This document shows, piece by piece, positions 1-64,000 of a DNA stretch of 64,000 bases; position 1 is the first letter of the stretch, and each line of letters begins with the position of its first letter. This stretch comes from an uncultured Clostridia bacterium. GTDB taxonomy: Bacteria; Bacillota; Clostridia; Oscillospirales; QAKW01. The notes beneath the pieces were generated by a model, which saw only the letters and a list, made by a program, of their open reading frames with translations, was not told the origin of the DNA and searched no databases. The stretch lies in contig CALXGQ010000005.1 in the NCBI GenBank assembly GCA_944387895.1, forward strand, positions 12,365 through 76,364, given 5' to 3'. The position numbers and the translations under genes were made by a program.

Positions 1-1114
1 GTCGCTGGAGGTGCAGGAGGAAGAGATCGAGGCGGCGTTTGAAGCGGTGGAGCCGCGCTTTTTGGAGATCCTGCGCCGGGCGGAGCAGAATATCCGCGCC
101 TTTCATGAAAAGCAGGTGCGGCCCGGATTCATGATCAGCGAAAATGCCGGGATCATCACCGGCCAGAAAATCACGCCCATCGAAAAGGTGGGGATCTATG
201 TGCCCGGCGGCACGGCGTCTTATCCCTCCACGGTACTGATGGACAGCGTGCCCGCCAAAATCGCCGGCTGCCGGGAGATCGTGATGGTGACGCCGCCGGG
301 GAAGGACGGAAAGGTCAGCCCGGTGATTCTGGCGGCGGCCAAAATCGCCGGCGTTCACCGGATCTTCAAGGTAGGCGGCGCCCAGGCGGTTGCGGCGCTG
401 GCCTACGGAACCGAGAGCGTTCCCCAGGTCGATAAAATCGTCGGGCCGGGGAACGCCTATGTGGCAGAGGCCAAAAAACAGGTGTTTGGCCGGGTTTCGA
501 TCGATATGATCGCCGGGCCCAGCGAAATCCTGGTGGTGGCCGACGGCGCAAGCAATCCCGCCCATGTGGCGGCCGATCTGCTTTCCCAGGCCGAGCATGA
601 TAAGCTGGCCAGCGCCGTTCTGGTGACTGATAGCCCGGCGCTGGCGCAGGCGGTGCAGGCCGAGATTGAAAAGCAGCTCCCCCTTCTTGCCCGGGCGGAG
701 ATCGCCCGGACGTCCATCGACAATAACGGAAAAATCATTGTGGCGGAGGATCTGCGCGGGGTGATCGAAATCGCTAATGAGATCGCGCCGGAGCATCTGG
801 AACTGATGGTGGAGCACCCCTTTGACTATCTGGACGGGATCCGCAACGCCGGATCGATCTTCATGGGGCGGTGCTGCCCGGAGGCGCTGGGCGATTATTA
901 TGCCGGCCCCAATCATACGCTGCCCACCGGCGGAACCGCGCGGTTTTCCAGCCCTCTTTCGGTGGATGATTTTGTAAAGAAGAGCCAGTTTACCTATTAT
1001 ACCGGCGAAGCGCTGGCCCGGGTCGGGGCGGACGTAGCGTATTTTGCAGAAAAAGAAGGGCTGACCGCCCATGCGCGCAGCGTCACTATCCGGCTGGAGG
1101 ACGCAGAAAGATGA
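1..1114 (+). CDS. hisD: histidinol dehydrogenase, 5' end cut by window edge
   Basis: Frame of ORF 11..1114 stays open to nt 2; HisD-like motifs GIYVPGGTASYPSTVLM, SQAEHD, APEHLEL; heads a contiguous his gene run. Confidence 0.95.
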   Translation, partial: SLEVQEEEIEAAFEAVEPRFLEILRRAEQNIRAFHEKQVRPGFMISENAGIITGQKITPIEKVGIYVPGGTASYPSTVLMDSVPAKIAGCREIVMVTPPGKDGKVSPVILAAAKIAGVHRIFKVGGAQAVAALAYGTESVPQVDKIVGPGNAYVAEAKKQVFGRVSIDMIAGPSEILVVADGASNPAHVAADLLSQAEHDKLASAVLVTDSPALAQAVQAEIEKQLPLLARAEIARTSIDNNGKIIVAEDLRGVIEIANEIAPEHLELMVEHPFDYLDGIRNAGSIFMGRCCPEALGDYYAGPNHTLPTGGTARFSSPLSVDDFVKKSQFTYYTGEALARVGADVAYFAEKEGLTAHARSVTIRLEDAER

Positions 1115-2172
1115 GCCGTTATCTGAAGCGGGAGTATCAGGCTCTGGAGGCCTATACGCCGGGGGAGCAGCCCCGGGACGCCGCGTATATCAAGCTCAAT
1201 ACCAATGAATCCCCCTTCCCGCCGGCGCCTGCCGTTACCGCGGCGCTGACGCGCCGGGAGGCGGAGCTGCTGCGGCTTTATCCCGATCCCACCGGCCGCG
1301 CGCTGAAGGAAAAGCTGGCGGGGCTTTACGGCGTCGGCGCCGAAAACATCTATCTTTCCAACGGCTCCGATGATATCCTGAATTTCGCCTTTATGGCCTA
1401 CGGCCGGAGCGGCGCCGTCTTCCCCGATATCACCTATGGATTTTATGCGGTTTTTGCCGGGCTCCACGGCGTGCCCTATGAAGAAAAACCGCTGAACGGG
1501 GATTTTACCATCAACCCGGAGGATTATTTTAACCAGAATAAACTCATTGTAATAGCCAATCCCAATGCGCCCACAGGGCTGAGCCTGTCCGTGGGGGCGG
1601 TGGAGGAGATTTTGCGCCGCAATCGGGATCACGTGGTGATGATCGACGAAGCCTATGTCGATTTTGGCGGCGAGAGCTGCTATCCGCTGATCCGGCGGTA
1701 TGAGAACCTGCTGGTCGTCCGCACCTTTTCCAAGTCCCGCTGCCTGGCGGGAGGGCGGCTGGGCTATGCGATCGGGCCGGCGGAGCTGATCGGCGATCTT
1801 GAGAAAATCAAGTATGCCACCAATCCCTACGACATCAACCGGCTGACCCTGCTTTTGGGGGAAGCCACGGTGGAGGCGGAGGATTACTATCGGGAGAAAT
1901 GCGGGGAGATTATCCGAGTGCGGGCGCAAACGGCCGCCCGGCTGAAGGAGCTGGGGTTTGAGGTTGTGCCCTCGGATGCCAATTTCCTGTTTGTCAAAAG
2001 CGGCCGGATCGGCGGAGAAGCGCTGTATCGGGCGTTGAAGAAGCGGAGGATCCTGGTGCGGCATTTTGAGAAAGAGCGGATTCGGGATTATAACCGCGTT
2101 ACCATCGGAACCGCGGAGCAGATGGAAGCCTTCTGCCGCGCGGTGGAAGAGATTCTGGAGGAGATAACATGA
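1111..2172 (+). CDS. hisC: histidinol-phosphate aminotransferase
   Basis: 353 aa; class II aminotransferase layout with PLP-lysine region FSKSRCLAGGRLGY; 4-nt overlap with hisD stop. Confidence 0.9.
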   Translation: MSRYLKREYQALEAYTPGEQPRDAAYIKLNTNESPFPPAPAVTAALTRREAELLRLYPDPTGRALKEKLAGLYGVGAENIYLSNGSDDILNFAFMAYGRSGAVFPDITYGFYAVFAGLHGVPYEEKPLNGDFTINPEDYFNQNKLIVIANPNAPTGLSLSVGAVEEILRRNRDHVVMIDEAYVDFGGESCYPLIRRYENLLVVRTFSKSRCLAGGRLGYAIGPAELIGDLEKIKYATNPYDINRLTLLLGEATVEAEDYYREKCGEIIRVRAQTAARLKELGFEVVPSDANFLFVKSGRIGGEALYRALKKRRILVRHFEKERIRDYNRVTIGTAEQMEAFCRAVEEILEEIT

Positions 2173-2750
2173 GAGAAGCAACGGTACATCGCAAAACGGC
2201 GGAAACGGAGATCCGGCTGACGCTCCGGCTGGAAGGGAGCGGCGCGGGCCGGATTTCCACCGGCTGCGGCTTTATGGATCATATGCTGACGCTGTTTGCC
2301 GCCCATGGGGGCTTTGATCTGGAGGTCGCCTGCAAGGGGGATCTGGAGGTGGACGCCCACCATACGACAGAGGATCTGGGCATCTGTCTGGGCAAGGCCT
2401 TTGAAGAGGCGCTGGGGGAAAAGCGGGGGATCGCGCGCTACGGGAGCTTTCTGCTGCCCATGGACGAAGCGCTGATCCTGAGCGCGGCGGATCTTTCCGG
2501 GCGAAGCTGTCTCTGCTATGAGCTGGGGATCCCCACCGAAAAGATCGGCAGCTTTGATACGGAGCTGGTGGAGGAATTCTGGCTGGCCTTTACCCGCCAT
2601 TGCCCCATGAGCCTGCATATCCGCAAGCTGGCCGGAACCAACGCCCACCATATTGCGGAGGGCTGTTTTAAATCGGTGGCCAGAGCGCTGAAGGCGGCGG
2701 TGGCGCAGGACGGAACCGACGCCGTCCCCTCCACGAAGGGGGTTCTCTGA
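2169..2750 (+). CDS. hisB: imidazoleglycerol-phosphate dehydratase
   Basis: 193 aa; IGPD histidine-rich motifs (HMLTLFAAHG, DAHHTTEDLGI, NAHHIAEGCFKSVARAL); overlaps hisC stop. Confidence 0.95.
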   Translation: MREATVHRKTAETEIRLTLRLEGSGAGRISTGCGFMDHMLTLFAAHGGFDLEVACKGDLEVDAHHTTEDLGICLGKAFEEALGEKRGIARYGSFLLPMDEALILSAADLSGRSCLCYELGIPTEKIGSFDTELVEEFWLAFTRHCPMSLHIRKLAGTNAHHIAEGCFKSVARALKAAVAQDGTDAVPSTKGVL

Positions 2751-3361
2751 TGGTTGGGATCATCGATTATGGCGTGGGGAACCTGTTTTCTCTCCGTTCC
2801 TCCTTTGAGGCGGTGGGGGAGCAGGCGTTCGTTTCCGGGGATCCGGAAGCGCTGGGGCGTGCGGACCGGCTGATCCTGCCTGGCGTAGGTGCCTTCGGCG
2901 ACGCGGCGGCCAAGCTGCGGGAGAGCGGGCTGGATCGGTTCGTTCAGGAGCAGGCGGCGGCGGGAAAGCCGCTGATGGGGATCTGCCTGGGGATGCAGCT
3001 CCTTTTTGAAAAGGGCTATGAATACGGCGAGCATGAAGGGCTGGGGCTGCTGCGGGGCGCGGTCGTTCCGATGAAGGGCGTGCTGCCCGCCGGCCTGAAG
3101 ATCCCCCATATCGGATGGAACGCGCTGCATTTCCGGCAGCCGGAATGTCCGATCTTCAAAAATATCCGGGAGGGCGACCACGTTTATTTTGTGCATTCCT
3201 TTTACGCGGAGGGCTGCGCAGATTCTCTGGCCGCCACCGCCGAATACGGCGTGGAGCTGACGGCCGCCGTGGCGCGGGAGCGGATATTCGGCTGCCAGTT
3301 TCATCCCGAAAAGAGCGGGCCTGTGGGGCTGGCGATTCTGAAGGCGTTCAGCGAGGTGTGA
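2750..3361 (+). CDS. hisH: imidazole glycerol phosphate synthase, glutamine amidotransferase subunit
   Basis: 203 aa; class I GATase nucleophile elbow GICLGMQLL and C-terminal FHPEKS. Confidence 0.95.
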   Translation: MVGIIDYGVGNLFSLRSSFEAVGEQAFVSGDPEALGRADRLILPGVGAFGDAAAKLRESGLDRFVQEQAAAGKPLMGICLGMQLLFEKGYEYGEHEGLGLLRGAVVPMKGVLPAGLKIPHIGWNALHFRQPECPIFKNIREGDHVYFVHSFYAEGCADSLAATAEYGVELTAAVARERIFGCQFHPEKSGPVGLAILKAFSEV

Positions 3362-3364
3362 GAG

Positions 3365-4078
3365 ATGAAGATATTTCCGGCGATAGATCTGGTGGGCGGC
3401 CGTGCGGTGCGCCTGCTGAAGGGCGATTACGCCCAAATGACGGTATACAGCGAGGATCCGCCGGCGGTGGCGCGGGATTTTGAAAGCGCCGGCGCCGACG
3501 CGATCCATCTGGTGGATCTGGAGGGGGCCAAAAGCGGCGTTCCCGCCAATCTGGAAACCATCCGGAAGATCGTCTGCGGCACGAACCTGTTTGTGGAGGT
3601 CGGAGGCGGGATCCGGAGCATGGAAACGGCGGAGGTTTATTTTTCCATCGGCGCGGACCGGGTGATTCTGGGGACGGCGGCGGTGACGGATCCTGCGTTT
3701 CTGAAGGCGGCGCTGGAGCGGTACGGCGAAAAGATCGCGGTGGGGGTCGATCTGAAGGACGGCTTTGTTGCGATCAGGGGCTGGACGGAAAAATCCGCCC
3801 TCACCGCCGATTCGTTTTTTGCCGGGATGGAAAAGCTCGGGGTCCGAACGGTGATCTGCACCGATATTTCCCGGGACGGCGCCATGCAGGGCGCCAACCG
3901 CGCCCTTTATCGGAGTCTGAGTGAAAAGTATTCCCTGCAGCTCATCGCGTCGGGCGGTGTCAGCTCCATGGAGGACGTCCGGGCGCTGCGGGAGCTGGGG
4001 TTATACGGTGCCATCATCGGCAAGGCCTATTATATCGGAGCCATTGATCTCCGGGAAGCAGTGGAGGCGGCAAAATGA
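3365..4078 (+). CDS. hisA: ProFAR isomerase
   Basis: 237 aa; IFPAIDLVGGRAVRL start, (beta/alpha)8 HisA/HisF pattern; position between hisH and hisF. Confidence 0.9.
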   Translation: MKIFPAIDLVGGRAVRLLKGDYAQMTVYSEDPPAVARDFESAGADAIHLVDLEGAKSGVPANLETIRKIVCGTNLFVEVGGGIRSMETAEVYFSIGADRVILGTAAVTDPAFLKAALERYGEKIAVGVDLKDGFVAIRGWTEKSALTADSFFAGMEKLGVRTVICTDISRDGAMQGANRALYRSLSEKYSLQLIASGGVSSMEDVRALRELGLYGAIIGKAYYIGAIDLREAVEAAK

Positions 4079-4833
4079 TCACCAAACGGATCATCCCCTG
4101 CCTGGATGTAAAAAACGGCAGAGTGGTAAAGGGCGTAAATTTTCAAGGTCTTTCCGACGTTTCCTCGCCGGTGGAGCTGGGGAAATACTACAGCGACTGC
4201 GGGGCGGACGAGCTGGTGTTTTACGATATCACCGCCTCCGCCGAGGAGCGGGGGATCTTTACCGATATACTCAAAGAAGTCGCGCGGACGATATTCATCC
4301 CCCTTACGGTGGGAGGCGGCATCCGGACGCTGGAGGATTTCGACCGGGTGCTGAAATGCGGGGCGGATAAGGTCAGCGTCAATTCCGGCGCCATCAGCAA
4401 TCCCGGCCTGATCCCCGCCGCGGCGAAACGATACGGCGATCAGTGCGTGGTTCTTTCGGTGGACGTCAAGCGGGTCGACGGCGTTTACCGGGTCTTTGCC
4501 CGGGGCGGCCGGGAGAATACCGGGATCGAGGCGGTCAGCTGGATCCGGTTCTGCGTGGAAAACGGCGCCGGCGAGGTGGTGCTGAATTCCATCGATACCG
4601 ACGGCGTAAAGGGCGGTTTTGATCTGGAGATGCTGGAAGCGGTCAGCAACGCCGTTGCGGTGCCGGTCATCGCCTCCGGCGGCGCGGGCTGCGCCGAGGA
4701 TTTCGTCGCGCTGTTCAAAAAGCTGCCGAAGGTGGATGCAGGTCTTGCGGCCTCCATCTTCCATTTCGGCGAGGTTCGGATCCCGGAGCTGAAGCGGATC
4801 CTGAAAGAAAATAATATCAATGTGAGGATATGA
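4075..4833 (+). CDS. hisF: imidazole glycerol phosphate synthase, cyclase subunit
   Basis: 252 aa; [19 protein letters not shown] and SGGAG motifs typical of HisF. Confidence 0.95.
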
Positions 4834-4834
4834 A

Positions 4835-5479
4835 ATGCTGGAAATCAATCAACTGAAATTCGATCAAAACGGTCTGATCCCCGCCATCGTTGTGGACGGG
4901 GAGAGCGGCAGGGTTCTGACGCTGGCGTATATGAACCGGGAAAGCCTGAAGATCTCGATGGAAAAGGGGCTGACCTGTTTTTGGAGCCGTTCCCGGCAGC
5001 AGCTTTGGCTGAAGGGGGAAACCAGCGGCAACTATCAGCACATTCTTTCCATCACCGCCGATTGTGATGGCGACGCGCTGGTCGTCCGGGTCAAAAAGGA
5101 CGGCCCCGCCTGTCATCTGGGCAACGATTCCTGCTTTGAAAACCCGGTCTATGAAACCGGCGAAGAGCCGTTTTCGGCGGAGGGGCTTTACCGGCTCCTG
5201 CAAAGCAGAAAGGAAACGCTGCCCGAGGGCTCCTATACGACCTATCTCTTTCAAAAGGGTCTGGATAAGATCCTGAAGAAGGTGGGGGAGGAGAGCACCG
5301 AGGTCATCATCGCCGGAAAGGCGGAGGACAAGCGGGAAACGATTTATGAAATCGCCGATCTTGCCTATCATGTGATGGTGCTGATGGTGGAGATGGGGAT
5401 CTCCGTGGAGGACGTGCGCCGGGAGCTGGCCGGGCGGCACGTCATCGATCATAAGGTCAAGCAGGAGAAGATGGTATGA
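4835..5479 (+). CDS. hisI: bifunctional phosphoribosyl-AMP cyclohydrolase / phosphoribosyl-ATP pyrophosphatase
   Basis: 214 aa; cyclohydrolase core [18 protein letters not shown] plus C-terminal MazG-like HisE part ([17 protein letters not shown]). Confidence 0.9.
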
Positions 5480-6285
5480 CGCTGGAGGATTTCCATGTCC
5501 ATACCGCCTTCTGCGACGGGCGCGATACGCCGGAGGAACTGGCGGAGGAGGCGCTGCGCCGGGGCTTTACCGCTCTTGGCTTTTCCGGCCATGCCTATAT
5601 GGACGACGGCCGGGATTGGGGGATGAGCCGGGAAGGCGCCAGCCGCTATCGGCAGGAGATCGCGGCGCTTAAAAAGCGCTGCCCCATCCCGCTGCTCTGC
5701 GGGATCGAGCAGGACTACTATGCGCCGGATCCGCCCGACGGCTACGACTATGTGATCGGCTCGGTGCACGGTATGCGCCGGGGCGGCCGGGTCTGCGAGG
5801 TAGATTCCTCCCTTGCGCTTTTTGAGCAGGCGGTGGCGGAGGACTACGGCGGCGACGTATACGCCCTGATCGAGGATTACTATGATCTGGCGGGCGGCGT
5901 GGCGGATAAAACCCGCTGCGAGATCATCGGCCATATCGATCTGGTGACGAAATGGCAGGAGGAAAAGCGGCTTTTCGATGAACAGCACCCCCGTTACCGG
6001 GCGGCGGCAGAGAGCGCGGTGCGGCGGCTGATTCCGTCCGGCGCGCTCTTTGAGATCAATGTCGGCGCGATGACCCGGGGCTGCCGCACCAGCCCCTATC
6101 CCGCGCCGCCGCTGCTGCGGCTGATCCGGGAGCTGGGCGGTGAAATCATCCTCAGCGGAGATTGCCACGACCGCCGCGCCCTGGGCCGATTTCTGCCGGA
6201 GGCCGCCGCCCTGGCCCGCGCCTGCGGCTTTATGCGCTGCGTCCGGCTGGTGCCCGGCGGCAGGGAATATGTCGCGTTATATTAA
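5476..6285 (+). CDS. PHP-family histidinol phosphatase
   Basis: 269 aa; PHP metal motif [17 protein letters not shown]; translationally overlapped with hisIE at the end of the his operon. Confidence 0.8.
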
Positions 6286-6310
6286 ATTAGTTGCGTTCTA
6301 TTAAAAATAG

Positions 6311-6359
6311 AAACAAGCGCAGGCTTCTCAGCTTTTACCTGAGAAGCCTGCGCTTGTTT
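6311..6359. terminator. bidirectional intrinsic terminator between convergent his operon and sugar-isomerase gene
   Basis: Long perfect hairpin AAACAAGCGCAGGCTTCTCAG-loop-CTGAGAAGCCTGCGCTTGTTT with A/T runs on both sides. Confidence 0.8.
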
Positions 6360-6429
6360 ACGGCGCTTCTTTGTTGCGCTCCTTAACCGCGCTCCGTCGT
6401 CGATGATCCGGAAGGTCTGGGGCTGTTTG

Positions 6430-7308
6430 TCATGCTTCGTAATGATCTTCTATGATCCCACTATAGTAACGGCTGACCTCCGCCATATAACGCAGGGAAA
6501 GGGGCCACAGAGCTTCCGGCTGATGGGAAAAGAAGTCATCGGCCTCCAGGGTGAAGGGCCCCCGGAACCCGATTTTTCCCAGCGCCTCAAAGGTCGGGAT
6601 CAGATCGATCTTTCCGCAGCCGGGCAGGGTGTGGGAATCGTCGTGATAATTATTGTCGTGGATATGCAGGGCGGCGATGCGGCTGTTGAGCGCCAGCACC
6701 ATCTCCGCCGGATCCTCCCCCACCAGAACGGTATGGCCCAGATCAAGGCAGGCGTGAAAATAGCCGGATTCTGCCTGAAGGGCGTCCACATAGCGGTTGA
6801 ATTCTTCCGGCCGGGAGCAGATACTATGGTCGATCATCTTCCGCCGGGGATTGGGTCTCCACATATTTTCCACGCAGACCTGGATCCCGTATTTTTCGCA
6901 GAGGGGGATGAAGCGGCGGTAAAAGGCCATATTGGTTTCAAAGAGAAGCTCCTCGTTGCCGAAATAGGGGATGTTGTGGATCCCGTGGACAACGATGGCG
7001 CGGGCTCCCGCCAGCGCGGCGATTTCCACGCTGCGCCAGATCAGGGGAAACACCTCTTTTTCAAAATCCCGGTTCTTATCGAAGGCATAGGGCGCGTGGG
7101 ATTGCAGGATGGGGATCCCTTTTTCCGCGGCAAAGGCGCCCAGCCGCTTTGCTTCTTCCCGGTAATTTTCCGCGGACCAGCGCGGATTTTCCTCCATGCT
7201 GAAAAGGGAAAGATCGGCGGCGTCAAAGCCGGCGCTTTTCAGCATTTCCAGCGCTGTTTCCTCGTTGTATCGGTCGGCCAGAACGTCGGTAAGGGAACAG
7301 ATGATCAT
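6430..7308 (-). CDS. sugar phosphate isomerase/epimerase (xylose isomerase-like TIM barrel)
   Basis: 292 aa; family-typical VENM, LDLGH, HIHDN metal-ligand pattern. Confidence 0.8.
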   Translation of the reverse strand: MIICSLTDVLADRYNEETALEMLKSAGFDAADLSLFSMEENPRWSAENYREEAKRLGAFAAEKGIPILQSHAPYAFDKNRDFEKEVFPLIWRSVEIAALAGARAIVVHGIHNIPYFGNEELLFETNMAFYRRFIPLCEKYGIQVCVENMWRPNPRRKMIDHSICSRPEEFNRYVDALQAESGYFHACLDLGHTVLVGEDPAEMVLALNSRIAALHIHDNNYHDDSHTLPGCGKIDLIPTFEALGKIGFRGPFTLEADDFFSHQPEALWPLSLRYMAEVSRYYSGIIEDHYEA

Positions 7309-8216
7309 AAAAGAGCCTCCTTTATCAATAGAAATTCCAGATTTTCGGTCACGTCGTAGCGGCCCATGCCCGCCGGCAGATAGCAGCAGTTTCCCGCCGC
7401 CAGAGGCACCTGGTCAACTGCGCCGCTGCCGGAGAGAACCAGCAGGATCGCAAAGGAATCCGCCCGCCCGGTAAAGGGCGCGGTTTTTTTCTCCACCCGG
7501 AAGAAGGGGCAATTTGCCAGCCCTTCCTCCCCCCGGGAAAACCGGATCGCCCGAATGGCGGCGTCGTCGAACGCCCGGACAGCCATCGAAGCTTTTTCAA
7601 GGTGCAGCGGGCGGGGCTTTCCGTCTGCGCCGATGCGGCCGTAATCGTAAGCCCGGTAGGTCAGGTCGCTGTTCTGCTGGATCTCCGCCAGCAGGATCCC
7701 GCCTCCGATGCCATGGATCAGCCCGGCGGGAATGAAATAGGTTTCCCCTGCCCGCACCGGCTGACGGCGCACCACGGATTCGATCTCTCCGCCGGCGGCC
7801 GCCCGCCTGAAATCTTCGGCGGTTTTTCCCGGTGCAAGGCCGTAAATCAGCTCGGCGCCCTCCTCCGCCTCCAGAATATACCACATTTCTGTCTTCCCCA
7901 GATCCCCTTCTTCGGCCGCCATGGCGTCGTCGGGATGCACCTGGATCGATAGCTTTTGGGCGGCGTCGATGAATTTGATCAGAAGGGGGAAGGGGGCATC
8001 GGTATCCAGATATTCTCCCAGGGTCTTGCCCGCCTCCGGGCCGTTGAGGATTCGGCTATCGTTTCCGCTGCGCACCGAAAGAGCCCAGATCTCGCCGATC
8101 TTGTCGTAGGGACAATCCGGCGCAAGCCGCTTCAGCTTCTGCCCGCCCCAGAGGGCGGTCTTGGCGATGGGTGCGAGCAGAAGGGGATATTTATTCTGCG
8201 TTTTCTCTATTTTCAT
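7305..8216 (-). CDS. manA: type I mannose-6-phosphate isomerase
   Basis: Cupin PMI motifs SIQVHPDD and GKTEMWYIL, IPAGLIHGIGGG; start placed at MKIEKTQ (8216) rather than ORF start 8246. Confidence 0.85.
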   Translation of the reverse strand: MKIEKTQNKYPLLLAPIAKTALWGGQKLKRLAPDCPYDKIGEIWALSVRSGNDSRILNGPEAGKTLGEYLDTDAPFPLLIKFIDAAQKLSIQVHPDDAMAAEEGDLGKTEMWYILEAEEGAELIYGLAPGKTAEDFRRAAAGGEIESVVRRQPVRAGETYFIPAGLIHGIGGGILLAEIQQNSDLTYRAYDYGRIGADGKPRPLHLEKASMAVRAFDDAAIRAIRFSRGEEGLANCPFFRVEKKTAPFTGRADSFAILLVLSGSGAVDQVPLAAGNCCYLPAGMGRYDVTENLEFLLIKEALL

Positions 8217-9303
8217 GTTCTTCAGCCCCCGCGCCTGCTGGAACAAGGCGTTTTTTCCTGCGGATCAAAAGCACTCCCGCCACGGCCGCGGCGGCAAGAA
8301 GGGCGATCCCTGCCGGAAGAAGCCAGGTGAGGGTGCTGCTTTTGGCGGTCAGGTTCTGCTCTACCACCTTCAGGGTGCCGTCCTCCTGTTTTTCCACCGT
8401 CAGCGATCCGGCGTTGTTGCCCTCCTGATCCTTCAGGATCACATCGGTTTCCTTACCGCTCTCCGGGGTTTCGGAAAATTCCGGCGTGTAGGTCGTGGTG
8501 GTGCCGTCGTCCTGGATGTGGATCGCTTCGCCGCTGCTGTCGTCGATGATCCAGCTCCCCGTGGGCTGGTCGCCGCTTTCGCTGCTTCCCGATCCGGAGG
8601 AACCGGCAGAGCCGGAATCAGAGCCGGCAGAGCCGGAGTCAGAACCGGAGGAACCGGAATCAGAACCGGAGGAACCGGAATCGGAACCGGAGGAGCCGGA
8701 ATCGGAACCGGACGAACCAGAATCGGAACCGGACGAACCGGAATCGGAACCGGTAGAACCGGAATCAGAACCGCCCTCCGCAGGATCGTCCTCGGAGCCG
8801 TCGGGAGCATCGGGCTGGCTATCGGTCTGTTCGTCGCCGGTATAGATGCGGCAGGGTTCTACGATGGGGTAGACCCGGGTCAGGTCCGCCTTGAAAAATT
8901 CCTGATAGGCGACCTGGATCAGCGTGCCGTCGTCCGGCGTTTCGGCGCGGATCCGGAAGGTCACGGAAAAGAGCTCCATATCGCCCCTGAGCACTTCGGA
9001 GGCGTCCGCCGCAAGGGCGTTGACCGCCGGTTGTTCCTCATGGGTGGCGTTGACGTTGATGATAAAAAGCCCGCCGGAGTTTATTTTTTTGCCTTCCACC
9101 ACCTCCAGAACGTCTTCATCGTAGGTCATGATGACCCGGAAGGAGGCGCAGACGGGGGCGTTTTTCACCGATCCGACGACGGTCACGGTATCGCCCACCT
9201 CGCCACGGGCGCCCTCCAGATGGAAGGTCATTTTTTCCTCATCGGCATAGGCGGCCGGCATCAGAAGCAAAAGAGCAAGAAGAATAGAGAGAATGCGTTT
9301 CAT
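8191..9303 (-). CDS. secreted, C-terminally membrane-anchored cohesin-like domain protein with (SGSDSGS)n linker
   Basis: 370 aa; signal peptide MKRILSILLALLLLMPAAYA; about 140-aa beta-sandwich with cohesin-like pattern (GDTVTVVGSVKN...FRVIMTYDEDVLEVV...FSVTFRIRAE); Ser/Gly/Asp repeat; C-terminal TM plus RRKKR. Confidence 0.6.
   Translation of the reverse strand: MKRILSILLALLLLMPAAYADEEKMTFHLEGARGEVGDTVTVVGSVKNAPVCASFRVIMTYDEDVLEVVEGKKINSGGLFIINVNATHEEQPAVNALAADASEVLRGDMELFSVTFRIRAETPDDGTLIQVAYQEFFKADLTRVYPIVEPCRIYTGDEQTDSQPDAPDGSEDDPAEGGSDSGSTGSDSGSSGSDSGSSGSDSGSSGSDSGSSGSDSGSSGSDSGSAGSDSGSAGSSGSGSSESGDQPTGSWIIDDSSGEAIHIQDDGTTTTYTPEFSETPESGKETDVILKDQEGNNAGSLTVEKQEDGTLKVVEQNLTAKSSTLTWLLPAGIALLAAAAVAGVLLIRRKKRLVPAGAGAEEHENRENAE
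8588..8772. repeat. tandem 21-bp repeat array inside the cohesin-like gene (encodes SGSDSGS units)
   Basis: Reiterated GAACCGGAGGAACCGGAATCA-like units visible on + strand; about 8-9 near-identical copies. Confidence 0.85.
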
Positions 9304-10124
9304 GAAGATTTTGTCCCCTTCCTGTTGTAAAGTGTTTTAAATGCCCGGGGGGTCATCCCCATCTCGGCTTTGAAGAGCTGATTGAAAAATTTGGTATCGG
9401 AATAGCCGACCAGGCCGCTGATCTCGGAAATTTTCTTTGAGGTATTGGCCAGCAGGCGGCAGCTTTCCCGGATCCGCACGGTTTGCAGGTAATGCTGAAA
9501 GGTGGTGCCGGTTTCCTCTTTGAAGCGCTTGCTCACATAGGCAAGGCTGTAGCAGCACTGGGCGGCCAGATCGGCCAGAGAGAGCCTTTCCATAAAATTC
9601 TTTTCGATCTGATCGATGATGAACTGCACCAGCCTGCTGGATTCCGGTTCGTCCGGCGCGCGGTAGATCCGGCGCATGGTGACGATGAGGATTTCAATAA
9701 GCTGGCAGCGCATCATCTCCTGATGGCCGACCGGTTTTTCGTTGTATTCCCGGGAGAGGCGGGAGATCAGCTGGCCGATATACCCGTCGTTGTCGTGATA
9801 AATCAGGCCGGTGGGGCGCGCCGTCAGATCCCGGTAATTGAATTTGATGAGATAATTGTCGGCCAGCTCCTGAAAGCGGCGGCATTCGGTGAGGGTTTCG
9901 TCGATCAGCCGCGGCAGAAACAGGCAGTTGACGACAACGAAAGGCGTATCGCCGATCTGGTCGTATTTATGCTTGACGCCATAGTCCACGATAAAATAAT
10001 CACCCTGCCCGATCACCGAGGTTTTCTCCCCGAAGAGATGCACGGCGCGCCCCTGCACAACATAGGTCAGCTCCAGAAAGTCGTGGTCGTGCAGCTCGGC
10101 GGAGGGCGCGGCGCAGGTGGTCAT
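9300..10124 (-). CDS. AraC/XylS-family transcriptional regulator (cupin sensor + HTH)
   Basis: 274 aa; C-terminal AraC HTH (LADLAAQCCYSLAYVSKRFKEETG...GYSDTKFFNQLFKAEMGMTPRAF); stop overlaps the cohesin-like gene start (ATGA). Confidence 0.9.
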   Translation of the reverse strand: MTTCAAPSAELHDHDFLELTYVVQGRAVHLFGEKTSVIGQGDYFIVDYGVKHKYDQIGDTPFVVVNCLFLPRLIDETLTECRRFQELADNYLIKFNYRDLTARPTGLIYHDNDGYIGQLISRLSREYNEKPVGHQEMMRCQLIEILIVTMRRIYRAPDEPESSRLVQFIIDQIEKNFMERLSLADLAAQCCYSLAYVSKRFKEETGTTFQHYLQTVRIRESCRLLANTSKKISEISGLVGYSDTKFFNQLFKAEMGMTPRAFKTLYNRKGTKSS

Positions 10125-10281
10125 GAGGATCTTTTCCTCCTTCAGCTTGGAAAAGCGTTTGGTTTCGATGACAAATTCACCCCCCTAATTTATCAATTGA
10201 AACGGTTGTTTTTATTATAACACCTGCGTTATAATAATGTCAAGACAGGCCGAAGAGAATGGATATTAAATTTTAACGGAG

Positions 10282-13200
10282 GTGGCTTTGGTGCTTTATA
10301 AGAAAAATCGGGGAGAAGAACTGGATCAGGCGCTTTTTCAGAATCCCACGTCGGAATACCGGGGAACGCCCTTTTGGGCCTGGAACTGCAAGCTGGATCG
10401 GGATCAGGTGCTGCGCCAGATCGATTATTTCAGAGAAATGGGGTTCGGCGGATTTCATATGCACGCGCGAACCGGGATGGCGTCGCCGTATCTGAGCGAG
10501 GAATTTATGGGCCATATCAAGGCCTGCGTGGAAAAGGCCAAAAAGGAAAAGATGCTGGCCTGGCTCTACGACGAGGATCGCTGGGCCAGCGGCGCGGCGG
10601 GCGGTTATGTAACAAAGGAGAAAAAATTCCGGCAGAAATGTCTGCGGTTCAGTAAAAACAGGCCTGCGGAGCTGCTGGATAAAGGGGCGGCCTTCGACGC
10701 CGGAAAGCCGTATTTTCTGGCTGCCTACGACGTTGTGCGGAGCAGCGGCGGCACGCTGGAGCGCTACCGCCGGATCGGTCTTGATGAAGAGGCGGAGGGA
10801 AGCAAGTGGTATGCCGCGGTGGAAACCGCGGCGGACGAGCCGTGGTTCAACAATCAGAGCTATCCGGACACCATGGACGAAGAAACCATGCAGCGGTTTA
10901 TCGAGATTACTTACGAAGCCTACGGCCGGGCGGTTGGCTCGGAGTTTGATAAAACGGTGCCCGCCATTTTCACCGACGAGCCGAATTTTGCCTGCCGCAA
11001 CGGCAGAATGCCGGCCCGGGCACTGGACGATACCGACATTGTGGTGCCGTGGAGCCGCTATTTTGAAGAGAAGTATCAGGAGCGCTACGGCGCGGATATA
11101 CTGGATCGGCTGCCGGAGCTTTTCTGGCTGATGGAAAATCGGCAGGACAGCGAAACGAAATACCGTTATTATGATTTTTGCGCCGAGCGGTTTGCCCGGT
11201 GCTTTGCGGATCAGTGCGGCGCATGGTGCGAGGCCCACGGCCTGGCGCTGACAGGGCACGTTCTGCGGGAGCCGACGCTGGAGCAGCAGGTGCCCGCCAC
11301 CGGCGACAATATGCGGCAGTACCGCTCCTTCACCATCCCGGGCATCGATATGCTCTGCAACGAAGTGGAGCTGACCACGGCGAAGCAGTGCCAGTCGGTG
11401 GTGCATCAGATGGGCAAGGAGGCGATGCTCTCGGAGCTTTACGGCGTCACCAACTGGGACTTTGATTTTCGCGGCCATAAATTCCAGGGCGACTGGCAGG
11501 CCGCCCTGGGCGTGACCGTCCGGGTGCCGCATCTTTCATGGATGAGCATGGGGGGCGAGTCCAAGCGCGATTATCCGGCCTCGATCTTTTATCAATCGGC
11601 GTGGTATAAGGAATACCCTTATCTGGAGAATCATTATGCCCGGCTGAATACGGTGCTGACCCGGGGCAGGCCTGAGGTACGAGTTGGCCTGATCCATCCG
11701 GTGGAGAGCTACTGGATCCATTACGGCCCCAACGATCAGACCGGCGAGATCCGCCGGGTTCTGGATCAGAATTTTCTTTCGGTCACCAGCTGGCTGCTGG
11801 AGGGGCATCAGGACTTCAATTTCATCAACGAATCGCTGCTTCCCGCGCTGCAGGACGAAGGGCGTCCCCGCTGCGTAGGGCAGATGGAATACGACGCCAT
11901 CGTCGTTCCCGACTGCCGCACCCTCCGTTCCACCACCATCGCGTATCTGACCCGCTTTGCCCAGGCGGGGGGACGGGTGATTTTCATGAGCGGATGCCCG
12001 GACTATGTGGACGGCGTAAAGAGCGACGGCGCGCAGGCGCTGTTTGCGGACGCGATTCAGGTTTCCTTCAATAAGACGGACGTGCTGGAGGCGCTGGAGC
12101 CCTGCCGCACGGTGGATATCCGCACCGCCGACGGGCTGCGTGCCGATCGGCTGCTGTATCAGCTGCGGCAGGACGGCGGAAGCCGGTGGCTGTTTGTGGC
12201 CCGGTTCCGGGAGCCGGCACCGCCGACCCACGGTTCCCAGCGCAACGACGACGGAGTGCTGCGCGGCGATAAGATCGAGATCACGATGCAGGGGCTTTGG
12301 GAGCCGCATTTGTATGATACGCTGAGCGGGAAGGTTCTGCCGATCAGCTACCGGCATCAGGACGGCCGAACGGTTGTGATGAGCGAGATGTTTATATCCG
12401 ATAGCCTTCTGATCCGGTTTTCCGAGCCCCATTACCACGAGTTTATCTGCCGGCCGGAGGAGCGGCTGACGCTGGCGCGCAGGGACTATAAGGAGCTGGT
12501 CGCCTATGAGCGGGAGGAGGATAACGTCCTGCTGCTGGATCTTCCGGAATATCGGCTGGACGACGGAGAATGGCGCCCCCGGGAAGAGATCCTGCGGGCG
12601 GACAACGAGCTGCGGGATCAGCTGAAATTCCCCTCCCGGCGGGAGAAGTTCGCGCAGCCCTGGGTCGTGCCGGAGGAGGCGGCGGAGCATACGGTTTCGG
12701 TGCGGTATGTCATCCATAGCGCCCTGCGGATCAAAGGCGCCCGGCTGGCGCTGGAGGACGCCGAAACGGCGCAGATCCTGCTGAACGGAAAGCCGGTCCC
12801 CTCTGAGGTGACGGGCTGGTATGTGGACGAAGCCATCCGGACGGTGCCGCTTCCCGATCTGAAGAAGGGGGATTCTGTTCTGGAGATCACGCTGCCGTTT
12901 TCCCGGCGTTCCAATCTGGAGGCCTGCTTTGTTCTGGGGAATTTCGGCGTCGAGGTGCGCGGCACGGAAACCCTGCTGGTGGCGCCCTGCGACAAGCTGG
13001 GCTTTGGCTCCATCGCCCCCCAGGGAATGCCCTTCTACGGCGGCAACCTCACCTATATCCTTCCGGTGGAAGCCCCCGCCGATTGCAATCTGGAGCTGCA
13101 TATCGGGAAGTATAAGGGCGCGCTCTGCAAGGTTTCGCTGGACGGCGGCGCGGCAATCCCGGTTGCCTTTGCGCCGTATAACGCGGTCTTTAAGAAGGTC

Positions 13201-13398
13201 GCCAAAGGCAGCCATACCCTGCGGATCACGGTGTTTGGCCATCGGTTCAATACCTTCGGCTGCGTTCATAACTGCGATGAAAAGTACAGCTGGTTCGGGC
13301 CCGACAGCTGGCGCACGAAAGGCGACCGCTGGAGCTATGAATATCAGCTCAAGGAAATCGGGCTGCTGATCAGCCCGCGGATCTGGATGTATCAATAA
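10282..13398 (+). CDS. large putative glycoside hydrolase, family not recognised
   Basis: 1038 aa, no signal peptide; N-terminal RGTPFWAWNCKLD...MGFGGFHMHARTG recalls uncharacterised glycosidase-like proteins; sits with GH78 gene. GTG at 10291 is an alternative start (better spacing to GGAGG). Confidence 0.5.
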   Translation: MALVLYKKNRGEELDQALFQNPTSEYRGTPFWAWNCKLDRDQVLRQIDYFREMGFGGFHMHARTGMASPYLSEEFMGHIKACVEKAKKEKMLAWLYDEDRWASGAAGGYVTKEKKFRQKCLRFSKNRPAELLDKGAAFDAGKPYFLAAYDVVRSSGGTLERYRRIGLDEEAEGSKWYAAVETAADEPWFNNQSYPDTMDEETMQRFIEITYEAYGRAVGSEFDKTVPAIFTDEPNFACRNGRMPARALDDTDIVVPWSRYFEEKYQERYGADILDRLPELFWLMENRQDSETKYRYYDFCAERFARCFADQCGAWCEAHGLALTGHVLREPTLEQQVPATGDNMRQYRSFTIPGIDMLCNEVELTTAKQCQSVVHQMGKEAMLSELYGVTNWDFDFRGHKFQGDWQAALGVTVRVPHLSWMSMGGESKRDYPASIFYQSAWYKEYPYLENHYARLNTVLTRGRPEVRVGLIHPVESYWIHYGPNDQTGEIRRVLDQNFLSVTSWLLEGHQDFNFINESLLPALQDEGRPRCVGQMEYDAIVVPDCRTLRSTTIAYLTRFAQAGGRVIFMSGCPDYVDGVKSDGAQALFADAIQVSFNKTDVLEALEPCRTVDIRTADGLRADRLLYQLRQDGGSRWLFVARFREPAPPTHGSQRNDDGVLRGDKIEITMQGLWEPHLYDTLSGKVLPISYRHQDGRTVVMSEMFISDSLLIRFSEPHYHEFICRPEERLTLARRDYKELVAYEREEDNVLLLDLPEYRLDDGEWRPREEILRADNELRDQLKFPSRREKFAQPWVVPEEAAEHTVSVRYVIHSALRIKGARLALEDAETAQILLNGKPVPSEVTGWYVDEAIRTVPLPDLKKGDSVLEITLPFSRRSNLEACFVLGNFGVEVRGTETLLVAPCDKLGFGSIAPQGMPFYGGNLTYILPVEAPADCNLELHIGKYKGALCKVSLDGGAAIPVAFAPYNAVFKKVAKGSHTLRITVFGHRFNTFGCVHNCDEKYSWFGPDSWRTKGDRWSYEYQLKEIGLLISPRIWMYQ

Positions 13399-13411
13399 AG
13401 GAGCGGAGGAC

Positions 13412-14179
13412 ATGGATCAGGTTTTGGCATTGATGCGGGAGGCGGCCTCCCGGATGACGGGCGCCGCCTGCCCCGCCGTTTCCCGCAAGGGGCGTGGCAA
13501 CTTTGTTACGCAAGCGGATCTGGCGGTGCAGGAATTTCTGCGCGGCGCGTTGCAGGAGCGGTTCCCGGACTACGGATTTTTCAGCGAGGAGCAGGAAAAC
13601 CAGGCGGATTTTTCCCGGCCCGTCTGGATCCTGGATCCCATCGACGGAACGGCGAATTTTGTTGCGGGCTACGGCCACAGCGCGATTTCGCTGGCGCTGT
13701 ATCAGGAGGGCGCGGTTTCCTTCGGGGCGGTATATAACCCCTTTTCCGGCGAGATGTTCCATGCCGGGCGGGGGAAAGGCGCCTTTTGCAACGGCGCGCC
13801 GATCCGGGCGGAGCATGGCGCGGCGCTGCCGGATGCGCTGATCGAGCTTGGCACGATGCCGTATTATAAGGATCGCGCCGCCGAAGTGGGGCGGCTGACG
13901 GAGGAGCTTCTGCTGGCGGCCGGAGATATCCGCCGCGGCGGCAGCGCCGCCCTGGCCTTTTGCTATACGGCGGCGGGGCGTACCGGCGCGATGCTGGAAG
14001 GGCTGCTGCAGCCCTGGGACTACGCCGCCGGGCTGTTGATCGCCGAGGAGGCGGGCGCCGAAACCGGCGATTGGGCCGGCCGACCGCTGGATCCCCGCAA
14101 GCCGTCTGCCGTACTGGCGGCGGACAAGCGGATCTTTGCAGAGGTTCTGGCCATTATCCAAAAAATCAGAAAAGAGTGA
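13412..14179 (+). CDS. inositol monophosphatase family protein
   Basis: 255 aa; IMPase signatures FFSEE, WILDPIDGTANF, GGSAALAFCYTAAGR. Confidence 0.85.
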   Translation: MDQVLALMREAASRMTGAACPAVSRKGRGNFVTQADLAVQEFLRGALQERFPDYGFFSEEQENQADFSRPVWILDPIDGTANFVAGYGHSAISLALYQEGAVSFGAVYNPFSGEMFHAGRGKGAFCNGAPIRAEHGAALPDALIELGTMPYYKDRAAEVGRLTEELLLAAGDIRRGGSAALAFCYTAAGRTGAMLEGLLQPWDYAAGLLIAEEAGAETGDWAGRPLDPRKPSAVLAADKRIFAEVLAIIQKIRKE

Positions 14180-14191
14180 GGTACAGGAGTA

Positions 14192-16411
14192 ATGAATTGG
14201 ATCAAATCCCCCCAAGATACCGGCGAACAGGCCGTTTATTTTCAGAAAGAGCTTACCTGGAGCAGAAAACCGATCCGGGTAGAGGCAAAGGTCACCGCCA
14301 TGGGCGTTTATAACCTGCTGGTAAACGGCAAAAAGATCGGCAAGCAGGTGCTGACGCCCGGCTGGACCTCCTATATCAACCGGGTGCAGGTGCAGACCTA
14401 TGATGTGACAGCGGAGCTGGCCGCAGGCGGCAGCGTCGCCGTGGAAGTGGGTCAGGGCTGGGGCGTCGGCACCATCGGCTACGGCCACACCCCGCATTTC
14501 AACGACACCCAGGTCAGCACCGCCGCCGCAATCACCGCTTATTTTGCCGACGATACGGCCGAAACCGTTGAAACCGGCACCGATTGGGATTGCTATACCC
14601 ATCCGGTGCTGTCTACCGATATTTATAACGGGGAGACCTGGGACGGTACCTATCAGCCGGTGCTTTTGGGCAAGGCGACGGTCAGCGACAAGACGTTTCA
14701 TACCGTGCCGCAGGTGGGGGAATGGATCACCACCCATGAGCGACTGCGGCCGGTCGCTCTTTTCACCGCGCCGAACGGCGAGCGGATCATCGATTTCGGT
14801 CAGAATATGACCGGCTGGGTGGAACTGCATATCAAAGGCCAAAGGGGCGATGTGATCGCCTTTGACCACGCCGAGGTCATCGATAAGGACGGCAATTTTT
14901 ACCGGGGCAACTATCGCACCGCCAAAGCCTATGCCCGATTTGTGCTGAGCGGAGAAGAGGAAACCCTTGCGCCGCATTTCACCTTCTACGGCTTCCGCTA
15001 TATCCGGGTGCTGGAGTATCCGGGCGAGATTGATCCGGCGGTGTTTACGGCGGTGGTGGTGCACTCCGATCTGAAGCGGACCGGCGATTTCCATTGCGGC
15101 CATCCGCTGATCAATCAGCTCTATCACAATGTCATTTGGGGTCAGAAGAGCAATTATCTGGATGTCCCCACCGATTGCCCCCAGCGGGACGAGCGGCTGG
15201 GCTGGACCGGCGATGCGCAGGTGTTTTGCCGCACCGCCGCCATCAACTTTGATGTTGAGAAGTTCTTTGCAAAGTGGCTGGGCGATATGGCGCTGGAGCA
15301 GCTCGAAAGCGGCGAAATCTACGGCATTGTTCCGAACGCGATACAAGACGGCCACACCCGGTGCTCCGCCGCCTGGGGCGATGCGGCCTGCATCTGCCCC
15401 TGGGAGATTTATCTTGCCTACGGCAATCAAGAGCTGCTCCGCACCCATTTCCCCATGATGAAAAAGTGGGTGGATTATATCCACGGCGCCGGGAAGGAGG
15501 AATACCTCTGGCTGGACGGCGTGCATTACGGCGACTGGCTGGCCATGGACGCCGGCTACGGCGTTTGTGAGGGCGCAACGCCGACGCATCTGATCGCCTC
15601 TGCCTTCTTCGCCTATTCCTGCAAGCTGGTGGTAAAGGCCGGCAGGGTGCTGGGCGAGGATGTGCGGGCATATGAGGCGCTCTATGAGAAGATTGTGTCA
15701 AAGTTTCGGGAATGCTATATTGAGAACGGCGCACCTACGGTCAAGGGAATCGCGCTGGAAAACGAGTACCCCCAAAAGAAGCCGCCGGTGATCACCCCTG
15801 ATACCCAGACGGCGCGGGTGCTGATGCTGCATTTCGGTCTTTGCACCGAGGAGGATCGCCCCGTTCTTGCCAAGCAGCTGGCAGAGTTGGTGCTGGAAAA
15901 CGGTACGCATCTCACCACCGGCTTTGTGGGCACCCCGTATCTGCTGCATGCGCTGGCGGAAAACGGATATGAAAAGCTGGCCTACGATCTGCTGCTGCAG
16001 GAGACCTTCCCCTCCTGGCTGTTCTCCGTGAAGCAGGGCGCCACCACCATGTGGGAGCATTGGGACGGCGTTAAGGAAGACGGCACCTTCTGGAAGGATT
16101 CCATGAACTCCTATAACCACTACGCCTATGGCGCCGTATATGACTGGATCTTCGGCGTGGCCGCCGGAATCAAGGTGGCGGAAGACGGCCCGGGCTATGA
16201 AAAGGTCACCATCGCGCCGGTTCCCGATGAGCGGCTGGGGCACCTCACCGCGTCGGTGGAAACCCGCCGCGGAAGGCTGCTTTCCCATTGGGAATACCGG
16301 GAGGGGCGGCCCCTCTATCGGTTTGAGATTCCCGCCGGCACCACCGCAAAGATCGTTCTGCCCGGCGGCACCATCGAAACGGTGACCGAAGGCGTTTATA
16401 TGTACGGCTGA
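14192..16411 (+). CDS. alpha-L-rhamnosidase (GH78)
   Basis: 739 aa; GH78 catalytic-domain motifs DCPQRDERLGWTGDAQVF, GATTMWEHW. Confidence 0.85.
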   Translation: MNWIKSPQDTGEQAVYFQKELTWSRKPIRVEAKVTAMGVYNLLVNGKKIGKQVLTPGWTSYINRVQVQTYDVTAELAAGGSVAVEVGQGWGVGTIGYGHTPHFNDTQVSTAAAITAYFADDTAETVETGTDWDCYTHPVLSTDIYNGETWDGTYQPVLLGKATVSDKTFHTVPQVGEWITTHERLRPVALFTAPNGERIIDFGQNMTGWVELHIKGQRGDVIAFDHAEVIDKDGNFYRGNYRTAKAYARFVLSGEEETLAPHFTFYGFRYIRVLEYPGEIDPAVFTAVVVHSDLKRTGDFHCGHPLINQLYHNVIWGQKSNYLDVPTDCPQRDERLGWTGDAQVFCRTAAINFDVEKFFAKWLGDMALEQLESGEIYGIVPNAIQDGHTRCSAAWGDAACICPWEIYLAYGNQELLRTHFPMMKKWVDYIHGAGKEEYLWLDGVHYGDWLAMDAGYGVCEGATPTHLIASAFFAYSCKLVVKAGRVLGEDVRAYEALYEKIVSKFRECYIENGAPTVKGIALENEYPQKKPPVITPDTQTARVLMLHFGLCTEEDRPVLAKQLAELVLENGTHLTTGFVGTPYLLHALAENGYEKLAYDLLLQETFPSWLFSVKQGATTMWEHWDGVKEDGTFWKDSMNSYNHYAYGAVYDWIFGVAAGIKVAEDGPGYEKVTIAPVPDERLGHLTASVETRRGRLLSHWEYREGRPLYRFEIPAGTTAKIVLPGGTIETVTEGVYMYG

Positions 16412-16488
16412 TTTGCGGTTAAATTAGCGAAAAGGGAAAAAGAAAAGAGGACGGTTTTTGTCAAAACTCACGAACTTCCCGCAGGGTG

Positions 16489-16517
16489 TTGACAAGCGCC
16501 GTCCTTTTTGATAACAT
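16489..16517 (+). promoter_or_regulatory. sigma-A type promoter of the xpt leader
   Basis: TTGACA (16489-16494), 17-nt spacer, TAACAT (16512-16517). Confidence 0.6.
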
Positions 16518-16538
16518 AAACTTGTAATATAGATATAA

Positions 16539-16607
16539 AACCAATATAGATCCGGATAGATGGGCCGGATGTTTCTACCGCATACCGATCAGTTGCGACT
16601 ATTGGAA
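16539..16607 (+). promoter_or_regulatory. purine riboswitch aptamer, guanine/xanthine class
   Basis: P1 CCAATAT...ATTGG, conserved GGATAGATGG, GTTTCTACC and GACTAT with C at the specificity position; directly upstream of xpt. Confidence 0.85.
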
Positions 16608-16616
16608 TCCGATTGG

Positions 16617-16651
16617 CAGGCCGGTTTTCGCAACGGCCTGTTTTTGTTTTT
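16617..16651 (+). terminator. riboswitch expression-platform terminator
   Basis: AGGCCG-GTTTTCGCAA-CGGCCT hairpin followed by GTTTTTGTTTTT. Confidence 0.8.
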
Positions 16652-16675
16652 AAAAAAGGGGAAGGGAAGAAAGCA

Positions 16676-17248
16676 ATGAAAGCGCTGGAAGAGCGGATCC
16701 GCAAAGACGGCAGGGTGCTGCCGGGAAATATATTGAAGGTAAGCGATTTTCTCAATCATCAGATCGACGTTCCCTTCATGCTGGAAATGGGGCGGGAGAT
16801 CGCCGGCCTTTTTGCCGGGGAAAAGCCGACCAAGGTTCTCACCATCGAAGCCTCCGGGATTGCGGTGGGCTTTGCCGCGGCGGCGGCGCTGGAGCTGCCG
16901 CTGGTTTTCGCCAAGAAATCCAAAACCAGCAATGTGGACGAAGCGGTATATTCTGCGGAGGTTCATTCCTATACCCATAATAAAGACTACAAAATCATGG
17001 TAAGCAGGGAAGTGCTGGATCCAAACGACCGGGTTCTGATCGTGGACGATTTTCTTGCCAACGGCTGCGCGCTCCGGGGTCTGATCGAAATCGTGAAGCA
17101 GGCGGGAGCGGAGCCGGTGGGCTGCGCCATAGCCATCGAAAAAGGCTTTCAGGGCGGCGGGGACGCGCTGCGCCGGGAGGGGATCCGGGTCGAATCCCTT
17201 GCCATCGTTGAGAGCATGGAGGGCGGAAGGCTGGAATTCCGCCGCTGA
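16676..17248 (+). CDS. xpt: xanthine phosphoribosyltransferase
   Basis: Start at MKALEERIRKDG (ATG 16676); PRPP-binding loop VLIVDDFLANGCA; guanine riboswitch upstream. Confidence 0.9.
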   Translation: MKALEERIRKDGRVLPGNILKVSDFLNHQIDVPFMLEMGREIAGLFAGEKPTKVLTIEASGIAVGFAAAAALELPLVFAKKSKTSNVDEAVYSAEVHSYTHNKDYKIMVSREVLDPNDRVLIVDDFLANGCALRGLIEIVKQAGAEPVGCAIAIEKGFQGGGDALRREGIRVESLAIVESMEGGRLEFRR

Positions 17249-17304
17249 GGAAGTATGTAAACGGCACCTGCCGCGCACATAAAAAAATTTTTGGAGGGAA
17301 AAAC

Positions 17305-18489
17305 ATGAAAAAGCTTGTTTCTGCACTGCTGATCGTTGCGATGCTGCTGGTATGCGCTACTGCCTGCGGCCCCGCCAGCGAAACCGACGAACTGAAGGTA
17401 GGATTCATCTATCTGCATGATGAAAACTCCACCTACGACAAGAACTTCATGGACGCCGCCAAGGCCGCCTGTGAAGCGATGGGCGTAACCTATCTTCAGA
17501 AGGCGAACATTTCGGAGTCCAACGAATGCTACGACGCTGCCGTTGAGCTGGTGGAAGAGGGATGCGACATTGTGTTTGCCGATAGCTTCGGCCATGAGTC
17601 CCATCTGCTGAAGGCCGCCAAGGAATATCCCGACGTAGAGTTCTGCCACGCCACCGGAACGCTGGCGCATACCGAGGGTCTGGATAACTTCCATAACGCC
17701 TTTGCTTCCATCTACGAAGGCCGTTATCTGGCGGGCGTAGTGGCCGGCATGAAGCTCAACGAGATGATCGAAGCCGGCGAAATCACCGCCGAGCAGGCCA
17801 AGATGGGTTATGTGGGCGCCTTCACCTATGCCGAGGTCATTTCGGGTTATACCTCTTTCTATCTGGGCGCAAAATCCGTCTGCCCCAGCGTGACCATGGA
17901 CGTTCAGTTCACCGGTTCCTGGTATAATGAGCAGCTGGAGAAGGAAGCGGCCACCGCGCTGATCAATAAGGGCAGCGTGCTGATCAGCCAGCATGCCGAT
18001 TCCATGGGCGCGCCTACCGCCTGCGAGGAAGCCGGTGTTCCCAACGTATCCTATAACGGCTCCACCGCCGCCGCCTGCCCCGAGACCTTCCTGATCTCCT
18101 CCCGCATCAACTGGGAGCCCTATTATGAGTATATCATCACCTGCGTGAAGGACGGCACGGCCATCGCTGCCGACTGGACCGGAACGCTGGAGACCGGCTC
18201 TGTTGAGCTTTCCGAGCTGGGCACGAATGTCGCGGCCGGAACGGCTGAAAAGCTTGCCGAGGTCGAGGAAGAGCTGAAGAACGGTACGAAGAAGGTCTTT
18301 GATACCTCCACCTTTACCGTAGACGGCGCCGCCATTACCACCTATATGGCCGACGTTGATACAGATGAGGCCTATACCGGGGACACGGAAGCCATTGAGG
18401 ACGGTGCCTTTGCCGAATCCAAGGCTCGTTCCGCGCCCTACTTTGATCTGCGCATCGACGGCATCACCCTGCTGAACGAAGCGATGTAA
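17305..18489 (+). CDS. BMP-family (PnrA-like) ABC transporter substrate-binding lipoprotein, probable nucleoside binding
   Basis: 394 aa; lipobox LLVCATAC-G; BMP family layout; followed by matching ATPase and two permeases. Confidence 0.85.
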   Translation: MKKLVSALLIVAMLLVCATACGPASETDELKVGFIYLHDENSTYDKNFMDAAKAACEAMGVTYLQKANISESNECYDAAVELVEEGCDIVFADSFGHESHLLKAAKEYPDVEFCHATGTLAHTEGLDNFHNAFASIYEGRYLAGVVAGMKLNEMIEAGEITAEQAKMGYVGAFTYAEVISGYTSFYLGAKSVCPSVTMDVQFTGSWYNEQLEKEAATALINKGSVLISQHADSMGAPTACEEAGVPNVSYNGSTAAACPETFLISSRINWEPYYEYIITCVKDGTAIAADWTGTLETGSVELSELGTNVAAGTAEKLAEVEEELKNGTKKVFDTSTFTVDGAAITTYMADVDTDEAYTGDTEAIEDGAFAESKARSAPYFDLRIDGITLLNEAM

Positions 18490-18508
18490 AGAACGCGCTG
18501 GCAAGGCA

Positions 18509-18545
18509 AGGCGGGGCGTCAGCCCCGCCTGGTCTTGTCTTTTTG
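18509..18545 (+). terminator. intercistronic hairpin / partial terminator after the binding-protein gene
   Basis: AGGCGGGGC-GTCA-GCCCCGCCT then GGTCTTGTCTTTTT; a second GC hairpin follows at about 18565-18585. Confidence 0.5.
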
Positions 18546-18619
18546 AATTTTATAAGGCTGAACGGTGCGGCGGAGCTCCGCCGCAGAGTTGAACCGTATA
18601 AAAACGAGGAGAAATAGGT

Positions 18620-20158
18620 ATGCCTGAAAGAGCAGCAATCGAATTAAAGAACATCACCAAGACCTTCGGGAGCGTTGTTGCGAATAAGAATATCAGCCTG
18701 ACGGCGAACCGCGGCGAAATCCTTTCGATCCTGGGGGAGAACGGCAGCGGGAAAACAACGCTGATGAATATGATCTCCGGCATTTACTTTCCGGACGAGG
18801 GGCAGATCTTCATCGACGGGGAGGAGGCGGTCATCGCCTCGCCGAAGGACGCCTTTGATTATAAGATCGGGATGATCCATCAGCACTTCAAGCTGGTCAA
18901 CGTATTTTCCGCCGCCGAAAACATCGTTTTGGGTCTGGAGGAAAAGGGGCGCTACGACATCAAGGCCGCCTGCGCCCGGATCAGCGAAATCTGCGGGCAG
19001 TACGGCTTTGATCTGGATCCGCGGAAGAAGGTTTATACCATGTCGGTATCCGAAAAGCAGACGGTGGAGATCATCAAGGTGCTGTACCGAGGGGCCGACA
19101 TTCTGATTCTGGACGAGCCCACCGCCGTGCTGACCCCGCAGGAGAGCCAGAAGCTGTTTGCGGTGCTCCGCCGGATGCGGGACGACGGCAAGGCCATCAT
19201 CATCATCACCCATAAGCTGCATGAGGTTCTGAGCCTTTCCGACCGGGTTTCCGTATTGCGCAAGGGCGCCTATGTAGGAACGGTAAAAACCGCGGAAACC
19301 AGCGAAGCGGAGCTGACGGAGATGATGGTGGGCAAAAAGGTTTCGCTGAACATCAACCGCAGCACGCCGGAGAATCCGAAGCCCCGGCTGGAGGTGCACC
19401 ATGTCAACTGCACCAACCGGGAGGGCGCGCTGGTGCTGGACGACGTTTCCTTCACCGCCTGTTCCGGGGAAATCCTGGGCATCGCCGGGATCGCCGGTTC
19501 CGGGCAGCGGGAGCTGCTGGAGGTGATCGCCGGGCTGCAAAAGAGCGATAGCGGCGCGGTTCTTTATCACAATCCCAAGACCGGGAACGTGGAAAACCTG
19601 CAAAATAAAACGCCCCTTCAGATTCGGGAGCTGGGGGTGCGGCTCTCCTTTGTGCCGGAGGATCGGCTGGGCATGGGTCTGGTCGGCAATATGGATATTA
19701 TCGATAATATGATGCTGCGCAGCTACCGGAAGGGCCATTCCGTTTTTCTGGAGCGCAAGGCGCCCAAGGATCTGGCGGAGAAGATCATCGCGGATCTGGA
19801 GGTCGTAACCCCCGGCGCGACCACGCCGGTGCGCCGCCTATCCGGTGGAAACGTGCAGAAGGTTCTGGTAGGGCGGGAGATCGCCGCGTCGCCGACTGTG
19901 CTGATGGCGGCCTATCCGGTCCGGGGTCTGGACATCAATTCCTCCTATACCATCTACCGCCTGCTTAACGAGCAGAAGGAGCGGGGCGTAGCGGTCATTT
20001 TTGTTGGGGAAGATCTGGACGTGCTGCTGGAGCTGTGTGACCGGATCCTGGTGATCGGATCCGGAAAGATCACCGGAATCGTCGACGGACGTACCGCCAC
20101 GAAGGAGCAGGTAGGGCTGTTGATGACCAAATCGGAAGGAGGGGAGCCGAATGAATAA
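18620..20158 (+). CDS. ABC transporter ATP-binding protein, duplicated NBD
   Basis: 512 aa; Walker A GENGSGKTT and GIAGSGQRE, signature LSGGNVQK. Confidence 0.9.
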   Translation: MPERAAIELKNITKTFGSVVANKNISLTANRGEILSILGENGSGKTTLMNMISGIYFPDEGQIFIDGEEAVIASPKDAFDYKIGMIHQHFKLVNVFSAAENIVLGLEEKGRYDIKAACARISEICGQYGFDLDPRKKVYTMSVSEKQTVEIIKVLYRGADILILDEPTAVLTPQESQKLFAVLRRMRDDGKAIIIITHKLHEVLSLSDRVSVLRKGAYVGTVKTAETSEAELTEMMVGKKVSLNINRSTPENPKPRLEVHHVNCTNREGALVLDDVSFTACSGEILGIAGIAGSGQRELLEVIAGLQKSDSGAVLYHNPKTGNVENLQNKTPLQIRELGVRLSFVPEDRLGMGLVGNMDIIDNMMLRSYRKGHSVFLERKAPKDLAEKIIADLEVVTPGATTPVRRLSGGNVQKVLVGREIAASPTVLMAAYPVRGLDINSSYTIYRLLNEQKERGVAVIFVGEDLDVLLELCDRILVIGSGKITGIVDGRTATKEQVGLLMTKSEGGEPNE

Positions 20159-21269
20159 GAGCGCGGTAAAAAAGCAGCACCGGGAGCCGCTGTTTCATAT
20201 CGCCAAGCGCGACGATCTGGTCTGGTGGAAGGCCTGGCTGATCCGTCTGGCCGCGATATTGCTTGCCATGCTGCTGGTGGGTGTCATCTCGGTGATACTG
20301 ACCAAAGGAAATTTCTTTGAAACCTATCAGATCATGTTTATCGGCGCTTTTGGGCGGCTGGGCAGCTCAACCCGTCTGCTCTGGAAATTTTTCCAGAAGA
20401 CCGCCATTCTGCTCTGCCTTGCGCTGGCGGTAACGCCGGCATTCAAGATGCGGTTCTGGAACTGCGGCGCCGAGGGGCAGGCGCTGATCGGCGGGCTGGC
20501 CGCCGCCTTTGTGATGATGAAGCTGGGGGATCAGCTTCCCTATCCGGTTCTGATCCTGATCATCGTCGTGGCGAGCATTCTGGCCGGCGCGGTATGGGGG
20601 ACGATCCCGGCGCTTTTCAAGGCGGCCTATAAGACCAACGAAACCCTCTTTACCCTGATGATGAACTATATCGCCATGCAGCTGGTATCGTATTATGCCT
20701 ATGTCAACGCCATTCCCGCCGGTTCCGGGCAGATTCAGTCGATCAGCACCGGGCATCTGCCTGTGATCGGGAACCAGCCGTATCTGCTGAATATCCTGGT
20801 GGTGGCGGTCATTACCGCCTTTATGCTGATCTATCTGAAATACAGCAAGCACGGCTACGAGATCTCGGTGGTGGGCGAGAGTCAGAATACCGCCCGGTAT
20901 ATCGGAATCAACGTCAAAAAGGTGATCATCCGGACGATGATGATCTCCGGCGCGATCTGTGGTGTTGCCGGCTGCCTGCTGGTGGCGGGCACCGACCATT
21001 CGATCAATGCCAATACCGTGGGCGGCCAGGGCTTCACGGCCATTATGGTTTCCTGGCTGGGTCAGTTCCATCCGCTGATCATGGTGATCATGTCGGCGCT
21101 GATCGTGTTTCTCAACAGCGGCGCCGCCAAGGTGGCAGACAGCTATTTTCTCAATAGCTCCTATGCGGATATCGTGGTCGGCATCGTGATCCTTTTTGTG
21201 GTCGGATGTGAATTTTTCATTCGTTATACCGTGAAATACCGGCATTTGCAGAGGGGGAAAAGCGCATGA
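20151..21269 (+). CDS. ABC transporter permease
   Basis: 372 aa polytopic membrane protein; overlaps ATPase stop. Confidence 0.85.
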   Translation: MNKSAVKKQHREPLFHIAKRDDLVWWKAWLIRLAAILLAMLLVGVISVILTKGNFFETYQIMFIGAFGRLGSSTRLLWKFFQKTAILLCLALAVTPAFKMRFWNCGAEGQALIGGLAAAFVMMKLGDQLPYPVLILIIVVASILAGAVWGTIPALFKAAYKTNETLFTLMMNYIAMQLVSYYAYVNAIPAGSGQIQSISTGHLPVIGNQPYLLNILVVAVITAFMLIYLKYSKHGYEISVVGESQNTARYIGINVKKVIIRTMMISGAICGVAGCLLVAGTDHSINANTVGGQGFTAIMVSWLGQFHPLIMVIMSALIVFLNSGAAKVADSYFLNSSYADIVVGIVILFVVGCEFFIRYTVKYRHLQRGKSA

Positions 21270-22255
21270 TCATCGCATTTATTCAACGGGCGATCCTGCT
21301 GGGCGTGCCGCTGCTCTACGGCTCGACCGGCGAGATTGTAACAGAAAAGTCCGGGCATCTGAACCTGGGCATCCCGGGCATCATGTATGTGGGCGGGATC
21401 AGCGGCGTCATCGGCGCCTTTCTCTATGAGCACGCCTGCGGCAACGACGTTGCCAATATGAATCCGTTCCTTGCGATTCTGATCCCGTTTCTGGCTTCGG
21501 TTGCGGGTTCGGTGCTGATGGGGCTGATCTATAGCTTTCTCACCGTTACGCTCCGCGCCAACCAGAACGTCACCGGCCTGGCGCTGACGACCTTCGGTAT
21601 CGGGATCGGCAACTTTTTCGGCGGCTCGCTGATCAAGCTGGTGGATAGCGAAATGCCCTCCATCGTGCTGACCAAGACCAGTAAATTTTATAGCAAAACC
21701 CTGCCTTTTGCCGATGATCTGGGCTGGTTCGGGGAGATCTTTCTCTCCTATGAATTTCTAACGTATATGGCGATCGCCATCGCCCTGATCGTGACCTTCG
21801 TGCTGAACCGGACGCGGATCGGGCTGAACCTGCGGGCGGTGGGCGAAGATCCCGCAACGGCCGATGCGGCAGGGATCAACGTCACCCGGTATAAGTATGG
21901 CGCCACCTGCATCGGCAGCGCCATTGCGGGGTTGGGCGGCCTTCAGTATGTGATGGTCTATACCGACGGCGTCTGGTCCAACGACGCCTTTGGCGACCGG
22001 GGCTGGCTGTCCATTGCGCTGGTGATTTTTGCGCTCTGGCGGCCGAATATGGCGATTTTCGGCGCGTTTCTCTTCGGCGCATTGTGCAACGCCCATAATT
22101 ATATCGACGGTCTGGGCGTGGCGACGCAGGAACTGTTCAAAATGCTCCCCTATGTGGTGACGATCGTTGTTTTGATCATCACCAGTATGCGCAAGAAGCG
22201 GGAGCATCAGCCGCCGGAGCATCTCGGCCTGCCCTATTTCCGGGAAGAACGCTGA
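21266..22255 (+). CDS. ABC transporter permease
   Basis: 329 aa polytopic membrane protein; overlaps preceding permease. Confidence 0.85.
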   Translation: MIIAFIQRAILLGVPLLYGSTGEIVTEKSGHLNLGIPGIMYVGGISGVIGAFLYEHACGNDVANMNPFLAILIPFLASVAGSVLMGLIYSFLTVTLRANQNVTGLALTTFGIGIGNFFGGSLIKLVDSEMPSIVLTKTSKFYSKTLPFADDLGWFGEIFLSYEFLTYMAIAIALIVTFVLNRTRIGLNLRAVGEDPATADAAGINVTRYKYGATCIGSAIAGLGGLQYVMVYTDGVWSNDAFGDRGWLSIALVIFALWRPNMAIFGAFLFGALCNAHNYIDGLGVATQELFKMLPYVVTIVVLIITSMRKKREHQPPEHLGLPYFREER

Positions 22256-22284
22256 TTTTGTAAAAAACCACTTTTCAAAAACCC

Positions 22285-22335
22285 AAAACTCTGCTATAAT
22301 ATTTGTTTGGAAGATATTATAGCAGAGTTTTTCAA
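22285..22335 (+). terminator. intrinsic terminator of the ABC operon
   Basis: 18-bp stem AAAACTCTGCTATAATAT / ATATTATAGCAGAGTTTT followed by T run. Confidence 0.8.
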
Positions 22336-22371
22336 CTGTAAAGAACCAATATCTGAAAGGAAAGCAGAAGC

Positions 22372-23769
22372 ATGAACTGTGACGTACTGATTATCGGCGC
22401 CGGCCCCGCCGGGATATTTGCCGCCCTGGAGATGATCCGAAAGGGAAGCAACCGGAAGATCGTCATCGTGGAAAAGGGTCTCCCGGTGGAAAAGCGGCGC
22501 TGCCCGAAAGCAAAGACCAAGAAGTGTGTCGGCTGCAAGCCTTATTGCCATATAACCACCGGATTTTCCGGCGCCGGCGCCTTTTCCGACGGTAAGCTTT
22601 CTCTGAGCGCCGATGTCGGAGGAGATCTGCCCACCCTGATCGGGGAGGAGCTGGCTCAGGCGACGATCGACTACGCCGATGAGATCTATCTGGAGTTTGG
22701 GGCGGATACCCATGTGGAAGGGCTGGGGGATCCCGAAGCGGTAAAGGAGATCCGCAAGCGGGCGATTCAGGCCGGGCTGAAGCTGGTAGACTGCCCGATC
22801 CGTCATCTGGGCACCGAAAAGGCGCAGGACATTTACTATGCCATCGAGCAGTATCTGCTGGAGCATGGCGTGGAGATGTATTTCAACCGGGAATGCACCA
22901 ATCTGATCATTGAGAATCAAACCTGCGTCGGCGGGTATATCAGCGACGGCAAAACGACGGAGGAAATCCGCGCCGGTCATACCATCGTAGCCACCGGCCG
23001 CCGGGGCGCCGAATGGCTGGAGCACCTTTGCACCGAGCACGGCATCGAGCATATGCCCGGCACGGTGGATATCGGCGTGCGGGTAGAGGTGCGCAACGAG
23101 ATCATGGAAACCGTCAATAAGGTGCTCTATGAATCCAAGCTGGTGGGCTATCCGCAGCCCTTCAAAAACAAGGTGCGTACCTTTTGCCAGAATCCCGGCG
23201 GATTTGTCAGCCAGGAGAACTACGATAACGATCTGGCGGTGGTCAACGGCCATTCCTATAAGCAGCTGAAGAGCGATAATACCAATTTGGCCATTCTGGT
23301 TTCCCATAACTTCAATACCCCCTTCAATCAGCCGATCGCCTATGCCCAGAAGGTGGGAGAGCTTTCCAATATGCTGGCAAACGGTCATATCCTTGTGCAG
23401 CGCTTCGGGGATATTCTGGACGGGAAACGAACCTGGCAGAAGGAGCTGGCGCAGTCGAACCTGAGGCCGACCCTTCCGGACGCGGTTCCGGGCGATATCA
23501 CGGCGGCGATCCCCTACCGGGCCATGATGAACATCATCAATTTCATCCAGGCGCTGGATCATGTGGTTCCGGGCTTTGCGTCGACGGAAACGCTGCTCTA
23601 TTCTCCGGAGCTGAAGTTCTATAGCAACCGTGTCACCATGGACGCCAATTTCAATACCAGCGTGCGCGGCCTTCATTGTCTGGGGGATTCCAGCGGCTGG
23701 ACCCGCGGCCTGATGATGGCTTCGGTCATGGGCGTTCTGATGGGGCGCAAGCTGGCGGAAGAGGAGTAA
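22372..23769 (+). CDS. FAD-dependent oxidoreductase (COG2509-like)
   Basis: 465 aa; Rossmann DVLIIGAGPAGIFAA at N-terminus. Confidence 0.75.
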   Translation: MNCDVLIIGAGPAGIFAALEMIRKGSNRKIVIVEKGLPVEKRRCPKAKTKKCVGCKPYCHITTGFSGAGAFSDGKLSLSADVGGDLPTLIGEELAQATIDYADEIYLEFGADTHVEGLGDPEAVKEIRKRAIQAGLKLVDCPIRHLGTEKAQDIYYAIEQYLLEHGVEMYFNRECTNLIIENQTCVGGYISDGKTTEEIRAGHTIVATGRRGAEWLEHLCTEHGIEHMPGTVDIGVRVEVRNEIMETVNKVLYESKLVGYPQPFKNKVRTFCQNPGGFVSQENYDNDLAVVNGHSYKQLKSDNTNLAILVSHNFNTPFNQPIAYAQKVGELSNMLANGHILVQRFGDILDGKRTWQKELAQSNLRPTLPDAVPGDITAAIPYRAMMNIINFIQALDHVVPGFASTETLLYSPELKFYSNRVTMDANFNTSVRGLHCLGDSSGWTRGLMMASVMGVLMGRKLAEEE

Positions 23770-23807
23770 TGGCGGAAGCCTGAGCAGAGGAAGGGAGCAA
23801 TGGAACG

Positions 23808-24479
23808 ATGATCGAAGCAAGAGTAGAATCGCTGTTTGACCTGAGCCATACCGCCGCCCGGCCACTTCTGGAGCGGGTGGAATATCCGTGGCAGGCTCTT
23901 GCCGGGATCGGCGGGTTCATTTTGGAGCTGGGCGCCGGCCTGCCGGCCGGGGAATACGATCATCCGGCCGAAACGGTATGGATCCATAAAACCGCCCGGG
24001 TCGCCCCCACTGCCTTTATCGGCGAGCGGGTGATCATCGGGGCGGAAGCGGAAGTGCGCCACTGCGCTTTTATCCGGGGCAGTGCTCTGGTGGGCGCCGG
24101 GGCGGTGGTGGGCAACTCCACCGAGCTGAAAAATGTCATTTTGTTCGATGGCGTTCAGGTTCCGCATTATAATTATGTGGGGGACTCCATTTTGGGCTAT
24201 AAGGCGCATATGGGCGCCGGAGCCATTACGTCAAACGTCAAGAGCGATAAGACTCCGGTGGTGATCCGGAGCGCCACCGGCAGGATGGAAACCGGGCTGA
24301 AAAAGATCGGCGCCATGCTGGGTGATCTGGTAGAAATCGGCTGCGGCAGCGTGCTCAATCCCGGAACGGTGGTCGGAAGGGAAAGCAGCGTCTATCCGCT
24401 TTCGGCGGTGCGGGGGGTGATCCCGCCCCGCTCCATCTATAAAAAACAGGGCGAAATCGCCGAAAAAAAGGCCCGGTAA
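23808..24479 (+). CDS. hexapeptide-repeat (left-handed beta-helix) transferase-like protein, GlmU C-terminal-domain-like
   Basis: 223 aa; serial [LIV]-G-x4 hexapeptides (IGERVIIGAEAEV, VGAGAVVGNSTEL, IGCGSVLNPGTVVG). Confidence 0.65.
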   Translation: MIEARVESLFDLSHTAARPLLERVEYPWQALAGIGGFILELGAGLPAGEYDHPAETVWIHKTARVAPTAFIGERVIIGAEAEVRHCAFIRGSALVGAGAVVGNSTELKNVILFDGVQVPHYNYVGDSILGYKAHMGAGAITSNVKSDKTPVVIRSATGRMETGLKKIGAMLGDLVEIGCGSVLNPGTVVGRESSVYPLSAVRGVIPPRSIYKKQGEIAEKKAR

Positions 24480-24540
24480 GAACCCGGGCGGCCATGAACC
24501 GTTTTGTGTTATTTTATTTTTATAAAGGGAGGAAGGATTT

Positions 24541-25221
24541 ATGCAGTACAAAATTATTGGAGAGCCGCTGAGCGCAGTAATCTGCGATCTGGCGGAAGGG
24601 GAGTCCATGATCACCGAGCGGGGCAGCATGAGCTGGATGAGCGCAAACATGAAGATGGAAACCACCAGCAACGGCGGGATCGGCAAGGCGCTGGGCCGGA
24701 TGTTTGCAGGGGAGGCGATTTTTCAGAACCGCTATACCGCCATGGGCGGCCCGGGCCAGATTACCTTCGCCGCCAGCTTTCCCGGCTCCATTCAGGCCTT
24801 TGAGATCCAGCCGGGCAGGGAGCTCGTTGTGCAGAAAAGAGGCTTTCTGGCCGGGGAATCCGGCGTAGAGCTTTCGGTTTTCTTCCAGAAGAAGTTCGGG
24901 GCGGGTCTTTTCGGCGGAGAAGGCTTCATCATGCAAAAGCTTTCCGGCCATGGCACCGCTTTTGTGGAGATCGATGGATCCACCTGTGAATATCAGCTGG
25001 AGGCCGGGCAGACGATGATCGTGGATACCGGCTATCTGGCGGCGATGGATGCCACCTGCTCCATGGAGCTGGTGCAGGTTCCCGGCGTCAAGAATATCGT
25101 GTTCGGCGGGGAAGGACTTTTCAATACGGTCGTCCGCGGCCCTGGAAAGGTCATTCTTCAGACAATGCCGATCAGCGCCGTCGCCGGCGCCATCCGCCCG
25201 TTCATTCCCACGTCGAAATGA
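24541..25221 (+). CDS. AIM24 / TIGR00266 family protein
   Basis: 226 aa; start MQYKIIGEPLSAVICDLAEGESMITERGSMSWMS is typical of this family. Confidence 0.75.
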   Translation: MQYKIIGEPLSAVICDLAEGESMITERGSMSWMSANMKMETTSNGGIGKALGRMFAGEAIFQNRYTAMGGPGQITFAASFPGSIQAFEIQPGRELVVQKRGFLAGESGVELSVFFQKKFGAGLFGGEGFIMQKLSGHGTAFVEIDGSTCEYQLEAGQTMIVDTGYLAAMDATCSMELVQVPGVKNIVFGGEGLFNTVVRGPGKVILQTMPISAVAGAIRPFIPTSK

Positions 25222-25262
25222 GCGGAAGGCCCGGAAGGGCGCGGCAAAAAAGAGCATCAAAA

Positions 25263-25299
25263 AGCGCGTTGACCCGCTGGGTCAACGCGCTGATTTTTT
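25263..25299. terminator. bidirectional terminator between convergent genes
   Basis: AGCGCGTTGACC-loop-GGTCAACGCGCT with AAAAA before and TTTTTT after. Confidence 0.8.
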
Positions 25300-25302
25300 A
25301 TG

Positions 25303-25725
25303 CTACAGGTCGTTCTCCGTGAGGACGGCGATGCCGTTTTCCTTCAGCAGCGCCGCGGCGATCCCGTCCCCGGCGGTCAGGTGGCCGGAAAAGGAGCCGT
25401 CGTAGATTCGGCCGCAGCCGCAGGCGGGGCTTTTCGCCTTCAGAACGGCGGTTTTGCAGCCCAGAATGCGGCAGAGCCGCAGCGCCTCCGCGGCGCCCTT
25501 GCGGTATGCGGCGGTCACGTCCGCTCCCCGGCAGTTGATTACCCGGCCGTCCCGGCACTCGGCGGGCGGGCGGGGGGTAGGCAGCCCGCCGAAGATCTCC
25601 GGACAAAAGGGGATCAACGTCTTGCTTTCCGCCAGCTTCAGAACCTTTTCACAGGGCTTGGAGCAGCCGTCGTAGCGGCAGGAAAGCCCCAGCAGGCAGG
25701 CGCTGACCAAAACCGGATCCCTCAT
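25303..25725 (-). CDS. DUF523 (YbbK/TudS-like) family protein
   Basis: 140 aa; VLVSACLLGLSCRYDG Cys-rich N-terminus characteristic of DUF523. Confidence 0.75.
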   Translation of the reverse strand: MRDPVLVSACLLGLSCRYDGCSKPCEKVLKLAESKTLIPFCPEIFGGLPTPRPPAECRDGRVINCRGADVTAAYRKGAAEALRLCRILGCKTAVLKAKSPACGCGRIYDGSFSGHLTAGDGIAAALLKENGIAVLTENDL

Positions 25726-26795
25726 GCTGCGGCAACGCTGTTTTCCACCACCAGATCAACGGCGTAGTCCAGAACCACCTGATTCCGGATGGCGTCCTCG
25801 CCCACAGCTTCAATATATTGATCGGTGCTGGAATATCCGGCGGCCGCGGCGTATTCCTCTACTGCCGCCGTATAATCCTCTTCGGTAACGGTATAGCCCT
25901 CGGCCTTGGCGATGGCATAGGCCGTCAGCTGGCTTTTGACGATGGATTCGGCATATTGCGCCGTCCGCGATTCAAAGGAGGTGGTGGTGATGTTGTTTGC
26001 GGTGAGGAAATCTTCCAGATTATCATAGCTGTATTGGGACGCCACCGTGGTATAGTAGTTCACAAATTCCTCCTCGGCCTGCGCCAAAAGCTTTTCGGGC
26101 AGCTCGCCGGTAAAGGTCGCGTTTTCGATCGTCTTGTTCCAGAGAATGCTCTGGATATCGGATTCTGCGTCGGACTGGTTGGATTCCTCCAGCTCTTTGG
26201 TGAGCTCCGCAAGGTATTCCTCCGCGGTGTTCAGCTCGGAGTTGAGGGTATTGGCCAGCTCGTCGGTCAGCGTGGGATAGGTGACCCGCTCCGTGACGGA
26301 GTTGACCGTCACTTCAAAGACCACCGCCTGCCCTGCCAGCTCCTCGCTGCCGTAGTTTTCCGGGAAGGTCAGGTTCAGATCAACGGTATCGCCGATGGCA
26401 ACCCCCACCAGGCCTTCTTCAAAGCCGTCGATGAAGGAGCCGCTGCCGATGGTCAAAGACTGGCCGGTGGCGGAACCGCCGTCGAAAGCGACCCCGTCCT
26501 TGGTTCCCGTGTAGTCGATGTTGACGGTATCGCCGATCTGAACGGTGCCTTCGGTGATGGTGGTATCCTCCTCCGAATAGGTGGCGTAGCCGGAATCGCT
26601 GAGCTTTTCGTTGAGGGCGACGGTGAGATCATAGTCTGAAACAGAGGTATCGATGGCCGTATAGGTCAGCCCCTTATAGTCGCCCAGCGTGAGGTATTGG
26701 GCGGGATCCGCCTTTTCATAGGTAGCGGGGCCGCCGCAGGCGGTAAGGGACAGCGTTCCGGCAAGCAGCAGGCCGGCCAACAGCATTTTTTTCAT
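25722..26795 (-). CDS. trigger-factor-like FKBP-type peptidyl-prolyl isomerase lipoprotein
   Basis: 357 aa; lipobox LSLTAC-G; FKBP/TF PPIase core GDTVNIDYTGTKDGVAFDGGSATGQSLTIGSGSFIDGFEEGLVG; TF-like helical C-terminus. Confidence 0.7.
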   Translation of the reverse strand: MKKMLLAGLLLAGTLSLTACGGPATYEKADPAQYLTLGDYKGLTYTAIDTSVSDYDLTVALNEKLSDSGYATYSEEDTTITEGTVQIGDTVNIDYTGTKDGVAFDGGSATGQSLTIGSGSFIDGFEEGLVGVAIGDTVDLNLTFPENYGSEELAGQAVVFEVTVNSVTERVTYPTLTDELANTLNSELNTAEEYLAELTKELEESNQSDAESDIQSILWNKTIENATFTGELPEKLLAQAEEEFVNYYTTVASQYSYDNLEDFLTANNITTTSFESRTAQYAESIVKSQLTAYAIAKAEGYTVTEEDYTAAVEEYAAAAGYSSTDQYIEAVGEDAIRNQVVLDYAVDLVVENSVAAA

Positions 26796-27523
26796 GGGTT
26801 CAGTTCTCCTTTTAATTGATTTACCGTTTTTTGGATTTGTTCATGCACCAGATCCGGCAGAGCGGCCTGCTGGTCTTTGGTAAGACCGGCCGTTGGAACG
26901 GGCGGAAGGACCTGAAGGATCACGCGGGCAGGCTTCAGCCGCCCGTGGTTCCCCTCAAAAAGCCGGTAGGTGCCTTCGATGGCCACCGGGAGCACCGGAG
27001 CGCCTGCGCGCGTTGCCATCTTGAAGGAGCCGCCCTTGAAGCTTTTGATCTCGCCGCCGAAATTGCGGGTCCCCTCCGGCGCGATGGTCACGTTGACGCC
27101 GGACTCCAGCAGCTCTGCGCCTTTTTTGATGCAGAGCAGCCCGGCCCGGGGGGAGGAGCGATCGATAAAAATACAGTGCCCGGCCTTCATCCAGGCGCTG
27201 AGCAGGGGCGTTTTTTCCAGCTCTTTTTTTGCGACCATGGACTGGGTGTTGGGCATATGAGCGATCAGGGGGAAGGCGTCCAGCAGGCTCTGATGGTTAT
27301 AGACGGTCAGCGTCGCCTCCGGGGGGATGTTTTCCAGCCCCCGCACCTCCAGCTTCATGCCCATCACCTTGATGCAGCGCCTGCAAAATCCAACGATTTT
27401 TTTTCTGCAATAAGCTTCGTGCTTTTGCGGATTTTTTTCCAAAAGCTTTGCGTGGAGCAGCCATGGCAGCGAAACCACCAGATACCCGGCCACATATAAA
27501 GCCATGCCGATGGTACGCAGCAT
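26792..27523 (-). CDS. plsC: 1-acyl-sn-glycerol-3-phosphate acyltransferase
   Basis: 243 aa; HX4D motif NHQSLLD and PEGTR motif; N-terminal TM. Confidence 0.85.
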   Translation of the reverse strand: MLRTIGMALYVAGYLVVSLPWLLHAKLLEKNPQKHEAYCRKKIVGFCRRCIKVMGMKLEVRGLENIPPEATLTVYNHQSLLDAFPLIAHMPNTQSMVAKKELEKTPLLSAWMKAGHCIFIDRSSPRAGLLCIKKGAELLESGVNVTIAPEGTRNFGGEIKSFKGGSFKMATRAGAPVLPVAIEGTYRLFEGNHGRLKPARVILQVLPPVPTAGLTKDQQAALPDLVHEQIQKTVNQLKGELNP

Positions 27524-27680
27524 GGATCCATCGCCTCCTTCGTTACGAACGATTTTTTAACAGTATAGCATATTTTTTTATTTACGTCAACGAAAGAGCG
27601 GCAAAGGGGGTTGTATTTTTGCGGGATTTTCATTATAATAGAGAAAAATTTACGAAATCTTAACAAAGGAGCAGGAAAGA

Positions 27681-28145
27681 ATGTCTTGGGAAAAAGCATA
27701 TGACTATCTGAAAGAACGGGGAATGGAATCCCGCGCCGTGCAGTTTGAGGTTTCCTCCGCCACGGTGGCGCTGGCGGCGGAGGCGCTGGGGTGCGCGGAA
27801 TCGCATATCGCCAAAACGCTGTCCTTTGAAATGGGGGAGGGCTGCGTTCTGGTGGTGGCGGCCGGGGATTGCAAAATCGATAACCGCGCCTTCAAGGATC
27901 GGTTCGGCGTGAAGCCGCGGATGCTTTCTCCCGACCGGGTGGAGGAGGAAACCGGATATCAGGTGGGCGGCGTATGTCCTTTTGGCGTGAACTGCCCGGT
28001 ATATATCGATGAATCGGTTCGCCGCTTTGAAACGGTTTATCCCGCCTGTGGAACCGCCAGCAGCGCGGTGAAGCTTTCGCCGGAGGAGCTGTTTTCCCTT
28101 TCCGGCGCGGCGGGTTGGGTCGCCGTGACCCGGGAAAAGGAATAA
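27681..28145 (+). CDS. YbaK/EbsC-type aminoacyl-tRNA editing domain protein
   Basis: 154 aa; IAKTLSF...GYQVGGVCPFG pattern of YbaK/ProX family. Confidence 0.75.
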   Translation: MSWEKAYDYLKERGMESRAVQFEVSSATVALAAEALGCAESHIAKTLSFEMGEGCVLVVAAGDCKIDNRAFKDRFGVKPRMLSPDRVEEETGYQVGGVCPFGVNCPVYIDESVRRFETVYPACGTASSAVKLSPEELFSLSGAAGWVAVTREKE

Positions 28146-28343
28146 CCCCAGAGAAGAATCCATAAAAAAAATAAAGCAACGGGCTGCTTTTTGTGTCTTT
28201 CGCTGATTTTTTTGCCGCGCCGGCGAATTTTTTTCTTTTTTCTTGCTTTTCCGGATCGTATGTGGTATTCTGTATCTATTGCAAGGGCGTTTGTCTTTGG
28301 CAGAAAGACATTTTTAAAAAATGTTCACAACAGGAGTGAAAGA

Positions 28344-29471
28344 ATGGTAATAGGAATGATGGGCTTCGGGACAATCGGAGTCGGGGTATACGAACTGATG
28401 CGGGATCAGAAGGATCTGGAGATGCGGTATGTGCTGGATATCCGGGATATCGGGATCCCGGAGGCGACCCGCCGGGCGGAGGATCTATGGGAAGATCCCG
28501 AGGTGGAAACGGTCATCGAGGTGATGGGCGGCCTGCATCCGGCCTATGAGTTTGTAACAGCGGCGCTGCGCGCCGGGAAAAATGTGGTAACGGCCAATAA
28601 ATATCTGGTAGCGACCTACTATGATGAGCTTTTGGCGCTGGCGGCGGAGCATGGCGCCGCATTCCGGTGCACAGCCGCCGTGGGCGGCGGGATCGGCTGG
28701 CTGACTGCGCTGGAGCGGGTGCGGCGGCTGGAGCCGGTGGTGGCGCTGGAAGGGATCATGAACGGAACGACGAATTATATCCTGGCCAATATGACCCAGG
28801 GCGGGCTGTCCTTTGAAACGGCGCTGTCCGAGGCTCAGGCGCTGGGCTATGCCGAGGCGGATCCCTCGGCCGATATCGACGGGCTGGATATCATGCATAA
28901 GGTTCTCCTTTCCGCCAATGTAGCCTTTGACGTTTCTCTGCCCGCCGGCGAGATCCCCACCTTCGGCATCCGCAACGTCACCGACGATGACGTATGGAAT
29001 TTCAAAAGCCGCGGGCTGGTCTGTAAAATGCTGGGGAACGCTCGTCTGGAGGGGGAAAAGGTGGCGGTATATGTGCAGCCGACGCTGCTGCCGGAGCTTT
29101 CGCTTACCGCTTCGGTGCCCGCCAATTTCAATCTGATCACCTATGAAACGGAATATACGGGAAGGATGAGCTTTTACGGTCAGGGCGCAGGCCGGTACCC
29201 GACGGCCGCCAATGTGGTGCAGGACTGCCTGGATCTGGCGGGCGGGGTCAAAAGCTTTTATTCCGGCCGGGCGCGCCGGGTTCCGGTGTCCAACGAGATT
29301 GCGCATTACCGCTATTATCTGCGCACCTGCAGCGCCAAAAAGGACGCTGTTCAGGAGGAGCAGTGGGGCGACGCTTCGGTCACGCGGCTGATGAGCGTGG
29401 CGGAGATGAAAAAATTATACGACGAGATTCTGCCGGAGGACCCGAAGGTCTTTGCGGCGGCGATCGGATGA
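28344..29471 (+). CDS. hom: homoserine dehydrogenase
   Basis: Start at MVIGMMGFGTIGVGV (ATG 28344 behind AGGAG); NGTTNYIL, ADPSADIDGLD motifs; ORF-track start 28191 rejected. Confidence 0.85.
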   Translation: MVIGMMGFGTIGVGVYELMRDQKDLEMRYVLDIRDIGIPEATRRAEDLWEDPEVETVIEVMGGLHPAYEFVTAALRAGKNVVTANKYLVATYYDELLALAAEHGAAFRCTAAVGGGIGWLTALERVRRLEPVVALEGIMNGTTNYILANMTQGGLSFETALSEAQALGYAEADPSADIDGLDIMHKVLLSANVAFDVSLPAGEIPTFGIRNVTDDDVWNFKSRGLVCKMLGNARLEGEKVAVYVQPTLLPELSLTASVPANFNLITYETEYTGRMSFYGQGAGRYPTAANVVQDCLDLAGGVKSFYSGRARRVPVSNEIAHYRYYLRTCSAKKDAVQEEQWGDASVTRLMSVAEMKKLYDEILPEDPKVFAAAIG

Positions 29472-29478
29472 GGTTTTT

Positions 29479-30795
29479 ATGTTAAAGGTATTAAAATTCG
29501 GCGGCTCTTCCATGGCCGACGCAGCTCAATATCAAAAGGTAAAGGACATTGTGGAGGCGGATCCCAGCCGCCGGGTGGTGGTGGTTTCCGCAGCGGGAAA
29601 ACGGAACGGCGACGATCATAAGATCACAGATCTGCTGTATCTCTGCCATGCGCACCTGAAATACGGGGTAGACTGCGCTCCGGTATTCCAGATGATCAGC
29701 GAGCGGTATCAGGAGATCGCGCGCGATTTGAACCTGAAGGTGCGTCTGGAGGATGAGCTGGCGCGGATCCGGCAGAAGATGGGCGCCGGGATCAGCGAAG
29801 AGGAGCTGGTGTCCCGGGGGGAATATCTCTCCGCCTTGCTGATGGCGGACTATCTGGGCTTTGAATTTGTGGACGCCGCCCATTGGCTGAAGTTCAATTT
29901 CGATGGCAGCATCGATAAGGAGACCTCCTATGCGGCGCTGGCGCAGCAGGCGGAGGGAAGAAAAGTGGTCATCCCCGGGTTTTACGGCATGATGCCGGAC
30001 GGCCGGATCAAAACCCTCACCCGCGGCGGGTCGGATATCACCGGCGCACTGGCCGCGGCCGCGCTGAACGCAGACGTTTATGAGAACTGGACGGACGTAT
30101 CCGGGATCCTGATGGCGGATCCGCGCATCGTCGAGGATCCCCAGCCCATCGAGCGGGTGACGTATAACGAGCTGCGGGAGCTGAGCCATGCCGGCGCGCA
30201 GGTGCTGCATGAAGGAACGATCTATCCGGTGCGGGAGAAGAATATCCCGCTGAATATCCGCAACACCAACGAGCCGGAGCATCCCGGCACGCTGATCATG
30301 GAATCCTTCGACGATGCGCCGGATACCGAGCATCGGTTCATCACCGGGATCGCCGGGAAGAAGGATTATTCCATCGTGACCATCACCAAAAACGGTCTTT
30401 CCTCCGCGGTGGGCGAGCTGAAAAAGATTCTGGAGGCCTTTGAAAACCAGAATGTAGCCGTTGAGTATGTGCCGTCGGGGATCGATAGCGTTTCCCTGGT
30501 CGTGGATTCCGGCAAAATTTCCGATTGCCTTTATTCGATCCTGGGCGAATTGCAGAAAAAGGTAAAGCCCGATCATATCAAAGTGACCGATCAGATCGCG
30601 GTGGTCGCCGCGGTAGGGCGGAAGATGGCCTTTCGCCCCGGCGTATCCGGCAAAATTTTCGAGCGGCTGGGCCGTCATGGGATCAGCATTCGGATGATCT
30701 CTCAGGGGCCGGATGAAATGAACATCATCGTGGGCGTCGACAATAAGGATTACGCAGAAGCCATTCGCGTATTATATAATAGCTTTGTAAAGTAA
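29479..30795 (+). CDS. lysC: aspartate kinase
   Basis: Start MLKVLKFGGSSMAD (ATG 29479); TLTRGGSDITGA; two C-terminal ACT-like regions. Confidence 0.9.
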   Translation: MLKVLKFGGSSMADAAQYQKVKDIVEADPSRRVVVVSAAGKRNGDDHKITDLLYLCHAHLKYGVDCAPVFQMISERYQEIARDLNLKVRLEDELARIRQKMGAGISEEELVSRGEYLSALLMADYLGFEFVDAAHWLKFNFDGSIDKETSYAALAQQAEGRKVVIPGFYGMMPDGRIKTLTRGGSDITGALAAAALNADVYENWTDVSGILMADPRIVEDPQPIERVTYNELRELSHAGAQVLHEGTIYPVREKNIPLNIRNTNEPEHPGTLIMESFDDAPDTEHRFITGIAGKKDYSIVTITKNGLSSAVGELKKILEAFENQNVAVEYVPSGIDSVSLVVDSGKISDCLYSILGELQKKVKPDHIKVTDQIAVVAAVGRKMAFRPGVSGKIFERLGRHGISIRMISQGPDEMNIIVGVDNKDYAEAIRVLYNSFVK

Positions 30796-30811
30796 GAACA
30801 GGAGAAGAAAA

Positions 30812-31807
30812 ATGAAATTGAAGAATGTTGCGATTCTGGGCGCGACCGGCGCGGTCGGCCGCGAGATGCTGAAAATACTGGAGGAGCGGAACTTTCCCGT
30901 CGGCGAGCTGAAGCTGCTGGCCAGCGCGCGGAGCGTGGGGAAGAAGATCCCCTTCAAGGGCCGGGAGATCACGGTAGAGCTGGCGGAGGCAAAGGCCTTT
31001 GAAGGCATGGATCTGGTTCTGGGCGCGGCCTCCAACGCCATTGCGAAGGAAATGGCGCCCGCCATTGTGCAGGCCGGGGCGGTATTTGTCGATAATTCCA
31101 GCGCCTTCCGGATGGATCCGAAGGTGCCTCTGATCGTGCCGGAAGTCAATCCCGAGGACGCGAAAAAGCATCAGGGCATCATCGCCAATCCCAACTGCTC
31201 CACCATCATCACGGTAACGGCGGTCAACGCGCTGAACAGCATCAGCCCAATCCGGTCGATGGTGGCCTCCACCTATCAGGCCGTCTCCGGCGCCGGCGCC
31301 GGCGGACCCATCGAGCTGGCGGGGGAAGTAGAGGCGCTGGCACGCGGGGAGCGGTATGAGAATACGGTGTTCCCCTATCAGATCGCCTATAACGTCATTC
31401 CGCAGATCGGCGGCGCCGATGAAGAGGGCTATACCACCGAAGAGATGAAAATGCAGAACGAAGGCCGCAAGATCATGCATCTGCCGGAGCTGCGGGTCAA
31501 CTGCACCTGCGTGCGCGTTCCGGTTGTGCGCAGCCATTCCATTTCGGTCACCGTCCGTACCGAGAAGCCGATCAGCGTAGAAGAAGCGCGGGCTGTTATC
31601 GCCGCCGCGCCGGGCTGCCGGCTGGCCGACGATCTGGACGGCAAGGTTTATCCCATGCCGCTGGATACCACCGATCAGGATCTGGTCTTTGTCGGCCGGA
31701 TCCGGAAGGATCTGACCGATGAAAACGGCCTTGCCATCTGGTGCTGCGGCGATCAGGTGCGCAAGGGCGCGGCGACCAACGCGATCCAGATCGCGGAGCT
31801 GCTTTAA
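30812..31807 (+). CDS. asd: aspartate-semialdehyde dehydrogenase
   Basis: 331 aa; VAILGATGAVGREM, active-site NPNCSTI. Confidence 0.95.
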   Translation: MKLKNVAILGATGAVGREMLKILEERNFPVGELKLLASARSVGKKIPFKGREITVELAEAKAFEGMDLVLGAASNAIAKEMAPAIVQAGAVFVDNSSAFRMDPKVPLIVPEVNPEDAKKHQGIIANPNCSTIITVTAVNALNSISPIRSMVASTYQAVSGAGAGGPIELAGEVEALARGERYENTVFPYQIAYNVIPQIGGADEEGYTTEEMKMQNEGRKIMHLPELRVNCTCVRVPVVRSHSISVTVRTEKPISVEEARAVIAAAPGCRLADDLDGKVYPMPLDTTDQDLVFVGRIRKDLTDENGLAIWCCGDQVRKGAATNAIQIAELL

Positions 31808-31809
31808 GA

Positions 31810-31871
31810 ATTTACGCGTATTTTAACGATGCAAAGGCGATTAAAATCGGGCTCGGATTGATCGGCTTTGC
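31810..31871. repeat. solo copy of a dispersed intergenic repeat (matches right arm of the 38214-38478 element)
   Basis: ATTTACGCGTATTTTAACG..TG.AAAGGCGA...AATCGGGCTCGGATTGATCGGCTTT shared with 38409-38478. Confidence 0.8.
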
Positions 31872-31907
31872 TGAAGGGTGTTCTCGGCCTCTGCAGGCCG
31901 GAAAAAT

Positions 31908-31947
31908 AAGGGAGGACGCAGGATCTGCGCCCTCCTGTTGCTTTATT
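31908..31947 (+). terminator. intrinsic terminator after asd
   Basis: AGGGAGGACGCAG-GAT-CTGCGCCCTCCT followed by GTTGCTTTATTT. Confidence 0.7.
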
Positions 31948-32042
31948 TGGCGCCATTTTGCCGGTCGATGGGGAAAAAATGTTGAATTTGCCCCCGGTTG
32001 GTGGTACAATAAAGATGTATACTTTGTTTGGGAGGACGGCGG

Positions 32043-32657
32043 ATGATTCTGCTGAAGATATTGGGAATCATATTGGCGGCCGTGATCCTGCTGGCAGCCG
32101 GGGCGTTGCTGCTCCCGGTGGATCTACTGCTCCGGGGCGGCAGTAGGCAGGAGCTCCGATGCGGCATCCGCATTTTGGGGATAAAGATCTGGCTTCGTTC
32201 CGGGGAGGAACCGGAGCCTTCGGAAAAGGAGCGCGCCAAAGGCGGGCTGCTCCGAAAGCTCCGTAAAAACTTCGGAACGGGCGCCGGCGGCGAAGCGCCG
32301 GAGAAAGGCCCCGGCGGAGCCGAAGCCCTCCGGGAAACGGTGGAAACGGTAAAGCTGTGGCTGAACCGGCTGGGATGGTTGCTGCATCGCTGCCGACTGC
32401 AGCGGTGCCGGATCGTTTCGGTCAGCGCCGGAGAGGACGCGCCGCTGGAATACGGCGTAGCCTGCGCGGTTCTGTACCCGCTGGCCGCATATCTGCAAAG
32501 CAGCAGCCTGCGGGTGCGCAGGCGCGGGCTGAAAACAGACATTCGCTGTGATTACGCGCAGGAAGAAAGCTTCTTTTCGCTGGATATCGCGCTGCGGATC
32601 CGGGTGATTTATCTGGTACGGGCGCTGTTGTATGTCGTTGTCAGAAAAGCAGGCTGA
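32043..32657 (+). CDS. ytfI: DUF2953 family sporulation protein (YtfI-like)
   Basis: N-terminal TM MILLKILGIILAAVILLAAGALLLP; pairing with gerW/ytfJ immediately downstream; ATG 32043 behind GGGAGGA. Confidence 0.55.
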   Translation: MILLKILGIILAAVILLAAGALLLPVDLLLRGGSRQELRCGIRILGIKIWLRSGEEPEPSEKERAKGGLLRKLRKNFGTGAGGEAPEKGPGGAEALRETVETVKLWLNRLGWLLHRCRLQRCRIVSVSAGEDAPLEYGVACAVLYPLAAYLQSSSLRVRRRGLKTDIRCDYAQEESFFSLDIALRIRVIYLVRALLYVVVRKAG

Positions 32658-32683
32658 CGGGGAAAGGCTGGAGGAATAAAAAG

Positions 32684-33046
32684 ATGGAACAAACGGTAAT
32701 GAAAATGATGACGCTGGTAACGGAGCAGACGATGGCGCTGGCTCGGGAAAACTCTGTTTTGGGCGAGCCGGTGGAACGGGAGGGCATGATGGTGATCCCC
32801 GTTTCCCGCCTGACGGTCGGCTTTGCAGGCGGGGGCGCCGATCTGGAGGACGCCGGCCGGAAAAAAAGCAGCCGTCCTGCGGGCGGCGGCGCCAAAGTGA
32901 CCCGGGCGCCGGCGGGATTTCTGGTCATCGCCGATGGGGACGTCCGCCTGGTTCAGGTGGAGGCGCCGCAGAAGGAGAGGGGCGGAACCGTGCTGGATAC
33001 GGTTTTCTGGATCGTTAAGGAACAACTGGAAAAAAAGAAGAAGTAG
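32684..33046 (+). CDS. ytfJ: GerW/YtfJ family sporulation protein
   Basis: 120 aa; VIPVSRLTVGFAGGGAD core typical of GerW family. Confidence 0.8.
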   Translation: MEQTVMKMMTLVTEQTMALARENSVLGEPVEREGMMVIPVSRLTVGFAGGGADLEDAGRKKSSRPAGGGAKVTRAPAGFLVIADGDVRLVQVEAPQKERGGTVLDTVFWIVKEQLEKKKK

Positions 33047-33089
33047 GCTCCCAAAAGAAAGGGGCGCCGGGCATTCGCCCGGCGCCTGT

Positions 33090-33917
33090 TTATTTGTCGT
33101 CCTGCACATAGAAGATGATTTTGGTGATATATTCGTCCTCAAGGCCGGTGGAAAGATAATCGTTGACGGCAAATTCATAGGAATCGGATATGATTTGCAG
33201 CCCCTCCCGGTCGCAGTATGCCAGAATGCGTTCATAGGCCTGCCCGATGGAAAGGTAATCGCCGATGTGATAGGCGCAGACGCCCTTTCCGGGCGCCAGC
33301 TCCAGAATCTCCTGTCCCGGGCACTTCTTTTCGATGGGCAGAAAGGCGTGGGAAGCCGCGGTGCAGCGCCCGCCGATGATGTTTTTCAGAGGGACGATGG
33401 CGCCGCTCTGGAAAAAGATCGGAAGCCGCTCCCGGAACGCGCGGGCAAAGCAGAGCTTGGTGGCCAGGCTGACCTCCTCCAGCGTGTGGGGCGGTTCGAC
33501 CTTCTGGAGCAGAAGAAACTGGCGGGGGATCGGCTCCACCGCAACCTCCGCGCCCCTTTCCCGGATGGCAACAGACTGCTCCAGCTGGGTGCAGCGGTGC
33601 TCCACCCGGTTTTGAATCATTTTCAGCTCTTCGATCCGCCCCGCAAGAACCTGAAGCTGCCGCCCCAGCGCCGCTATGGAGCGGTCGGTGGTATAATCCT
33701 TCATAAAGCTGCGGATCTCCTTGAGGGAAAAGCCTATTTTTTTCAGCAGGAGAATGGTGTCCAGCGTGTCGAGCTGGGCGGAACTGTAATAGCGGTACCC
33801 GTTATCGGGATCGACGCGGGCCGGAGAAAAAAGGCCGATCTTATCGTAAAAGATCAGGGTCTGGCGGGATATGTTCTGGTAACAGGATAACTCTCCGATG
33901 GAAAAGAAACTTTTCAT
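33090..33917 (-). CDS. MerR-family transcriptional regulator with GyrI-like effector domain
   Basis: 275 aa; N-terminal HTH FSIGELSCYQNISRQTLIFYDKIGLFSPARVDPDNGYRYY, coiled-coil, BmrR-type C-terminal domain. Confidence 0.85.
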   Translation of the reverse strand: MKSFFSIGELSCYQNISRQTLIFYDKIGLFSPARVDPDNGYRYYSSAQLDTLDTILLLKKIGFSLKEIRSFMKDYTTDRSIAALGRQLQVLAGRIEELKMIQNRVEHRCTQLEQSVAIRERGAEVAVEPIPRQFLLLQKVEPPHTLEEVSLATKLCFARAFRERLPIFFQSGAIVPLKNIIGGRCTAASHAFLPIEKKCPGQEILELAPGKGVCAYHIGDYLSIGQAYERILAYCDREGLQIISDSYEFAVNDYLSTGLEDEYITKIIFYVQDDK

Positions 33918-33927
33918 AAGAAACTCC

Positions 33928-33958
33928 TTGACATTATAGTTACTATATAGTTTATACT
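33928..33958 (+). promoter_or_regulatory. MerR-type target promoter with 19-bp spacer and operator dyad
   Basis: TTGACA (33928-33933), 19-nt spacer containing perfect dyad TATAGT-T-ACTATA (33935-33947), TATACT (33953-33958); reads into 33996 gene. Confidence 0.6.
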
Positions 33959-33995
33959 ACAGGACAGAACGAGAAATTGCAAGGAGAATTTTCAA

Positions 33996-34685
33996 ATGAA
34001 AACCCGAATCAAGGCGATGATCCGCTGGCTGGCCGAAGGGCTGACCGCTAAAAGGATCCTTCTGATCCTTCTGGGGGCGATGATCTGTTCCTTTGGGATT
34101 CATAATATCCACCGGCGGTGCGGGATCACCGAAGGCGGGGTCATCGGGCTGATGCTGCTGGCTGGGCACTGGCTGCAAATAGCGCCGTCTTATATCACGC
34201 CGGTGATGGATCTTTCCTGCTATCTGCTGGCCTATAAGATCCTGGGCGCCAAATTTATTGAATTATCGCTGCTCTCAACAGCCGGGATCGCGGTTTTTTA
34301 TAAGATCTGGGAACAGTTCCCACCGGTTCTGCCGGATCTTTCCGGGCAGCCGCTGGTTGCCGCCCTCGCCGGAGGTGTTTTTGTGGGGCTTGGGGTGGGG
34401 CTGATCGTGCGGCAGGGCGGCTCCAGCGGCGGGGACGACGCGCTGGCGCTGGTCATTTCCCGGGTCACCCGCTGCCGGCTGTCCCGGGCCTACCTGTTTA
34501 CCGATCTGGTGGTGCTGGGGCTTTCCCTCACCTATATTCCCCTCGGCCGGATTGTTTATTCTCTGGTGACCGTAACGGTTTCATCGTTGCTGATCGACGG
34601 GGTCAAGAGCCTGCGCCCGGAAAAAAACGCCTTCCTCCGGCGGCTGTGCCGAAGGAAGGCGGCGGAGGAAGAGCGGCGGGGTTAA
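33996..34685 (+). CDS. YitT/YczE-like integral membrane protein
   Basis: 229 aa, 5-6 predicted TM helices, GGSSGGDDALAL loop; function uncertain. Confidence 0.5.
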   Translation: MKTRIKAMIRWLAEGLTAKRILLILLGAMICSFGIHNIHRRCGITEGGVIGLMLLAGHWLQIAPSYITPVMDLSCYLLAYKILGAKFIELSLLSTAGIAVFYKIWEQFPPVLPDLSGQPLVAALAGGVFVGLGVGLIVRQGGSSGGDDALALVISRVTRCRLSRAYLFTDLVVLGLSLTYIPLGRIVYSLVTVTVSSLLIDGVKSLRPEKNAFLRRLCRRKAAEEERRG

Positions 34686-35290
34686 GGAGCGCGCCGGGGC
34701 TCCTCCGGCGCGGTAATGACGGTGAGGATGAGGCCGTCCTCGTAAAAATGAAGGGGGCGGAGCTTTTCATAGGAAACGGCCTGAAGATCGGTGATCCCGG
34801 TTCCTATTTGCTTGAAGAAGGCCTCCTTGGCCGTCCAGATCTCAAAAAAGCGCCGGAGGAGCAGAGGATCCGCGGTCGGCGCGAAGAGAGGCGGGCCGTC
34901 GAAAAGAAGGCGCAGCTCCGTCTGGGTGCAAACGCGCTTTGCGATCCGCAGATCCAGCGGGCGGAGCATTTCGATATCGATGCCGATGGGGCGGCGATCC
35001 AGCGCGACGGCAACCCAATCCCCGGAATGACTGACGCTGAAATGCAGGGGCAGCCCCGCCGCATAAGGCTTGCCCTGCCCGGTTCGCTCCAGCCGGATCT
35101 CTTCCACCGGGATCCGGCACCGCTCCGCCAGAGCGGTTTTGACCATCCATTCCCCCAAAACGGTGGCCAGGCGGTTTTGAGGCCGGAGATGGCGCTCTGC
35201 CTGAGCCCGCCGCCCGGCAGGCATCAGAGCCAGGCAGCGGTCGTATTCATCCGGCGTCAGCGTATCGATTCGGCGCTTGAACCAATCCAT
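34682..35290 (-). CDS. Sfp-type 4'-phosphopantetheinyl transferase
   Basis: Start at MDWFKRR (35290); motifs FSVSHSGDW, GIDIE, WTAKEAFFK; 3' end overlaps the 33996 gene by 4 nt (convergent). Confidence 0.8.
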   Translation of the reverse strand: MDWFKRRIDTLTPDEYDRCLALMPAGRRAQAERHLRPQNRLATVLGEWMVKTALAERCRIPVEEIRLERTGQGKPYAAGLPLHFSVSHSGDWVAVALDRRPIGIDIEMLRPLDLRIAKRVCTQTELRLLFDGPPLFAPTADPLLLRRFFEIWTAKEAFFKQIGTGITDLQAVSYEKLRPLHFYEDGLILTVITAPEEPRRAP

Positions 35291-35389
35291 GGCGATCCCT
35301 CTCTTTCTGCCATCCATGATAGCAGAAAAAGAAGCGGAATGCAAGGGCGTGGCGGAAACTTCCGGGGCAGGAAACTTTTGGGGCATGGA

Positions 35390-35430
35390 AAAAGCGGCGC
35401 ACCGGACGGTGCGCCGCTTTTTTGCTTTTT
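35390..35430 (-). terminator. terminator after gap (hairpin usable from both sides)
   Basis: AAAAGCGGCGCACCG-GA-CGGTGCGCCGCTTTTTT. Confidence 0.8.
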
Positions 35431-35440
35431 TTGAAAGAAC

Positions 35441-36451
35441 TCAGCCCAGCTCAGCGAAATACTTGATGGTGCGAACCATCTGGCTCACGTAGGAATTCTC
35501 ATTGTCATACCAGGAAACAACCTGAACCTGATAGGTGTCGTCGTCGATCTTGGCGACCATGGTCTGGGTTGCGTCGAAGAGGGAACCATAGGTGATACCG
35601 ATGATGTCGGAAGAAACCAGGGGCTCCTCGGTATAGCCGAAGGAGGCGGAAGAAGCGGCCTTCATGGCAGCATTGATGCCTTCAACGGTGATGTCCTTGC
35701 CCTTCACAACGGCGACCAGCAGCGTGGTGGAACCGGTGGGAACAGGAACGCGCTGAGCGGAACCGATCAGCTTGCCGTTCAGCTCGGGAATGACCAGACC
35801 GATCGCTTTGGCGGCGCCGGTGGAGTTGGGCACGATGTTCACGGCAGCGGCGCGGGCGCGGCGGAGATCGCCTTTTCTATGGGGACCGTCGAGAACCATC
35901 TGGTCGCCGGTAAAGGCGTGAACCGTCGTCATGATACCGCTCTGGATGGGGGCGTAATCGTTGAGCGCCTTTGCCATGGGAGCCAGGCAGTTGGTGGTGC
36001 AGGACGCGGCGGAGATGATGGTATCGTCCTTGGTCAGGGTCTTTTCATTAACGCTGTAAACGATGGTGGGCAGGTCCTTGCCGGCAGGCGCGGAGATAAC
36101 AACCTTTTTCGCGCCGGCGGTGATGTGCGCCGAAGCCTTTTCCTTGGAGCAGTAAAAACCGGTGCCCTCCAGAACGACGTCAACGCCGATCTTGCCCCAG
36201 GGCAGGTCGGCCGCGTTCTTTTCCGCATAGATTTTGATGGTCTTGCCGTCTACGGTGATCTCCCCGTCGCCGGCGGTCACATCGTGGTCATAGCGGCCCT
36301 GCGCGGAATCATATTTCAGCAGATGAGCCAGCATTTTAGCGTCGGTCAGATCGTTGATGGCAACGACTTCATACCCCTCGGCAGCAAACATCTGGCGGAA
36401 GGCCAGACGGCCGATTCTGCCAAAACCATTGATAGCAACTTTAACAGACAT
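35441..36451 (-). CDS. gap: type I glyceraldehyde-3-phosphate dehydrogenase
   Basis: 336 aa; INGFGRIGR, active site SCTTNCLAP. Confidence 0.97.
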
Positions 36452-36576
36452 TTTTTTAGCCTCCTAAAAATTTTTTATCAAAAAATATTATATAAAATTT
36501 TTTTGCCGTTTACAAGTCTATTTTCAGTTTTTTTCCATTATATCATAAAAAAGTTGATTTTTTCTCCGGGTTTCGG

Positions 36577-36605
36577 TTGAAAATTTACAAAAGAGGTGGT
36601 AAAAT
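36577..36605 (+). promoter_or_regulatory. sigma-A type promoter
   Basis: TTGAAA, 17-nt spacer, TAAAAT, about 40 nt upstream of the 36646 start. Confidence 0.55.
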
Positions 36606-36645
36606 AAGAGCAAAACAACCCATATTTTATAAGGAGGACAGAGCG

Positions 36646-37470
36646 ATGTCAATGCCGATTGCCTTACAGCTTTATTCTGTAAGAGAGGAAATGAAGAATG
36701 ATTTCAAAGGTACCCTGGAGAAGGTAAAGGCCATGGGATACGACGGCGTGGAGTTTGCCGGATTGTTCCATCAGGACGCCGCAACGATTCGGGGCTGGTG
36801 CGAGGAGCTGGGTCTGAATCCGATTTCGGCGCATGTGCCGCTTGTGGAGATGATCGAGGATTGCGAGGGCACGCTGAACACCTATAAGGAAATCGGTGTT
36901 CAGTATGTGGTCGTCCCCTATGTAGACGATGCCCGCCGCCCGGGAACGGAGGGCTGGCTTCCCACCATCGAGGCGATCCGCAAGATTGGTGAAGCGGCGG
37001 TGAAAAAGGGGCTGACCCTGCTCTATCACAACCATGATTTTGAATTCAAGAAGGTCGACGGCGAGTATGGCCTGGATATGCTCTATCGGATGGTTCCGGC
37101 GGAATACCTGCAAACAGAGCTGGATACCTGCTGGGTCAACGTCGGCGGCGAGAATCCGGCCGATTACATCCGGAAATACGACGGCCGCTGCCCGGTTGTC
37201 CACCTCAAGGACTTCTATCGGGAAACGGTTGACGCCGATGAACCCCTTTATGAGCTGATCGGGATCAAGAGCGAGGAAAAGAAGCCCAAGAAAAAGAACT
37301 TTGAGTTCCGGCCGCTGGGCAAGGGGCTTCAGAACTTCCCGGAGATCCTGAAGGCGGCGGTGGCCGCCGGCGCAACCTGGGTCGTTGTGGAGCAGGATAA
37401 CCCCAGCATGGATAAAACGCCGCTGGAGTGTGCGGAGATCAGCATTCAGTACTTAAAGACGATTATGTGA
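36646..37470 (+). CDS. sugar phosphate isomerase/epimerase (xylose isomerase-like TIM barrel)
   Basis: Start MSMPIALQLYSVREE (ATG 36646 behind AAGGAGGA); family-typical YHNHDFEF, HLKD, VVEQD. Confidence 0.8.
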   Translation: MSMPIALQLYSVREEMKNDFKGTLEKVKAMGYDGVEFAGLFHQDAATIRGWCEELGLNPISAHVPLVEMIEDCEGTLNTYKEIGVQYVVVPYVDDARRPGTEGWLPTIEAIRKIGEAAVKKGLTLLYHNHDFEFKKVDGEYGLDMLYRMVPAEYLQTELDTCWVNVGGENPADYIRKYDGRCPVVHLKDFYRETVDADEPLYELIGIKSEEKKPKKKNFEFRPLGKGLQNFPEILKAAVAAGATWVVVEQDNPSMDKTPLECAEISIQYLKTIM

Positions 37471-37480
37471 GATAAAAAAG

Positions 37481-37516
37481 AGCTGCGGCGCGGATAAATT
37501 CCGCGCCGCAGCTTTG
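37481..37516 (+). terminator. intrinsic terminator (weak U tract)
   Basis: AGCTGCGGCGCGG-ATAAATT-CCGCGCCGCAGCT then TTGG. Confidence 0.5.
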
Positions 37517-37526
37517 GTGGAGGAAG

Positions 37527-38213
37527 ATGGCGTTAATCAGCAGTATCATCAACGGACTTGCCATTATTGCAGGAGCGGTAATCGGCGTTTTTCTCGGAAA
37601 GGGGCTGCCCGGCCGGGTCAGCGGCGGCGTGATGCAGGGGATGGCGCTCTGCGTTCTGGCAATCGGGGTCAAGGGGATCTTCGACGGTGAAAATTTTCTC
37701 ATCACGATCATCTCCGTTGCAGTCGGCGGCGCCCTGGGCTCCTGGATCGATCTGGATCGGTATCTGAACCGGTTCGGCGCCCTGATGCAGAAAAAGCTGG
37801 CAAAGGGGGGCGACGGCTCCACCTTTGGCGAAGGTTTTGTGACGGCGACGCTGCTGGTCTGCGTGGGCGCGATGGCCATCACCGGCGCGCTGGACAGCGG
37901 CATCCGCGGGGATCACACCACCCTCTATGCAAAATCGCTGATCGATTTCTGCTCCTGCATGATCATGGCCTCCACGCTGGGGCTGGGCGTCGCGTTTTCC
38001 GGGATCGTCTGCTTTCTTTATGAGGGCGCCATCGCGCTGGGAGGCAGCGTGCTCGCTTCGTTTCTGACCGACGCCATGATCGGGGAGATGAGCTGCGTGG
38101 GGTCGGTGCTCATCATCGCCATTGCCCTGAATATGCTGGGGATGACGAAAATCAAGGTAGTCAATTTCATCCCCGCCTGCTTTTTGCCGCTGCTGCTTTG
38201 CCTGTTCCTGTAG
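37527..38213 (+). CDS. DUF554 family membrane protein
   Basis: 228 aa; start INGLAIIAGAVIGVFLGKGLP...MQGMALCVLAIGVKG is typical of DUF554 (YdfK/YqgA). Confidence 0.75.
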   Translation: MALISSIINGLAIIAGAVIGVFLGKGLPGRVSGGVMQGMALCVLAIGVKGIFDGENFLITIISVAVGGALGSWIDLDRYLNRFGALMQKKLAKGGDGSTFGEGFVTATLLVCVGAMAITGALDSGIRGDHTTLYAKSLIDFCSCMIMASTLGLGVAFSGIVCFLYEGAIALGGSVLASFLTDAMIGEMSCVGSVLIIAIALNMLGMTKIKVVNFIPACFLPLLLCLFL

Positions 38214-38478
38214 GCAAAGCCGATTCATCCGCCCCGCCTAAAACGGCATCGTTTCGGCACTTTTTGGCTTGTTGTCCACCGCAGGCGTCAGCGTCGCGGT
38301 TTCCGCCGCACCAAAAATCACGCAAAATTCCGCTCGTTTCAGGTCGCAGAATTTTAAAGGGGGAGATTTTTGGCTTGGCAAGGCACAAAACGCAGTAAAT
38401 CCTGAGGGATTTACGCGTATTTTAACGCTGTAAAGGCGAAAATCCACCCTTTAAATCGGGCTCGGATTGATCGGCTTT
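38214..38478. repeat. palindromic, MITE-like intergenic element with terminal inverted repeats
   Basis: GCAAAGCCGATTCATCCGCCCCG (left end) vs CGGGCTCGGATTGATCGGCTTTT (right end) are near reverse complements. Internal mirrored modules TTTAAAGGGGGAGATTTT / AAAATCCACCCTTTAAA and CGCAGTAAATCC / GGATTTACGCG sit around a centre near 38403. Confidence 0.55.
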
Positions 38479-38550
38479 TCCTGGGGAGCGAAAAAAATCG
38501 CGGCGCTCTGCCGGCCGGGCAGAAGGCTGCCGCAATCACCGAGGTAATTG

Positions 38551-39705
38551 ATGAAGGTATCTGTTGCAGAATGTAAAAGTTATAAGGAAGCCGAAGTGGC
38601 GGCGGCGCTGGAGGCGCTTTTGGCGCCTCTGGGCGGGCTGGACTGGGTAACGCCGGGCATGACCATCGGCATCAAGGCCAATCTGGTGACGTTCTTGAAG
38701 CCGGAAGCGGCGGCGACCACGCATCCCGCGCTGCTCTGCGGGCTGGTTCGTATGCTGCGGGCGCGGGGCGCCGGTGTGATCCTTGGAGATAGCCCCGGCG
38801 GCCTGTATACCCGGGTTTATCTGGAGCGGATTTATAACGTGACCGGAATGCGGGCGGCGGAAGAAGCCGGAGCGGAGCTGAACCACGATTTTTCGGTGCG
38901 GGAGGCCGCCTTCCCGGCGGCGCGGAGAGCCAAAAGCTTTTCCTATACCGGCTGGCTGGATCGCTGCGACGCGCTGATCAACTTCTGTAAGCTCAAGACC
39001 CATGGGATGATGTCGATGAGCGGGGCGGCGAAGAATATGTTCGGGGCGGTGCCGGGCACCGTCAAGCCGGAATATCATTACCGCTTCCCGGAACCGGCGG
39101 ATTTTGCCGATATGATCGTGGATTTGGACGAATATTTCAAGCCGCGCCTTTCCATCATCGACGGCGTAGTGGGGATGGAAGGAAACGGCCCGACGGCCGG
39201 AACGCCCCGCCCGATCGGCCTGCTGATCGCTTCGGAAAGTCCCCATGCCGCGGATCTGATCGGCAGCGCTGTCATCGGGCTGAAGCCCGGCGAGGTTCCT
39301 ACGCTGGCCGCGGCGATCCGGAGGGGGCTGATCCCCGATTCCCCGGAGGCGCTGGAGACGGCGGGCGCAGACTGGCGCGCTCTGGCGGTTCCGGACTATC
39401 AAAAGGTGCAGACGGTGCGCAGCCTGCGGTTCAACCGGGAGTCGGAAAGATTTTTCGGGCGGATCAGCGCGGCGTTTGTGGATCGGGCGCTGGCTTCCTA
39501 TCCCCGGCTGCAAAAAGACGCCTGCGTCGGCTGCCGGGAATGCCAGAAGGTTTGCCCCGCCCGGGCGATTGATATGGTGGAACGAAAGCCGCAGATCGAC
39601 CGGAAGAAATGTATCCGGTGCTTTTGCTGCCAGGAATTTTGCCCAAAGGGCGCTATGCAGGTGCACCGGCCTGTGCTCGCCCGGTGCCTGACCCGCGGCG
39701 GTTAA
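38551..39705 (+). CDS. DUF362 domain protein with C-terminal 2x[4Fe-4S] ferredoxin domain
   Basis: DUF362-like N-terminal region; CVGCRECQKVCP and CIRCFCCQEFCP cluster motifs; ATG 38551 (TTG 38548 also possible). Confidence 0.75.
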   Translation: MKVSVAECKSYKEAEVAAALEALLAPLGGLDWVTPGMTIGIKANLVTFLKPEAAATTHPALLCGLVRMLRARGAGVILGDSPGGLYTRVYLERIYNVTGMRAAEEAGAELNHDFSVREAAFPAARRAKSFSYTGWLDRCDALINFCKLKTHGMMSMSGAAKNMFGAVPGTVKPEYHYRFPEPADFADMIVDLDEYFKPRLSIIDGVVGMEGNGPTAGTPRPIGLLIASESPHAADLIGSAVIGLKPGEVPTLAAAIRRGLIPDSPEALETAGADWRALAVPDYQKVQTVRSLRFNRESERFFGRISAAFVDRALASYPRLQKDACVGCRECQKVCPARAIDMVERKPQIDRKKCIRCFCCQEFCPKGAMQVHRPVLARCLTRGG

Positions 39706-39750
39706 AAGAAAAAAGAAGCCCGGCGGCGCGTCTGCGCCGCCGGGCATTTC
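39705..39750. terminator. bidirectional terminator (better U tract for minus-strand tcdA)
   Basis: GCCCGGCGGCGC-GTCT-GCGCCGCCGGGC preceded by AAAAGAAAAAAGAA. Confidence 0.7.
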
Positions 39751-39769
39751 CATGCCTGCCGCCGGGGGG

Positions 39770-40492
39770 TTATCGCGGGATGTCCGGATCCGTTTCCCCG
39801 CTCAGGATCCGGCCGACGATATGCTCGGCCAGCTTCATCCCTGCAATGGCGGGGACATAGGAGATGGAGCCGATCACCTGCCTGCCGCCTTCCTCCATCG
39901 GGGCGGCGGGGCGGAGGGGATCCGGGGAATAAAGGCACCGCACCCGGCGGAACTGCTCTTTTTTCAGCAGGGTCCGCATTTTTTTAGCCAGCGGACACCC
40001 GGCGGTACGGTCGAAATTGGCGATTTGCAGCCCGGCCGAGGTCAGGCGGTTGCCGGTTCCCATGCACATGATCAGCGGGATCTGCCTGGTGCGGCAGAAC
40101 TGCGCCATCAGCAGCTTGGCATCCACGTCGTCGACGCAGTCCGCCAGAAACGTAAAATCCTCCGGCAGAAGCTGCTCGATGGTATCCTGCCGAATCCAGC
40201 CCTGCCGGAGGGTGAGCTTCAGCCGGGGGTTGATGTCCAGCATCCGCGCCTGGGCAGCGGCTGTTTTTTCCCGGCCGATGGTGGAGGATAGCGCCAGAAA
40301 CTGGCGGTTGCAGTTGGTTTCCGCGATGCGGTCGCCGTCGATCACTGTGATGCGGCCGACGCCGGCCCGCACCAGACCCTCCAGCGTCGCGCCGCCCACG
40401 CCGCCGATCCCGGCCACCGCCACATGCGCCGCCTGAAGACGGCTGAGCCCTTCCGCGCCGATCAGCGCCTCGGTGCGTAAAAAGCGGTTCAT
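39770..40492 (-). CDS. tcdA: tRNA threonylcarbamoyladenosine dehydratase (ThiF/E1-like)
   Basis: Start at MNRFLRTEALIG (40492); Rossmann VAGIGGVGG; TcdA/CsdL-like length. Confidence 0.8.
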   Translation of the reverse strand: MNRFLRTEALIGAEGLSRLQAAHVAVAGIGGVGGATLEGLVRAGVGRITVIDGDRIAETNCNRQFLALSSTIGREKTAAAQARMLDINPRLKLTLRQGWIRQDTIEQLLPEDFTFLADCVDDVDAKLLMAQFCRTRQIPLIMCMGTGNRLTSAGLQIANFDRTAGCPLAKKMRTLLKKEQFRRVRCLYSPDPLRPAAPMEEGGRQVIGSISYVPAIAGMKLAEHIVGRILSGETDPDIPR

Positions 40493-40542
40493 ATAGCCTG
40501 CGCCCCTTTCACTTTGCCGCCGGAGCGGCGGCTGGTCGATTG

Positions 40543-40730
40543 AAAAATAAATGCCCCGCAGATGCCGTGGACTGCACACTTTGATCCCTAACCGTAGTTA
40601 GGTGGGTTTTTGCCGGGTTGGCTTCACAGGCTTCCGACAGTGGGCCGGGGCCCAGAGCCGGCGTGCTCACAGCGCCCGAACGCATTCCCGTAGAAAAAGT
40701 GTAGGCTCAAAACAGTGCAGGGTCACGCAC
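40543..40730 (-). ncRNA. ssrS: candidate 6S RNA
   Basis: About 190-nt ORF-free interval. 5' ACCCTGCGGTGTGCGTGACCCTGCAC... pairs imperfectly with 3' ...GTGCAGTCCACGGCATCTGCGGGG. The centre contains GTGAGCACGCC and TCGGAAGCCTG, resembling the conserved 6S core as I recall it from E. coli. Confidence 0.6.
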
Positions 40731-40762
40731 ACCGCAGGGTATTTTTTTGGTTGATGGGAAGG

Positions 40763-41068
40763 TTATTCTTCGCTCTCGTCGTCGATGTCGTATTCCTCGC
40801 CGAGGGCTTCTTCCAGAAGGGGAAGGACTTTGGCCAGCTCTTCGCTGTCGATGGTCACAAAGATCTCCTCGCCGCTGTCGTCCTCAATGGCTTTCAGCAC
40901 CACCAGCTGGCCGTCGCTTTCCAGCTGCGCCTGAGGATCGTCGAACTGTTCGACCAGGCCGACGTAGGTGATCCCGTCGCAATCGACGCTGCCCAGCAGC
41001 TCAAATTCTATTTCCCGCCCGTCTTCATCGGTCAGGACAACAAAGTCGTTTCCGTATTCGTTCGCCAT
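40763..41068 (-). CDS. DUF1292 family protein
   Basis: 101 aa acidic protein; FVVLTDEDGREIEFELLGSVDCDGITYV typical of DUF1292. Confidence 0.8.
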   Translation of the reverse strand: MANEYGNDFVVLTDEDGREIEFELLGSVDCDGITYVGLVEQFDDPQAQLESDGQLVVLKAIEDDSGEEIFVTIDSEELAKVLPLLEEALGEEYDIDDESEE

Positions 41069-41147
41069 GGATGGTGCTCCTTCTCACTTCTTTGGTATTA
41101 TTCTAACACATCTTTGGGAAAAAATCAATTGGTTGGGGCAGGAAATA

Positions 41148-42782
41148 TCAATCGGGGAAAAAGCAGGTAAATTCGGAGCCTTTGCCGAAGGTGCTTTTGA
41201 CCTGAACGGTTCCGCCCATTCCGGTCACGATGGAGTGGACGATGGAAAGCCCCAGCCCGGTGCCGCCGGTTTCGCGGGAGCGGGCCTTATCCACCCGGTA
41301 GAATTTTTTAAAGAGATGCGGAAGATGCTGCTTTTCGATGCCGATCCCCTCGTCGGCCACCGAAAGGAGCACGCCGCCTTCGGTCTCCCGGAGGGCGATG
41401 GTGATCCGGCCGCCGGGATTGGAATATTTGATGCTGTTGCTGAGCAGGTTGAGGATCACCCGCCGGATTTTATCCGGCTCGCAGAGCAGCGTTCGCTGCT
41501 CCGGGAGGGTAAGGGTGCAGGCCAGATCCTTTTTCTGCATTTCCAGAAGCATGACGTTGGTGGTCTCGCGGATGATTGCGACCAGATCGGCCTGCTCCCG
41601 GGGCCCGCTGGGCGCAGCTTCGGTTTTGATCAGCTCCAGAAGCTGATTGACCATCATGTTCATCTGGTCGGCGGCTTTTTCCATGGTCATCAGAAACCGC
41701 TTTTGCTCCTCCGCGCTGAGCTTGTTTTCCAGCATGGTTTCACTATAGCTTTTGATGACGGTCAGCGGGGTTTTGAGCTCGTGGGACACGTCGGCGACAA
41801 ATTGCCTGCGCTCATTTTCCAGCGCCTCGGCCTCGGTGATATCGTCCAGCAGGAAGAGGGTCCCCTCGGAACCGTTTTCCAGCAGGAAAACGCTGCGGTA
41901 AATGCAGTAATAGCGGCCGTTTATCTCGGCCATGAACCGGTTTTCCCCGCTATGCTCTTCCGCAAAAATAGAGTGGTCGGGCAGGGGATCGAAGAGCAGC
42001 TTGAAGGCTTCGTTGCAGAGGATGATCACCCCGGCGGCGTTCGTGGCGAAAAGGGGCTTTGGGATATTGCGCAGCAGATCCTGAAGCATCTGGAAGTTTT
42101 TGGTGATATGGATCCCCATTTCGTTGAAAACCCGGGTCAGCTCGCCCACTTCATCCTTGGAGGTGATTTCGATCTGCTTGAAATCGCCGTTCAGCCGCAT
42201 ATCCTTTGCGCCGGTGGTCAGCCTGCGGATCGGGATGAGAAACTGCCGGGCGAAAAGATAGCTCAGCAGGGTGGTCAGAACAATGCCCAGCAGCAGAGCC
42301 TGAATAAAAAGCAGGATATAGGATTTGAGGGATTTGAACAGCTCGGTCCGGTGATCCACGATATAAAGGGTATGGCGGTTGTCTTTCAACGTCCAGGCAA
42401 AATCCAGCGTATCGCCGAAGGCGAAGAGATTCTGGTTTTTGCCGCCGTTGAGCACGTGGATCAGATTGTCGGTTTTTTTGATCTGGCCGCCGGTTACGCT
42501 GCTGAAAATCACCGTTTCATTCCGCAGGATATAATAGGTACGGTCGGTGCGCAGGGCGTTCAGACTGTCGCGGGTGGGGAGAAAGCTGATCAGCTCCGGG
42601 ATATTGCCGCGGTTGACGTTGAACTGCTCGATATCCAGCTGGAGCTGGTTCATCTCTTCATAGAAATCCCGGTTGTAGCTGATGGAGATCGTGGTAAAGA
42701 GGGTGACGCCGACAAAGATCATGATCAGCACGACCAGCAGCATCATAAAGCCCATCAGCCTCCGGCTCAGGTGGCGCTTCAT
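41148..42782 (-). CDS. sensor histidine kinase (TM-sensor-TM-HAMP-PAS-like-HisKA-HATPase)
   Basis: 544 aa; H-box SHELKTPLT, G-box GGTGLGLSIV, two TM segments. Confidence 0.9.
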   Translation of the reverse strand: MKRHLSRRLMGFMMLLVVLIMIFVGVTLFTTISISYNRDFYEEMNQLQLDIEQFNVNRGNIPELISFLPTRDSLNALRTDRTYYILRNETVIFSSVTGGQIKKTDNLIHVLNGGKNQNLFAFGDTLDFAWTLKDNRHTLYIVDHRTELFKSLKSYILLFIQALLLGIVLTTLLSYLFARQFLIPIRRLTTGAKDMRLNGDFKQIEITSKDEVGELTRVFNEMGIHITKNFQMLQDLLRNIPKPLFATNAAGVIILCNEAFKLLFDPLPDHSIFAEEHSGENRFMAEINGRYYCIYRSVFLLENGSEGTLFLLDDITEAEALENERRQFVADVSHELKTPLTVIKSYSETMLENKLSAEEQKRFLMTMEKAADQMNMMVNQLLELIKTEAAPSGPREQADLVAIIRETTNVMLLEMQKKDLACTLTLPEQRTLLCEPDKIRRVILNLLSNSIKYSNPGGRITIALRETEGGVLLSVADEGIGIEKQHLPHLFKKFYRVDKARSRETGGTGLGLSIVHSIVTGMGGTVQVKSTFGKGSEFTCFFPD

Positions 42783-43468
42783 TTCCCGGTCCCCGCAACG
42801 TAGCCGATCCCGCGCCGACTGAGGATATAGCGCGGCCGGGAAGGATCATCTTCAATCTTTTCCCGCAGCCTCCGCACCGCAACGTCCACGGTGCGGTCCT
42901 CCGGCTGGAGCTGGTCGTAGCCCCATACCGCGCGCATGATCTCGCCCCGGGAGTAGCAGCGCCCGGGATTTTGCGCAAAGAGCAGCATCAGGTGAAATTC
43001 CTTTTTGCTCAGCGCCAGCGGCGTGCCGTTGCGCAAAACTGTGCTGCTTGAAAGATCCAGCGTATAATCGCCCCAGATCAGGGGCGCCTCGTTGCTCAAT
43101 GTTCCGTCATAGCGCGCGAGGTGGTTTTTTACGCGCAGCATCAGCTCCTTGATGGAAAAAGGCTTGCAGATATAGTCGTCCGCCATGCGGCTCAGCCCTT
43201 CCAGCCGATCCTCCTCGGTGGTTTTCGCGCTGATGATCAGAATCGGAACGTCGGATCGGGAGCGGATGGTATCCAGAACCTCCAGACCGTTGAGCCGGGG
43301 GATCATGATGTCCAGAAGAACCAGATCGAACCGCTGGCCGGCAAAGGCCAGCAGCCCGGCTTCGCCGTCCGGCGCGGTGGCTACTTCATAGCCCTCCTTC
43401 GCCAGATTGAAGGCGATGATATCCGAAATGCCCGGATCGTCTTCAATTATCAGAATGCGTTTCATCAT
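42779..43468 (-). CDS. OmpR-family response regulator
   Basis: Start MMKRILIIEDD (43468, GGAGGTGA upstream); receiver DLVLLDIMIP; winged-helix C-terminus; overlaps kinase gene. Confidence 0.9.
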   Translation of the reverse strand: MMKRILIIEDDPGISDIIAFNLAKEGYEVATAPDGEAGLLAFAGQRFDLVLLDIMIPRLNGLEVLDTIRSRSDVPILIISAKTTEEDRLEGLSRMADDYICKPFSIKELMLRVKNHLARYDGTLSNEAPLIWGDYTLDLSSSTVLRNGTPLALSKKEFHLMLLFAQNPGRCYSRGEIMRAVWGYDQLQPEDRTVDVAVRRLREKIEDDPSRPRYILSRRGIGYVAGTGK

Positions 43469-43594
43469 GGTCACCTCCGGCTTTTTTCCAGTATACCATA
43501 AATCGGGGGGAAAACGCAACTTTAATGTGATTTTAATGTAGCGTCAGCCGGGTATGCTTTATAATGAAATGAGAGGATTCAGGGAGGTAGAGAA

Positions 43595-44455
43595 ATGTCT
43601 TATGTGATTGTAACGGATTCCACCTGCGACCTGCCGGCGGAATTTCGGGCGGCGCATCAGGATCTGCTGGTGATTCCACTTTCCTATTTTGTCAACGGCA
43701 GGGAGTATTTAGACGATGGAAAAGGATTGTCAAGCGCGGAGTTTTATGATATATTAAGGAATAAAGGAACGGTCACTACCGGTCAGGTGGGGATCTACAG
43801 CTTTTGCAGCAAGGTGCGCCCCTGCCTTGAAGCGGGGGAGGATCTGCTGTATATCGGCATGTCGTCGGGGATCTCCGGCTCCTTTCAGTCGGGGAGCTGC
43901 GGCATAACGGAGCTGGAGGCGGAGTTCCCGGAGCGCCGGATGATGGCGGTGGACTCCCGAAGCGGTTCCATGGGTCTGGGGCTGGTGGTGACCCTTTGCC
44001 TTGAGCGCAAGGCCGCCGGAGCGGCTTTGGAGGAAACGGCGGCATTTGCCCGTTCCTTCTGCGCCGATATGGAGGAATGGTTCACGCTGGACGATCTGAT
44101 GTATCTCAAGCGCGGCGGGCGGATCAGCGCAACAACGGCGGTGGTCGGGTCGGCGCTGGGGATGAAGCCGATCCTGACGGTGGACGCGGCCGGTCGTCTG
44201 GTACCGGCGGGCAAGGCCCGGGGTCGGGAGGCGGCGATCCGGCTGCTGGCCGGTAAGGTTCCCGCTCTTTCACCGGAGGAAACCATCGCCATTTGTCATG
44301 CGGACTGTCCGGAGGACGCCGAAAAGCTGGAGCGCATCCTTCGGGAGGAGCGTGGATTTGCGGGCCGGATCCTGATCGGATCGGTCGGGCCGGTGATCGG
44401 CGCCCATGGCGGGCCGGGCGTTCTGGCATTATTTTTCAGAGGAGCGAAGCAGTAA
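43595..44455 (+). CDS. DegV family fatty-acid-binding protein
   Basis: 286 aa; VIVTDSTCDLP start and SSGISGSFQS motif. Confidence 0.85.
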   Translation: MSYVIVTDSTCDLPAEFRAAHQDLLVIPLSYFVNGREYLDDGKGLSSAEFYDILRNKGTVTTGQVGIYSFCSKVRPCLEAGEDLLYIGMSSGISGSFQSGSCGITELEAEFPERRMMAVDSRSGSMGLGLVVTLCLERKAAGAALEETAAFARSFCADMEEWFTLDDLMYLKRGGRISATTAVVGSALGMKPILTVDAAGRLVPAGKARGREAAIRLLAGKVPALSPEETIAICHADCPEDAEKLERILREERGFAGRILIGSVGPVIGAHGGPGVLALFFRGAKQ

Positions 44456-44456
44456 G

Positions 44457-45137
44457 ATGGAGAAAATCCTGATCATCGAGGATGAGACCAATATCGCCCG
44501 GATGATCCAGCTGGAGCTGGATCGGGAGGGGTATGCCTGCGACTGTGTATACGACGGCGAGGCAGGGCTGGCCGCCGCTCTTGGTCAGGATTATGATCTG
44601 ATCGTTCTGGACGTGATGCTGCCCAAGCTGGATGGCTTTACCCTGCTGGAGAAGCTGCGCCGGGAATCCCAGGTGGCGGTGATCATGCTGACCGCCCGCG
44701 GCGAGCTGGACGACCGGGTGCGGGGGCTGGATCTGGGGGCAGACGATTATCTGGCCAAGCCCTTTTCCATGCGGGAGCTGGCAGCCCGGGTGCGGGCGGC
44801 GCTGCGCCATCGCCGGGTTCCCGGAAAGGAAACGGCCCTTGCGGTGGGCGAGCTGCGGGCGGACCGGCTGGCGGTGCGCGCCTTTTTCCGGGATGAGGAA
44901 CTGGCGCTGACCCGCAAGGAGTATGAGCTGCTGATCTACTTCATGGAGCATCCGGGCGTCGTTTGTTCCCGGGAGCAGATTTTGCGGGAAGTTTGGGGCT
45001 ACGACTATATGGGGGATACCAATCTGATCGACGTATATATCCGCTATCTGCGCAGCAAGATCGACGACCGCTTCGGCGTGCATTATATCCGAACGGTTCG
45101 CGGGCTGGGCTATGCCTTTGGTACGGCCGATGAATAA
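44457..45137 (+). CDS. OmpR-family response regulator
   Basis: Start MEKILIIEDE (ATG 44457); DLIVLDVMLP; winged helix RGLGYAF. Confidence 0.9.
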   Translation: MEKILIIEDETNIARMIQLELDREGYACDCVYDGEAGLAAALGQDYDLIVLDVMLPKLDGFTLLEKLRRESQVAVIMLTARGELDDRVRGLDLGADDYLAKPFSMRELAARVRAALRHRRVPGKETALAVGELRADRLAVRAFFRDEELALTRKEYELLIYFMEHPGVVCSREQILREVWGYDYMGDTNLIDVYIRYLRSKIDDRFGVHYIRTVRGLGYAFGTADE

Positions 45138-46779
45138 ACGGGAAATCAAGGCGGAATACAAACGCCGGAAAAAAGAGCTGAAATATGAATATAAGGGTGA
45201 AAAGAAGCGGCGCAAATATGCCTACCGGATCCGGAAGGAGGAGCTGCGCTATCAAAAAAAGACTGCTTCGGACGAGGCGCGCCGCGGCGTAAAAAAAGCC
45301 CTGCGGGCGGAGAAGCGGGAATATAAAAAAGAGGCCTATCTGCAAAAATCCATTTACATGGAAAAGCGGGGGAACCTGAAAAAGAAAAAGCGGGAACAGC
45401 TGGGCAGCCTGGTTCAGATCGTGGCGGAGCACGCGCCGGAATCGCTGGCGGGCAGCCTGACGCTGAGCTATATGCTGATCTTTCTGATTTTCGCGCTGCT
45501 TCAGGGGATGTTCGTCATTGCGGCCGCCTATTATATCGTGGACCGCCGCGCGACAGACAGCGTCCTGACGGTAGCCGCAACGCTGGAGGCCAGCGAGCTG
45601 CGGCAGGATGTGGCGGAGCGGCTGGCGGAGGAATCCGCCCTCAATATCGCCGTTTACCGGGAGGACGGCACGCTGGTCTACGCCTATGGTCTTTCCGGGC
45701 TGGAGGAGAGCCTGCCCTATAATGAAAAATGGGAGGAGCCCTTTTCCCACCGGCATCAGACAGAGCTGCTGCGGATCTATTCCAAAAAAACGGAGATGGG
45801 TGCGGAGCCGGTATGGCTGAATATCGCCAAAAGCATGAAAACGGAAACGGCGCTGCTTTCGGTGATCGTAAACCTGCTTCTGGTATCGGTGGTGCTGGCG
45901 CTGGGCGTCAGTTATTTTGTGGGCTACCGCACCACCCGGAAACTGCTGCGCCCCATCGGCGTGCTGGGCCGCGCCATGGAGGAGATGTCCGCCAGCCGCC
46001 TTTCCGACCGGCTGGAAACGGATAACATCCGCACCGAGCTGGTAGAGGTGGTGGAATCCTATAACCATATGCTGGATAAAATTGAGGACGCCTATGAGCG
46101 GCAGAAGCAGTTTGTGTCCGACGCTTCTCATGAGCTGCGCACGCCGCTGGCGGTGATCAGCGGCTATGCCGACATTTTATCCCGCTGGGGCGGGGAGGAT
46201 CCGGCGGTGCGGCAGGAGGCGGTCAACGCCATTGTTTCGCAGGCGGCGGGGATGCAGAAGCTGCTGGAGCGGCTGCTGTATATTGCCCGCAGCGAAAACG
46301 GCAGAGTGCGGCCGGAACTGGCGCAGGTCGAGCTGAGCGGGCTATGCGGCGAGGTTTTGCAGGATTTCCGGATGATGTACCCCGACCGGGACTTTCAGCT
46401 TTCCGGGCAGGCGTCGGCATGGTGCGATTCCAATTTGGTGCGGCAGATCCTCACGATCCTGCTGGACAACAGCGTGAAATTCACCGCCGCAGGAGGGCAA
46501 ATCCAACTCAACCTTTCGGAAGAAGGGGAAACCGCCGCCTTCAGCGTAGCGGATAACGGCGTGGGGATGACCGAGGAGGTCGCCGCCCATGCCTTCGAGC
46601 GGTTTTATAAAGGGGATAGCTCCCATAATGAAAAGGGCTTTGGCCTGGGGCTTTCCATCGCGAAGATTCTGGCCGAAGCGATGGGCGGCGGCATCGGCGT
46701 TGTTTCGGCGCCGCAGGAGGGCAGCACCTTTACCGTGACCCTGCCCAAAACCGGCACAGAGCCGGGAAAATCATCCTGA
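45130..46779 (+). CDS. sensor histidine kinase with long Lys/Arg/Glu-rich N-terminal extension
   Basis: Start MNKREIK overlapping regulator stop; H-box SHELRTPLA, G-box GFGLGLSIA; about 95 charged residues precede the first TM. Confidence 0.85.
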   Translation: MNKREIKAEYKRRKKELKYEYKGEKKRRKYAYRIRKEELRYQKKTASDEARRGVKKALRAEKREYKKEAYLQKSIYMEKRGNLKKKKREQLGSLVQIVAEHAPESLAGSLTLSYMLIFLIFALLQGMFVIAAAYYIVDRRATDSVLTVAATLEASELRQDVAERLAEESALNIAVYREDGTLVYAYGLSGLEESLPYNEKWEEPFSHRHQTELLRIYSKKTEMGAEPVWLNIAKSMKTETALLSVIVNLLLVSVVLALGVSYFVGYRTTRKLLRPIGVLGRAMEEMSASRLSDRLETDNIRTELVEVVESYNHMLDKIEDAYERQKQFVSDASHELRTPLAVISGYADILSRWGGEDPAVRQEAVNAIVSQAAGMQKLLERLLYIARSENGRVRPELAQVELSGLCGEVLQDFRMMYPDRDFQLSGQASAWCDSNLVRQILTILLDNSVKFTAAGGQIQLNLSEEGETAAFSVADNGVGMTEEVAAHAFERFYKGDSSHNEKGFGLGLSIAKILAEAMGGGIGVVSAPQEGSTFTVTLPKTGTEPGKSS

Positions 46780-46825
46780 AAAAAAGAGCGGCGCCGCCGG
46801 ACAGTATGTCCGGCGGCGCCTTTTG
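46780..46825. terminator. bidirectional terminator between convergent kinase and nitroreductase genes
   Basis: GGCGCCGCCGGAC-AGTAT-GTCCGGCGGCGCC flanked by A run and TTTT. Confidence 0.8.
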
Positions 46826-46851
46826 GCGCGCAGTTCTCGGGACAGTGCGGG

Positions 46852-47370
46852 TCAGATCTTCAGAATGCGGTTTTCTCTCCGGGGCTTTGCCTCCGGCGTT
46901 TCGCCCTTCGGATATCCTAAAGCCAGGCCGCCGATCCCCCGGAGGTTCTCGGGCAGCCCCCATTGCCGGAGCAGCGCTTTTCCTTCTTCCGTTTCAAACA
47001 TCTCCCGCGCTCTGTGGATCCAGCAGGATCCAAGCCCCAGCGCATGGGCGGCCAGCATCATGTTTTCCAGGGCGCAGCTCCCGTCCTCCACGCAGGTGGA
47101 AGCCGCCGGATCCGCAAGGGCAAGCAGGATGGTGGGGGCGCCGTAATAAGGCCCTTCCCGCCCCAGAATACTTCCGTTGAGCCGAACCAGCGCCTCGACG
47201 GTTTCGGGCTTTTGCGCCGCAATCAGAACCACCGGCTGTCGGTTCATGCCGGAGGGTGCGTAAAGCCCCGCCTCCAAAACCGCGTCCAGCAACTCCTGCG
47301 GCACCTGCTTTTCCTGAAAGCTGCGGATACTGCGGCGCGTTTTGATACAATTTAAAATCTCCTGTTTCAT
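46852..47370 (-). CDS. nitroreductase family protein
   Basis: 172 aa; TRRSIRSF FMN-binding start, nitroreductase fold pattern. Confidence 0.85.
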   Translation of the reverse strand: MKQEILNCIKTRRSIRSFQEKQVPQELLDAVLEAGLYAPSGMNRQPVVLIAAQKPETVEALVRLNGSILGREGPYYGAPTILLALADPAASTCVEDGSCALENMMLAAHALGLGSCWIHRAREMFETEEGKALLRQWGLPENLRGIGGLALGYPKGETPEAKPRRENRILKI

Positions 47371-47671
47371 GACCGGTTCCTCCTTATCAATAATCGTTTT
47401 TCATGATCTTCAGGCTTTGGATCCCGCCGGGAAAAATCCCGCCCTTCGCTTTTCCGCTTCCGGCGGACGTTTTCCCGTTCGGCTTCCGGCGTTTCCGGCG
47501 GGGATCATCCCTTCCGGTTCAGTACCGGCGGGGCGCTTTCATCCTGCTCTCGCCTTCGGCTTTCCTGCTCCCGGTTGGGGAACACGCCCGCCTTCCGTCT
47601 TCCCCCGCGGGGGCGTTTCGCTCCTTCCGGTTCGTCCCGGCAGGGATTTCCCGCTGATCCTGTTTGATTTC

Positions 47672-47700
47672 ATCATACCCCTTTTTGCGGGCGAGATCAA
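47672..47700 (-). promoter_or_regulatory. candidate promoter for the long nitroreductase leader
   Basis: Minus strand TTGATC (47700-47695), 17-nt spacer, TATGAT (47677-47672). Confidence 0.45.
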
Positions 47701-47800
47701 GGTGTTATTTGTAAAAGTTTTGTGCTGCCGCCGTGCAATCGTGTATGTTGCGGCAGGAAACGTGTAAACTGTTTACAGAAGCGCTTAGATTGAAAAAAAT

Positions 47801-47879
47801 TTTAGAATTATTCTAAAGAACTCTTGACAAAAGGGTGCGACGTTGTTATAATGAGATCAGAATTTAGAATGATTTTAAA
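47801..47879 (+). promoter_or_regulatory. perR-rbr promoter flanked by two Per/Fur-box-like dyads
   Basis: Perfect dyad TTTAGAAT-T-ATTCTAAA (47801-47817); TTGACA (47824-29), 17 nt, TATAAT (47847-52); second box TTTAGAAT-G-ATTTTAAA (47863-47879). Confidence 0.65.
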
Positions 47880-47893
47880 AAAGGGGAGTTGTA

Positions 47894-48271
47894 ATGACCA
47901 GGCAGCGCGCATTGATACTACGGCTGATCCGGGAATCCGGGGAGCATCCGACGGCGGAGGAAATCTACCGGAAAGCAAAGGAAGAGATGCCGGGGATCGC
48001 GTTGGCAACGGTTTATAACAATCTGAACCATCTGGCGCAGGAAGGAGAAATCAGGAAAATCTCCTTTTGCGGCAGCAGTGATCGTTATGATAAGACCAGC
48101 GTGCCCCATATCCATTTGATATGCGACCGGTGCGGGCGGCTGAGGGATTGGCCGTCCGAAGGGTTTGCCGCGGAGCTGGAGCGGTGGCTGGGTTTTGCCG
48201 TGGAATCCTACGAGCTGGCGGTTCATTGCATCTGCCCTGCCTGCAGCGCAGAAAATCATTCATCAAATTAA
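47894..48271 (+). CDS. perR: Fur-family regulator, PerR-like
   Basis: 125 aa; Fur fold with HIHLICDRCG and CPAC zinc motifs; co-transcribed with rubrerythrin. Confidence 0.75.
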   Translation: MTRQRALILRLIRESGEHPTAEEIYRKAKEEMPGIALATVYNNLNHLAQEGEIRKISFCGSSDRYDKTSVPHIHLICDRCGRLRDWPSEGFAAELERWLGFAVESYELAVHCICPACSAENHSSN

Positions 48272-48293
48272 TTGAAAAAGAGGAGAAAGAAGC

Positions 48294-48827
48294 ATGGAAT
48301 TAAAGGGAAGCAAAACCGAAAAGAATCTGATGGCCGCATTTGCCGGTGAAAGCCAGGCAAGAAACAAGTACACCTATTTTGCCTCGGTGGCGAAGAAGGA
48401 AGGATATGAGCAGATCGCCGCGATTTTCCAGAAGACCGCCGATAATGAGAAGGAGCACGCCAAGATGTGGTTCAAGGAGCTGGGCGGGCTGGGCGATACC
48501 GCCGCCAACCTGCTGGCTGCCGCCGAAGGGGAGAACTACGAATGGACGGATATGTATGATACCTTTGCCAAAGAGGCGGAGGAGGAGGGCTTTACCGCTC
48601 TGGCGGCCCGGTTCCGCGCGGTAGCCGCCATTGAGAAGGCCCACGAGGAGCGCTATCGCGCTCTGCTGAGCAACGTGGAAATGCAGCGCGTTTTTGAAAA
48701 GAGCGAAGAGACCATGTGGGAATGCCGCAACTGCGGGCATTTGGTCATGGGCAAGAAAGCGCCGGAGGTCTGCCCGGTTTGCGCGCATCCCCGGAGCTAT
48801 TTTGAAGTAAGAAAAGAGAACTATTAA
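48294..48827 (+). CDS. rbr: rubrerythrin
   Basis: 177 aa; ferritin-like diiron EGE..E pattern plus C-terminal rubredoxin CRNCGH...CPVCAHP. Confidence 0.95.
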
Positions 48828-48892
48828 AAGAGCGGCGGAGCCGGAGCGAAAAGCTCCGGCTCCGCTGAAAAAGCAGTCTGCGCAGGAAATGC

Positions 48893-48933
48893 CGCGCCGC
48901 CCGGAAAAGGGCGGCGCTTATTTTTTATTTTTT
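48893..48933 (+). terminator. intrinsic terminator of perR-rbr
   Basis: GCGCCGCCC-GGAAAA-GGGCGGCGC followed by TTATTTTTTATTTTTTT. Confidence 0.8.
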
Positions 48934-48959
48934 TGCGGCCGGCTGCCGCAGGGAGCGGC

Positions 48960-50780
48960 TTATTTGAGCCGGGAAAGATCCTTCATTCTCTGGGTGTTTG
49001 AAAGGGTTTGCTTACGCAGCCGGATGTTCTGCGGCGTAACCTCGATCAGCTCGTCCGGCGCGATAAACTCGATGGCCTCCTCCAGACTGAGCTTTTTGGG
49101 CGGGATCAGGCGCAGCGCCTCATCGGAACCGCTGGCGCGCATATTGGTCACGTGCTTGCGCTTGCAGACGTTAACGGCGATATCCTCCCCCTTGGGATTC
49201 ATGCCGACGATCATGCCCTCGTAGACCGGGGTGGCCGGATCGATAAAGAGCATCCCGCGCTCCTGGGCGTTGAAGAGCCCGTAGGTAACGGCCTCGCCGG
49301 TTTCAAAGGCGATCAGGGATCCGGAAGACCGGCCGGGGATCTCCCCTTTATAGGGCTCATAGCCGTGAAAGACCGTATTCATCACCCCTTCGCCGCGGGT
49401 GGCGGTAAGAAAATCGCTTTTGTAGCCGATCAGGCCCCGGGCGGGAACCAGATATTGCAGCTTCATCCGGCTGCCGTTGGGCTCCATGGAGAGCATTTCG
49501 CCCCGGCGGGAGCCCAGCCGCTCCACCACGGCGCCCACGCAGCTCTCCGGCACGTCGATGTAGACCTTTTCGATGGGCTCGCACTTTTGGCCGTCGATTT
49601 CCTTATAAAGGACATGGGGCATGGAAACGGCAAATTCATAGCCCTCCCGGCGCATGGTTTCGATCAGGATGGAAAGGTGCATTTCCCCCCGTCCCGCCAC
49701 CTTAAAGGTATCGGCGGTTTCCCCTTCCTCAACCCGGAGAGAAACGTCCTTCAGCAGCTCCCGCATCAGCCGGTCGCGGATATGGCGGGAGGTGACGAAC
49801 TTTCCTTCCCGGCCGGCAAAGGGGCTGTTGTTGACCATAAAATTCATCTCCAGCGTCGGCTCGCTGATTTTCACAAAAGGAAGCGGCTCGCGGCAGTCCG
49901 GCGCGCAGAGGGTTTCGCCGATGGTGACGTTTTCAATGCCGGAGAAGCAGACGATATCGCCCGCCTGCGCCTTTTCGATGGGCGCCCGGTTCAGCCCCTC
50001 AATGGCAAAAAGCGCCTGGACCCGACCCTTGCGGTTGGTTTCTCGGTCATGATAGTTGCAGACGGCCAGCTCTTCATTTTGGCGGATGGTTCCCCGCTCG
50101 ATCCGGCCGATCCCGATCCGGCCGACAAAATCGTTATAGTCGATGGAAGAAACCAGCAGCTGCAGGGGCTGATCCGCATCTCCTTCCGGCGGGGGGATCT
50201 GCTCCAGGATCTTATCGAAGAGGGGCGCAAGGTCGTCCCCCTTCTGATCGGGGGTGAGAGAGGCGGTGCCGTCCCTGCCGGAGCAGAAAAGGATGGGGCT
50301 GTCCAGCTGTTCGTCGCTGGCGCCCAGCTCGATCAGCAGCTCCAGAACCTCGTCCACGACCTCCAGAGGCCGGGCGTCCGGCCGGTCGACCTTGTTGACC
50401 ACCACGATGATTTGATGCCCCATTTCCAGCGCCTTTTCCAGAACGAACCGCGTTTGCGGCATGGCGCCTTCAAAGGCGTCCACCAGAAGCAAAACGCCGT
50501 TGACCATTTTCAGGATCCGCTCCACCTCGCCGCTGAAATCGGCATGGCCCGGCGTATCGATGATGTTGATTTTCGTGCCCTTCCAGTGGGCGGCGGTATT
50601 TTTTGCCAAAATGGTGATTCCTCGCTCCCGCTCCAGATCGTTGCTGTCCATAACCCGGTCGGCCACCACCTGATTGTCGCGGAAAATCCCGCCCTGCTTC
50701 AGCATTTCGTCTACCAGCGTGGTTTTGCCATGGTCGACGTGGGCGATAATGGCGATATTTCTCAGATCTTCTCGTTTCAT
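48960..50780 (-). CDS. typA: translational GTPase TypA/BipA
   Basis: 606 aa; G1 [24 protein letters not shown]. Confidence 0.95.
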
Positions 50781-50921
50781 GTTGTACCTTCTTTCTGCAT
50801 AACAGACAAATTATAGCAGAGCGGATGCTAAAAAACCATAGCTATTTTTGCCAAAATTCCGTATCTTTTTACGCAGGTTTACAAACAATATGGAAAAAGG
50901 ATAAAAAAGGAGTGCAAAAAC

Positions 50922-51707
50922 ATGGTAAAGGGAAAGGATTTGATGACATTTTTAGCCGTTCCCCTGCTGATCGTCAGCCTGTTGTTCATGATGAGCGCCG
51001 GAGGGAGCGCCGCGCCCACCACCGGATATGATTGGTATTTTCAGCCGAATCAGACCCATACGCAGCCGGAGGTGACCCGGGAGGTGGAGCTGGAGCCCTA
51101 TTCGGTTCTGTATTGCGGGAGCGCGTCTGAAAAGAAGGTTTCCATCACCTTTGACGCCGGCTATGACAACGGGTATCACGGCGCGATTCTGGATACCCTT
51201 CGGGAAAAGAGCGTTTCCGCCGCTTTTTTTCTGGACGGCAATTTCCTGAAACAAAATGAAGCCCTTGTTCGGCGGATGGCGGAGGAAGGGCATATCGTCG
51301 GCAATCATACGCTGAACCACACGGATATGACGGCGCTGACCGATTTTTCCGCTTACCGCCAGCAGATTGAAGGCTGGAATGAGATCCTGGCGGGCTACGG
51401 ACTGAGTCCCTCGGGGTATTTCCGGTTCCCCTGCGGAAGATTTTCGGAGCGGGCGCTGGATTATAACGACAAGCTGGGGCTGACCAGCGTATTCTGGAGC
51501 TTTGCCTATTACGACTGGGTGGAGGAGGAGCAGCCGGATCCGGAGGCCGCCCTTGAAAAAATCATGAGTCGGATGCATAATGGCTGCATCCTGCTGCTCC
51601 ATTCCACGTCCAGGACCAACGCCCAGATTCTGGGCACGCTCATTGACCGCCTGCGGGGGGAGGGATATGAAATCGTTCCGCTGGAGCAGATGAGCGGCAA
51701 GGCATAG
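50922..51707 (+). CDS. pdaA: polysaccharide deacetylase, PdaA-like (delta-lactam biosynthetic de-N-acetylase)
   Basis: 261 aa; signal/TM N-terminus; NodB motifs TFDAGYDNG, GNHTLNH; FWSFAYYDW typical of PdaA group. Confidence 0.7.
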   Translation: MVKGKDLMTFLAVPLLIVSLLFMMSAGGSAAPTTGYDWYFQPNQTHTQPEVTREVELEPYSVLYCGSASEKKVSITFDAGYDNGYHGAILDTLREKSVSAAFFLDGNFLKQNEALVRRMAEEGHIVGNHTLNHTDMTALTDFSAYRQQIEGWNEILAGYGLSPSGYFRFPCGRFSERALDYNDKLGLTSVFWSFAYYDWVEEEQPDPEAALEKIMSRMHNGCILLLHSTSRTNAQILGTLIDRLRGEGYEIVPLEQMSGKA

Positions 51708-51749
51708 AAGCAAAAGCGCCGCTCATATAAATAATGGGAGGTGAGCATC

Positions 51750-52766
51750 ATGACGATCACGGAATTTTTTCATGCGTCTTTTTCCTCCCTGCCGGGTGCG
51801 ATGGTTTTGCTGATCGCTCTGGGGGTTTTGTTTGTCAACGGCTGGACGGACGCGCCCAACGCCATAGCCGCCGGGGTATCCACCGGCGCGATGACGCTGC
51901 GTCAGGGCGCGCTACTGGCAACGGCAATGAATATCCTGGGCGGGACTGCCGCGCTGCTGATGGGCAGAAAGGTTGCGGAAACCATCTTCGGGCTGGGGGA
52001 TTTCAGCGCCGGCAGCCGGGGCGGCGCTGCGCTGGCCGCGGCGCTGCTGGCGGTGGTGCTGTGGGCGGTTATTGCCTGGCGCTTCGGGATCCCTACCAGC
52101 GAAAGCCATGGCCTGATGGCGGGCATCATGGGCGCCTCCCTGGGGTTGGGCGCAGGCGGGATCTCTCTCGGCGCGCTGGGAAGGATCCTGATCGGGCTTG
52201 TTTTTTCCATGGCCACGGGGTTTCTGGCCGGATGGATCCTTTCCCGCCGGATCCGGCGGATGCGGTTTCGGCCGGGCTTCTGGCGGTGGGGACAGCGCCT
52301 TTCCGCCGCGCTGATGGCCTTTGCCCACGGTTTGCAGGATACGCCCAAATTCGCCTCGATCCTGGTTTTGTGGCAGACCCTTGCGCCGGAAGGCGGCGGC
52401 GCCGGTTTTTCCCTGCCCCTCTGGCTGATGCTCTTTTGCAGCGGCGTCATGGGTCTGGGCACGCTGCTGGGCGGCGGGCGGATCATCCGAACGGTCGGCG
52501 CCCGGATGGTACATATCGGCCAGAAGGAGGGCTTTGCCGCCGATCTTGCGGGAACCGCAAGCCTTCTTTTATCAACCCTTCAGGGGCTCCCGGTCAGCAC
52601 CACCCATGCCAAAACCTGCGCGCTGATGGGGGCGGCGGTCGGCGGCGCGGAGAGCCGCGTTGACCGGAAAATAGCCGGCTCCATGATCGCCGCATGGCTG
52701 CTGACCTTCCCCGCCTGCGGCCTGCTGGCTTTTCTGCTGACCAGAGTATTTCTTCTGTTTTTTTAA
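51750..52766 (+). CDS. PiT-family inorganic phosphate transporter
   Basis: Polytopic; NGWTDAPNAIA and STTHAKTCALMG correspond to the duplicated PiT signature; ATG 51750 behind GGGAGG. Confidence 0.7.
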   Translation: MTITEFFHASFSSLPGAMVLLIALGVLFVNGWTDAPNAIAAGVSTGAMTLRQGALLATAMNILGGTAALLMGRKVAETIFGLGDFSAGSRGGAALAAALLAVVLWAVIAWRFGIPTSESHGLMAGIMGASLGLGAGGISLGALGRILIGLVFSMATGFLAGWILSRRIRRMRFRPGFWRWGQRLSAALMAFAHGLQDTPKFASILVLWQTLAPEGGGAGFSLPLWLMLFCSGVMGLGTLLGGGRIIRTVGARMVHIGQKEGFAADLAGTASLLLSTLQGLPVSTTHAKTCALMGAAVGGAESRVDRKIAGSMIAAWLLTFPACGLLAFLLTRVFLLFF

Positions 52767-52865
52767 AAAAACCTTTTCATTCAAGAACAAATGTGTTATA
52801 ATGTTCATAAATGGAGGGTCTGCTGCGGCGGGCTGTTCTTTGTTGAGGGAAAAGGCGGTGAAGAG

Positions 52866-53231
52866 ATGAAGGTGGCGATTGTTGGATCCAGGGGTCTGGA
52901 ATTTTATGATTTTGCGCAATATTTGCCCCGGGAAACAACGGAGATCGTTTCAGGCGGCGCCCGGGGCATCGATAGCTGCGCCCGGCGGTATGCCAGGCGG
53001 CATGGCATGAAAATGACGGAATTTCTTCCGGACTATGCGCAGTACGGGCGGCGCGCGCCGCTTTTGCGGAATCTTGAAATCATTGCCTACAGCGATTTGG
53101 TTCTCGCCTTTTGGGATGGAAAATCCACCGGGACCCAATTTGTGATCGACCGGTGCAGAAAGGCGGGAAAGGAGTGCCGGGTCTATCGGGTCAGAACCGG
53201 GCCGCGGCGCTCTCCGGAAGAGCGGGGCTGA
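52866..53231 (+). CDS. DUF2493 / SLOG-family protein
   Basis: Start MKVAIVGSRG (ATG 52866); IVSGGARGIDS Rossmann-like SLOG motif; 121 aa. Confidence 0.65.
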   Translation: MKVAIVGSRGLEFYDFAQYLPRETTEIVSGGARGIDSCARRYARRHGMKMTEFLPDYAQYGRRAPLLRNLEIIAYSDLVLAFWDGKSTGTQFVIDRCRKAGKECRVYRVRTGPRRSPEERG

Positions 53232-53286
53232 AGCCGCCCGGCGGCGGAAGGGATAAAAAAGCCCGTCTTCCGGGCAACCGGGGATC

Positions 53287-53333
53287 GAAAAAACGGTGCA
53301 GTCCCGTTCTCGGGACTGCACCGTTTTGTTTGT
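53287..53333. terminator. bidirectional terminator between the SLOG gene and mfd
   Basis: ACGGTGCAGTCCCG-TTCT-CGGGACTGCACCGT flanked by AAAAAA and TTTTGTTTGTT. Confidence 0.8.
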
Positions 53334-53392
53334 TGAAGCAAGGGCGCCGATTTGGAGCCGGGGAGGCGGAAGCCGGCCGCCCGGTCTGCCGT

Positions 53393-56300
53393 TTAGTCCT
53401 GCCGCTCCGGTTGGGCGCGCAGCCCGGCATAGGTTTTGAGAAAGGCGTTCATCTCTTCCAGTAGATGGCCCCGATCCCGGATCTTCAGCGTGAAATAGGG
53501 TCTGGCTCCGATGGAATAGAGCAGCCGACCGTTCATGGCGTGCACCAGCCGGGCAAGCAGCTCCGGCTGCGGCTCGCCGGCAAAAAAGAGAACGGCGTCC
53601 TGCTTTTGCTTGATATCGATGATGCCGTTTTCCCGGGCCATGGCGCGGAGCAGAGCAATCTTCATCAGGTTGACAACGCTCTCCGGTGGATCGGAAAAGC
53701 GGTCGCAAAGCTCATCGATCACGTCGCCAAAATCCTCCTCGGAGGAGATGGCGGCGATTTTTTTATAAAGATCGATCCGGGTCTTTTCGCTGGGGACGTA
53801 GTCCTTGGGGATGAATGCGCTGACGGAAACGTCGACGGCGCAGTCCGTCTGGGGCGGCTCTTGCCGACCCTGCTCCTCGTTGACGGCCTCCCGGAGGATC
53901 CGCATATACATGTCATAGCCGACGATATTCATCTGCCCGTGCTGTTTTTCTCCCAGCAGCGCGCCGGCGCCCCGGATCTCCAGATCCCGCATGGCGATTT
54001 TAAGGCCGCTGCCAAATTCCGTAAATTCCCGGAGCGTCGCCAGCCGTTTGGCGGCGGCTTCGTTTACCTCGGCGCCCCGGCGGTAGGTCAGGTATGCGTA
54101 GGCGCGGGTACTGCTGCGCCCCACCCGTCCGCGGATCTGATGCAGCTGGGAAAGGCCCAGCCGGTCGGCGTCCTCGATGATCAGGGTATTGGCGAAGGAG
54201 ACGTCGATCCCCGTTTCGATGATGGTGGTGCAGATCAGGATATCTACCTCGTGGTGCAGAACGCGATCCCAGGTTTTTTCCAGCTCGGTTCCGGTCATCT
54301 TCCCGTGCCCCACGGCGATTCGCGCCTCCGGCAGCCGGGCGGAAAGGCGCTCGGCGATCCGATCCAGAGCGTCGATGTCGTTTTTCAGATAGAAGACGCA
54401 GCCGCCCCGCTTCAGCTCCCGGGCAATGGCGGAGAGCAGCAGCTCGGTATCGTATTCCAGAATATAGGTGACGACAGGCTGGCGGTCGGCAGGCGGATCC
54501 TCGATGATGGAAAGATCCCGGATCCCGGAAAGCGCCATGTTCAGCGTGCGGGGGATGGGGGTGGCGCTCATGGTCAGCACGTCCACGCCGACGGAAAGCT
54601 CCTTGATCTTCTCCTTATGCTTAACGCCGAATCGCTGTTCTTCATCGATGATCAGCAATCCCAGCTTTTTAAAATGGACGTCGCCGGAGAGCAGCCGGTG
54701 GGTGCCGATGATCATATCCAGCCTGCCGGTTTCCAGGTCGGAAAGGATCCGGCGGGTCTCCCCCGGGGAGCGGAACCGGTTCAAAACGGCGGTGCTGACG
54801 GGAAAATCGGCAAAGCGCTCCCGAACGGTAAGAAAATGCTGCTCCGAGAGGATGGTGGTGGGGCAGAGCAGAGCGACCTGAAAGCCGTTGTCGATGGCCT
54901 TGAAGGCCGCCCGGAGCGCCACTTCTGTTTTTCCGAAGCCCACGTCGCCGCAGAGCAGCCGATCCATGGGGCATGCGCGCTCCATATCCTGCTTGATCTC
55001 CTCCACGCATCGGATCTGATCGGGCGTTTCCTCATAGGGGAACTGCTCTTCAAAGCGGAGCTGCCAATCGGAATCCGGCTCGCAGGGGATGCCGGGAGCC
55101 TGCAGCCGCTTGGCATAAAGGGCGATCAGCTCCCGGGCGATCTCCCGGGACTGGTTTTTCACCCGCGCCTTGGTTTTCTCCCACTGCGCTCCGCCCAGCC
55201 GGGAGAGCCGGACGGTTTTGTCCTCGGCGGTGCCGATGTATTTGGAGATCAGATCCAGCTGCGGGCAGGGGACGAAGAGGGTATCGCCCTTGTCGTAGCC
55301 GATCACGATATAGTCCTTCACAACCCCCTGATTTTCAACCTGACGGATTCCCTTATAAACGCCGATCCCATGGGAAACGTGCACCACGAGGTCGCCCGGC
55401 GTGATATCGTTGAAGGAACGGATTTTTTCCCCTTTGTACGGGCCGGCGCGGCGGGCAGTTCGGGCGGTTTTCCGGATTCCGGCGGAGATCAGCAGAAGGC
55501 CGGCGTCGGGGAAGCGCAGATTGCAGGAAAGCGGGCTTTCCAGGCAGCAGACGAACCCTTCCCGGGGCGATTCCGCCAGGGGAACGCGGGCGTCGGCCAG
55601 GGCGGATTTCAGCTCCGCCAGCCGCTCGGCCGTCCCGGTCAGAAGAATGATATCGCCGTCCTCGGCGGCGCGCAGCAATTCGGTCAGCAGCGCCTCCTCC
55701 CGGTAGAGGGGCACCGGATCTTCCAGCACCCGGATCTGCCGGAGCGCGCCCAGCTCCTGCCCCGGAGCGGGGGAAAGGGCGGAAAAGAGAAAGGTCTTTC
55801 CGTTCCAGCGCGCTTCAAAGGCGTTCTGATCCAGAAAATAGGCACCCTCGGCCATAAAGACGCCCTTTTCCGCATGGCGGACGCGCTCTTCGTTGAGCTG
55901 CCATTCCATAAAGGAAAAAACCTTCTGCTGGCCGGCGTAATCATCGATAAAGAGCAGGCCGTCGTGGAGATCCAGCGGCGTAAAGAGGGTGGCGTAAAGC
56001 AGCGGCAGATACCGATCCACCGCAACGCTGCGGCCGGTTTCCAGCCGCTCGATGTCCTCCTTCAGGCCGGGGTGGTGGGTTTCCGCCTCCAGCTTTTTCA
56101 GCAGCGGCAGCAGCCGCTGCTCTTCTCCCCGGCGGGAGCGGCAGGCCACCAGCTCCGCTTCCCCGACGGTTTCCAGCGTCCGCTGGGTCAGTACGTCGAA
56201 GAAAACGATCCGGTCGATCTCGTCGCCGAAGAACTCGATGCGCAGGGGATGGGGATAATTGGGGGAAAAAACGTCCAGGATCCCGCCCCGGCGGGCGAAG

Positions 56301-56803
56301 CTGCCGCTTCCCTCCACCAGCTCAAAGGAAGAATAACCTCTTTCGGTAAGGAACGCGGTCAGCGCGTCAAGATCATAAGAATCCCCGGTCTTCAGCAGAA
56401 GCCCCCGCTCATCCGCTTCCTCCGGGGGCGCGACCGGCATCAGCAGGGCGCTCAGGGTGGTCACGATCAGGGAATAGTCCCCGGTACGCATTTTTTTCAG
56501 GGTTTCCGCCTGCCGGATCTCCCAGTCCCGGGAGCGGGCGGAATAGGCGTCAAACAAAAAATCCCGCTCCGGCAGATAATAGACCTTTTCGCCCAAAAGG
56601 GCGCGGAAAGCCGCGAGAATTTCCTCCTGCCCCGCCTCCTGACGGATAACGTAAATTCCCTTATGATGCAGTTTTTTGCAGAGATAGGCGGCTACCGGGA
56701 TGCCGCTTTTCCCCGAGAGGCCGTTGATGGCGACGGGGCGCCCGCCGCCGGCCGGCAGATTTTGCAGCGCCGGTTCCCGATCCAGAAGAGAAAGAATATC
56801 CAT
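53393..56803 (-). CDS. mfd: transcription-repair coupling factor
   Basis: Start MDILSLL (56803); SF2 helicase motifs GDVGFGKTEVA, IIDEEQRFGV; CarD-like and TRG regions; follows pth. Confidence 0.95.
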   Translation of the reverse strand: MDILSLLDREPALQNLPAGGGRPVAINGLSGKSGIPVAAYLCKKLHHKGIYVIRQEAGQEEILAAFRALLGEKVYYLPERDFLFDAYSARSRDWEIRQAETLKKMRTGDYSLIVTTLSALLMPVAPPEEADERGLLLKTGDSYDLDALTAFLTERGYSSFELVEGSGSFARRGGILDVFSPNYPHPLRIEFFGDEIDRIVFFDVLTQRTLETVGEAELVACRSRRGEEQRLLPLLKKLEAETHHPGLKEDIERLETGRSVAVDRYLPLLYATLFTPLDLHDGLLFIDDYAGQQKVFSFMEWQLNEERVRHAEKGVFMAEGAYFLDQNAFEARWNGKTFLFSALSPAPGQELGALRQIRVLEDPVPLYREEALLTELLRAAEDGDIILLTGTAERLAELKSALADARVPLAESPREGFVCCLESPLSCNLRFPDAGLLLISAGIRKTARTARRAGPYKGEKIRSFNDITPGDLVVHVSHGIGVYKGIRQVENQGVVKDYIVIGYDKGDTLFVPCPQLDLISKYIGTAEDKTVRLSRLGGAQWEKTKARVKNQSREIARELIALYAKRLQAPGIPCEPDSDWQLRFEEQFPYEETPDQIRCVEEIKQDMERACPMDRLLCGDVGFGKTEVALRAAFKAIDNGFQVALLCPTTILSEQHFLTVRERFADFPVSTAVLNRFRSPGETRRILSDLETGRLDMIIGTHRLLSGDVHFKKLGLLIIDEEQRFGVKHKEKIKELSVGVDVLTMSATPIPRTLNMALSGIRDLSIIEDPPADRQPVVTYILEYDTELLLSAIARELKRGGCVFYLKNDIDALDRIAERLSARLPEARIAVGHGKMTGTELEKTWDRVLHHEVDILICTTIIETGIDVSFANTLIIEDADRLGLSQLHQIRGRVGRSSTRAYAYLTYRRGAEVNEAAAKRLATLREFTEFGSGLKIAMRDLEIRGAGALLGEKQHGQMNIVGYDMYMRILREAVNEEQGRQEPPQTDCAVDVSVSAFIPKDYVPSEKTRIDLYKKIAAISSEEDFGDVIDELCDRFSDPPESVVNLMKIALLRAMARENGIIDIKQKQDAVLFFAGEPQPELLARLVHAMNGRLLYSIGARPYFTLKIRDRGHLLEEMNAFLKTYAGLRAQPERQD

Positions 56804-56807
56804 GCCT

Positions 56808-57365
56808 TCACCTGTTGAAGCGGTTTTGCGCGCCGGCGTAATCACCTTCCAGCAAAAGCCGCACCGCGCCGGGAACGGTGCGCAGCACCTCTTCCAGCTT
56901 GCCAAGATCCTCCCTGCCAAAGCGGCTGAGCACCCAGTCCGCCAGATCGTAATCCGGCCTCGGCTTCTGCCCCACGCCGATCTTGATGCGCAGGAATTCC
57001 TGGCTGCCCAGTACCCGGATGATATCCTTCAGGCCGTTGTGCCCGCCGTCGCTGCCCTTGTCGCGGATCCGCAGCCGCCCGACCTCCATGGAAACGTCGT
57101 CGGCGATCACGATGATATGATCCCGGGGGATTTTATAATAGGAACCAACGTCGTTTACCGCGGTTCCCGACCGGTTCATAAAGGTCAGCGGCCGAACAAA
57201 GAGGATTTCTCTGCTTCCCTCCGAAGCCCGGCTCATCAGGGCGGTCTGCCGGCTGCCAAAGCTTTTGGCGCCGAAGTCCTGCTCCAGGATATCCAGCGCC
57301 ATAAATCCGGCGTTATGGCGCGTTTTTTCATAGGAACGGCCGGGATTCCCCAGCCCCACCACCAT
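56808..57365 (-). CDS. pth: peptidyl-tRNA hydrolase
   Basis: MVVGLGNPGRSYEKTRHNAGF start (ATG 57365 behind AAGGAG); ORF also open to ATG 57398. Confidence 0.9.
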   Translation of the reverse strand: MVVGLGNPGRSYEKTRHNAGFMALDILEQDFGAKSFGSRQTALMSRASEGSREILFVRPLTFMNRSGTAVNDVGSYYKIPRDHIIVIADDVSMEVGRLRIRDKGSDGGHNGLKDIIRVLGSQEFLRIKIGVGQKPRPDYDLADWVLSRFGREDLGKLEEVLRTVPGAVRLLLEGDYAGAQNRFNR

Positions 57366-57519
57366 GAACCGCTCCTTTTTAAATGGACTGAAAAACATAC
57401 CTTCACCTCTGTTTCAGCGGCGCTGCCGCACCGCCGGATTTTCCGCATTGCCGGCAGAGCCCTTCCCGCTCCGCCGCGGGAAGGGTTCGTTTTTTTCGGA
57501 CTCTGCCTGGATTTGCGCG

Positions 57520-57634
57520 GAAAGAAAGCAAAGAAACCGATCCGCCGCCGGGTCGGCGGCGGGAAAATGCGTTTCTGAACGAGAAGGTCATGACCACCGC
57601 AGGGCAGTTCCCTTTCGGGGATCACGACCGTCGT
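57520..57634 (-). ncRNA. candidate small RNA or attenuating 5' leader upstream of pth
   Basis: Begins just downstream of a near-consensus promoter; several short hairpins; ends at GC hairpin CCGCCGCCG-ACC-CGGCGGCGG plus interrupted U tract; no ORF. Confidence 0.3.
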
Positions 57635-57640
57635 GGGATT

Positions 57641-57669
57641 ATTATACCACGAGCCGCCGTGAAATTCAA
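57641..57669 (-). promoter_or_regulatory. near-consensus sigma-A promoter (minus strand)
   Basis: TTGAAT (57669-57664), 17-nt spacer, TGg-TATAAT (57646-57641). Confidence 0.6.
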
Positions 57670-57803
57670 TTGATAAATTTCTCTTTCTGCCGGCCGGGGG
57701 GAATGAGGCCGATAGGGGCGCGGAGTCGCTTCAAACAAAAGAAAAATGACAATAAAAGCGCCGTTTTCAGGTAAAATATAAAAAATACGCGGAGGTAATC
57801 AGC

Positions 57804-58649
57804 ATGAAAGAACACGTTATCTCAAAAGAAACCATCAGCGATTTCAAACAGCAGTTGTGTCTGGAGGAAAAATCGGAGGCGACCATCGGGAAATACCTTC
57901 ACGATATCAGGGTATTTGCGCAGTATGTCGGAAATACCTCAATCACCAGAGAAAAAGCCGTTGCCTATAAGCAAAATCTGATCGCGCAGGGCTATGCCAT
58001 GCGCAGCGTAAATTCGATGATCGCGTCGCTCAATAGTTATTTTGTTTTTGTCGGGCTTTTAGACTGTAAACTGAAATCCGTAAAAATTCAACGTCAGATT
58101 TTTTGCGCCGAGGAAAAAGAATTGACCAAAGCCGAATATGAGCGTCTGCTCAGAGCGGCCGGGCAAAAGGGGAATCAACGGCTGAATCTCATGATCCAGA
58201 CAATCTGTTCCACGGGGATCAGAGTAAGCGAATTGCAGTTTATAACGGTGGAAGCTGTGCGCAAAGGGGAGGCGGTGGTGTCCCTGAAAGGAAAAACGCG
58301 AACGATCTTTATCGTTAAAGAACTGCGTAAAAAATTGCTCCGCTATATAGCGGAGCAGAAAATCGCAGCAGGAAATGTGTTTGTAACAAGAACAGGCAAG
58401 CCTGTCAGCCGATCCAACATCTGGAGAGAAATGAAAAATCTTTGCAGGCAGGCGGGCGTCAATCCTGATAAAGTATTTCCGCATAATCTTCGTCATCTGT
58501 TTGCCCGTACATTTTATGGCATTGAAAAGGATATCGCGAAACTTGCCGATATTCTCGGCCATTCCAGTATCAATACAACGCGCATTTATATCATGACAAC
58601 AGGAAACGAGCATCGCCAGCGTATGGAACGGATGTGCCTGATCATATAA
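57804..58649 (+). CDS. tyrosine-type site-specific recombinase (XerC/D-like, candidate invertase)
   Basis: 281 aa; N-terminal SAM-like core-binding domain; catalytic signature GIRVSEL (R), HNLRHLF (HxxR), LGHSSINTTRIY (H...Y); GGAGG RBS. Confidence 0.9.
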   Translation: MKEHVISKETISDFKQQLCLEEKSEATIGKYLHDIRVFAQYVGNTSITREKAVAYKQNLIAQGYAMRSVNSMIASLNSYFVFVGLLDCKLKSVKIQRQIFCAEEKELTKAEYERLLRAAGQKGNQRLNLMIQTICSTGIRVSELQFITVEAVRKGEAVVSLKGKTRTIFIVKELRKKLLRYIAEQKIAAGNVFVTRTGKPVSRSNIWREMKNLCRQAGVNPDKVFPHNLRHLFARTFYGIEKDIAKLADILGHSSINTTRIYIMTTGNEHRQRMERMCLII

Positions 58650-58670
58650 AAATTGTTGATGTAATCAGAA

Positions 58671-58693
58671 AAACAACATAATCCGTATTATGT
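58671..58693 (+). repeat. left recombination-site candidate, copy 1
   Basis: AAACAACATAATCCGTATTATGT; exact reverse complement at 58988-59010. Confidence 0.9.
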
Positions 58694-58733
58694 ACTACAT
58701 ATTGTTTAATAAAAATTGTTGATGTAATCAGAA

Positions 58734-58756
58734 AAACAACATAATCCGTATTATGT
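58734..58756 (+). repeat. left recombination-site candidate, copy 2
   Basis: Identical to 58671-58693. Confidence 0.9.
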
Positions 58757-58987
58757 ACTACATATTGTTTAAATTGGTCCAATAATACCGATTTTGCATA
58801 AATATTATAGCATACTGGGCAGAAAAAAACAATCGCCTCACATAAAAATCATAATTTTGCTGATTTTTTTGCAACAATGAAAGGCCTTTTTCGTAAATAA
58901 CGAACAAAGGCTTGCTTATTTGCGCCCTTTTTTCTCTATTTTGCCGCTAAAAGCGGATAAAAGAATAAAGGTCATTCGTGTTTTACA
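58757..58987. promoter_or_regulatory. candidate invertible promoter segment (231 bp; 294 bp if copy 1 is used)
   Basis: A/T-rich, ORF-free, bounded by 23-bp exact inverted repeats, next to a tyrosine recombinase gene. Confidence 0.6.
58804..58832 (-). promoter_or_regulatory. promoter inside the invertible segment, currently facing away from the operon
   Basis: Minus strand TTGTTT (58832-58827), 17-nt spacer, TGc-TATAAT (58812-58804). Confidence 0.5.
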
Positions 58988-59010
58988 ACATAATACGGAT
59001 TATGTTGTTT
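58988..59010 (-). repeat. right recombination-site candidate (inverted)
   Basis: ACATAATACGGATTATGTTGTTT; itself a 10-4-10 dyad ACAACATAAT-ACGG-ATTATGTTGT. Confidence 0.9.
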
Positions 59011-59106
59011 ACCGCACGGGAAAAGGCTTTTTCGCATTTCGGCCGCGGCGGAAAGCGGCCGATCGCAGCCCGAAGCGATAAAAATCTACAGAATGGGAGA
59101 AAAAAG

Positions 59107-59805
59107 ATGCAAGTGCGCGCAAAATCAAAAGCAAGGCCGATCCATCGGGTGATGACGATCATCGGGATTCTTTTATGCGTGGTATTCGGCTTTCTGCTGA
59201 TATGCAACCTGACCATTATTATAAAAGGATCCATCGATCCTTCAAGGCCGCCGTCTATAATGGGCACGACCCCGATGGTCGTTCTTTCGGGCTCCATGTC
59301 GGGGGATGCGGAGGATCATATTGAAGCCGGCGATCTGATTTTTGTCGGGAAGGCCGATCCGGAAGAATTAAAGGTCGGCGACGTGATCGCCTATATGGAG
59401 GAAGACTCCACTTCGGTGGTAACCCACCGCATAATCGAAATCAAAACCGCCGAGGACGGCACGCCGTTTTTCATCACGAAAGGCGACGCTAACAACGTGG
59501 AGGACGATACCCCCGTCACGGTGGACAGGCTGATCGGCAGTTATCAATTCCGCATTGCCGGGGTAGGTAATTTTGCTTTGTTTTTGCAAACGCCGATCGG
59601 GATGCTGCTTTTCATCGGGGTGCCCTTGCTGGCGTTTATCATTTACGACATTCTTCGCCGGCAGCATTATGCCAATAAGGAAAAGAAAAACACGCAGGCT
59701 TTGGAGGAAGAGCTGGAGCGGCTCCGGGCCGCCGCAAATAAGCAGAGTGAAGCCGGGCAGGACGAAGCCAAGCAGAGCGAAGCCAGGCAGGGCGCAGATC
59801 TTTAA
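59107..59805 (+). CDS. archaeal-type signal peptidase I (SipW-like), copy 1
   Basis: Start MQVRAKSK (ATG 59107); N-terminal TM, catalytic Ser box VVLSGSMSGD, His box VVTHRIIE, KGDAN, C-terminal TM plus charged tail. Confidence 0.8.
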   Translation: MQVRAKSKARPIHRVMTIIGILLCVVFGFLLICNLTIIIKGSIDPSRPPSIMGTTPMVVLSGSMSGDAEDHIEAGDLIFVGKADPEELKVGDVIAYMEEDSTSVVTHRIIEIKTAEDGTPFFITKGDANNVEDDTPVTVDRLIGSYQFRIAGVGNFALFLQTPIGMLLFIGVPLLAFIIYDILRRQHYANKEKKNTQALEEELERLRAAANKQSEAGQDEAKQSEARQGADL

Positions 59806-59945
59806 TTTTGTATATCTGCCCGAAGGTGGCCACGCACCGGTGGGATGAAGATATAATCGTGAGGATATCTCACCCCCGGCCAATAGAAGCCGGGAAAAAA
59901 TCAACAGCCGATAACGCGGCAAAATATGAAAAGGAGGACAATTCG

Positions 59946-60599
59946 GTGAAAAAGAATTGGACAATGAGAGTGGGAGTTGCTCTGGTGGCACTCACCCTTA
60001 TCACTTCTTGTTTTGTGGGCGGAACATTTGCAAAATACACCACAGCAGGCACAGGCACCGACTCTGCAAGAGTTGCAAGGTTCGGCGTGACTGTAACGGC
60101 AAACGGCAACATGTTTACAGACGAATATGCCAACGCTGACAATTCAGTAACAGTTGTCGGTCGAGGCGGCGCAAAGGTTGTGGCGCCCGGCACAAGTGGC
60201 GATATGGCATCCATGACTTTGCATGGTGAACCCGAAGTCGACGTAAAGGTTACATATGAAGCGATGGTTGAGCTGAGCAACAATTGGGTAGACGAAGACG
60301 GTGACTTCTATTTCCCCCTTGATATCATCGTAAACAAGCAGGAAGTTGACCTTTCAGGCGCAAAAAACAAAGACGCTGTGACTTCTGCCGTTGCCACTGC
60401 CATCAAAAATTATTCTAAAACATATAAGGCCGGCACAAATCTTTCTACGGTTGGCGCTGATTCTTTGGCAATTTCCTGGAAATGGGATTTTGAAGGCAAT
60501 AACGATGTGAATGATACCTACCTTGGCGATCAGGCCAATAAAGGAAATGCCGGCAGAATTACCATCGGTGTCAAGACCACGGTAACGCAAGTAGACTGA
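59946..60599 (+). CDS. TasA/camelysin-like secreted protein 1 with SipW-cognate-style signal peptide
   Basis: GTG 59946 behind AAGGAGGA (ATG 59964 alternative); KKNWTMRVGVALVALTLITSCFVGGTFAKYT then ARVARFGV; about 190-aa predicted beta-rich body. Confidence 0.65.
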   Translation: MKKNWTMRVGVALVALTLITSCFVGGTFAKYTTAGTGTDSARVARFGVTVTANGNMFTDEYANADNSVTVVGRGGAKVVAPGTSGDMASMTLHGEPEVDVKVTYEAMVELSNNWVDEDGDFYFPLDIIVNKQEVDLSGAKNKDAVTSAVATAIKNYSKTYKAGTNLSTVGADSLAISWKWDFEGNNDVNDTYLGDQANKGNAGRITIGVKTTVTQVD

Positions 60600-60632
60600 T
60601 ATAACGCATATGCAAAAAGCGATCGGAGTTTC

Positions 60633-60658
60633 CCCTGCCAGGTGTGGCACTGGCAGGG
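60633..60658 (+). other. GC-rich hairpin after the first TasA-like gene, no U tract
   Basis: CCCTGCCAG-GTGTGGCA-CTGGCAGGG. Confidence 0.6.
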
Positions 60659-60741
60659 TGGCTCTTGAGCTTATATTGGCAGGATAAAAGCCTGGCCTGT
60701 CAATACAAGTTCAAGAACAAAAAGGTTAACGGAGGCAGGTC

Positions 60742-61503
60742 GTGAATACGAAACTGAAAAATTCCATTGACTGGTTGCTGCCGGCATTTTTGATACTTTT
60801 TATTTTAGAGGTGATCGCGTTTCCTTTCGCGGTGGGGCTGACCTATGCGGGGCGCAGCGAGGATCCCGATCACACCCTCACCTATCAGGCCCGGAAGCTG
60901 ACCTGGAGCGCCGTGGAGGCGATAGACGCAAACGGTGCCGCCCGGCTTTCCATTTTCGACGCGGAATATCAAAGCGTATCCGCTTCAGACGGCAGCGCGG
61001 TGATCGCCCCCGGAACAGAAGGGTTCCATATCATCCGTTTCAAAAATAACGCGGATCATAAAATTGCGTTTACGGCGGTTCTTTATGCGATTCCCAGCGA
61101 TAGCGCCCTGCCGGTAGAGGCGAGCCTCTCCGACGGCGCTTTTGCCGACGCCGCGCCCAATCGGCTGCCCGAAGGGGTAAAAGAGGAGCAGGTCATCCGC
61201 TCCGTTTCCGGCAGCGTAAACAAAAGCGAGATCGTCGACTTTGATATATCCTGGCTTTGGCAGTATGAAACCGGCGCGGAGCAGGATCGGATCGACGTTG
61301 ATTTCGGCGATCGATCGGCAGAGGGGAGCCCTGATGAGATCAAGGTGGGCTTTTATCTTGTGGTCGAGGACGAGGGGGCGCTTCATCTGCCGGAAACCGG
61401 CGACAATACCCGCATGACCCTTTATATCCTGCTGATGGGGATCAGCGGCGCGATGCTTTTGATCCTGGTGATCTTTCAAAAACGGGAGAAAAAAGGCAAA
61501 TGA
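60742..61503 (+). CDS. LPETG cell-wall-anchored paralogue of the TasA-like proteins
   Basis: 253 aa, GTG start; N-terminal TM; shares VIAPGTEG and ISWLWQYE-type motifs with 59946 gene; C-terminal LPETG, hydrophobic stretch, KREKKGK. Confidence 0.7.
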   Translation: MNTKLKNSIDWLLPAFLILFILEVIAFPFAVGLTYAGRSEDPDHTLTYQARKLTWSAVEAIDANGAARLSIFDAEYQSVSASDGSAVIAPGTEGFHIIRFKNNADHKIAFTAVLYAIPSDSALPVEASLSDGAFADAAPNRLPEGVKEEQVIRSVSGSVNKSEIVDFDISWLWQYETGAEQDRIDVDFGDRSAEGSPDEIKVGFYLVVEDEGALHLPETGDNTRMTLYILLMGISGAMLLILVIFQKREKKGK

Positions 61504-62036
61504 CCAAAGTGCTGCGCATAGCTCTCAAGATACTCAGCGGGGCAGTCACCGCCCTTTTGATCCTGATTATTACCGCCAATATTTACCTTTTGGCCGCCCG
61601 GAAAATAACGGGCAGGCAAAATGCCACCGTTTTCGGATTTTCTTCCGCCGTGGTGCTGTCGGGCAGTATGGCGGATGCGATCCAGCCCAACGATCTGATC
61701 ATTACCAAAAGCCAGAAGACCTATGAAATCGGCGATATTATTATGTTTGAGAGCGGCTCCGCCACGGTGACCCATAGAATCATCGACCGGAACGCCGAGG
61801 GATATATCACCAGGGGGGACGCTAATCAAACCGCCGACGAAACGCCGGTGCCGCCGGAAAAGGTGATCGGCAGGGTGATCGCCGTGATCCCCAAAATCGG
61901 CCGCGTCATTTCCTTTTTCGCAACGCCGCTCGGGATGCTGATCTTAGTGCTGGCGCTGCTTTTGGCGATAGAATTGCCGAGCCTGGCGCGCCGCAGAAAT
62001 CAAAAGAAAGGAGAAGCCGAGGCGCATGAAGAATAA
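61500..62036 (+). CDS. archaeal-type signal peptidase I (SipW-like), copy 2
   Basis: 178 aa; VVLSGSMADA, VTHRIID, RGDAN; N- and C-terminal TMs; overlaps both neighbours. Confidence 0.8.
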   Translation: MTKVLRIALKILSGAVTALLILIITANIYLLAARKITGRQNATVFGFSSAVVLSGSMADAIQPNDLIITKSQKTYEIGDIIMFESGSATVTHRIIDRNAEGYITRGDANQTADETPVPPEKVIGRVIAVIPKIGRVISFFATPLGMLILVLALLLAIELPSLARRRNQKKGEAEAHEE

Positions 62037-62640
62037 AGCCGTCAAAATACCCTTCAAAAGAATTCTGCTCTATTTGTGCGTCACGCTGTTTCTTGCCACG
62101 GGCGTCACCTTTTCAAAATACATAACCCGCTCCGAAGGCGGCGACGGCGCGCGGGTCGCCAGGTTTGGAGAGCTGGCGCTCTATGAAACGGAAAACGGCG
62201 AAAAAGTAAACGGCCAAACCCTGATCTATGCCCCCGGCGTAACCATCACCAAAAATCCGGCGGTTGATTTTGCGTGCAATGAGCTTGCCGCTTATGTATT
62301 TGTAAAAATAGAAGCGCGAAACTGGCGCTTTGATCCGGCCGGGAACCGTTTTGCGCTGGTATACGAAAATACCGAAAAACTAACGTGGTCGGTCAATACC
62401 GCCTGGACGGCTTTATCCGGGCAGAACGGGGTTTATTATACTTATGTCCCTGCCGGCGACGCCCTTTCGGGGATGCCGATCATTCAGGGGGATCAGATCA
62501 CCGTTGCCGCCGATATCACCCGTTCGGAAATGGAGGCGGTGCAAAGCGGCATAAGCAACGTGACGTTTACATCCTATGCCGTTCAGGCCAACGGGTTTGA
62601 GAACGCGGCCGCCGCCTGGAGCTCGGTTTCGGCGAAATAA
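62026..62640 (+). CDS. TasA/camelysin-like secreted protein 2 with SipW-cognate-style signal peptide
   Basis: 204 aa; ILLYLCVTLFLATGVTFSKYIT then ARVARFGE, same motif as protein 1. Confidence 0.6.
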   Translation: MKNKAVKIPFKRILLYLCVTLFLATGVTFSKYITRSEGGDGARVARFGELALYETENGEKVNGQTLIYAPGVTITKNPAVDFACNELAAYVFVKIEARNWRFDPAGNRFALVYENTEKLTWSVNTAWTALSGQNGVYYTYVPAGDALSGMPIIQGDQITVAADITRSEMEAVQSGISNVTFTSYAVQANGFENAAAAWSSVSAK

Positions 62641-62663
62641 ATCCGGAGAGAAGGAGGAAGCAG

Positions 62664-64000
62664 ATGAAGAAACGAATCATTGCCGCTCTGCTGGCTGTTT
62701 GCACGCTGATATCAATCGGGCAAGCGCCCGGTTCAGTATCGGCAAATACTGCATCTTCTTATGATATTGAAATCACCGTCGACGGCGAACCGGTGAGCAA
62801 TGTTTCGCTCCCGCAGAGCACGAGAAAGGAAATCGCTGCAGAAGCTTCCCCCGCTGCCGAAAAAGGGGACTACAGCTGGCAGATCTGCGCGGAGATGCAG
62901 AACGATCTATGGGTCGATATTTACGGCGCCGAGGATCAAACGCTTACCCTTTCCTATGCGCTGATCTCCTCCCTGCTCGACGCCGCGGGAAGCGCCTATA
63001 TCCGCGCGGTGCTCACCGTGGACGGCAAACGCTATACCAGCGCGCCCCTCTGCGTCACGGTGGCCTATCAGGCAAGCCTGGAATCGGACGTGAACCCGCA
63101 GGAGCGCGCCGCCCTTAAAACGAAAGCGGGAAAAACGCGGGCGGCGGGAAAGGCGGGCTCCGATCTCGCAACGATAACCATCAACTATCTGGACTGGGAA
63201 AGCAGGGAAGAGATTTATTCTCCTTATACCGCCACCATTGAAAAAGGGACGGTCTTTGAGCAAAGCGTGATCAGCCCTACCTTTTTAGGCTACGCCCCCT
63301 ATACGGTTGCGGAGCAAGGGGACGGAACGTATGTTTTTACAGACGCAACCACCTATCTCCTGCAATATGCCGCAGGGGAGCTTACCGGGGACGTTGTTAT
63401 CAATATTTATTATAAGGCCATTGAGGTTTCCTATGCGGCGAGCTTTTTCTTTCAAAATGTCAATAACGACCTCTATACCGAAAGAACAGACCTTTATTAC
63501 AGCGGCAGAGCCGAAACGGGAACCATTATAGAGGATGATTTCCTTGCGGACCTGGCGGGGAACACCGAGGGCTTTAGTAAACTATATCATTATCCCGAGG
63601 CCGTTGCGGCGGACGGCAGCACCGTTTTTCAATGCTACTACGACCGCAACTACTACCTGCTGAAATTTGATATGGACGGCGGCTACGGCGTCGATCCCAT
63701 CTATGCCCGCTACGAAACGCCCTATATCGTCAGCGAGCCGGTGCGCTACGGTTATGTTTTTGCCGGCTGGGATTTGCTGACGGAGGATACCAACGGCAAT
63801 GGCGAGCCGGATCAGGGGGATGGGGTCGCCGACGCCCTGCCCGCCACGATCGAGGTGGGTAACCAAAACTACCGCGCGCTTTGGACCACTGCGGAAACGA
63901 CGTATGACGTTGTATATTGGCTTGAAAACGCCCGGGACGAAAATGGCGACGTGGCCGATAACGGCTATTCCTTTTTGACGTCCAGAGGCGATATAGCGGC
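62664..64000 (+). CDS. large secreted repeat protein (Listeria-Bacteroides/Flg_new-like repeat), 3' end beyond window
   Basis: Not in the ORF track because it has no stop in the window. ATG 62664 behind AAGGAGGA, and I translated it by hand without finding a stop. Signal peptide MKKRIIAALLAVCTLISIGQAPGSVSA; YYLLKFDMDGGYG...RYGYVFAGWDL repeat signature. Confidence 0.7.
   Translation, partial: MKKRIIAALLAVCTLISIGQAPGSVSANTASSYDIEITVDGEPVSNVSLPQSTRKEIAAEASPAAEKGDYSWQICAEMQNDLWVDIYGAEDQTLTLSYALISSLLDAAGSAYIRAVLTVDGKRYTSAPLCVTVAYQASLESDVNPQERAALKTKAGKTRAAGKAGSDLATITINYLDWESREEIYSPYTATIEKGTVFEQSVISPTFLGYAPYTVAEQGDGTYVFTDATTYLLQYAAGELTGDVVINIYYKAIEVSYAASFFFQNVNNDLYTERTDLYYSGRAETGTIIEDDFLADLAGNTEGFSKLYHYPEAVAADGSTVFQCYYDRNYYLLKFDMDGGYGVDPIYARYETPYIVSEPVRYGYVFAGWDLLTEDTNGNGEPDQGDGVADALPATIEVGNQNYRALWTTAETTYDVVYWLENARDENGDVADNGYSFLTSRGDIA

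Follow-up and report, generated by a model that had tools for sequence, protein, structure and literature searches.

A predicted invertible promoter between an Xer-like recombinase gene and surface-fibre genes in an uncultured gut Clostridium

Between a tyrosine recombinase gene and an operon encoding SipW-type signal peptidases and putative surface proteins, the genome of an uncultured gut Clostridium carries a short segment bounded by inverted repeats, which raises the question of whether this segment is an invertible promoter that switches the operon on and off. In this study, we analyzed the locus in a 64 kb window (the whole stretch of DNA under analysis, to which all coordinates refer), in other assemblies of the same species, and in related loci from other Clostridia. 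With a probability of about 0.85, we conclude that the locus is a phase-variation switch, in which an invertible promoter would control surface fibre genes. It is, in our view, a well-supported example of phase variation in the expression of surface fibres by an uncultured gut Clostridium, the change in expression being predicted from sequence.

The segment is delimited by a 23-nt repeat, AAACAACATAATCCGTATTATGT, which is present in two copies on the left side (58671-58693 and 58734-58756) and as an exact 23/23 reverse complement on the right side (58988-59010), with 294 nt between the repeat arms when counted from the outer left copy and 231 nt from the inner one. These three copies were the only ones in the 64 kb window when up to three mismatches were allowed, and 100 dinucleotide-preserving shuffles contained none, in agreement with a chance expectation of none. 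The exact inverted repeat reported in a preliminary description of this DNA is thus upheld by both the coordinates and the shuffles, and so is the proposed anatomy of its sites, in which ACATAAT and ATTATGT surround a 4-nt centre, CCGT or ACGG. On the plus strand, the outer left site (58676-58693, with the repeat reaching back to 58671) and the inner left site (58739-58756, with the repeat reaching back to 58734) read ACATAAT-CCGT-ATTATGT, and the right site (58988-59005, with the repeat running on to 59010) reads ACATAAT-ACGG-ATTATGT. Together with its flanks, the right site, ACAACATAA-TACGGA-TTATGTTGT, has a dif-like layout, and the arms of the sites are identical, (ACA)ACATAA and TTATGT(TGT) flanking a 6-bp central region T-NNNN-A. 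The second left site is made by an exact 63-bp tandem duplication found by repeat search (58646-58771, plus strand; copies 58646-58708 and 58709-58771). The polarity of the sites would be set by the asymmetric CCGT/ACGG centre, and since the left and right sites are inverted, recombination between them would flip a cassette of 231 bp, or of 294 bp via the outer left site.

Both orientations of the segment are found between unchanged flanks within the species, as seen across separate assemblies and at contig breaks. In two other assemblies, L101 (GCA_949296035.1) and L102 (ERZ17292902), the interior is flipped relative to the window: it is 99.1-99.6% identical to the reverse complement of the window interior, the flanks are collinear, and the flipped segment is bordered by the same two genes, those for the recombinase and sipW, with a recombinase at least 99% identical to that of the window. 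L101 and L102 differ from each other by SNPs and are therefore independent assemblies; they are not exact mirrors of the window, having two right sites 21 nt apart and lacking the 63-bp duplication. The forward orientation is present in L001, L003, L004, L009, L097, and L098. The 63-bp duplication is polymorphic in the species, being absent from L003 and L004 and inverted on the right side in L097 and L098. In the latter two assemblies, a 45-nt spacer and one site are now located on the right side in inverted form, an arrangement that can be reached only via inversions using the outer left site. This arrangement shows that the outer left site has been used in nature and that all three sites recombine. 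The contigs of L002, L010, L099, and L100 end at, or 1 base past, the inner end of the left repeat, and L011 reads on into TGT, the first bases of the flipped junction. Contig ends located 26 nt past the stop codon were also considered as a sign of inversion and dropped, because the 63-bp duplication leads to a branch in the assembly graph. The preliminary description predicted inversion rather than excision, and the flipped copies of the same locus, as well as the third-site products in L097 and L098, bear this out. A scan of JGI metagenomes for the left flank with its site gave no match, which shows the collection to lack this species and makes the equally negative scan for the flipped junction uninformative.

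The invertible cassette (58757-58987, 231 bp), whose flipped form is that of L101 and L102, has been characterized as A/T-rich and free of open reading frames. The former holds for the inner 231 bp with their 32% G+C, but the latter does not hold strictly, as the minus strand of the segment has mechanical open reading frames of 46 and 49 aa, with nothing pointing to genes. Direct reading of the minus strand gives a predicted promoter (58804-58832) composed of TTGTTT (58832-58827), a 17-nt spacer, and TGC-TATAAT (58812-58804), located about 47 nt from one end of the cassette. In the window it points at the recombinase gene and away from the operon, and in L101 and L102 it aims into sipW. Both the element and its direction away from the operon therefore stand as originally proposed, but a generic promoter scan did not list it, because its -35 element TTGTTT fits just three of six positions. 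The predicted promoter owes its strength to a TG-extended perfect -10 element, with a weak -35 element, and is expected to fire in either orientation of the cassette. The window is in the recombinase-facing state, in which the sipW operon is presumed to be OFF. Between the switch and sipW1 lies a fixed leader (59011-59106, plus strand), in which direct reading reveals a G+C-rich hairpin, CGGCCGC...GCGGCCG, and a GGGAG ribosome-binding site; the distance from the right repeat to the ATG at 59107 is 96 nt, matching the previously given spacing of about 100 nt. No plus-strand promoter was found in the leader by the generic promoter scan, and an Rfam search of 57400-59400 returned nothing near the gathering score, including no riboswitch in the leader.

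The recombinase gene (57804-58649, plus strand) is intact and encodes a 281-aa Xer-like tyrosine recombinase, which is presumed, from linkage, to be the invertase that catalyses inversion of the adjacent switch. Its initial recognition as a tyrosine recombinase is corroborated by matches to the Pfam families Phage_integrase PF00589 (91.7 bits, cut-off 27.1) and PF02899 (32.3 bits). Its top NCBIfam models are XerA (148.4 bits, cut-off 220), XerD (120.2 bits, cut-off 329.6), and XerC (111.7 bits, cut-off 335.15), and none of these Xer equivalog cut-offs is exceeded; the FimB/FimE-type models NF007370 (33.2 bits, cut-off 221) and NF007371 (26.2 bits, cut-off 222) are below cut-off as well. The top PDB match is 4A8E, a XerA-like protein (9e-27). 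The residues R140, K164, H227, R230, H253, and Y262 are invariant across 26 homologues and, by a reading of the family motifs, appear to be the catalytic positions. At least 8000 homologues of the recombinase were detected with E<=1e-20.

The genes downstream of the switch, all on the plus strand, point to a surface structure. The first cargo gene, sipW1 (59107-59805), encodes an archaeal/SipW-type signal peptidase I (TIGR02228, 99.4 bits, cut-off 51.85), and sipW2 (61500-62036) encodes a second SipW-type signal peptidase (75.2 bits in the same model); the Bacillus SipW equivalog NF046067 scored 92 bits, below its cut-off of 190. A 217-aa secreted protein (59946-60599) is a putative fibre subunit: it has no Pfam, NCBIfam, or PDB sequence match and 2456 unnamed homologues, and the top PDB fold for its AlphaFold model (pLDDT 68) is the TasA fibre 8AUR, a weak match (E 7.9e-3, TM 0.33). 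A 204-aa secreted protein (62026-62640), likewise without a family match in Pfam, NCBIfam, or PDB sequences, is a putative second fibre subunit whose N terminus has the motif TF[AS]KY..ARVARFG in common with the 217-aa protein (BLASTP E 5e-08). Hence, of the sipW/tasA-like operon named in the preliminary description, the SipW part is confirmed by the two TIGR02228 scores, but the subunits, with no family match and a weak fold similarity, are TasA-like only tentatively. Between these genes, a 253-aa protein (60742-61503) carries a C-terminal LPETG cell-wall sorting signal, which is visible in the translation and detected by TIGR03063 (21.2 bits, cut-off 18.15) and TIGR01167 (17.0 bits, cut-off 15.9). 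The last gene (62664-64000) extends past the end of the window, which contains the beginning of a surface protein of 1538 aa; in the gene table of L006, this giant surface protein has 1538 aa and a faint Flg_new match.

To place the locus among its relatives, we collected at least 586 tblastn-confirmed recombinases from collections with one genome per species and checked the architecture in the best 80 loci. In 62 of the 67 loci with enough downstream sequence, all from other Clostridia, the module consists of a 281-aa Xer-like recombinase and paired dif-like sites with reverse-complementary centres. The first site, ACATAAT-NNNN-ATTATGT, is located about 28 nt past the recombinase stop codon (it begins 9-91 nt past it in 58 loci), and its partner lies about 262 nt further on (median spacing, 262 nt). 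The 7-nt arms are invariant across the 62 of 67 loci, and the 4-nt centres fall into 33 classes, none of them palindromic, which differ between loci and are always reverse-complementary within a locus. These fixed arms and covarying centres agree with the earlier reading of the repeats as recombinase core sites. Of 64 cassettes, 58 have a TG-extended -10 element that follows a 17-nt spacer and ends 36-49 nt short of the nearer site. The family promoter, TTGnnn-17-TGnTATAAT, points toward the recombinase at 48 loci and toward the cargo at 15. In one pair of loci from different species, L059 and L070, the cassette of one is the reverse complement of that of the other and the flanks are collinear. 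The family fold survey also detected a hairpin of -8 kcal/mol or stronger in 58 of 62 cassettes, mostly 50-62 nt upstream of the -35 element, with flanks that are A-rich on the 5' side and T-rich on the 3' side; in the window it corresponds to the central hairpin GCCTTTTTCG-TAAATAA-CGAACAAAGGC (58884-58911), upstream of the promoter, which is a candidate terminator or insulator. The cargo of the family consists mostly of surface proteins, including SipW, BspA-type LRR, PARCEL, collagen-like LPXTG, and camelysin proteins.

In the proposed mechanism, an Xer-like recombinase (57804-58649) would act at its own dif-like sites, encoded directly downstream of its gene, and the cassette between them would carry a TG-extended sigma-A-type promoter with the hairpin behind it. 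In the orientation captured in the window, this promoter would direct transcription at the recombinase gene, leaving the sipW operon presumably silent. After inversion, it would fire through the right site and the roughly 100-nt leader into the cargo, driving sipW1, the putative fibre subunit, the LPETG protein, sipW2, the second subunit, and the giant surface protein. The third site, which stems from the 63-bp duplication, also recombines and gives rise to extra arrangements.

The recombinase-facing promoter could have a role of its own, which would add to the inversion of the promoter rather than replace it: an antisense RNA that covers the 3' portion of the recombinase gene and stops at a hairpin inside that gene would make recombinase expression, and hence the switching rate, depend on orientation. 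The orientational control of fimE is a precedent for such orientation-dependent recombinase expression. The terminator-like hairpin, detected by a terminator scan on the minus strand (58336-58357), coincides with the codons LLRYIAEQ and is followed by ATTTTTT. Most of the 77 family members examined retain its pairing (78% of cells paired versus 31-53% in slid controls), its covariation was not reached in any of 500 shuffles (0/500 as high as observed), and its T-rich tail exists on the antisense strand only, all of which is consistent with a candidate antisense terminator. Most relatives have a minus-strand-only terminator right past the left site (in 48 of 58 loci, between this site and the recombinase stop codon), as expected if the cassette emits transcripts toward the recombinase, and the 48:15 skew toward recombinase-facing orientations points the same way. 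In the window, the strong terminator typical of this position is missing (dG -3.1); with this first terminator degenerate, read-through is plausible, and the 'OFF' promoter may give antisense transcription into the recombinase gene. However, in most relatives the first terminator would end transcripts short of the gene, so that such a role would be less general, and the intragenic hairpin lies in conserved codons, where the wobble-pair counts (78.1% paired on the antisense versus 74.7% on the sense strand) are too close to tell which strand is selected. We therefore treat orientation-dependent recombinase expression as possible but doubtful.

The strong cassette hairpin, which has a T-rich tail on the plus strand of the window, could instead belong to a post-initiation switch like those of C. 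difficile cwpV or flgB, in which transcription comes from a promoter outside the cassette, for instance as read-through from the recombinase gene, and the cassette forms a terminator when in one of its orientations. There is a precedent in Clostridia, as the cwpV switch, 195 bp between 21-bp repeats, has no promoter inside and acts by terminator formation (PMC2784873). Here, this mechanism is improbable: with its A-rich and T-rich flanks, the hairpin is present in both orientations and would not discriminate between ON and OFF, 58 of 64 loci keep the TG-extended -10 element with its 17-nt spacer at a constant distance from the end of the cassette, and the recombinase side is guarded by terminators against transcripts leaving the cassette. 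Even less credible is the view that the repeats are attachment or dif-like sites belonging to a mobile island, or that they act in dimer resolution, so that the recombinase would integrate, excise, or resolve. The dif-like sites, the Xer-like recombinase, and the lower G+C content of the recombinase gene and operon (about 45-52%, versus about 60% on the mfd/pth side) would suit it, but the sites form an inverted pair separated by about 250 nt, flipped copies of the intervening segment are observed, the same paired layout occurs at many chromosomal positions, including three cases with two loci in one MAG, and the Xer equivalog cut-offs are unmet. A chance palindrome or an assembly artefact without function, to which an exact 63-bp duplication and the contig breaks might lead one, is next to negligible in probability, as no repeat arose by chance in the shuffles, the duplication recurs in independent assemblies, also mirrored, and the sites are conserved family-wide with covarying centres; furthermore, the 23-nt repeat is shorter than assembler k-mers, so that a flipped assembly needs reads spanning both junctions.

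An invertible promoter, our preferred reading, is in itself an already known kind of switch, and the E. coli fimS is one of its counterparts: a short inverted-repeat-flanked segment with the promoter of a fibre operon, flipped by the adjacent tyrosine recombinases FimB and FimE (PMC2784873). The window likewise combines a short invertible segment, a predicted fibre-operon promoter, and a tyrosine recombinase encoded alongside, but its recombinase is not of the FimB/FimE type (NF007370, 33 bits, cut-off 221), its sites are dif-like and of 18-23 nt rather than 9-bp repeats, and it has a single recombinase gene, which is transcribed toward the switch. In C. difficile (PMC2784873; PMC7446863), the XerC/XerD-family recombinase RecV flips stretches of about 150-300 bp that precede surface or motility genes, its switches including cwpV, flgB, cmrRST, and pdcB. 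As described, RecV is encoded away from its targets and acts on several imperfect repeat pairs, whereas in the window and its relatives the recombinase of each switch is encoded next to it, the dif-like sites are perfect and have a centre specific to the locus, and the predicted promoter lies inside the segment. The E. coli dif site, GGTGCGCATAA-TGTATA-TTATGTTAAAT (PMC3025954), and the right site of the window, TTACAACATAA-TACGGA-TTATGTTGTTT, have in common CATAA, a 6-bp centre, and TTATGTT. With respect to the Xer/dif systems (XerCD, XerA, XerH, and XerS), the window recombinase has XerA, XerD, and XerC as its top matches, and its identical site arms resemble those of single-recombinase systems. 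It differs from them by inverted site pairs beside the gene at many loci, where those systems have one dif site per replicon, by inversion in place of resolution, and, across the family, by a centre that varies with the locus. Searching the literature for the site sequence brought up papers on dif and papers on unrelated subjects, and nothing else.

A similar published set is inverton group 139 with invertase group 35 from a PhaseFinder-type survey of gut invertons (PMC11892184, Microbiome 2025), which gives 33 invertons, 32 of them in Clostridia, in 17 strains, nearly all with an adjacent tyrosine-type recombinase and a total span of about 254-256 bp, and reports read ratios that shift across culture passages. 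Based on the size, host class, and adjacent recombinase given there, this group is probably the same family as the window module or a sister family. The searched passages and supplement text of PMC11892184 describe no dif-likeness, covarying centres, third site, terminators, or SipW cargo, and the family-level features reported here may be new. We tentatively propose, at somewhat less than even odds, that the loci form a very large and not yet dissected family of self-contained switch modules in gut Clostridia, which would be new as a described system and would combine a domesticated Xer recombinase, universal site arms, a 4-nt centre as a private address (at least 33 classes), recombinase-side terminators, an antisense terminator in the recombinase gene, and an optional third site 63 bp away giving more than two states.

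Private centres would allow many copies to share one genome without cross-recombination, and their covariation suggests that four bases set the specificity of a switch. If true, this would be useful for engineering, as compact, mutually orthogonal recombinase/site pairs could serve as genetic memory parts for Gram-positive anaerobes. The family also provides an annotation rule (a recombinase gene, then ACATAAT-NNNN-ATTATGT, then about 262 nt, then the reverse complement), which could annotate hundreds of Clostridia invertons without reads and flag reference genomes with 'OFF' cargo. Experiments are made possible by the cultured carriers Monoglobus pectinilyticus, Pusillibacter faecalis, and Subdoligranulum variabile.

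As for the cargo, sipW-tasA of Bacillus subtilis and sipW-bsaA of Clostridium perfringens resemble the operon in the window in pairing a dedicated SipW-type peptidase with small secreted subunits. The window differs in having two SipW genes, together with the LPETG protein and the 1538-aa protein, and in its two putative subunits, neither of which matches camelysin/TasA PF12389 or the SipW-cognate signal TIGR04088. Heterogeneous expression is described for the C. perfringens system (PMC7395162); in the window, heterogeneity would arise from DNA inversion rather than from regulators. The main putative subunit, the 217-aa protein, is hypervariable: strains that agree to at least 99% in their recombinase and SipW have about 80% identity in this protein, which suggests phage or host immune pressure.

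The invertible switch between the tyrosine recombinase gene and the sipW operon is real, and the interpretation given in the preliminary description is supported by the comparisons reported here. The 23-nt repeat AAACAACATAATCCGTATTATGT is present at 58671-58693 and 58734-58756, with an exact reverse complement at 58988-59010. These were the only copies in the whole window when up to 3 mismatches were allowed, and the pattern appeared in 0 of 100 dinucleotide-preserving shuffles. Both left copies lie within a 63-bp tandem duplication whose two units, 58646-58708 and 58709-58771, are identical. The upstream ORF (57804-58649, plus strand) encodes a 281-aa protein that matches PF00589 with 91.7 bits. 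Direct reading of the cassette, the invertible segment at 58757-58987, located a predicted minus-strand promoter at 58832-58804 (TTGTTT, 17-nt spacer, TGC-TATAAT), although a generic promoter scan made no call there, because the -35 element agrees at only 3 of 6 positions. The exact 23/23 repeats doubled on the left, the upstream tyrosine recombinase and the minus-strand promoter sequence, all proposed earlier from the sequence, were confirmed. The promoter is presumably active, and the orientation captured in the window would leave the downstream genes silent.

Inversion was detected by comparison of same-species contigs, defined as those encoding an identical or near-identical recombinase, with sites tabulated for each contig. 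All contigs compared share mfd and pth upstream and sipW downstream, and they display four arrangements of the switch. L001 and L009 have the window arrangement, with two left (recombinase-side) sites, a forward interior and one right (sipW-side) site, L003 and L004 have a forward interior without the duplication, and L097 and L098 combine a forward interior with a 45-nt spacer and site on the right, in exact reverse complement. In L101 (GCA_949296035.1) and L102 (ERZ17292902), the interior is flipped, the promoter points into sipW, and there are two right sites 21 nt apart. The interiors of the latter contigs are 99.1-99.6% identical to the reverse complement of the window interior, and SNPs separate L101 from L102, which are therefore independent assemblies. 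Since both are flipped between unchanged flanks, they bear out the predictions that sites of opposite polarity would support inversion and that the flip would aim the promoter into sipW1. The neighbouring recombinase is the presumed catalyst. The right-side insert of L097 and L098 includes sequence of the recombinase stop-codon region and can only have arrived there by two steps, an inversion at the outer left site and then one at the inner site, so that all three sites are active.

Four contigs break off where the left repeat ends on its inner side, or one base later, and one contig runs on with TGT, the start of the flipped junction. Contig ends at the left repeat are compatible with mixed orientations within samples, without proving them. 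Contigs ending 26 nt past the stop codon were also considered as a sign of inversion; these are accounted for by the 63-bp duplication. Two JGI metagenome scans gave no match, because the species is missing from that collection. The right-site pair of L101 and L102, ACATAATACGGATTATGT TAT ACATAATACGGATTATGT, is located 276-314 nt past the recombinase stop, and such a close-set pair was not seen at the other loci examined.

At E<=1e-20, homologues of the recombinase number at least 8000; many show about 70% identity and have exactly its length of 281 aa. When one genome per species was scanned, at least 586 recombinase relatives were confirmed by tblastn, mostly in gut Clostridia MAGs, and switch architecture was examined in the best 80 of these loci. 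The earlier description of the core site, as two dyad arms around an asymmetric centre that confers polarity, extends to the family: among 67 loci that offer 350 nt or more of downstream sequence, 62 carry (ACATAAT)-NNNN-(ATTATGT) shortly past the stop codon and a partner site at a median of 262 nt beyond the first. The arms are invariant across the family (at most one mismatch allowed), the 4-nt centre falls into 33 classes, none of them palindromic, and the two centres of one locus are always reverse-complementary. The two partner sites of a tyrosine recombinase must have identical crossover regions, and covarying centres are the pattern that would be expected of such a region; their reverse complementarity also fixes the sites as inverted. 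In L066, the arms are altered symmetrically (ACAGAAT and ATTCTGT), and a relative at 81% identity, set in another genomic context, shares the CCGT site of the window and has two copies of it on the right. The recombinase-proximal centre begins with A in 4 of about 57 loci and ends with A in none (L016-L096, judged by eye), which suggests a preferred site polarity relative to the recombinase gene.

A third site also occurs in other species, either left or right and often at 63-64 bp from the next site, and its carriers include unrelated family members. Besides the window (58646-58771) and L097/L098 (~276-356 nt past the recombinase stop), it is present in L069, L070, L073, L074 and L076. In the window it originated by local tandem duplication, while in other species a separate terminator hairpin fills the spacer. 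A distance of 63 bp corresponds to six helical turns. Among cultured carriers, 22/22 sites of the window's type are present in Monoglobus pectinilyticus. Pusillibacter faecalis (L104, pMM59_01, 4339-4658), with a 50% identical relative, has diverged repeats (GACAAAAACAACATTTCGT) upstream of an S-layer-homology protein gene, in the layout of the window: repeats from the stop codon, a ~270-bp cassette and a third copy 36 nt off.

In 58 of 64 cassettes, a TG-extended -10 element with a 17-nt spacer was found, its end 36-49 nt away from whichever site is nearer. Promoters directed at the recombinase outnumber those directed at the cargo by 48 to 15, one cassette being a tie, in broad agreement with orientation calls by MAFFT. 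L059 and L070, from different species, share a GGTT centre, and within collinear flanks the cassette of one is the reverse complement of the other's. In 48 of 58 loci, a strong G+C-rich hairpin with a T-run separates the stop codon from the left site, on the minus strand only, and would stop transcripts leaving the cassette toward the recombinase. Its window counterpart (58650-58675) is degenerate, retaining the T-run without the G+C-rich stem (dG -3.1). A strong hairpin within 58 of 62 cassettes, mostly 50-62 nt behind the promoter, has A-rich and T-rich flanks, which suggest an insulator that could act in both directions. Another hairpin with a T-tract is located on the antisense strand within the recombinase gene (window 58336-58357, minus strand). 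It is kept in most of 77 members, with 78% of cells paired versus 31-53% in slid controls and covariation reached by 0 of 500 shuffles, and is missing from a subclade with LLNY/LLSY at that position. Wobble pairs do not decide which strand is selected; the hairpin may end antisense RNA produced when the promoter faces the recombinase. At its contig end, beyond the right site, L059 repeats the recombinase 3' end in inverted form, probably through a fold-back assembly, which would need both orientations in the sample. In L063, the recombinase 3' end, terminator and site form a direct repeat.

Promoter inversion by a tyrosine recombinase is a known kind of system, and this locus adds a new member to it; of more interest is the anatomy shared by the family, which may be new. 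By profile, the enzyme comes closest to XerA, XerD and XerC, under the equivalog cut-off of each, and its top PDB match is the XerA-like 4A8E; it does not belong to the FimB/FimE type. The right site with flanks, TTACAACATAA-TACGGA-TTATGTTGTTT, has CATAA, a 6-bp centre and TTATGTT in common with E. coli dif, GGTGCGCATAA-TGTATA-TTATGTTAAAT (PMC3025954). On these grounds, we read the system as a putative domesticated Xer/dif pair with two identical arms. In Clostridioides difficile, RecV is encoded apart from its targets and its cwpV switch lacks a promoter (PMC2784873), whereas the window recombinase adjoins its switch and the cassette has a predicted promoter. A survey published in 2025 on a defined gut community assigns 33 invertons to 'inverton group 139', of which 32 come from Clostridia; an adjacent tyrosine recombinase is nearly always present, and read ratios change over culture passages (PMC11892184). 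Judged by host class and adjacent recombinase, the group is probably the switch family of the window or a close one. The portions of literature text searched yielded no description of dif-like sites, covarying centres, a third site or terminators.

The operon opens with sipW1, followed by genes for a 217-aa protein, an LPETG-anchored protein, SipW2 and a 204-aa protein; it then runs off the window within the gene for a 1538-aa surface protein, of which the start is covered. Of the sipW/tasA-like assignment made earlier, the SipW part holds (sipW1, start 59107, plus strand; TIGR02228, 99.4 bits), while the TasA part has weak fold matches only. The 217-aa and 204-aa proteins share an N-terminal motif, and sequence searches gave no family match or solved structure for either. 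For the 217-aa protein, an AlphaFold model of pLDDT 68, confident over the C-terminal 140 residues, gave weak PDB matches, the TasA fibre first and donor-strand pilins after it, so that the label of TasA-like fibre is plausible, not established. This putative fibre subunit (59946-60599) is part of a 2456-member family of unnamed proteins without a Pfam domain and is 80-83% identical across strains, versus at least 99% for the recombinase and SipW. The cargo of the switch family is diverse and mostly comprises surface proteins, including SipW, BspA-type LRR, PARCEL, collagen-like LPXTG adhesins and camelysin, with TetR regulators at some loci. Past the right site, the fixed leader of sipW1 contains a G+C-rich hairpin, CGGCCGC-GGCGGAAA-GCGGCCG (59041-59062), for which neither a T-run nor an Rfam match was found. 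The G+C content drops from ~60% at 53393-57400 (mfd, pth) to ~45-55% at about 57600-64000 (recombinase and operon), suggesting acquisition of the entire module as an island.

Follow-up and report, generated by a model that had tools for sequence, protein, structure and literature searches.

A gene cassette at the end of a 64,000-nucleotide stretch of DNA from an uncultured Clostridia bacterium (hereafter the window) is interpreted, with a probability of roughly 0.7, as a phase-variable, wall-anchored surface fibre operon related to TasA and BsaA systems. It is best explained as an elaborated relative of Clostridium perfringens sipW-bsaA-bsaB-bsaC and Bacillus subtilis tapA-sipW-tasA, and it is conserved in many uncultured gut Clostridia. 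Its candidate main subunit, small1, is unusually fast-evolving, a finding that goes beyond the original prediction.

Gene content and conservation of the cassette

Six co-directional open reading frames, each preceded by a Shine-Dalgarno-like sequence, lie on the forward strand at the end of the window, as had been predicted from the sequence. The tight packing or overlap also claimed for them holds for the last four only, whereas 140 nt separate sipW1 from small1 and a strongly structured gap of 142 nt separates small1 from the LPETG gene.

59107 to 59805, forward strand: sipW1, signal peptidase I of archaeal/ER type, C-terminal tail charged, 232 aa, TIGR02228 match
59946 to 60599, forward strand: small1, candidate major fibre subunit, 217 aa, GTG start; signal region GGTFA/KY (slash at the putative cleavage site), N-terminal strand ARVARFG
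60596 to 60745, forward strand: structured RNA in the gap behind small1, with GC-rich hairpins but without a U-tract
60742 to 61503, forward strand: LPETG-anchored small1 paralogue, candidate wall-attached base or nucleator, 253 aa, LPETG at aa 216
61500 to 62036, forward strand: sipW2, second archaeal/ER-type signal peptidase I, 178 aa, TIGR02228 match
62026 to 62640, forward strand: small2, second secreted paralogue, 204 aa; TGVTFS/KY, ARVARFG
62664 to 64000, forward strand: Flg_new-repeat protein, N-terminal 445 aa, candidate adhesin, running on past the window

The intergenic RNA has a minimum free energy of -55.5 kcal/mol (z -4.09), a stability reached by 0 of 200 shuffled sequences, and may serve differential expression or stability of the small1 message. 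In L001 the last protein is seen at its full length of 1538 aa (12719-17335), and a seventh gene follows it, p172 (17350-17868), encoding a 172-aa BsaA-family protein; the cassette order is thus sipW1, small1, the sortase-anchored paralogue, sipW2, small2, the Flg_new-repeat protein and p172.

A relative of small1 is encoded in 292 stretches of GTDB species-representative genomes, from which 80 loci, nearly all of them from Clostridia, were kept for synteny counts. The gene order recurs across Oscillospiraceae, Lachnospiraceae and relatives: both peptidases are present in 62 of the 80 loci, the core order sipW1-P-P-sipW2-P in 46 of the 64 with enough DNA, and the complete seven-gene order in 23 of 48.

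Signal peptidases and their paralogous candidate substrates

The presence of two SipW-type peptidases was upheld, both exceeding the TIGR02228 cut-off of 51.85 bits (sipW1 99.4, sipW2 75.2) and being catalytically intact by their Ser, His and Asp motifs. In sipW1, SGSM is found at aa 61 and THRI at aa 106, in sipW2 at aa 54 and aa 91, and alignment of 75 sipW1 and 59 sipW2 orthologues showed SGSM, THRI and GDAN, and with them the catalytic residues, to be conserved. The two enzymes are 34% identical to each other, and both fall short of the 190 bits demanded by the SipW equivalog model (92 and 71 bits).

All of the motifs quoted in the original prediction (SGSM, THRI, TFAKY/TFSKY, ARVARFG, LPETG) were located in the translations. 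In small1, TFAKY is at aa 27 and ARVARFG at aa 41; in small2, TFSKY is at aa 28 and ARVARFG at aa 42. The shared N-terminus is 43% identical across 47 aa (E 5e-8). Because small1 and small2 share one cleavage motif, the proposed division into two peptidase/substrate pairs is not favoured. Profile-profile comparison of the sequences shows the LPETG protein to be paralogous to small1 and small2, and these to each other: in hhalign the small1 family aligns with the position-3 (LPETG) family at 99.4% (E 5e-22, 199 columns) and with the small2 family at 99.4% (E 5.5e-21), and the small2 family aligns with the p172 family at 94.9% (E 4e-8).

That the small proteins are TasA-like substrates stands in part, in that the cleavage region is TasA-like and a family link exists via intermediates, but a direct family match, on which the original prediction had staked this assignment, is absent. 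Peptidase_M73, TIGR04088, TIGR04089 and TIGR04090 gave no significant direct match to small1, small2 or the LPETG protein, and Peptidase_M73/TasA matched significantly in 0 of 83 small1 and 0 of 45 small2 family members. The small1 family profile retrieved nothing from the sequences of the PDB, hhalign against a single TasA sequence was not significant, and none of the 2465 relatives of small1 carries a Pfam domain. The link to TasA is indirect, and runs through the profile-profile paralogy, intermediates matching TIGR04088 or TIGR04090, p172 and weak fold matches. TIGR04090 ("BsaA family SipW-dependent biofilm matrix protein") is matched by 30 of 31 p172 orthologues (best E 1.3e-12; p172 of the window lineage, E 4.6e-8). 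Relatives of small2 exceed the cut-off of TIGR04088, the SipW-cognate signal peptide model; among 140 small2-family representatives, 13 match TIGR04088, 10 match TIGR04090, and a single one matches the NCBIfam TasA model, at chance level (E 0.008).

Predicted wall anchoring and the large repeat protein

The LPETG protein exceeds the cut-offs of both TIGR01167 (17.0 bits; 15.9) and TIGR03063 (21.2 bits; 18.15), which, with its paralogy to the small1 family, supports its identification as a sortase-signal paralogue, and most of the 60 position-3 orthologues listed end in xP[KQE]TG[D], a transmembrane segment and a basic tail. No sortase gene was found within the 64-kb window, and a sortase adjoins the cassette in one related locus only.

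Over its full length the large secreted protein clearly matches Flg_new, in four stretches (62 bits, cut-off 27, E 5.8e-17), its window part alone being below threshold (18.7 bits). It has an ordinary Sec-type signal peptide and a conserved C-terminus (...WSWRY...WLNGNS...N.KG); a sorting signal is absent, and a BsaA-like domain was looked for and not found. From the conserved K...E...WLNGNS pattern, its C-terminal module may resemble an isopeptide (CnaB-type) domain.

Inversion switch

A DNA inversion switch had been predicted to control the locus, and is corroborated by perfect 23-nt inverted repeats, by a counterpart in L036 and by an inverted junction in three contigs. It is situated at 58646-59010, just outside the interval originally given for the operon, with a recombinase gene beside it.

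57804 to 58649, forward strand: tyrosine recombinase, candidate invertase, 281 aa, Phage_integrase 91.7 bits, E 6e-26
58646 to 58771, unstranded: perfect 63-bp tandem duplication carrying both left-arm copies (TRF period 63, 2.0 copies, 100% match)
58671 to 58693, unstranded: first copy of the left arm of the inverted repeat, AAACAACATAATCCGTATTATGT; all 23 nt complement 58988-59010
58734 to 58756, unstranded: second copy of the left arm; all 23 nt complement 58988-59010, and 231 nt separate the two arms
58757 to 58987, unstranded: invertible 231-bp segment, its orientation in the window read as OFF; inverted junctions in contigs
58804 to 58832, reverse strand: promoter-like site in the segment, directed away from the operon; TTGTTT, 17 nt, TGcTATAAT (extended -10), read from sequence
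58988 to 59010, unstranded: right arm of the inverted repeat, 97 nt upstream of the start codon of sipW1

The recombinase is XerA/XerD-like by NCBIfam, below equivalog cut-offs, and a 56% identical homologue occupies the same position in L036, a locus of a different species, where a perfect 28-nt inverted repeat likewise encloses a spacer of 231 nt. The window shares the 63-bp duplication with L001 and L090; in L003 and L004 the unit is single-copy. Both junction states were observed: three metagenome contigs from three sequencing runs (L093, L097, L098) start with ATGTAGT followed by the right arm and right flank, the junction expected after inversion, seen as a 7-nt junction only, and the ends of contigs L088, L089, L092 and L096 fall on the arms or next to them. 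The site at 58804-58832 may act as a promoter; in the L036 segment, the same end and strand bear a comparable one (TTGCAA, 17 nt, TGaTATACT). A consensus promoter scan did not list the window site, because its -35 hexamer matches at just 3 of 6 positions.

Predicted folds and proposed fibre assembly

In the AF2 models of both small1 and small2, the beta-sandwich core is predicted with confidence and the N-terminal extension is disordered. The TasA fibre 8aur is the best PDB fold match of the small1 model (E 3.4e-3), and small2 matches the SafA pilin, the archaeal bundling pilus 7ueg and TasA 8aur, with cohesin modules also among its matches. The top matches for the two models include SafA pilin with donor peptide (9.8e-3), 7ueg (1.6e-2), CsuA/B, CanA and FimG. 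Monomer prediction gave the anticipated resemblance to TasA fibres and donor-strand pilins, but a weak one: no match has an E-value below 1e-3, and TM-scores lie near 0.25-0.3.

In the proposed mechanism, the four paralogues would be exported with SipW-type signal peptides and cut by the dedicated ER-type peptidases after G-T-F-A/S, leaving a free N-terminal extension, K-Y...D-x-A-R-V-A-[KR]-F-G. This extension would fill the incomplete beta-sandwich of a neighbouring subunit by donor-strand exchange, giving a fibre with a shaft of small1. A sortase encoded elsewhere would link the LPETG paralogue to peptidoglycan, as base or nucleator and covalent counterpart of TapA; small2 and p172 would be minor or adaptor subunits, and the large repeat protein an adhesin co-expressed with the fibre genes. 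Inversion of the 231-bp promoter segment by the adjacent tyrosine recombinase would make expression phase-variable, the window holding the OFF orientation.

A less probable reading is that small1 polymerises like TasA or BsaA into mostly shed fibres of a released biofilm matrix, a fraction being tethered by the LPETG paralogue, with the large protein an independent, co-transcribed matrix or adhesion factor. The nearest characterised relatives, TasA and BsaA, are matrix fibres, BsaA oligomers of strain HN13 are released by SDS and not wall-linked (Kivimaki et al., bioRxiv 10.1101/2024.11.04.621531), and a link between the large protein and the paralogues was not found. However, nearly all species retain the sortase-signal paralogue at position 3, which speaks for an obligatory attachment to the wall, and phase variation together with strong diversifying selection on small1 (below) is typical of exposed cell-surface organelles. 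Somewhat more doubtful still is a set of SipW-processed beta-sandwich surface proteins that do not polymerise, one wall-anchored and the others attached either to that one or to the large protein, as a variable antigenic coat or adhesin docking platform. The weakness of the fold matches and the cohesin modules among those of small2 would suit this, as would C. perfringens BsaB, which forms dimers and not long oligomers (Kivimaki et al., bioRxiv 10.1101/2024.11.04.621531), but donor-strand pilins predominate among the top matches of both models, and a near-invariant D-x-ARVA[KR]FG extension in an otherwise variable small1 is in keeping with a strand that lies buried within a neighbouring subunit.

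Rapid evolution of small1

Among strains whose neighbouring genes are 97-100% identical, nonsynonymous differences in small1 number 32-47 and synonymous ones 1-5, for a pooled pN/pS of 5.0. The adjoining genes have 0-3 differences of either kind, the exception being small2 (4-6 nonsynonymous, 0 synonymous). The signal peptide and donor-strand region of small1 are nearly invariant between strains, and the extension is almost invariant across species as well, the remainder of the protein being variable. Strong diversifying selection on small1 is as expected of an exposed major subunit, which would be seen by the host immune system or phages.

Targeted mutagenesis, for example by a diversity-generating retroelement, is a very improbable source of this hypervariability: about 79% of the variable nucleotide sites involve A and changes cluster at codon positions 1 and 2, but neither a template repeat nor a reverse transcriptase is evident in the 64-kb window or L001, the A/G bias is also compatible with exchanges among K/E/N/D/S/T/A/G codons, and the variation covers about 540 nt with 86 of 94 variable sites biallelic and patterns shared among alleles, which fits descent and recombination and not independent randomisation.

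Comparison with known systems

No characterised system with this combination had been known to the original prediction; the C. perfringens bsa operon, partly characterised, nearly matches it and is the closest known system. Most strains carry sipW-bsaA-bsaB(LPXTG)-bsaB-bsaC with a neighbouring srtB, and donor-strand exchange, the LPXTG-bearing bsaB and the adjacent srtB have been described (Kivimaki et al., bioRxiv 10.1101/2024.11.04.621531); BsaA makes SipW-dependent filaments (Obana et al. 2020, PMC7395162). In both operons a SipW-type peptidase comes first, followed by the main TasA-like subunit, an LPXTG paralogue, another paralogue and a large secreted protein, expression is population-heterogeneous, and p172 here matches the BsaA family model TIGR04090. 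Unlike bsa, this locus has a second conserved SipW gene mid-operon, a further BsaA-family gene as its last member and no adjacent sortase gene. Its large protein has 1538 aa and Flg_new repeats, that of bsa being a 70-kDa von Willebrand A protein, and its ON/OFF control is by DNA inversion, where bsa uses a two-component system with pilA2/RNase Y. Divergence has left small1, small2 and the anchored paralogue without a direct TIGR04090 match.

In Bacillus tapA-sipW-tasA, a dedicated archaeal-type signal peptidase matures TasA, which forms biofilm fibres. Shared with B. subtilis are an ER-type signal peptidase with Ser/His catalysis, a substrate cleavage region G-T-[WF]-A-x-[FY] (mature TasA begins at A28, as checked against 8aur) and the TasA fibre as best fold match for small1. 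TapA is described as an accessory paralogue anchoring or nucleating the TasA fibre (PMC10151520), a role proposed here for the LPETG paralogue. The present locus differs in leaving Peptidase_M73 unmatched and the SipW equivalog cut-off unreached, in that its proposed anchor is a covalent sortase substrate, and in having four paralogues and two peptidases.

The CwpV, flgB and cmrRST switches of Clostridioides difficile are inverted by RecV. Like them, the switch here is a short invertible segment with flanking inverted repeats upstream of a surface-structure operon, served by a tyrosine recombinase; unlike them, the recombinase gene is immediately beside its own switch, the left arm is tandemly duplicated and the controlled genes are unrelated to cwpV. 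CwpV is also antigenically variable between strains (PMC3080850).

With SpaA-type sortase-assembled pili the cassette shares an LPXTG-type wall-anchored base, a logic of shaft, minor subunits and adhesin, and, to judge by its pattern, a CnaB-type-looking C-terminal module in the large protein. It differs in that a pilus-specific sortase is absent, the shaft candidate is without sorting signal or pilin motif, and polymerisation would proceed by strand exchange and not by transpeptidation.

Gene order and conservation of the cassette

Six plus-strand open reading frames, with the products that the original prediction had assigned to them, run from position 59107 to the end of the window, each preceded by a Shine-Dalgarno-like sequence, and the quoted sequence motifs were all located in the expected proteins. 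A seventh gene, encoding a 172-residue BsaA-family protein (p172), lies about 3.3 kb past the window end on L001, a related contig that extends further.

Genes of the cassette (small1 and small2 are small secreted candidate fibre subunits)
59107-59805, plus strand: sipW1, SipW-type signal peptidase, 232 aa
59946-60599, plus strand: small1, 217 aa
60742-61503, plus strand: LPETG protein, paralogue with a sortase signal, 253 aa
61500-62036, plus strand: sipW2, SipW-type signal peptidase, 178 aa
62026-62640, plus strand: small2, 204 aa
62664 onwards, plus strand, open at 64000: large protein, running out of the window
L001 17350-17868: p172

The tight packing claimed for these genes holds from the LPETG gene onwards, but gaps of 140 nt and 142 nt follow sipW1 and small1. 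The predicted fold of the spacer behind small1 (60596-60745, 150 nt) has GC-rich hairpins and no U-tract (-55.5 kcal/mol, z -4.1). Such a structure would fit a small1 message that is more strongly expressed or more stable, and the element, placed behind the gene of the presumed major subunit, may act in processing, stability or attenuation.

Relatives of small1 are encoded in 292 stretches of GTDB species-representative genomes. Eighty of these loci were kept for examination, nearly all from Oscillospiraceae, Acutalibacteraceae, Ruminococcaceae, Lachnospiraceae or unclassified Clostridia of gut metagenomes. A cultured organism, Roseburia sp. AF12-17LB (L024), also appears to have the cassette. 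The neighbourhood survey showed that the gene order recurs: both peptidases are present in 62/80 loci, the core order sipW1-P-P-sipW2-P (P marking the positions held here by small1, the LPETG paralogue and small2) in 46 of the 64 loci with at least 3 kb of downstream DNA, and the complete seven-gene order in 23 of the 48 with at least 8.5 kb. Small1 forms 2465 clusters at 90% identity, with no Pfam domain in the members listed, and despite this wide spread the cassette is unannotated, any name given to members at source being "hypothetical protein".

The G+C fraction is 0.40-0.43 around the recombinase and switch (58000-59500), 0.50-0.55 over the operon and about 0.60 in the neighbouring housekeeping genes mfd and pth; the lower values suggest that the cassette was horizontally acquired. 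Upstream of the recombinase gene lies a strong terminator-like hairpin (57457-57488, plus strand; 13 pairs, 9 of them G-C, with a T-run), which overlaps the 5' end of the minus-strand pth ORF. A repeat scan also found a tandem array of 21-nt period at 8578-8808, with eight overlapping copies rich in GGAACCGGA, unrelated to the operon.

Signal peptidases

Both peptidases exceeded the curated cut-off (51.85 bits) of TIGR02228, the archaeal/ER-type signal peptidase I model, with 99.4 bits for sipW1 and 75.2 bits for sipW2, which are 34% identical to each other. Both contain the SGSM (Ser), THRI (His) and KGDAN (Asp) boxes, and in alignments from the related loci conservation of these boxes is at least 90% (75 orthologues of sipW1, 59 of sipW2), so that the SipW-type assignment stood and both enzymes are predicted to be active. 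Neither reached the 190-bit cut-off of the Bacillus SipW equivalog NF046067 (92.1 and 71.4 bits); judged from sequence, they are the same kind of enzyme as B. subtilis SipW without being its orthologues. The proposal of two peptidase/substrate pairs is not favoured, since small1 and small2 have a cleavage motif in common, along with the ARVA[KR]FG strand.

Probable kinship of the small proteins to BsaA and TasA

The original prediction had called small1 and small2 TasA/camelysin-like, and here no direct match was obtained. Pfam and NCBIfam scans with small1, small2 or the LPETG protein gave no match to Peptidase_M73, TasA NF046066 or TIGR04088-04090, and no member of an 83-sequence small1 family alignment matched these models; a 45-sequence small2 alignment gave chance-level matches only. 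A profile search of PDB sequences with the small1 family was empty, and direct family assignment of small1 was set aside. Alignment by hhalign against a single TasA sequence was not significant, with the same region (56-85, a PG...NNGS strand) chosen for three families alike. Between themselves, small1 and small2 are 43% identical over the first 47 residues (E 5e-8), with little further likeness in pairwise alignment.

Profile-profile comparison of families built from the 80 related loci revealed homology over the full length. Small1 aligned with the anchored position-3 family (99.4% probability, E 5e-22, 199 columns) and with the small2 family (99.4%, E 5.5e-21, 185 columns), and small2 in turn aligned with the p172 family (94.9%, E 4e-8, 177 columns). 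Thirty of 31 p172 orthologues match TIGR04090, the "BsaA family SipW-dependent biofilm matrix protein" model (best E 1.3e-12); the p172 of the window lineage does so at E 4.6e-8 and 33 bits, under the 60-bit cut-off. It is through hhalign only that small1, small2 and the LPETG protein are linked to the TIGR04090 family. The small2 family comprises 3882 clusters at 50% identity in an exhaustive profile search, and among 140 representatives 13 match TIGR04088, 10 match TIGR04090 (best E 2.8e-6) and 1 matches TasA (E 0.008). Three small2 homologues (P0129, P0130 and P0134, related to small2 at E ~1e-26) score 21.8-25.7 bits with TIGR04088, the 34-position SipW-cognate signal peptide model (cut-off 19), and their GTFAYLTAKTD..NTFTVG aligns with TFSKYITRSEGGDGARVARFG of small2, placing GTFAYLT opposite TFSKYIT. 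We conclude that the four paralogues, which lie outside the curated TasA/camelysin family, are probably divergent, unannotated branches of the BsaA/TasA superfamily.

Of the cassette members, p172 is the sole one to match the BsaA family model directly. A profile search with its family for a named BsaA listed only matches that were unnamed or called "hypothetical protein", and a PDB sequence search with p172 was uninformative. The protein has a conserved V-x-N-x-F strand together with an invariant Glu (E75) and Lys (K84), reminiscent of the isopeptide triad (N-E-K) of BsaA, to which these residues may correspond; the counterparts in C. perfringens BsaA (CPE0515) would be V33/N35/F37, E56 and K74.

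Predicted structures are consistent with this kinship but weak as evidence for it. In AlphaFold2 models (pLDDT 75.9 for small1, 74.8 for small2) the core of both monomers is a confidently predicted beta-sandwich, the stretch from the signal helix to the first strand is disordered, and the disorder of the N-terminal 25-50 residues is compatible with strand insertion. For small1 the top fold match was the TasA fibre 8aur (E 3.4e-3, probability 0.75, TM 0.28), followed in order by CsuA/B, CanA, SafA, FimG and the PapG pilin domain. For small2, SafA with donor peptide ranked first (9.8e-3), the TasA-like archaeal bundling pilus 7ueg second (1.6e-2) and 8aur seventh (5.3e-2). No fold match of either protein had E below 1e-3, and TM scores were about 0.25-0.3.

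The anchored paralogue and the large protein

The claimed sorting signal was borne out. The LPETG protein ends in LPETG (at residue 216), a hydrophobic transmembrane segment and the basic tail KREKKGK, and passes both sorting-signal models, TIGR01167 (17.0 bits, cut-off 15.9) and the SrtB-target model TIGR03063 (21.2 bits, cut-off 18.15). Among 60 listed orthologues at position 3, most finish with [SLVAP]P[KQE]TG[D], a transmembrane segment and a basic tail, endings similar to the (S/P)PxTG motifs of sortase B substrates in clostridia. A locus-encoded sortase is ruled out for the window, as no sortase-like ORF is present in its 64 kb, and among the related loci a sortase stands beside the cassette in L070 only; anchoring is assumed to be performed by a housekeeping sortase encoded elsewhere.

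The large protein, followed to its full 1538 residues, begins with a signal peptide of the common Sec type and contains four Flg_new stretches (PF09479, E 5.8e-17). The whole protein scores 62 bits against a gathering threshold of 27 (18.7 bits for the 445 residues in the window alone), upholding the predicted repeat type. Its C-terminus, ...DWSWRY...WLNGNS...N.KG (L001 17100-17335 and orthologues), is conserved across species and, taken with F-V-Y-K-I and Y-T-V-E-Q upstream of it, may be an isopeptide-bonded CnaB-type module. No sorting signal was found in the protein, and a PDB sequence search with it was uninformative. The possibility that it serves as a tip adhesin by way of a BsaA-like domain was set aside, hhalign having found no such domain. 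Synteny supports co-expression, and attachment of the large protein to a fibre received no support from any test made. Several loci (L011, L014, L017, L018, L034, L044 and others) keep the first five genes with no recognisable homologue of the Flg_new giant behind them, which suggests that the large downstream gene may be an exchangeable cargo or adhesin module.

The inversion switch

The DNA inversion switch proposed for this locus was confirmed in its architecture, inverted repeats beside a recombinase gene, and both orientations were seen in contigs.

Elements of the switch
ending at 58649: tyrosine recombinase, 281 aa (Phage_integrase, E 6e-26)
58646-58771: perfect 63-bp tandem duplication holding both left-arm copies
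58671-58693 and 58734-58756: left arm, perfect 23-nt repeat
58988-59010: right arm, reverse complement of the 23-nt repeat
minus strand of the 231-bp segment (58757-58987): promoter-like site TTGTTT-17 nt-TGcTATAAT (extended -10)

The promoter-like site faces away from the operon, and inversion would bring it to roughly 160 nt before the start of sipW1; we therefore read the window orientation as OFF. The left-arm duplication, single-copy in the related contigs L003 and L004, makes two different inversions possible, one of 231 nt and one of 294 nt, or else the loss of DNA lying between the direct copies. In L036, from a different species, a 56%-identical recombinase occupies the same place, next to a perfect 28-nt inverted repeat that shares the core ACAACATAA...ATTATGT with the window repeat and has the same 231-nt spacer, and the segment contains a similarly placed promoter-like site.

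In the lineage of the window, the window orientation was found in seven sequences (the window, L001, L002, L003, L004, L090 and L091). Three contigs from as many sequencing runs (L093, L097 and L098) open with ATGTAGT, and the right arm and its flank come next. Where these contigs read ATGTAGT the window reads GTTTTAC; ATGTAGT, in turn, is complementary in reverse to the 7 nt behind the left arm, and with only 7 nt of interior visible this is the junction expected upon inversion. Misjoining at the switch would be unlikely, since the 23-nt repeat is shorter than the Logan assembler word, which we take to be k = 31. Two contigs (L088, L089) break off at the left arm; the beginning of L092 coincides with the right arm, and L096 begins just beyond it. 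Duplication of the left arm would explain contigs that stop exactly there. The right switch junction was also sought in JGI metagenome contigs, with 0 matches, the organism being absent from that collection.

Diversification of small1

Six strains of the same lineage (L090-L093, L097 and L098) were compared with the window allele. Identity is 97-100% for sipW1, sipW2, small2, the LPETG protein and the beginning of the large protein, against only 81-86% for the small1 protein. Small1 differs from the window allele by 32-47 nonsynonymous and 1-5 synonymous changes (pooled pN/pS 5.0; pairwise dN/dS 2.7 to 19), the other genes, small2 apart, by 0-3 of each kind. A weaker signal of the same kind was observed in small2 (4-6 nonsynonymous, 0 synonymous). 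Codons 1-57 of small1, covering the signal peptide, cleavage region and ARVA[KR]FG strand, are nearly invariant, and the 71 variable codons lie further on.

A diversity-generating retroelement was considered as the source and rejected, because neither a template repeat of small1 nor an evident reverse transcriptase was found in the window or L001, and because the variation is structured, with sites that are mostly biallelic and patterns common to several alleles. On the same grounds the pattern is attributed to diversifying selection with recombination.

Proposed assembly

Mature TasA starts at A28, cleaved after GTWA (checked against 8aur). By analogy, small1 should be cut behind GGTFA and small2 behind GVTFS, giving mature proteins that would begin with KYTT (small1, from K30) and KYIT (small2). 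The N-terminal extension so freed, in which both families are most strongly conserved, would act as donor strand. Small1 is proposed as the shaft because it occupies the bsaA position, is hypervariable and has a hairpin after its gene. The anchored paralogue would be the base or nucleator, a covalent analogue of TapA (PMC10151520), and small2 and p172 would be minor subunits.

On the broadest reading, to which we give a probability of about 0.3, the locus could represent a distinct and widespread class of Gram-positive pilus: a heteropolymer of four BsaA/TasA-like paralogues, assembled by donor-strand exchange instead of a pilus sortase, fixed covalently to the wall through one of them, with two specialised SipW peptidases timing or ordering the incorporation of different subunits, presenting a giant repeat adhesin and, in some lineages, both phase-variable and antigenically hypervariable, so that in uncultured gut Clostridia it would be a major organelle turned towards host or phage. 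If true, such a sortase-anchored strand-exchange fibre would unite TasA/BsaA-type fibres and sortase-anchored pili, which are usually treated apart. The ON/OFF DNA switch, with about five times more replacement than silent change in the presumed major subunit, points to direct pressure from host immunity or phage, and a structure so marked could be a colonisation factor or a phage receptor, or could serve as a marker for strain typing. To our knowledge, very little has been learned about surface organelles in the Clostridia that dominate the gut and are mostly uncultured (Oscillospiraceae, Acutalibacteraceae, Ruminococcaceae and Lachnospiraceae).

Comparison with known systems

The closest known system is the bsa operon of C. 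perfringens, which in most strains comprises sipW, bsaA, the LPXTG-bearing bsaB, a second bsaB, the large secreted BsaC and a neighbouring srtB (Kivimaki et al., bioRxiv 10.1101/2024.11.04.621531). BsaA filaments are SipW-dependent (Obana 2020, PMC7395162), and their assembly by strand exchange has been modelled (bioRxiv 10.1101/2024.11.04.621531). The general idea is not new, since the authors of the C. perfringens work already noted that BsaA/TasA-family genes often accompany LPxTG proteins, sortases, signal peptidases and several paralogues. The original remark that no characterised system with this combination was known thus has to be narrowed in light of the bsa operon, and should the proposed fibre exist, the bsa system would gain a much broader context. 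What is new is a definite and widely conserved set of seven genes that includes two peptidases and four paralogues, the presence of a Flg_new giant protein in such a cassette, a recombinase-driven inversion of a putative promoter with both states seen in nature, and extreme positive selection on the presumed shaft, small1.
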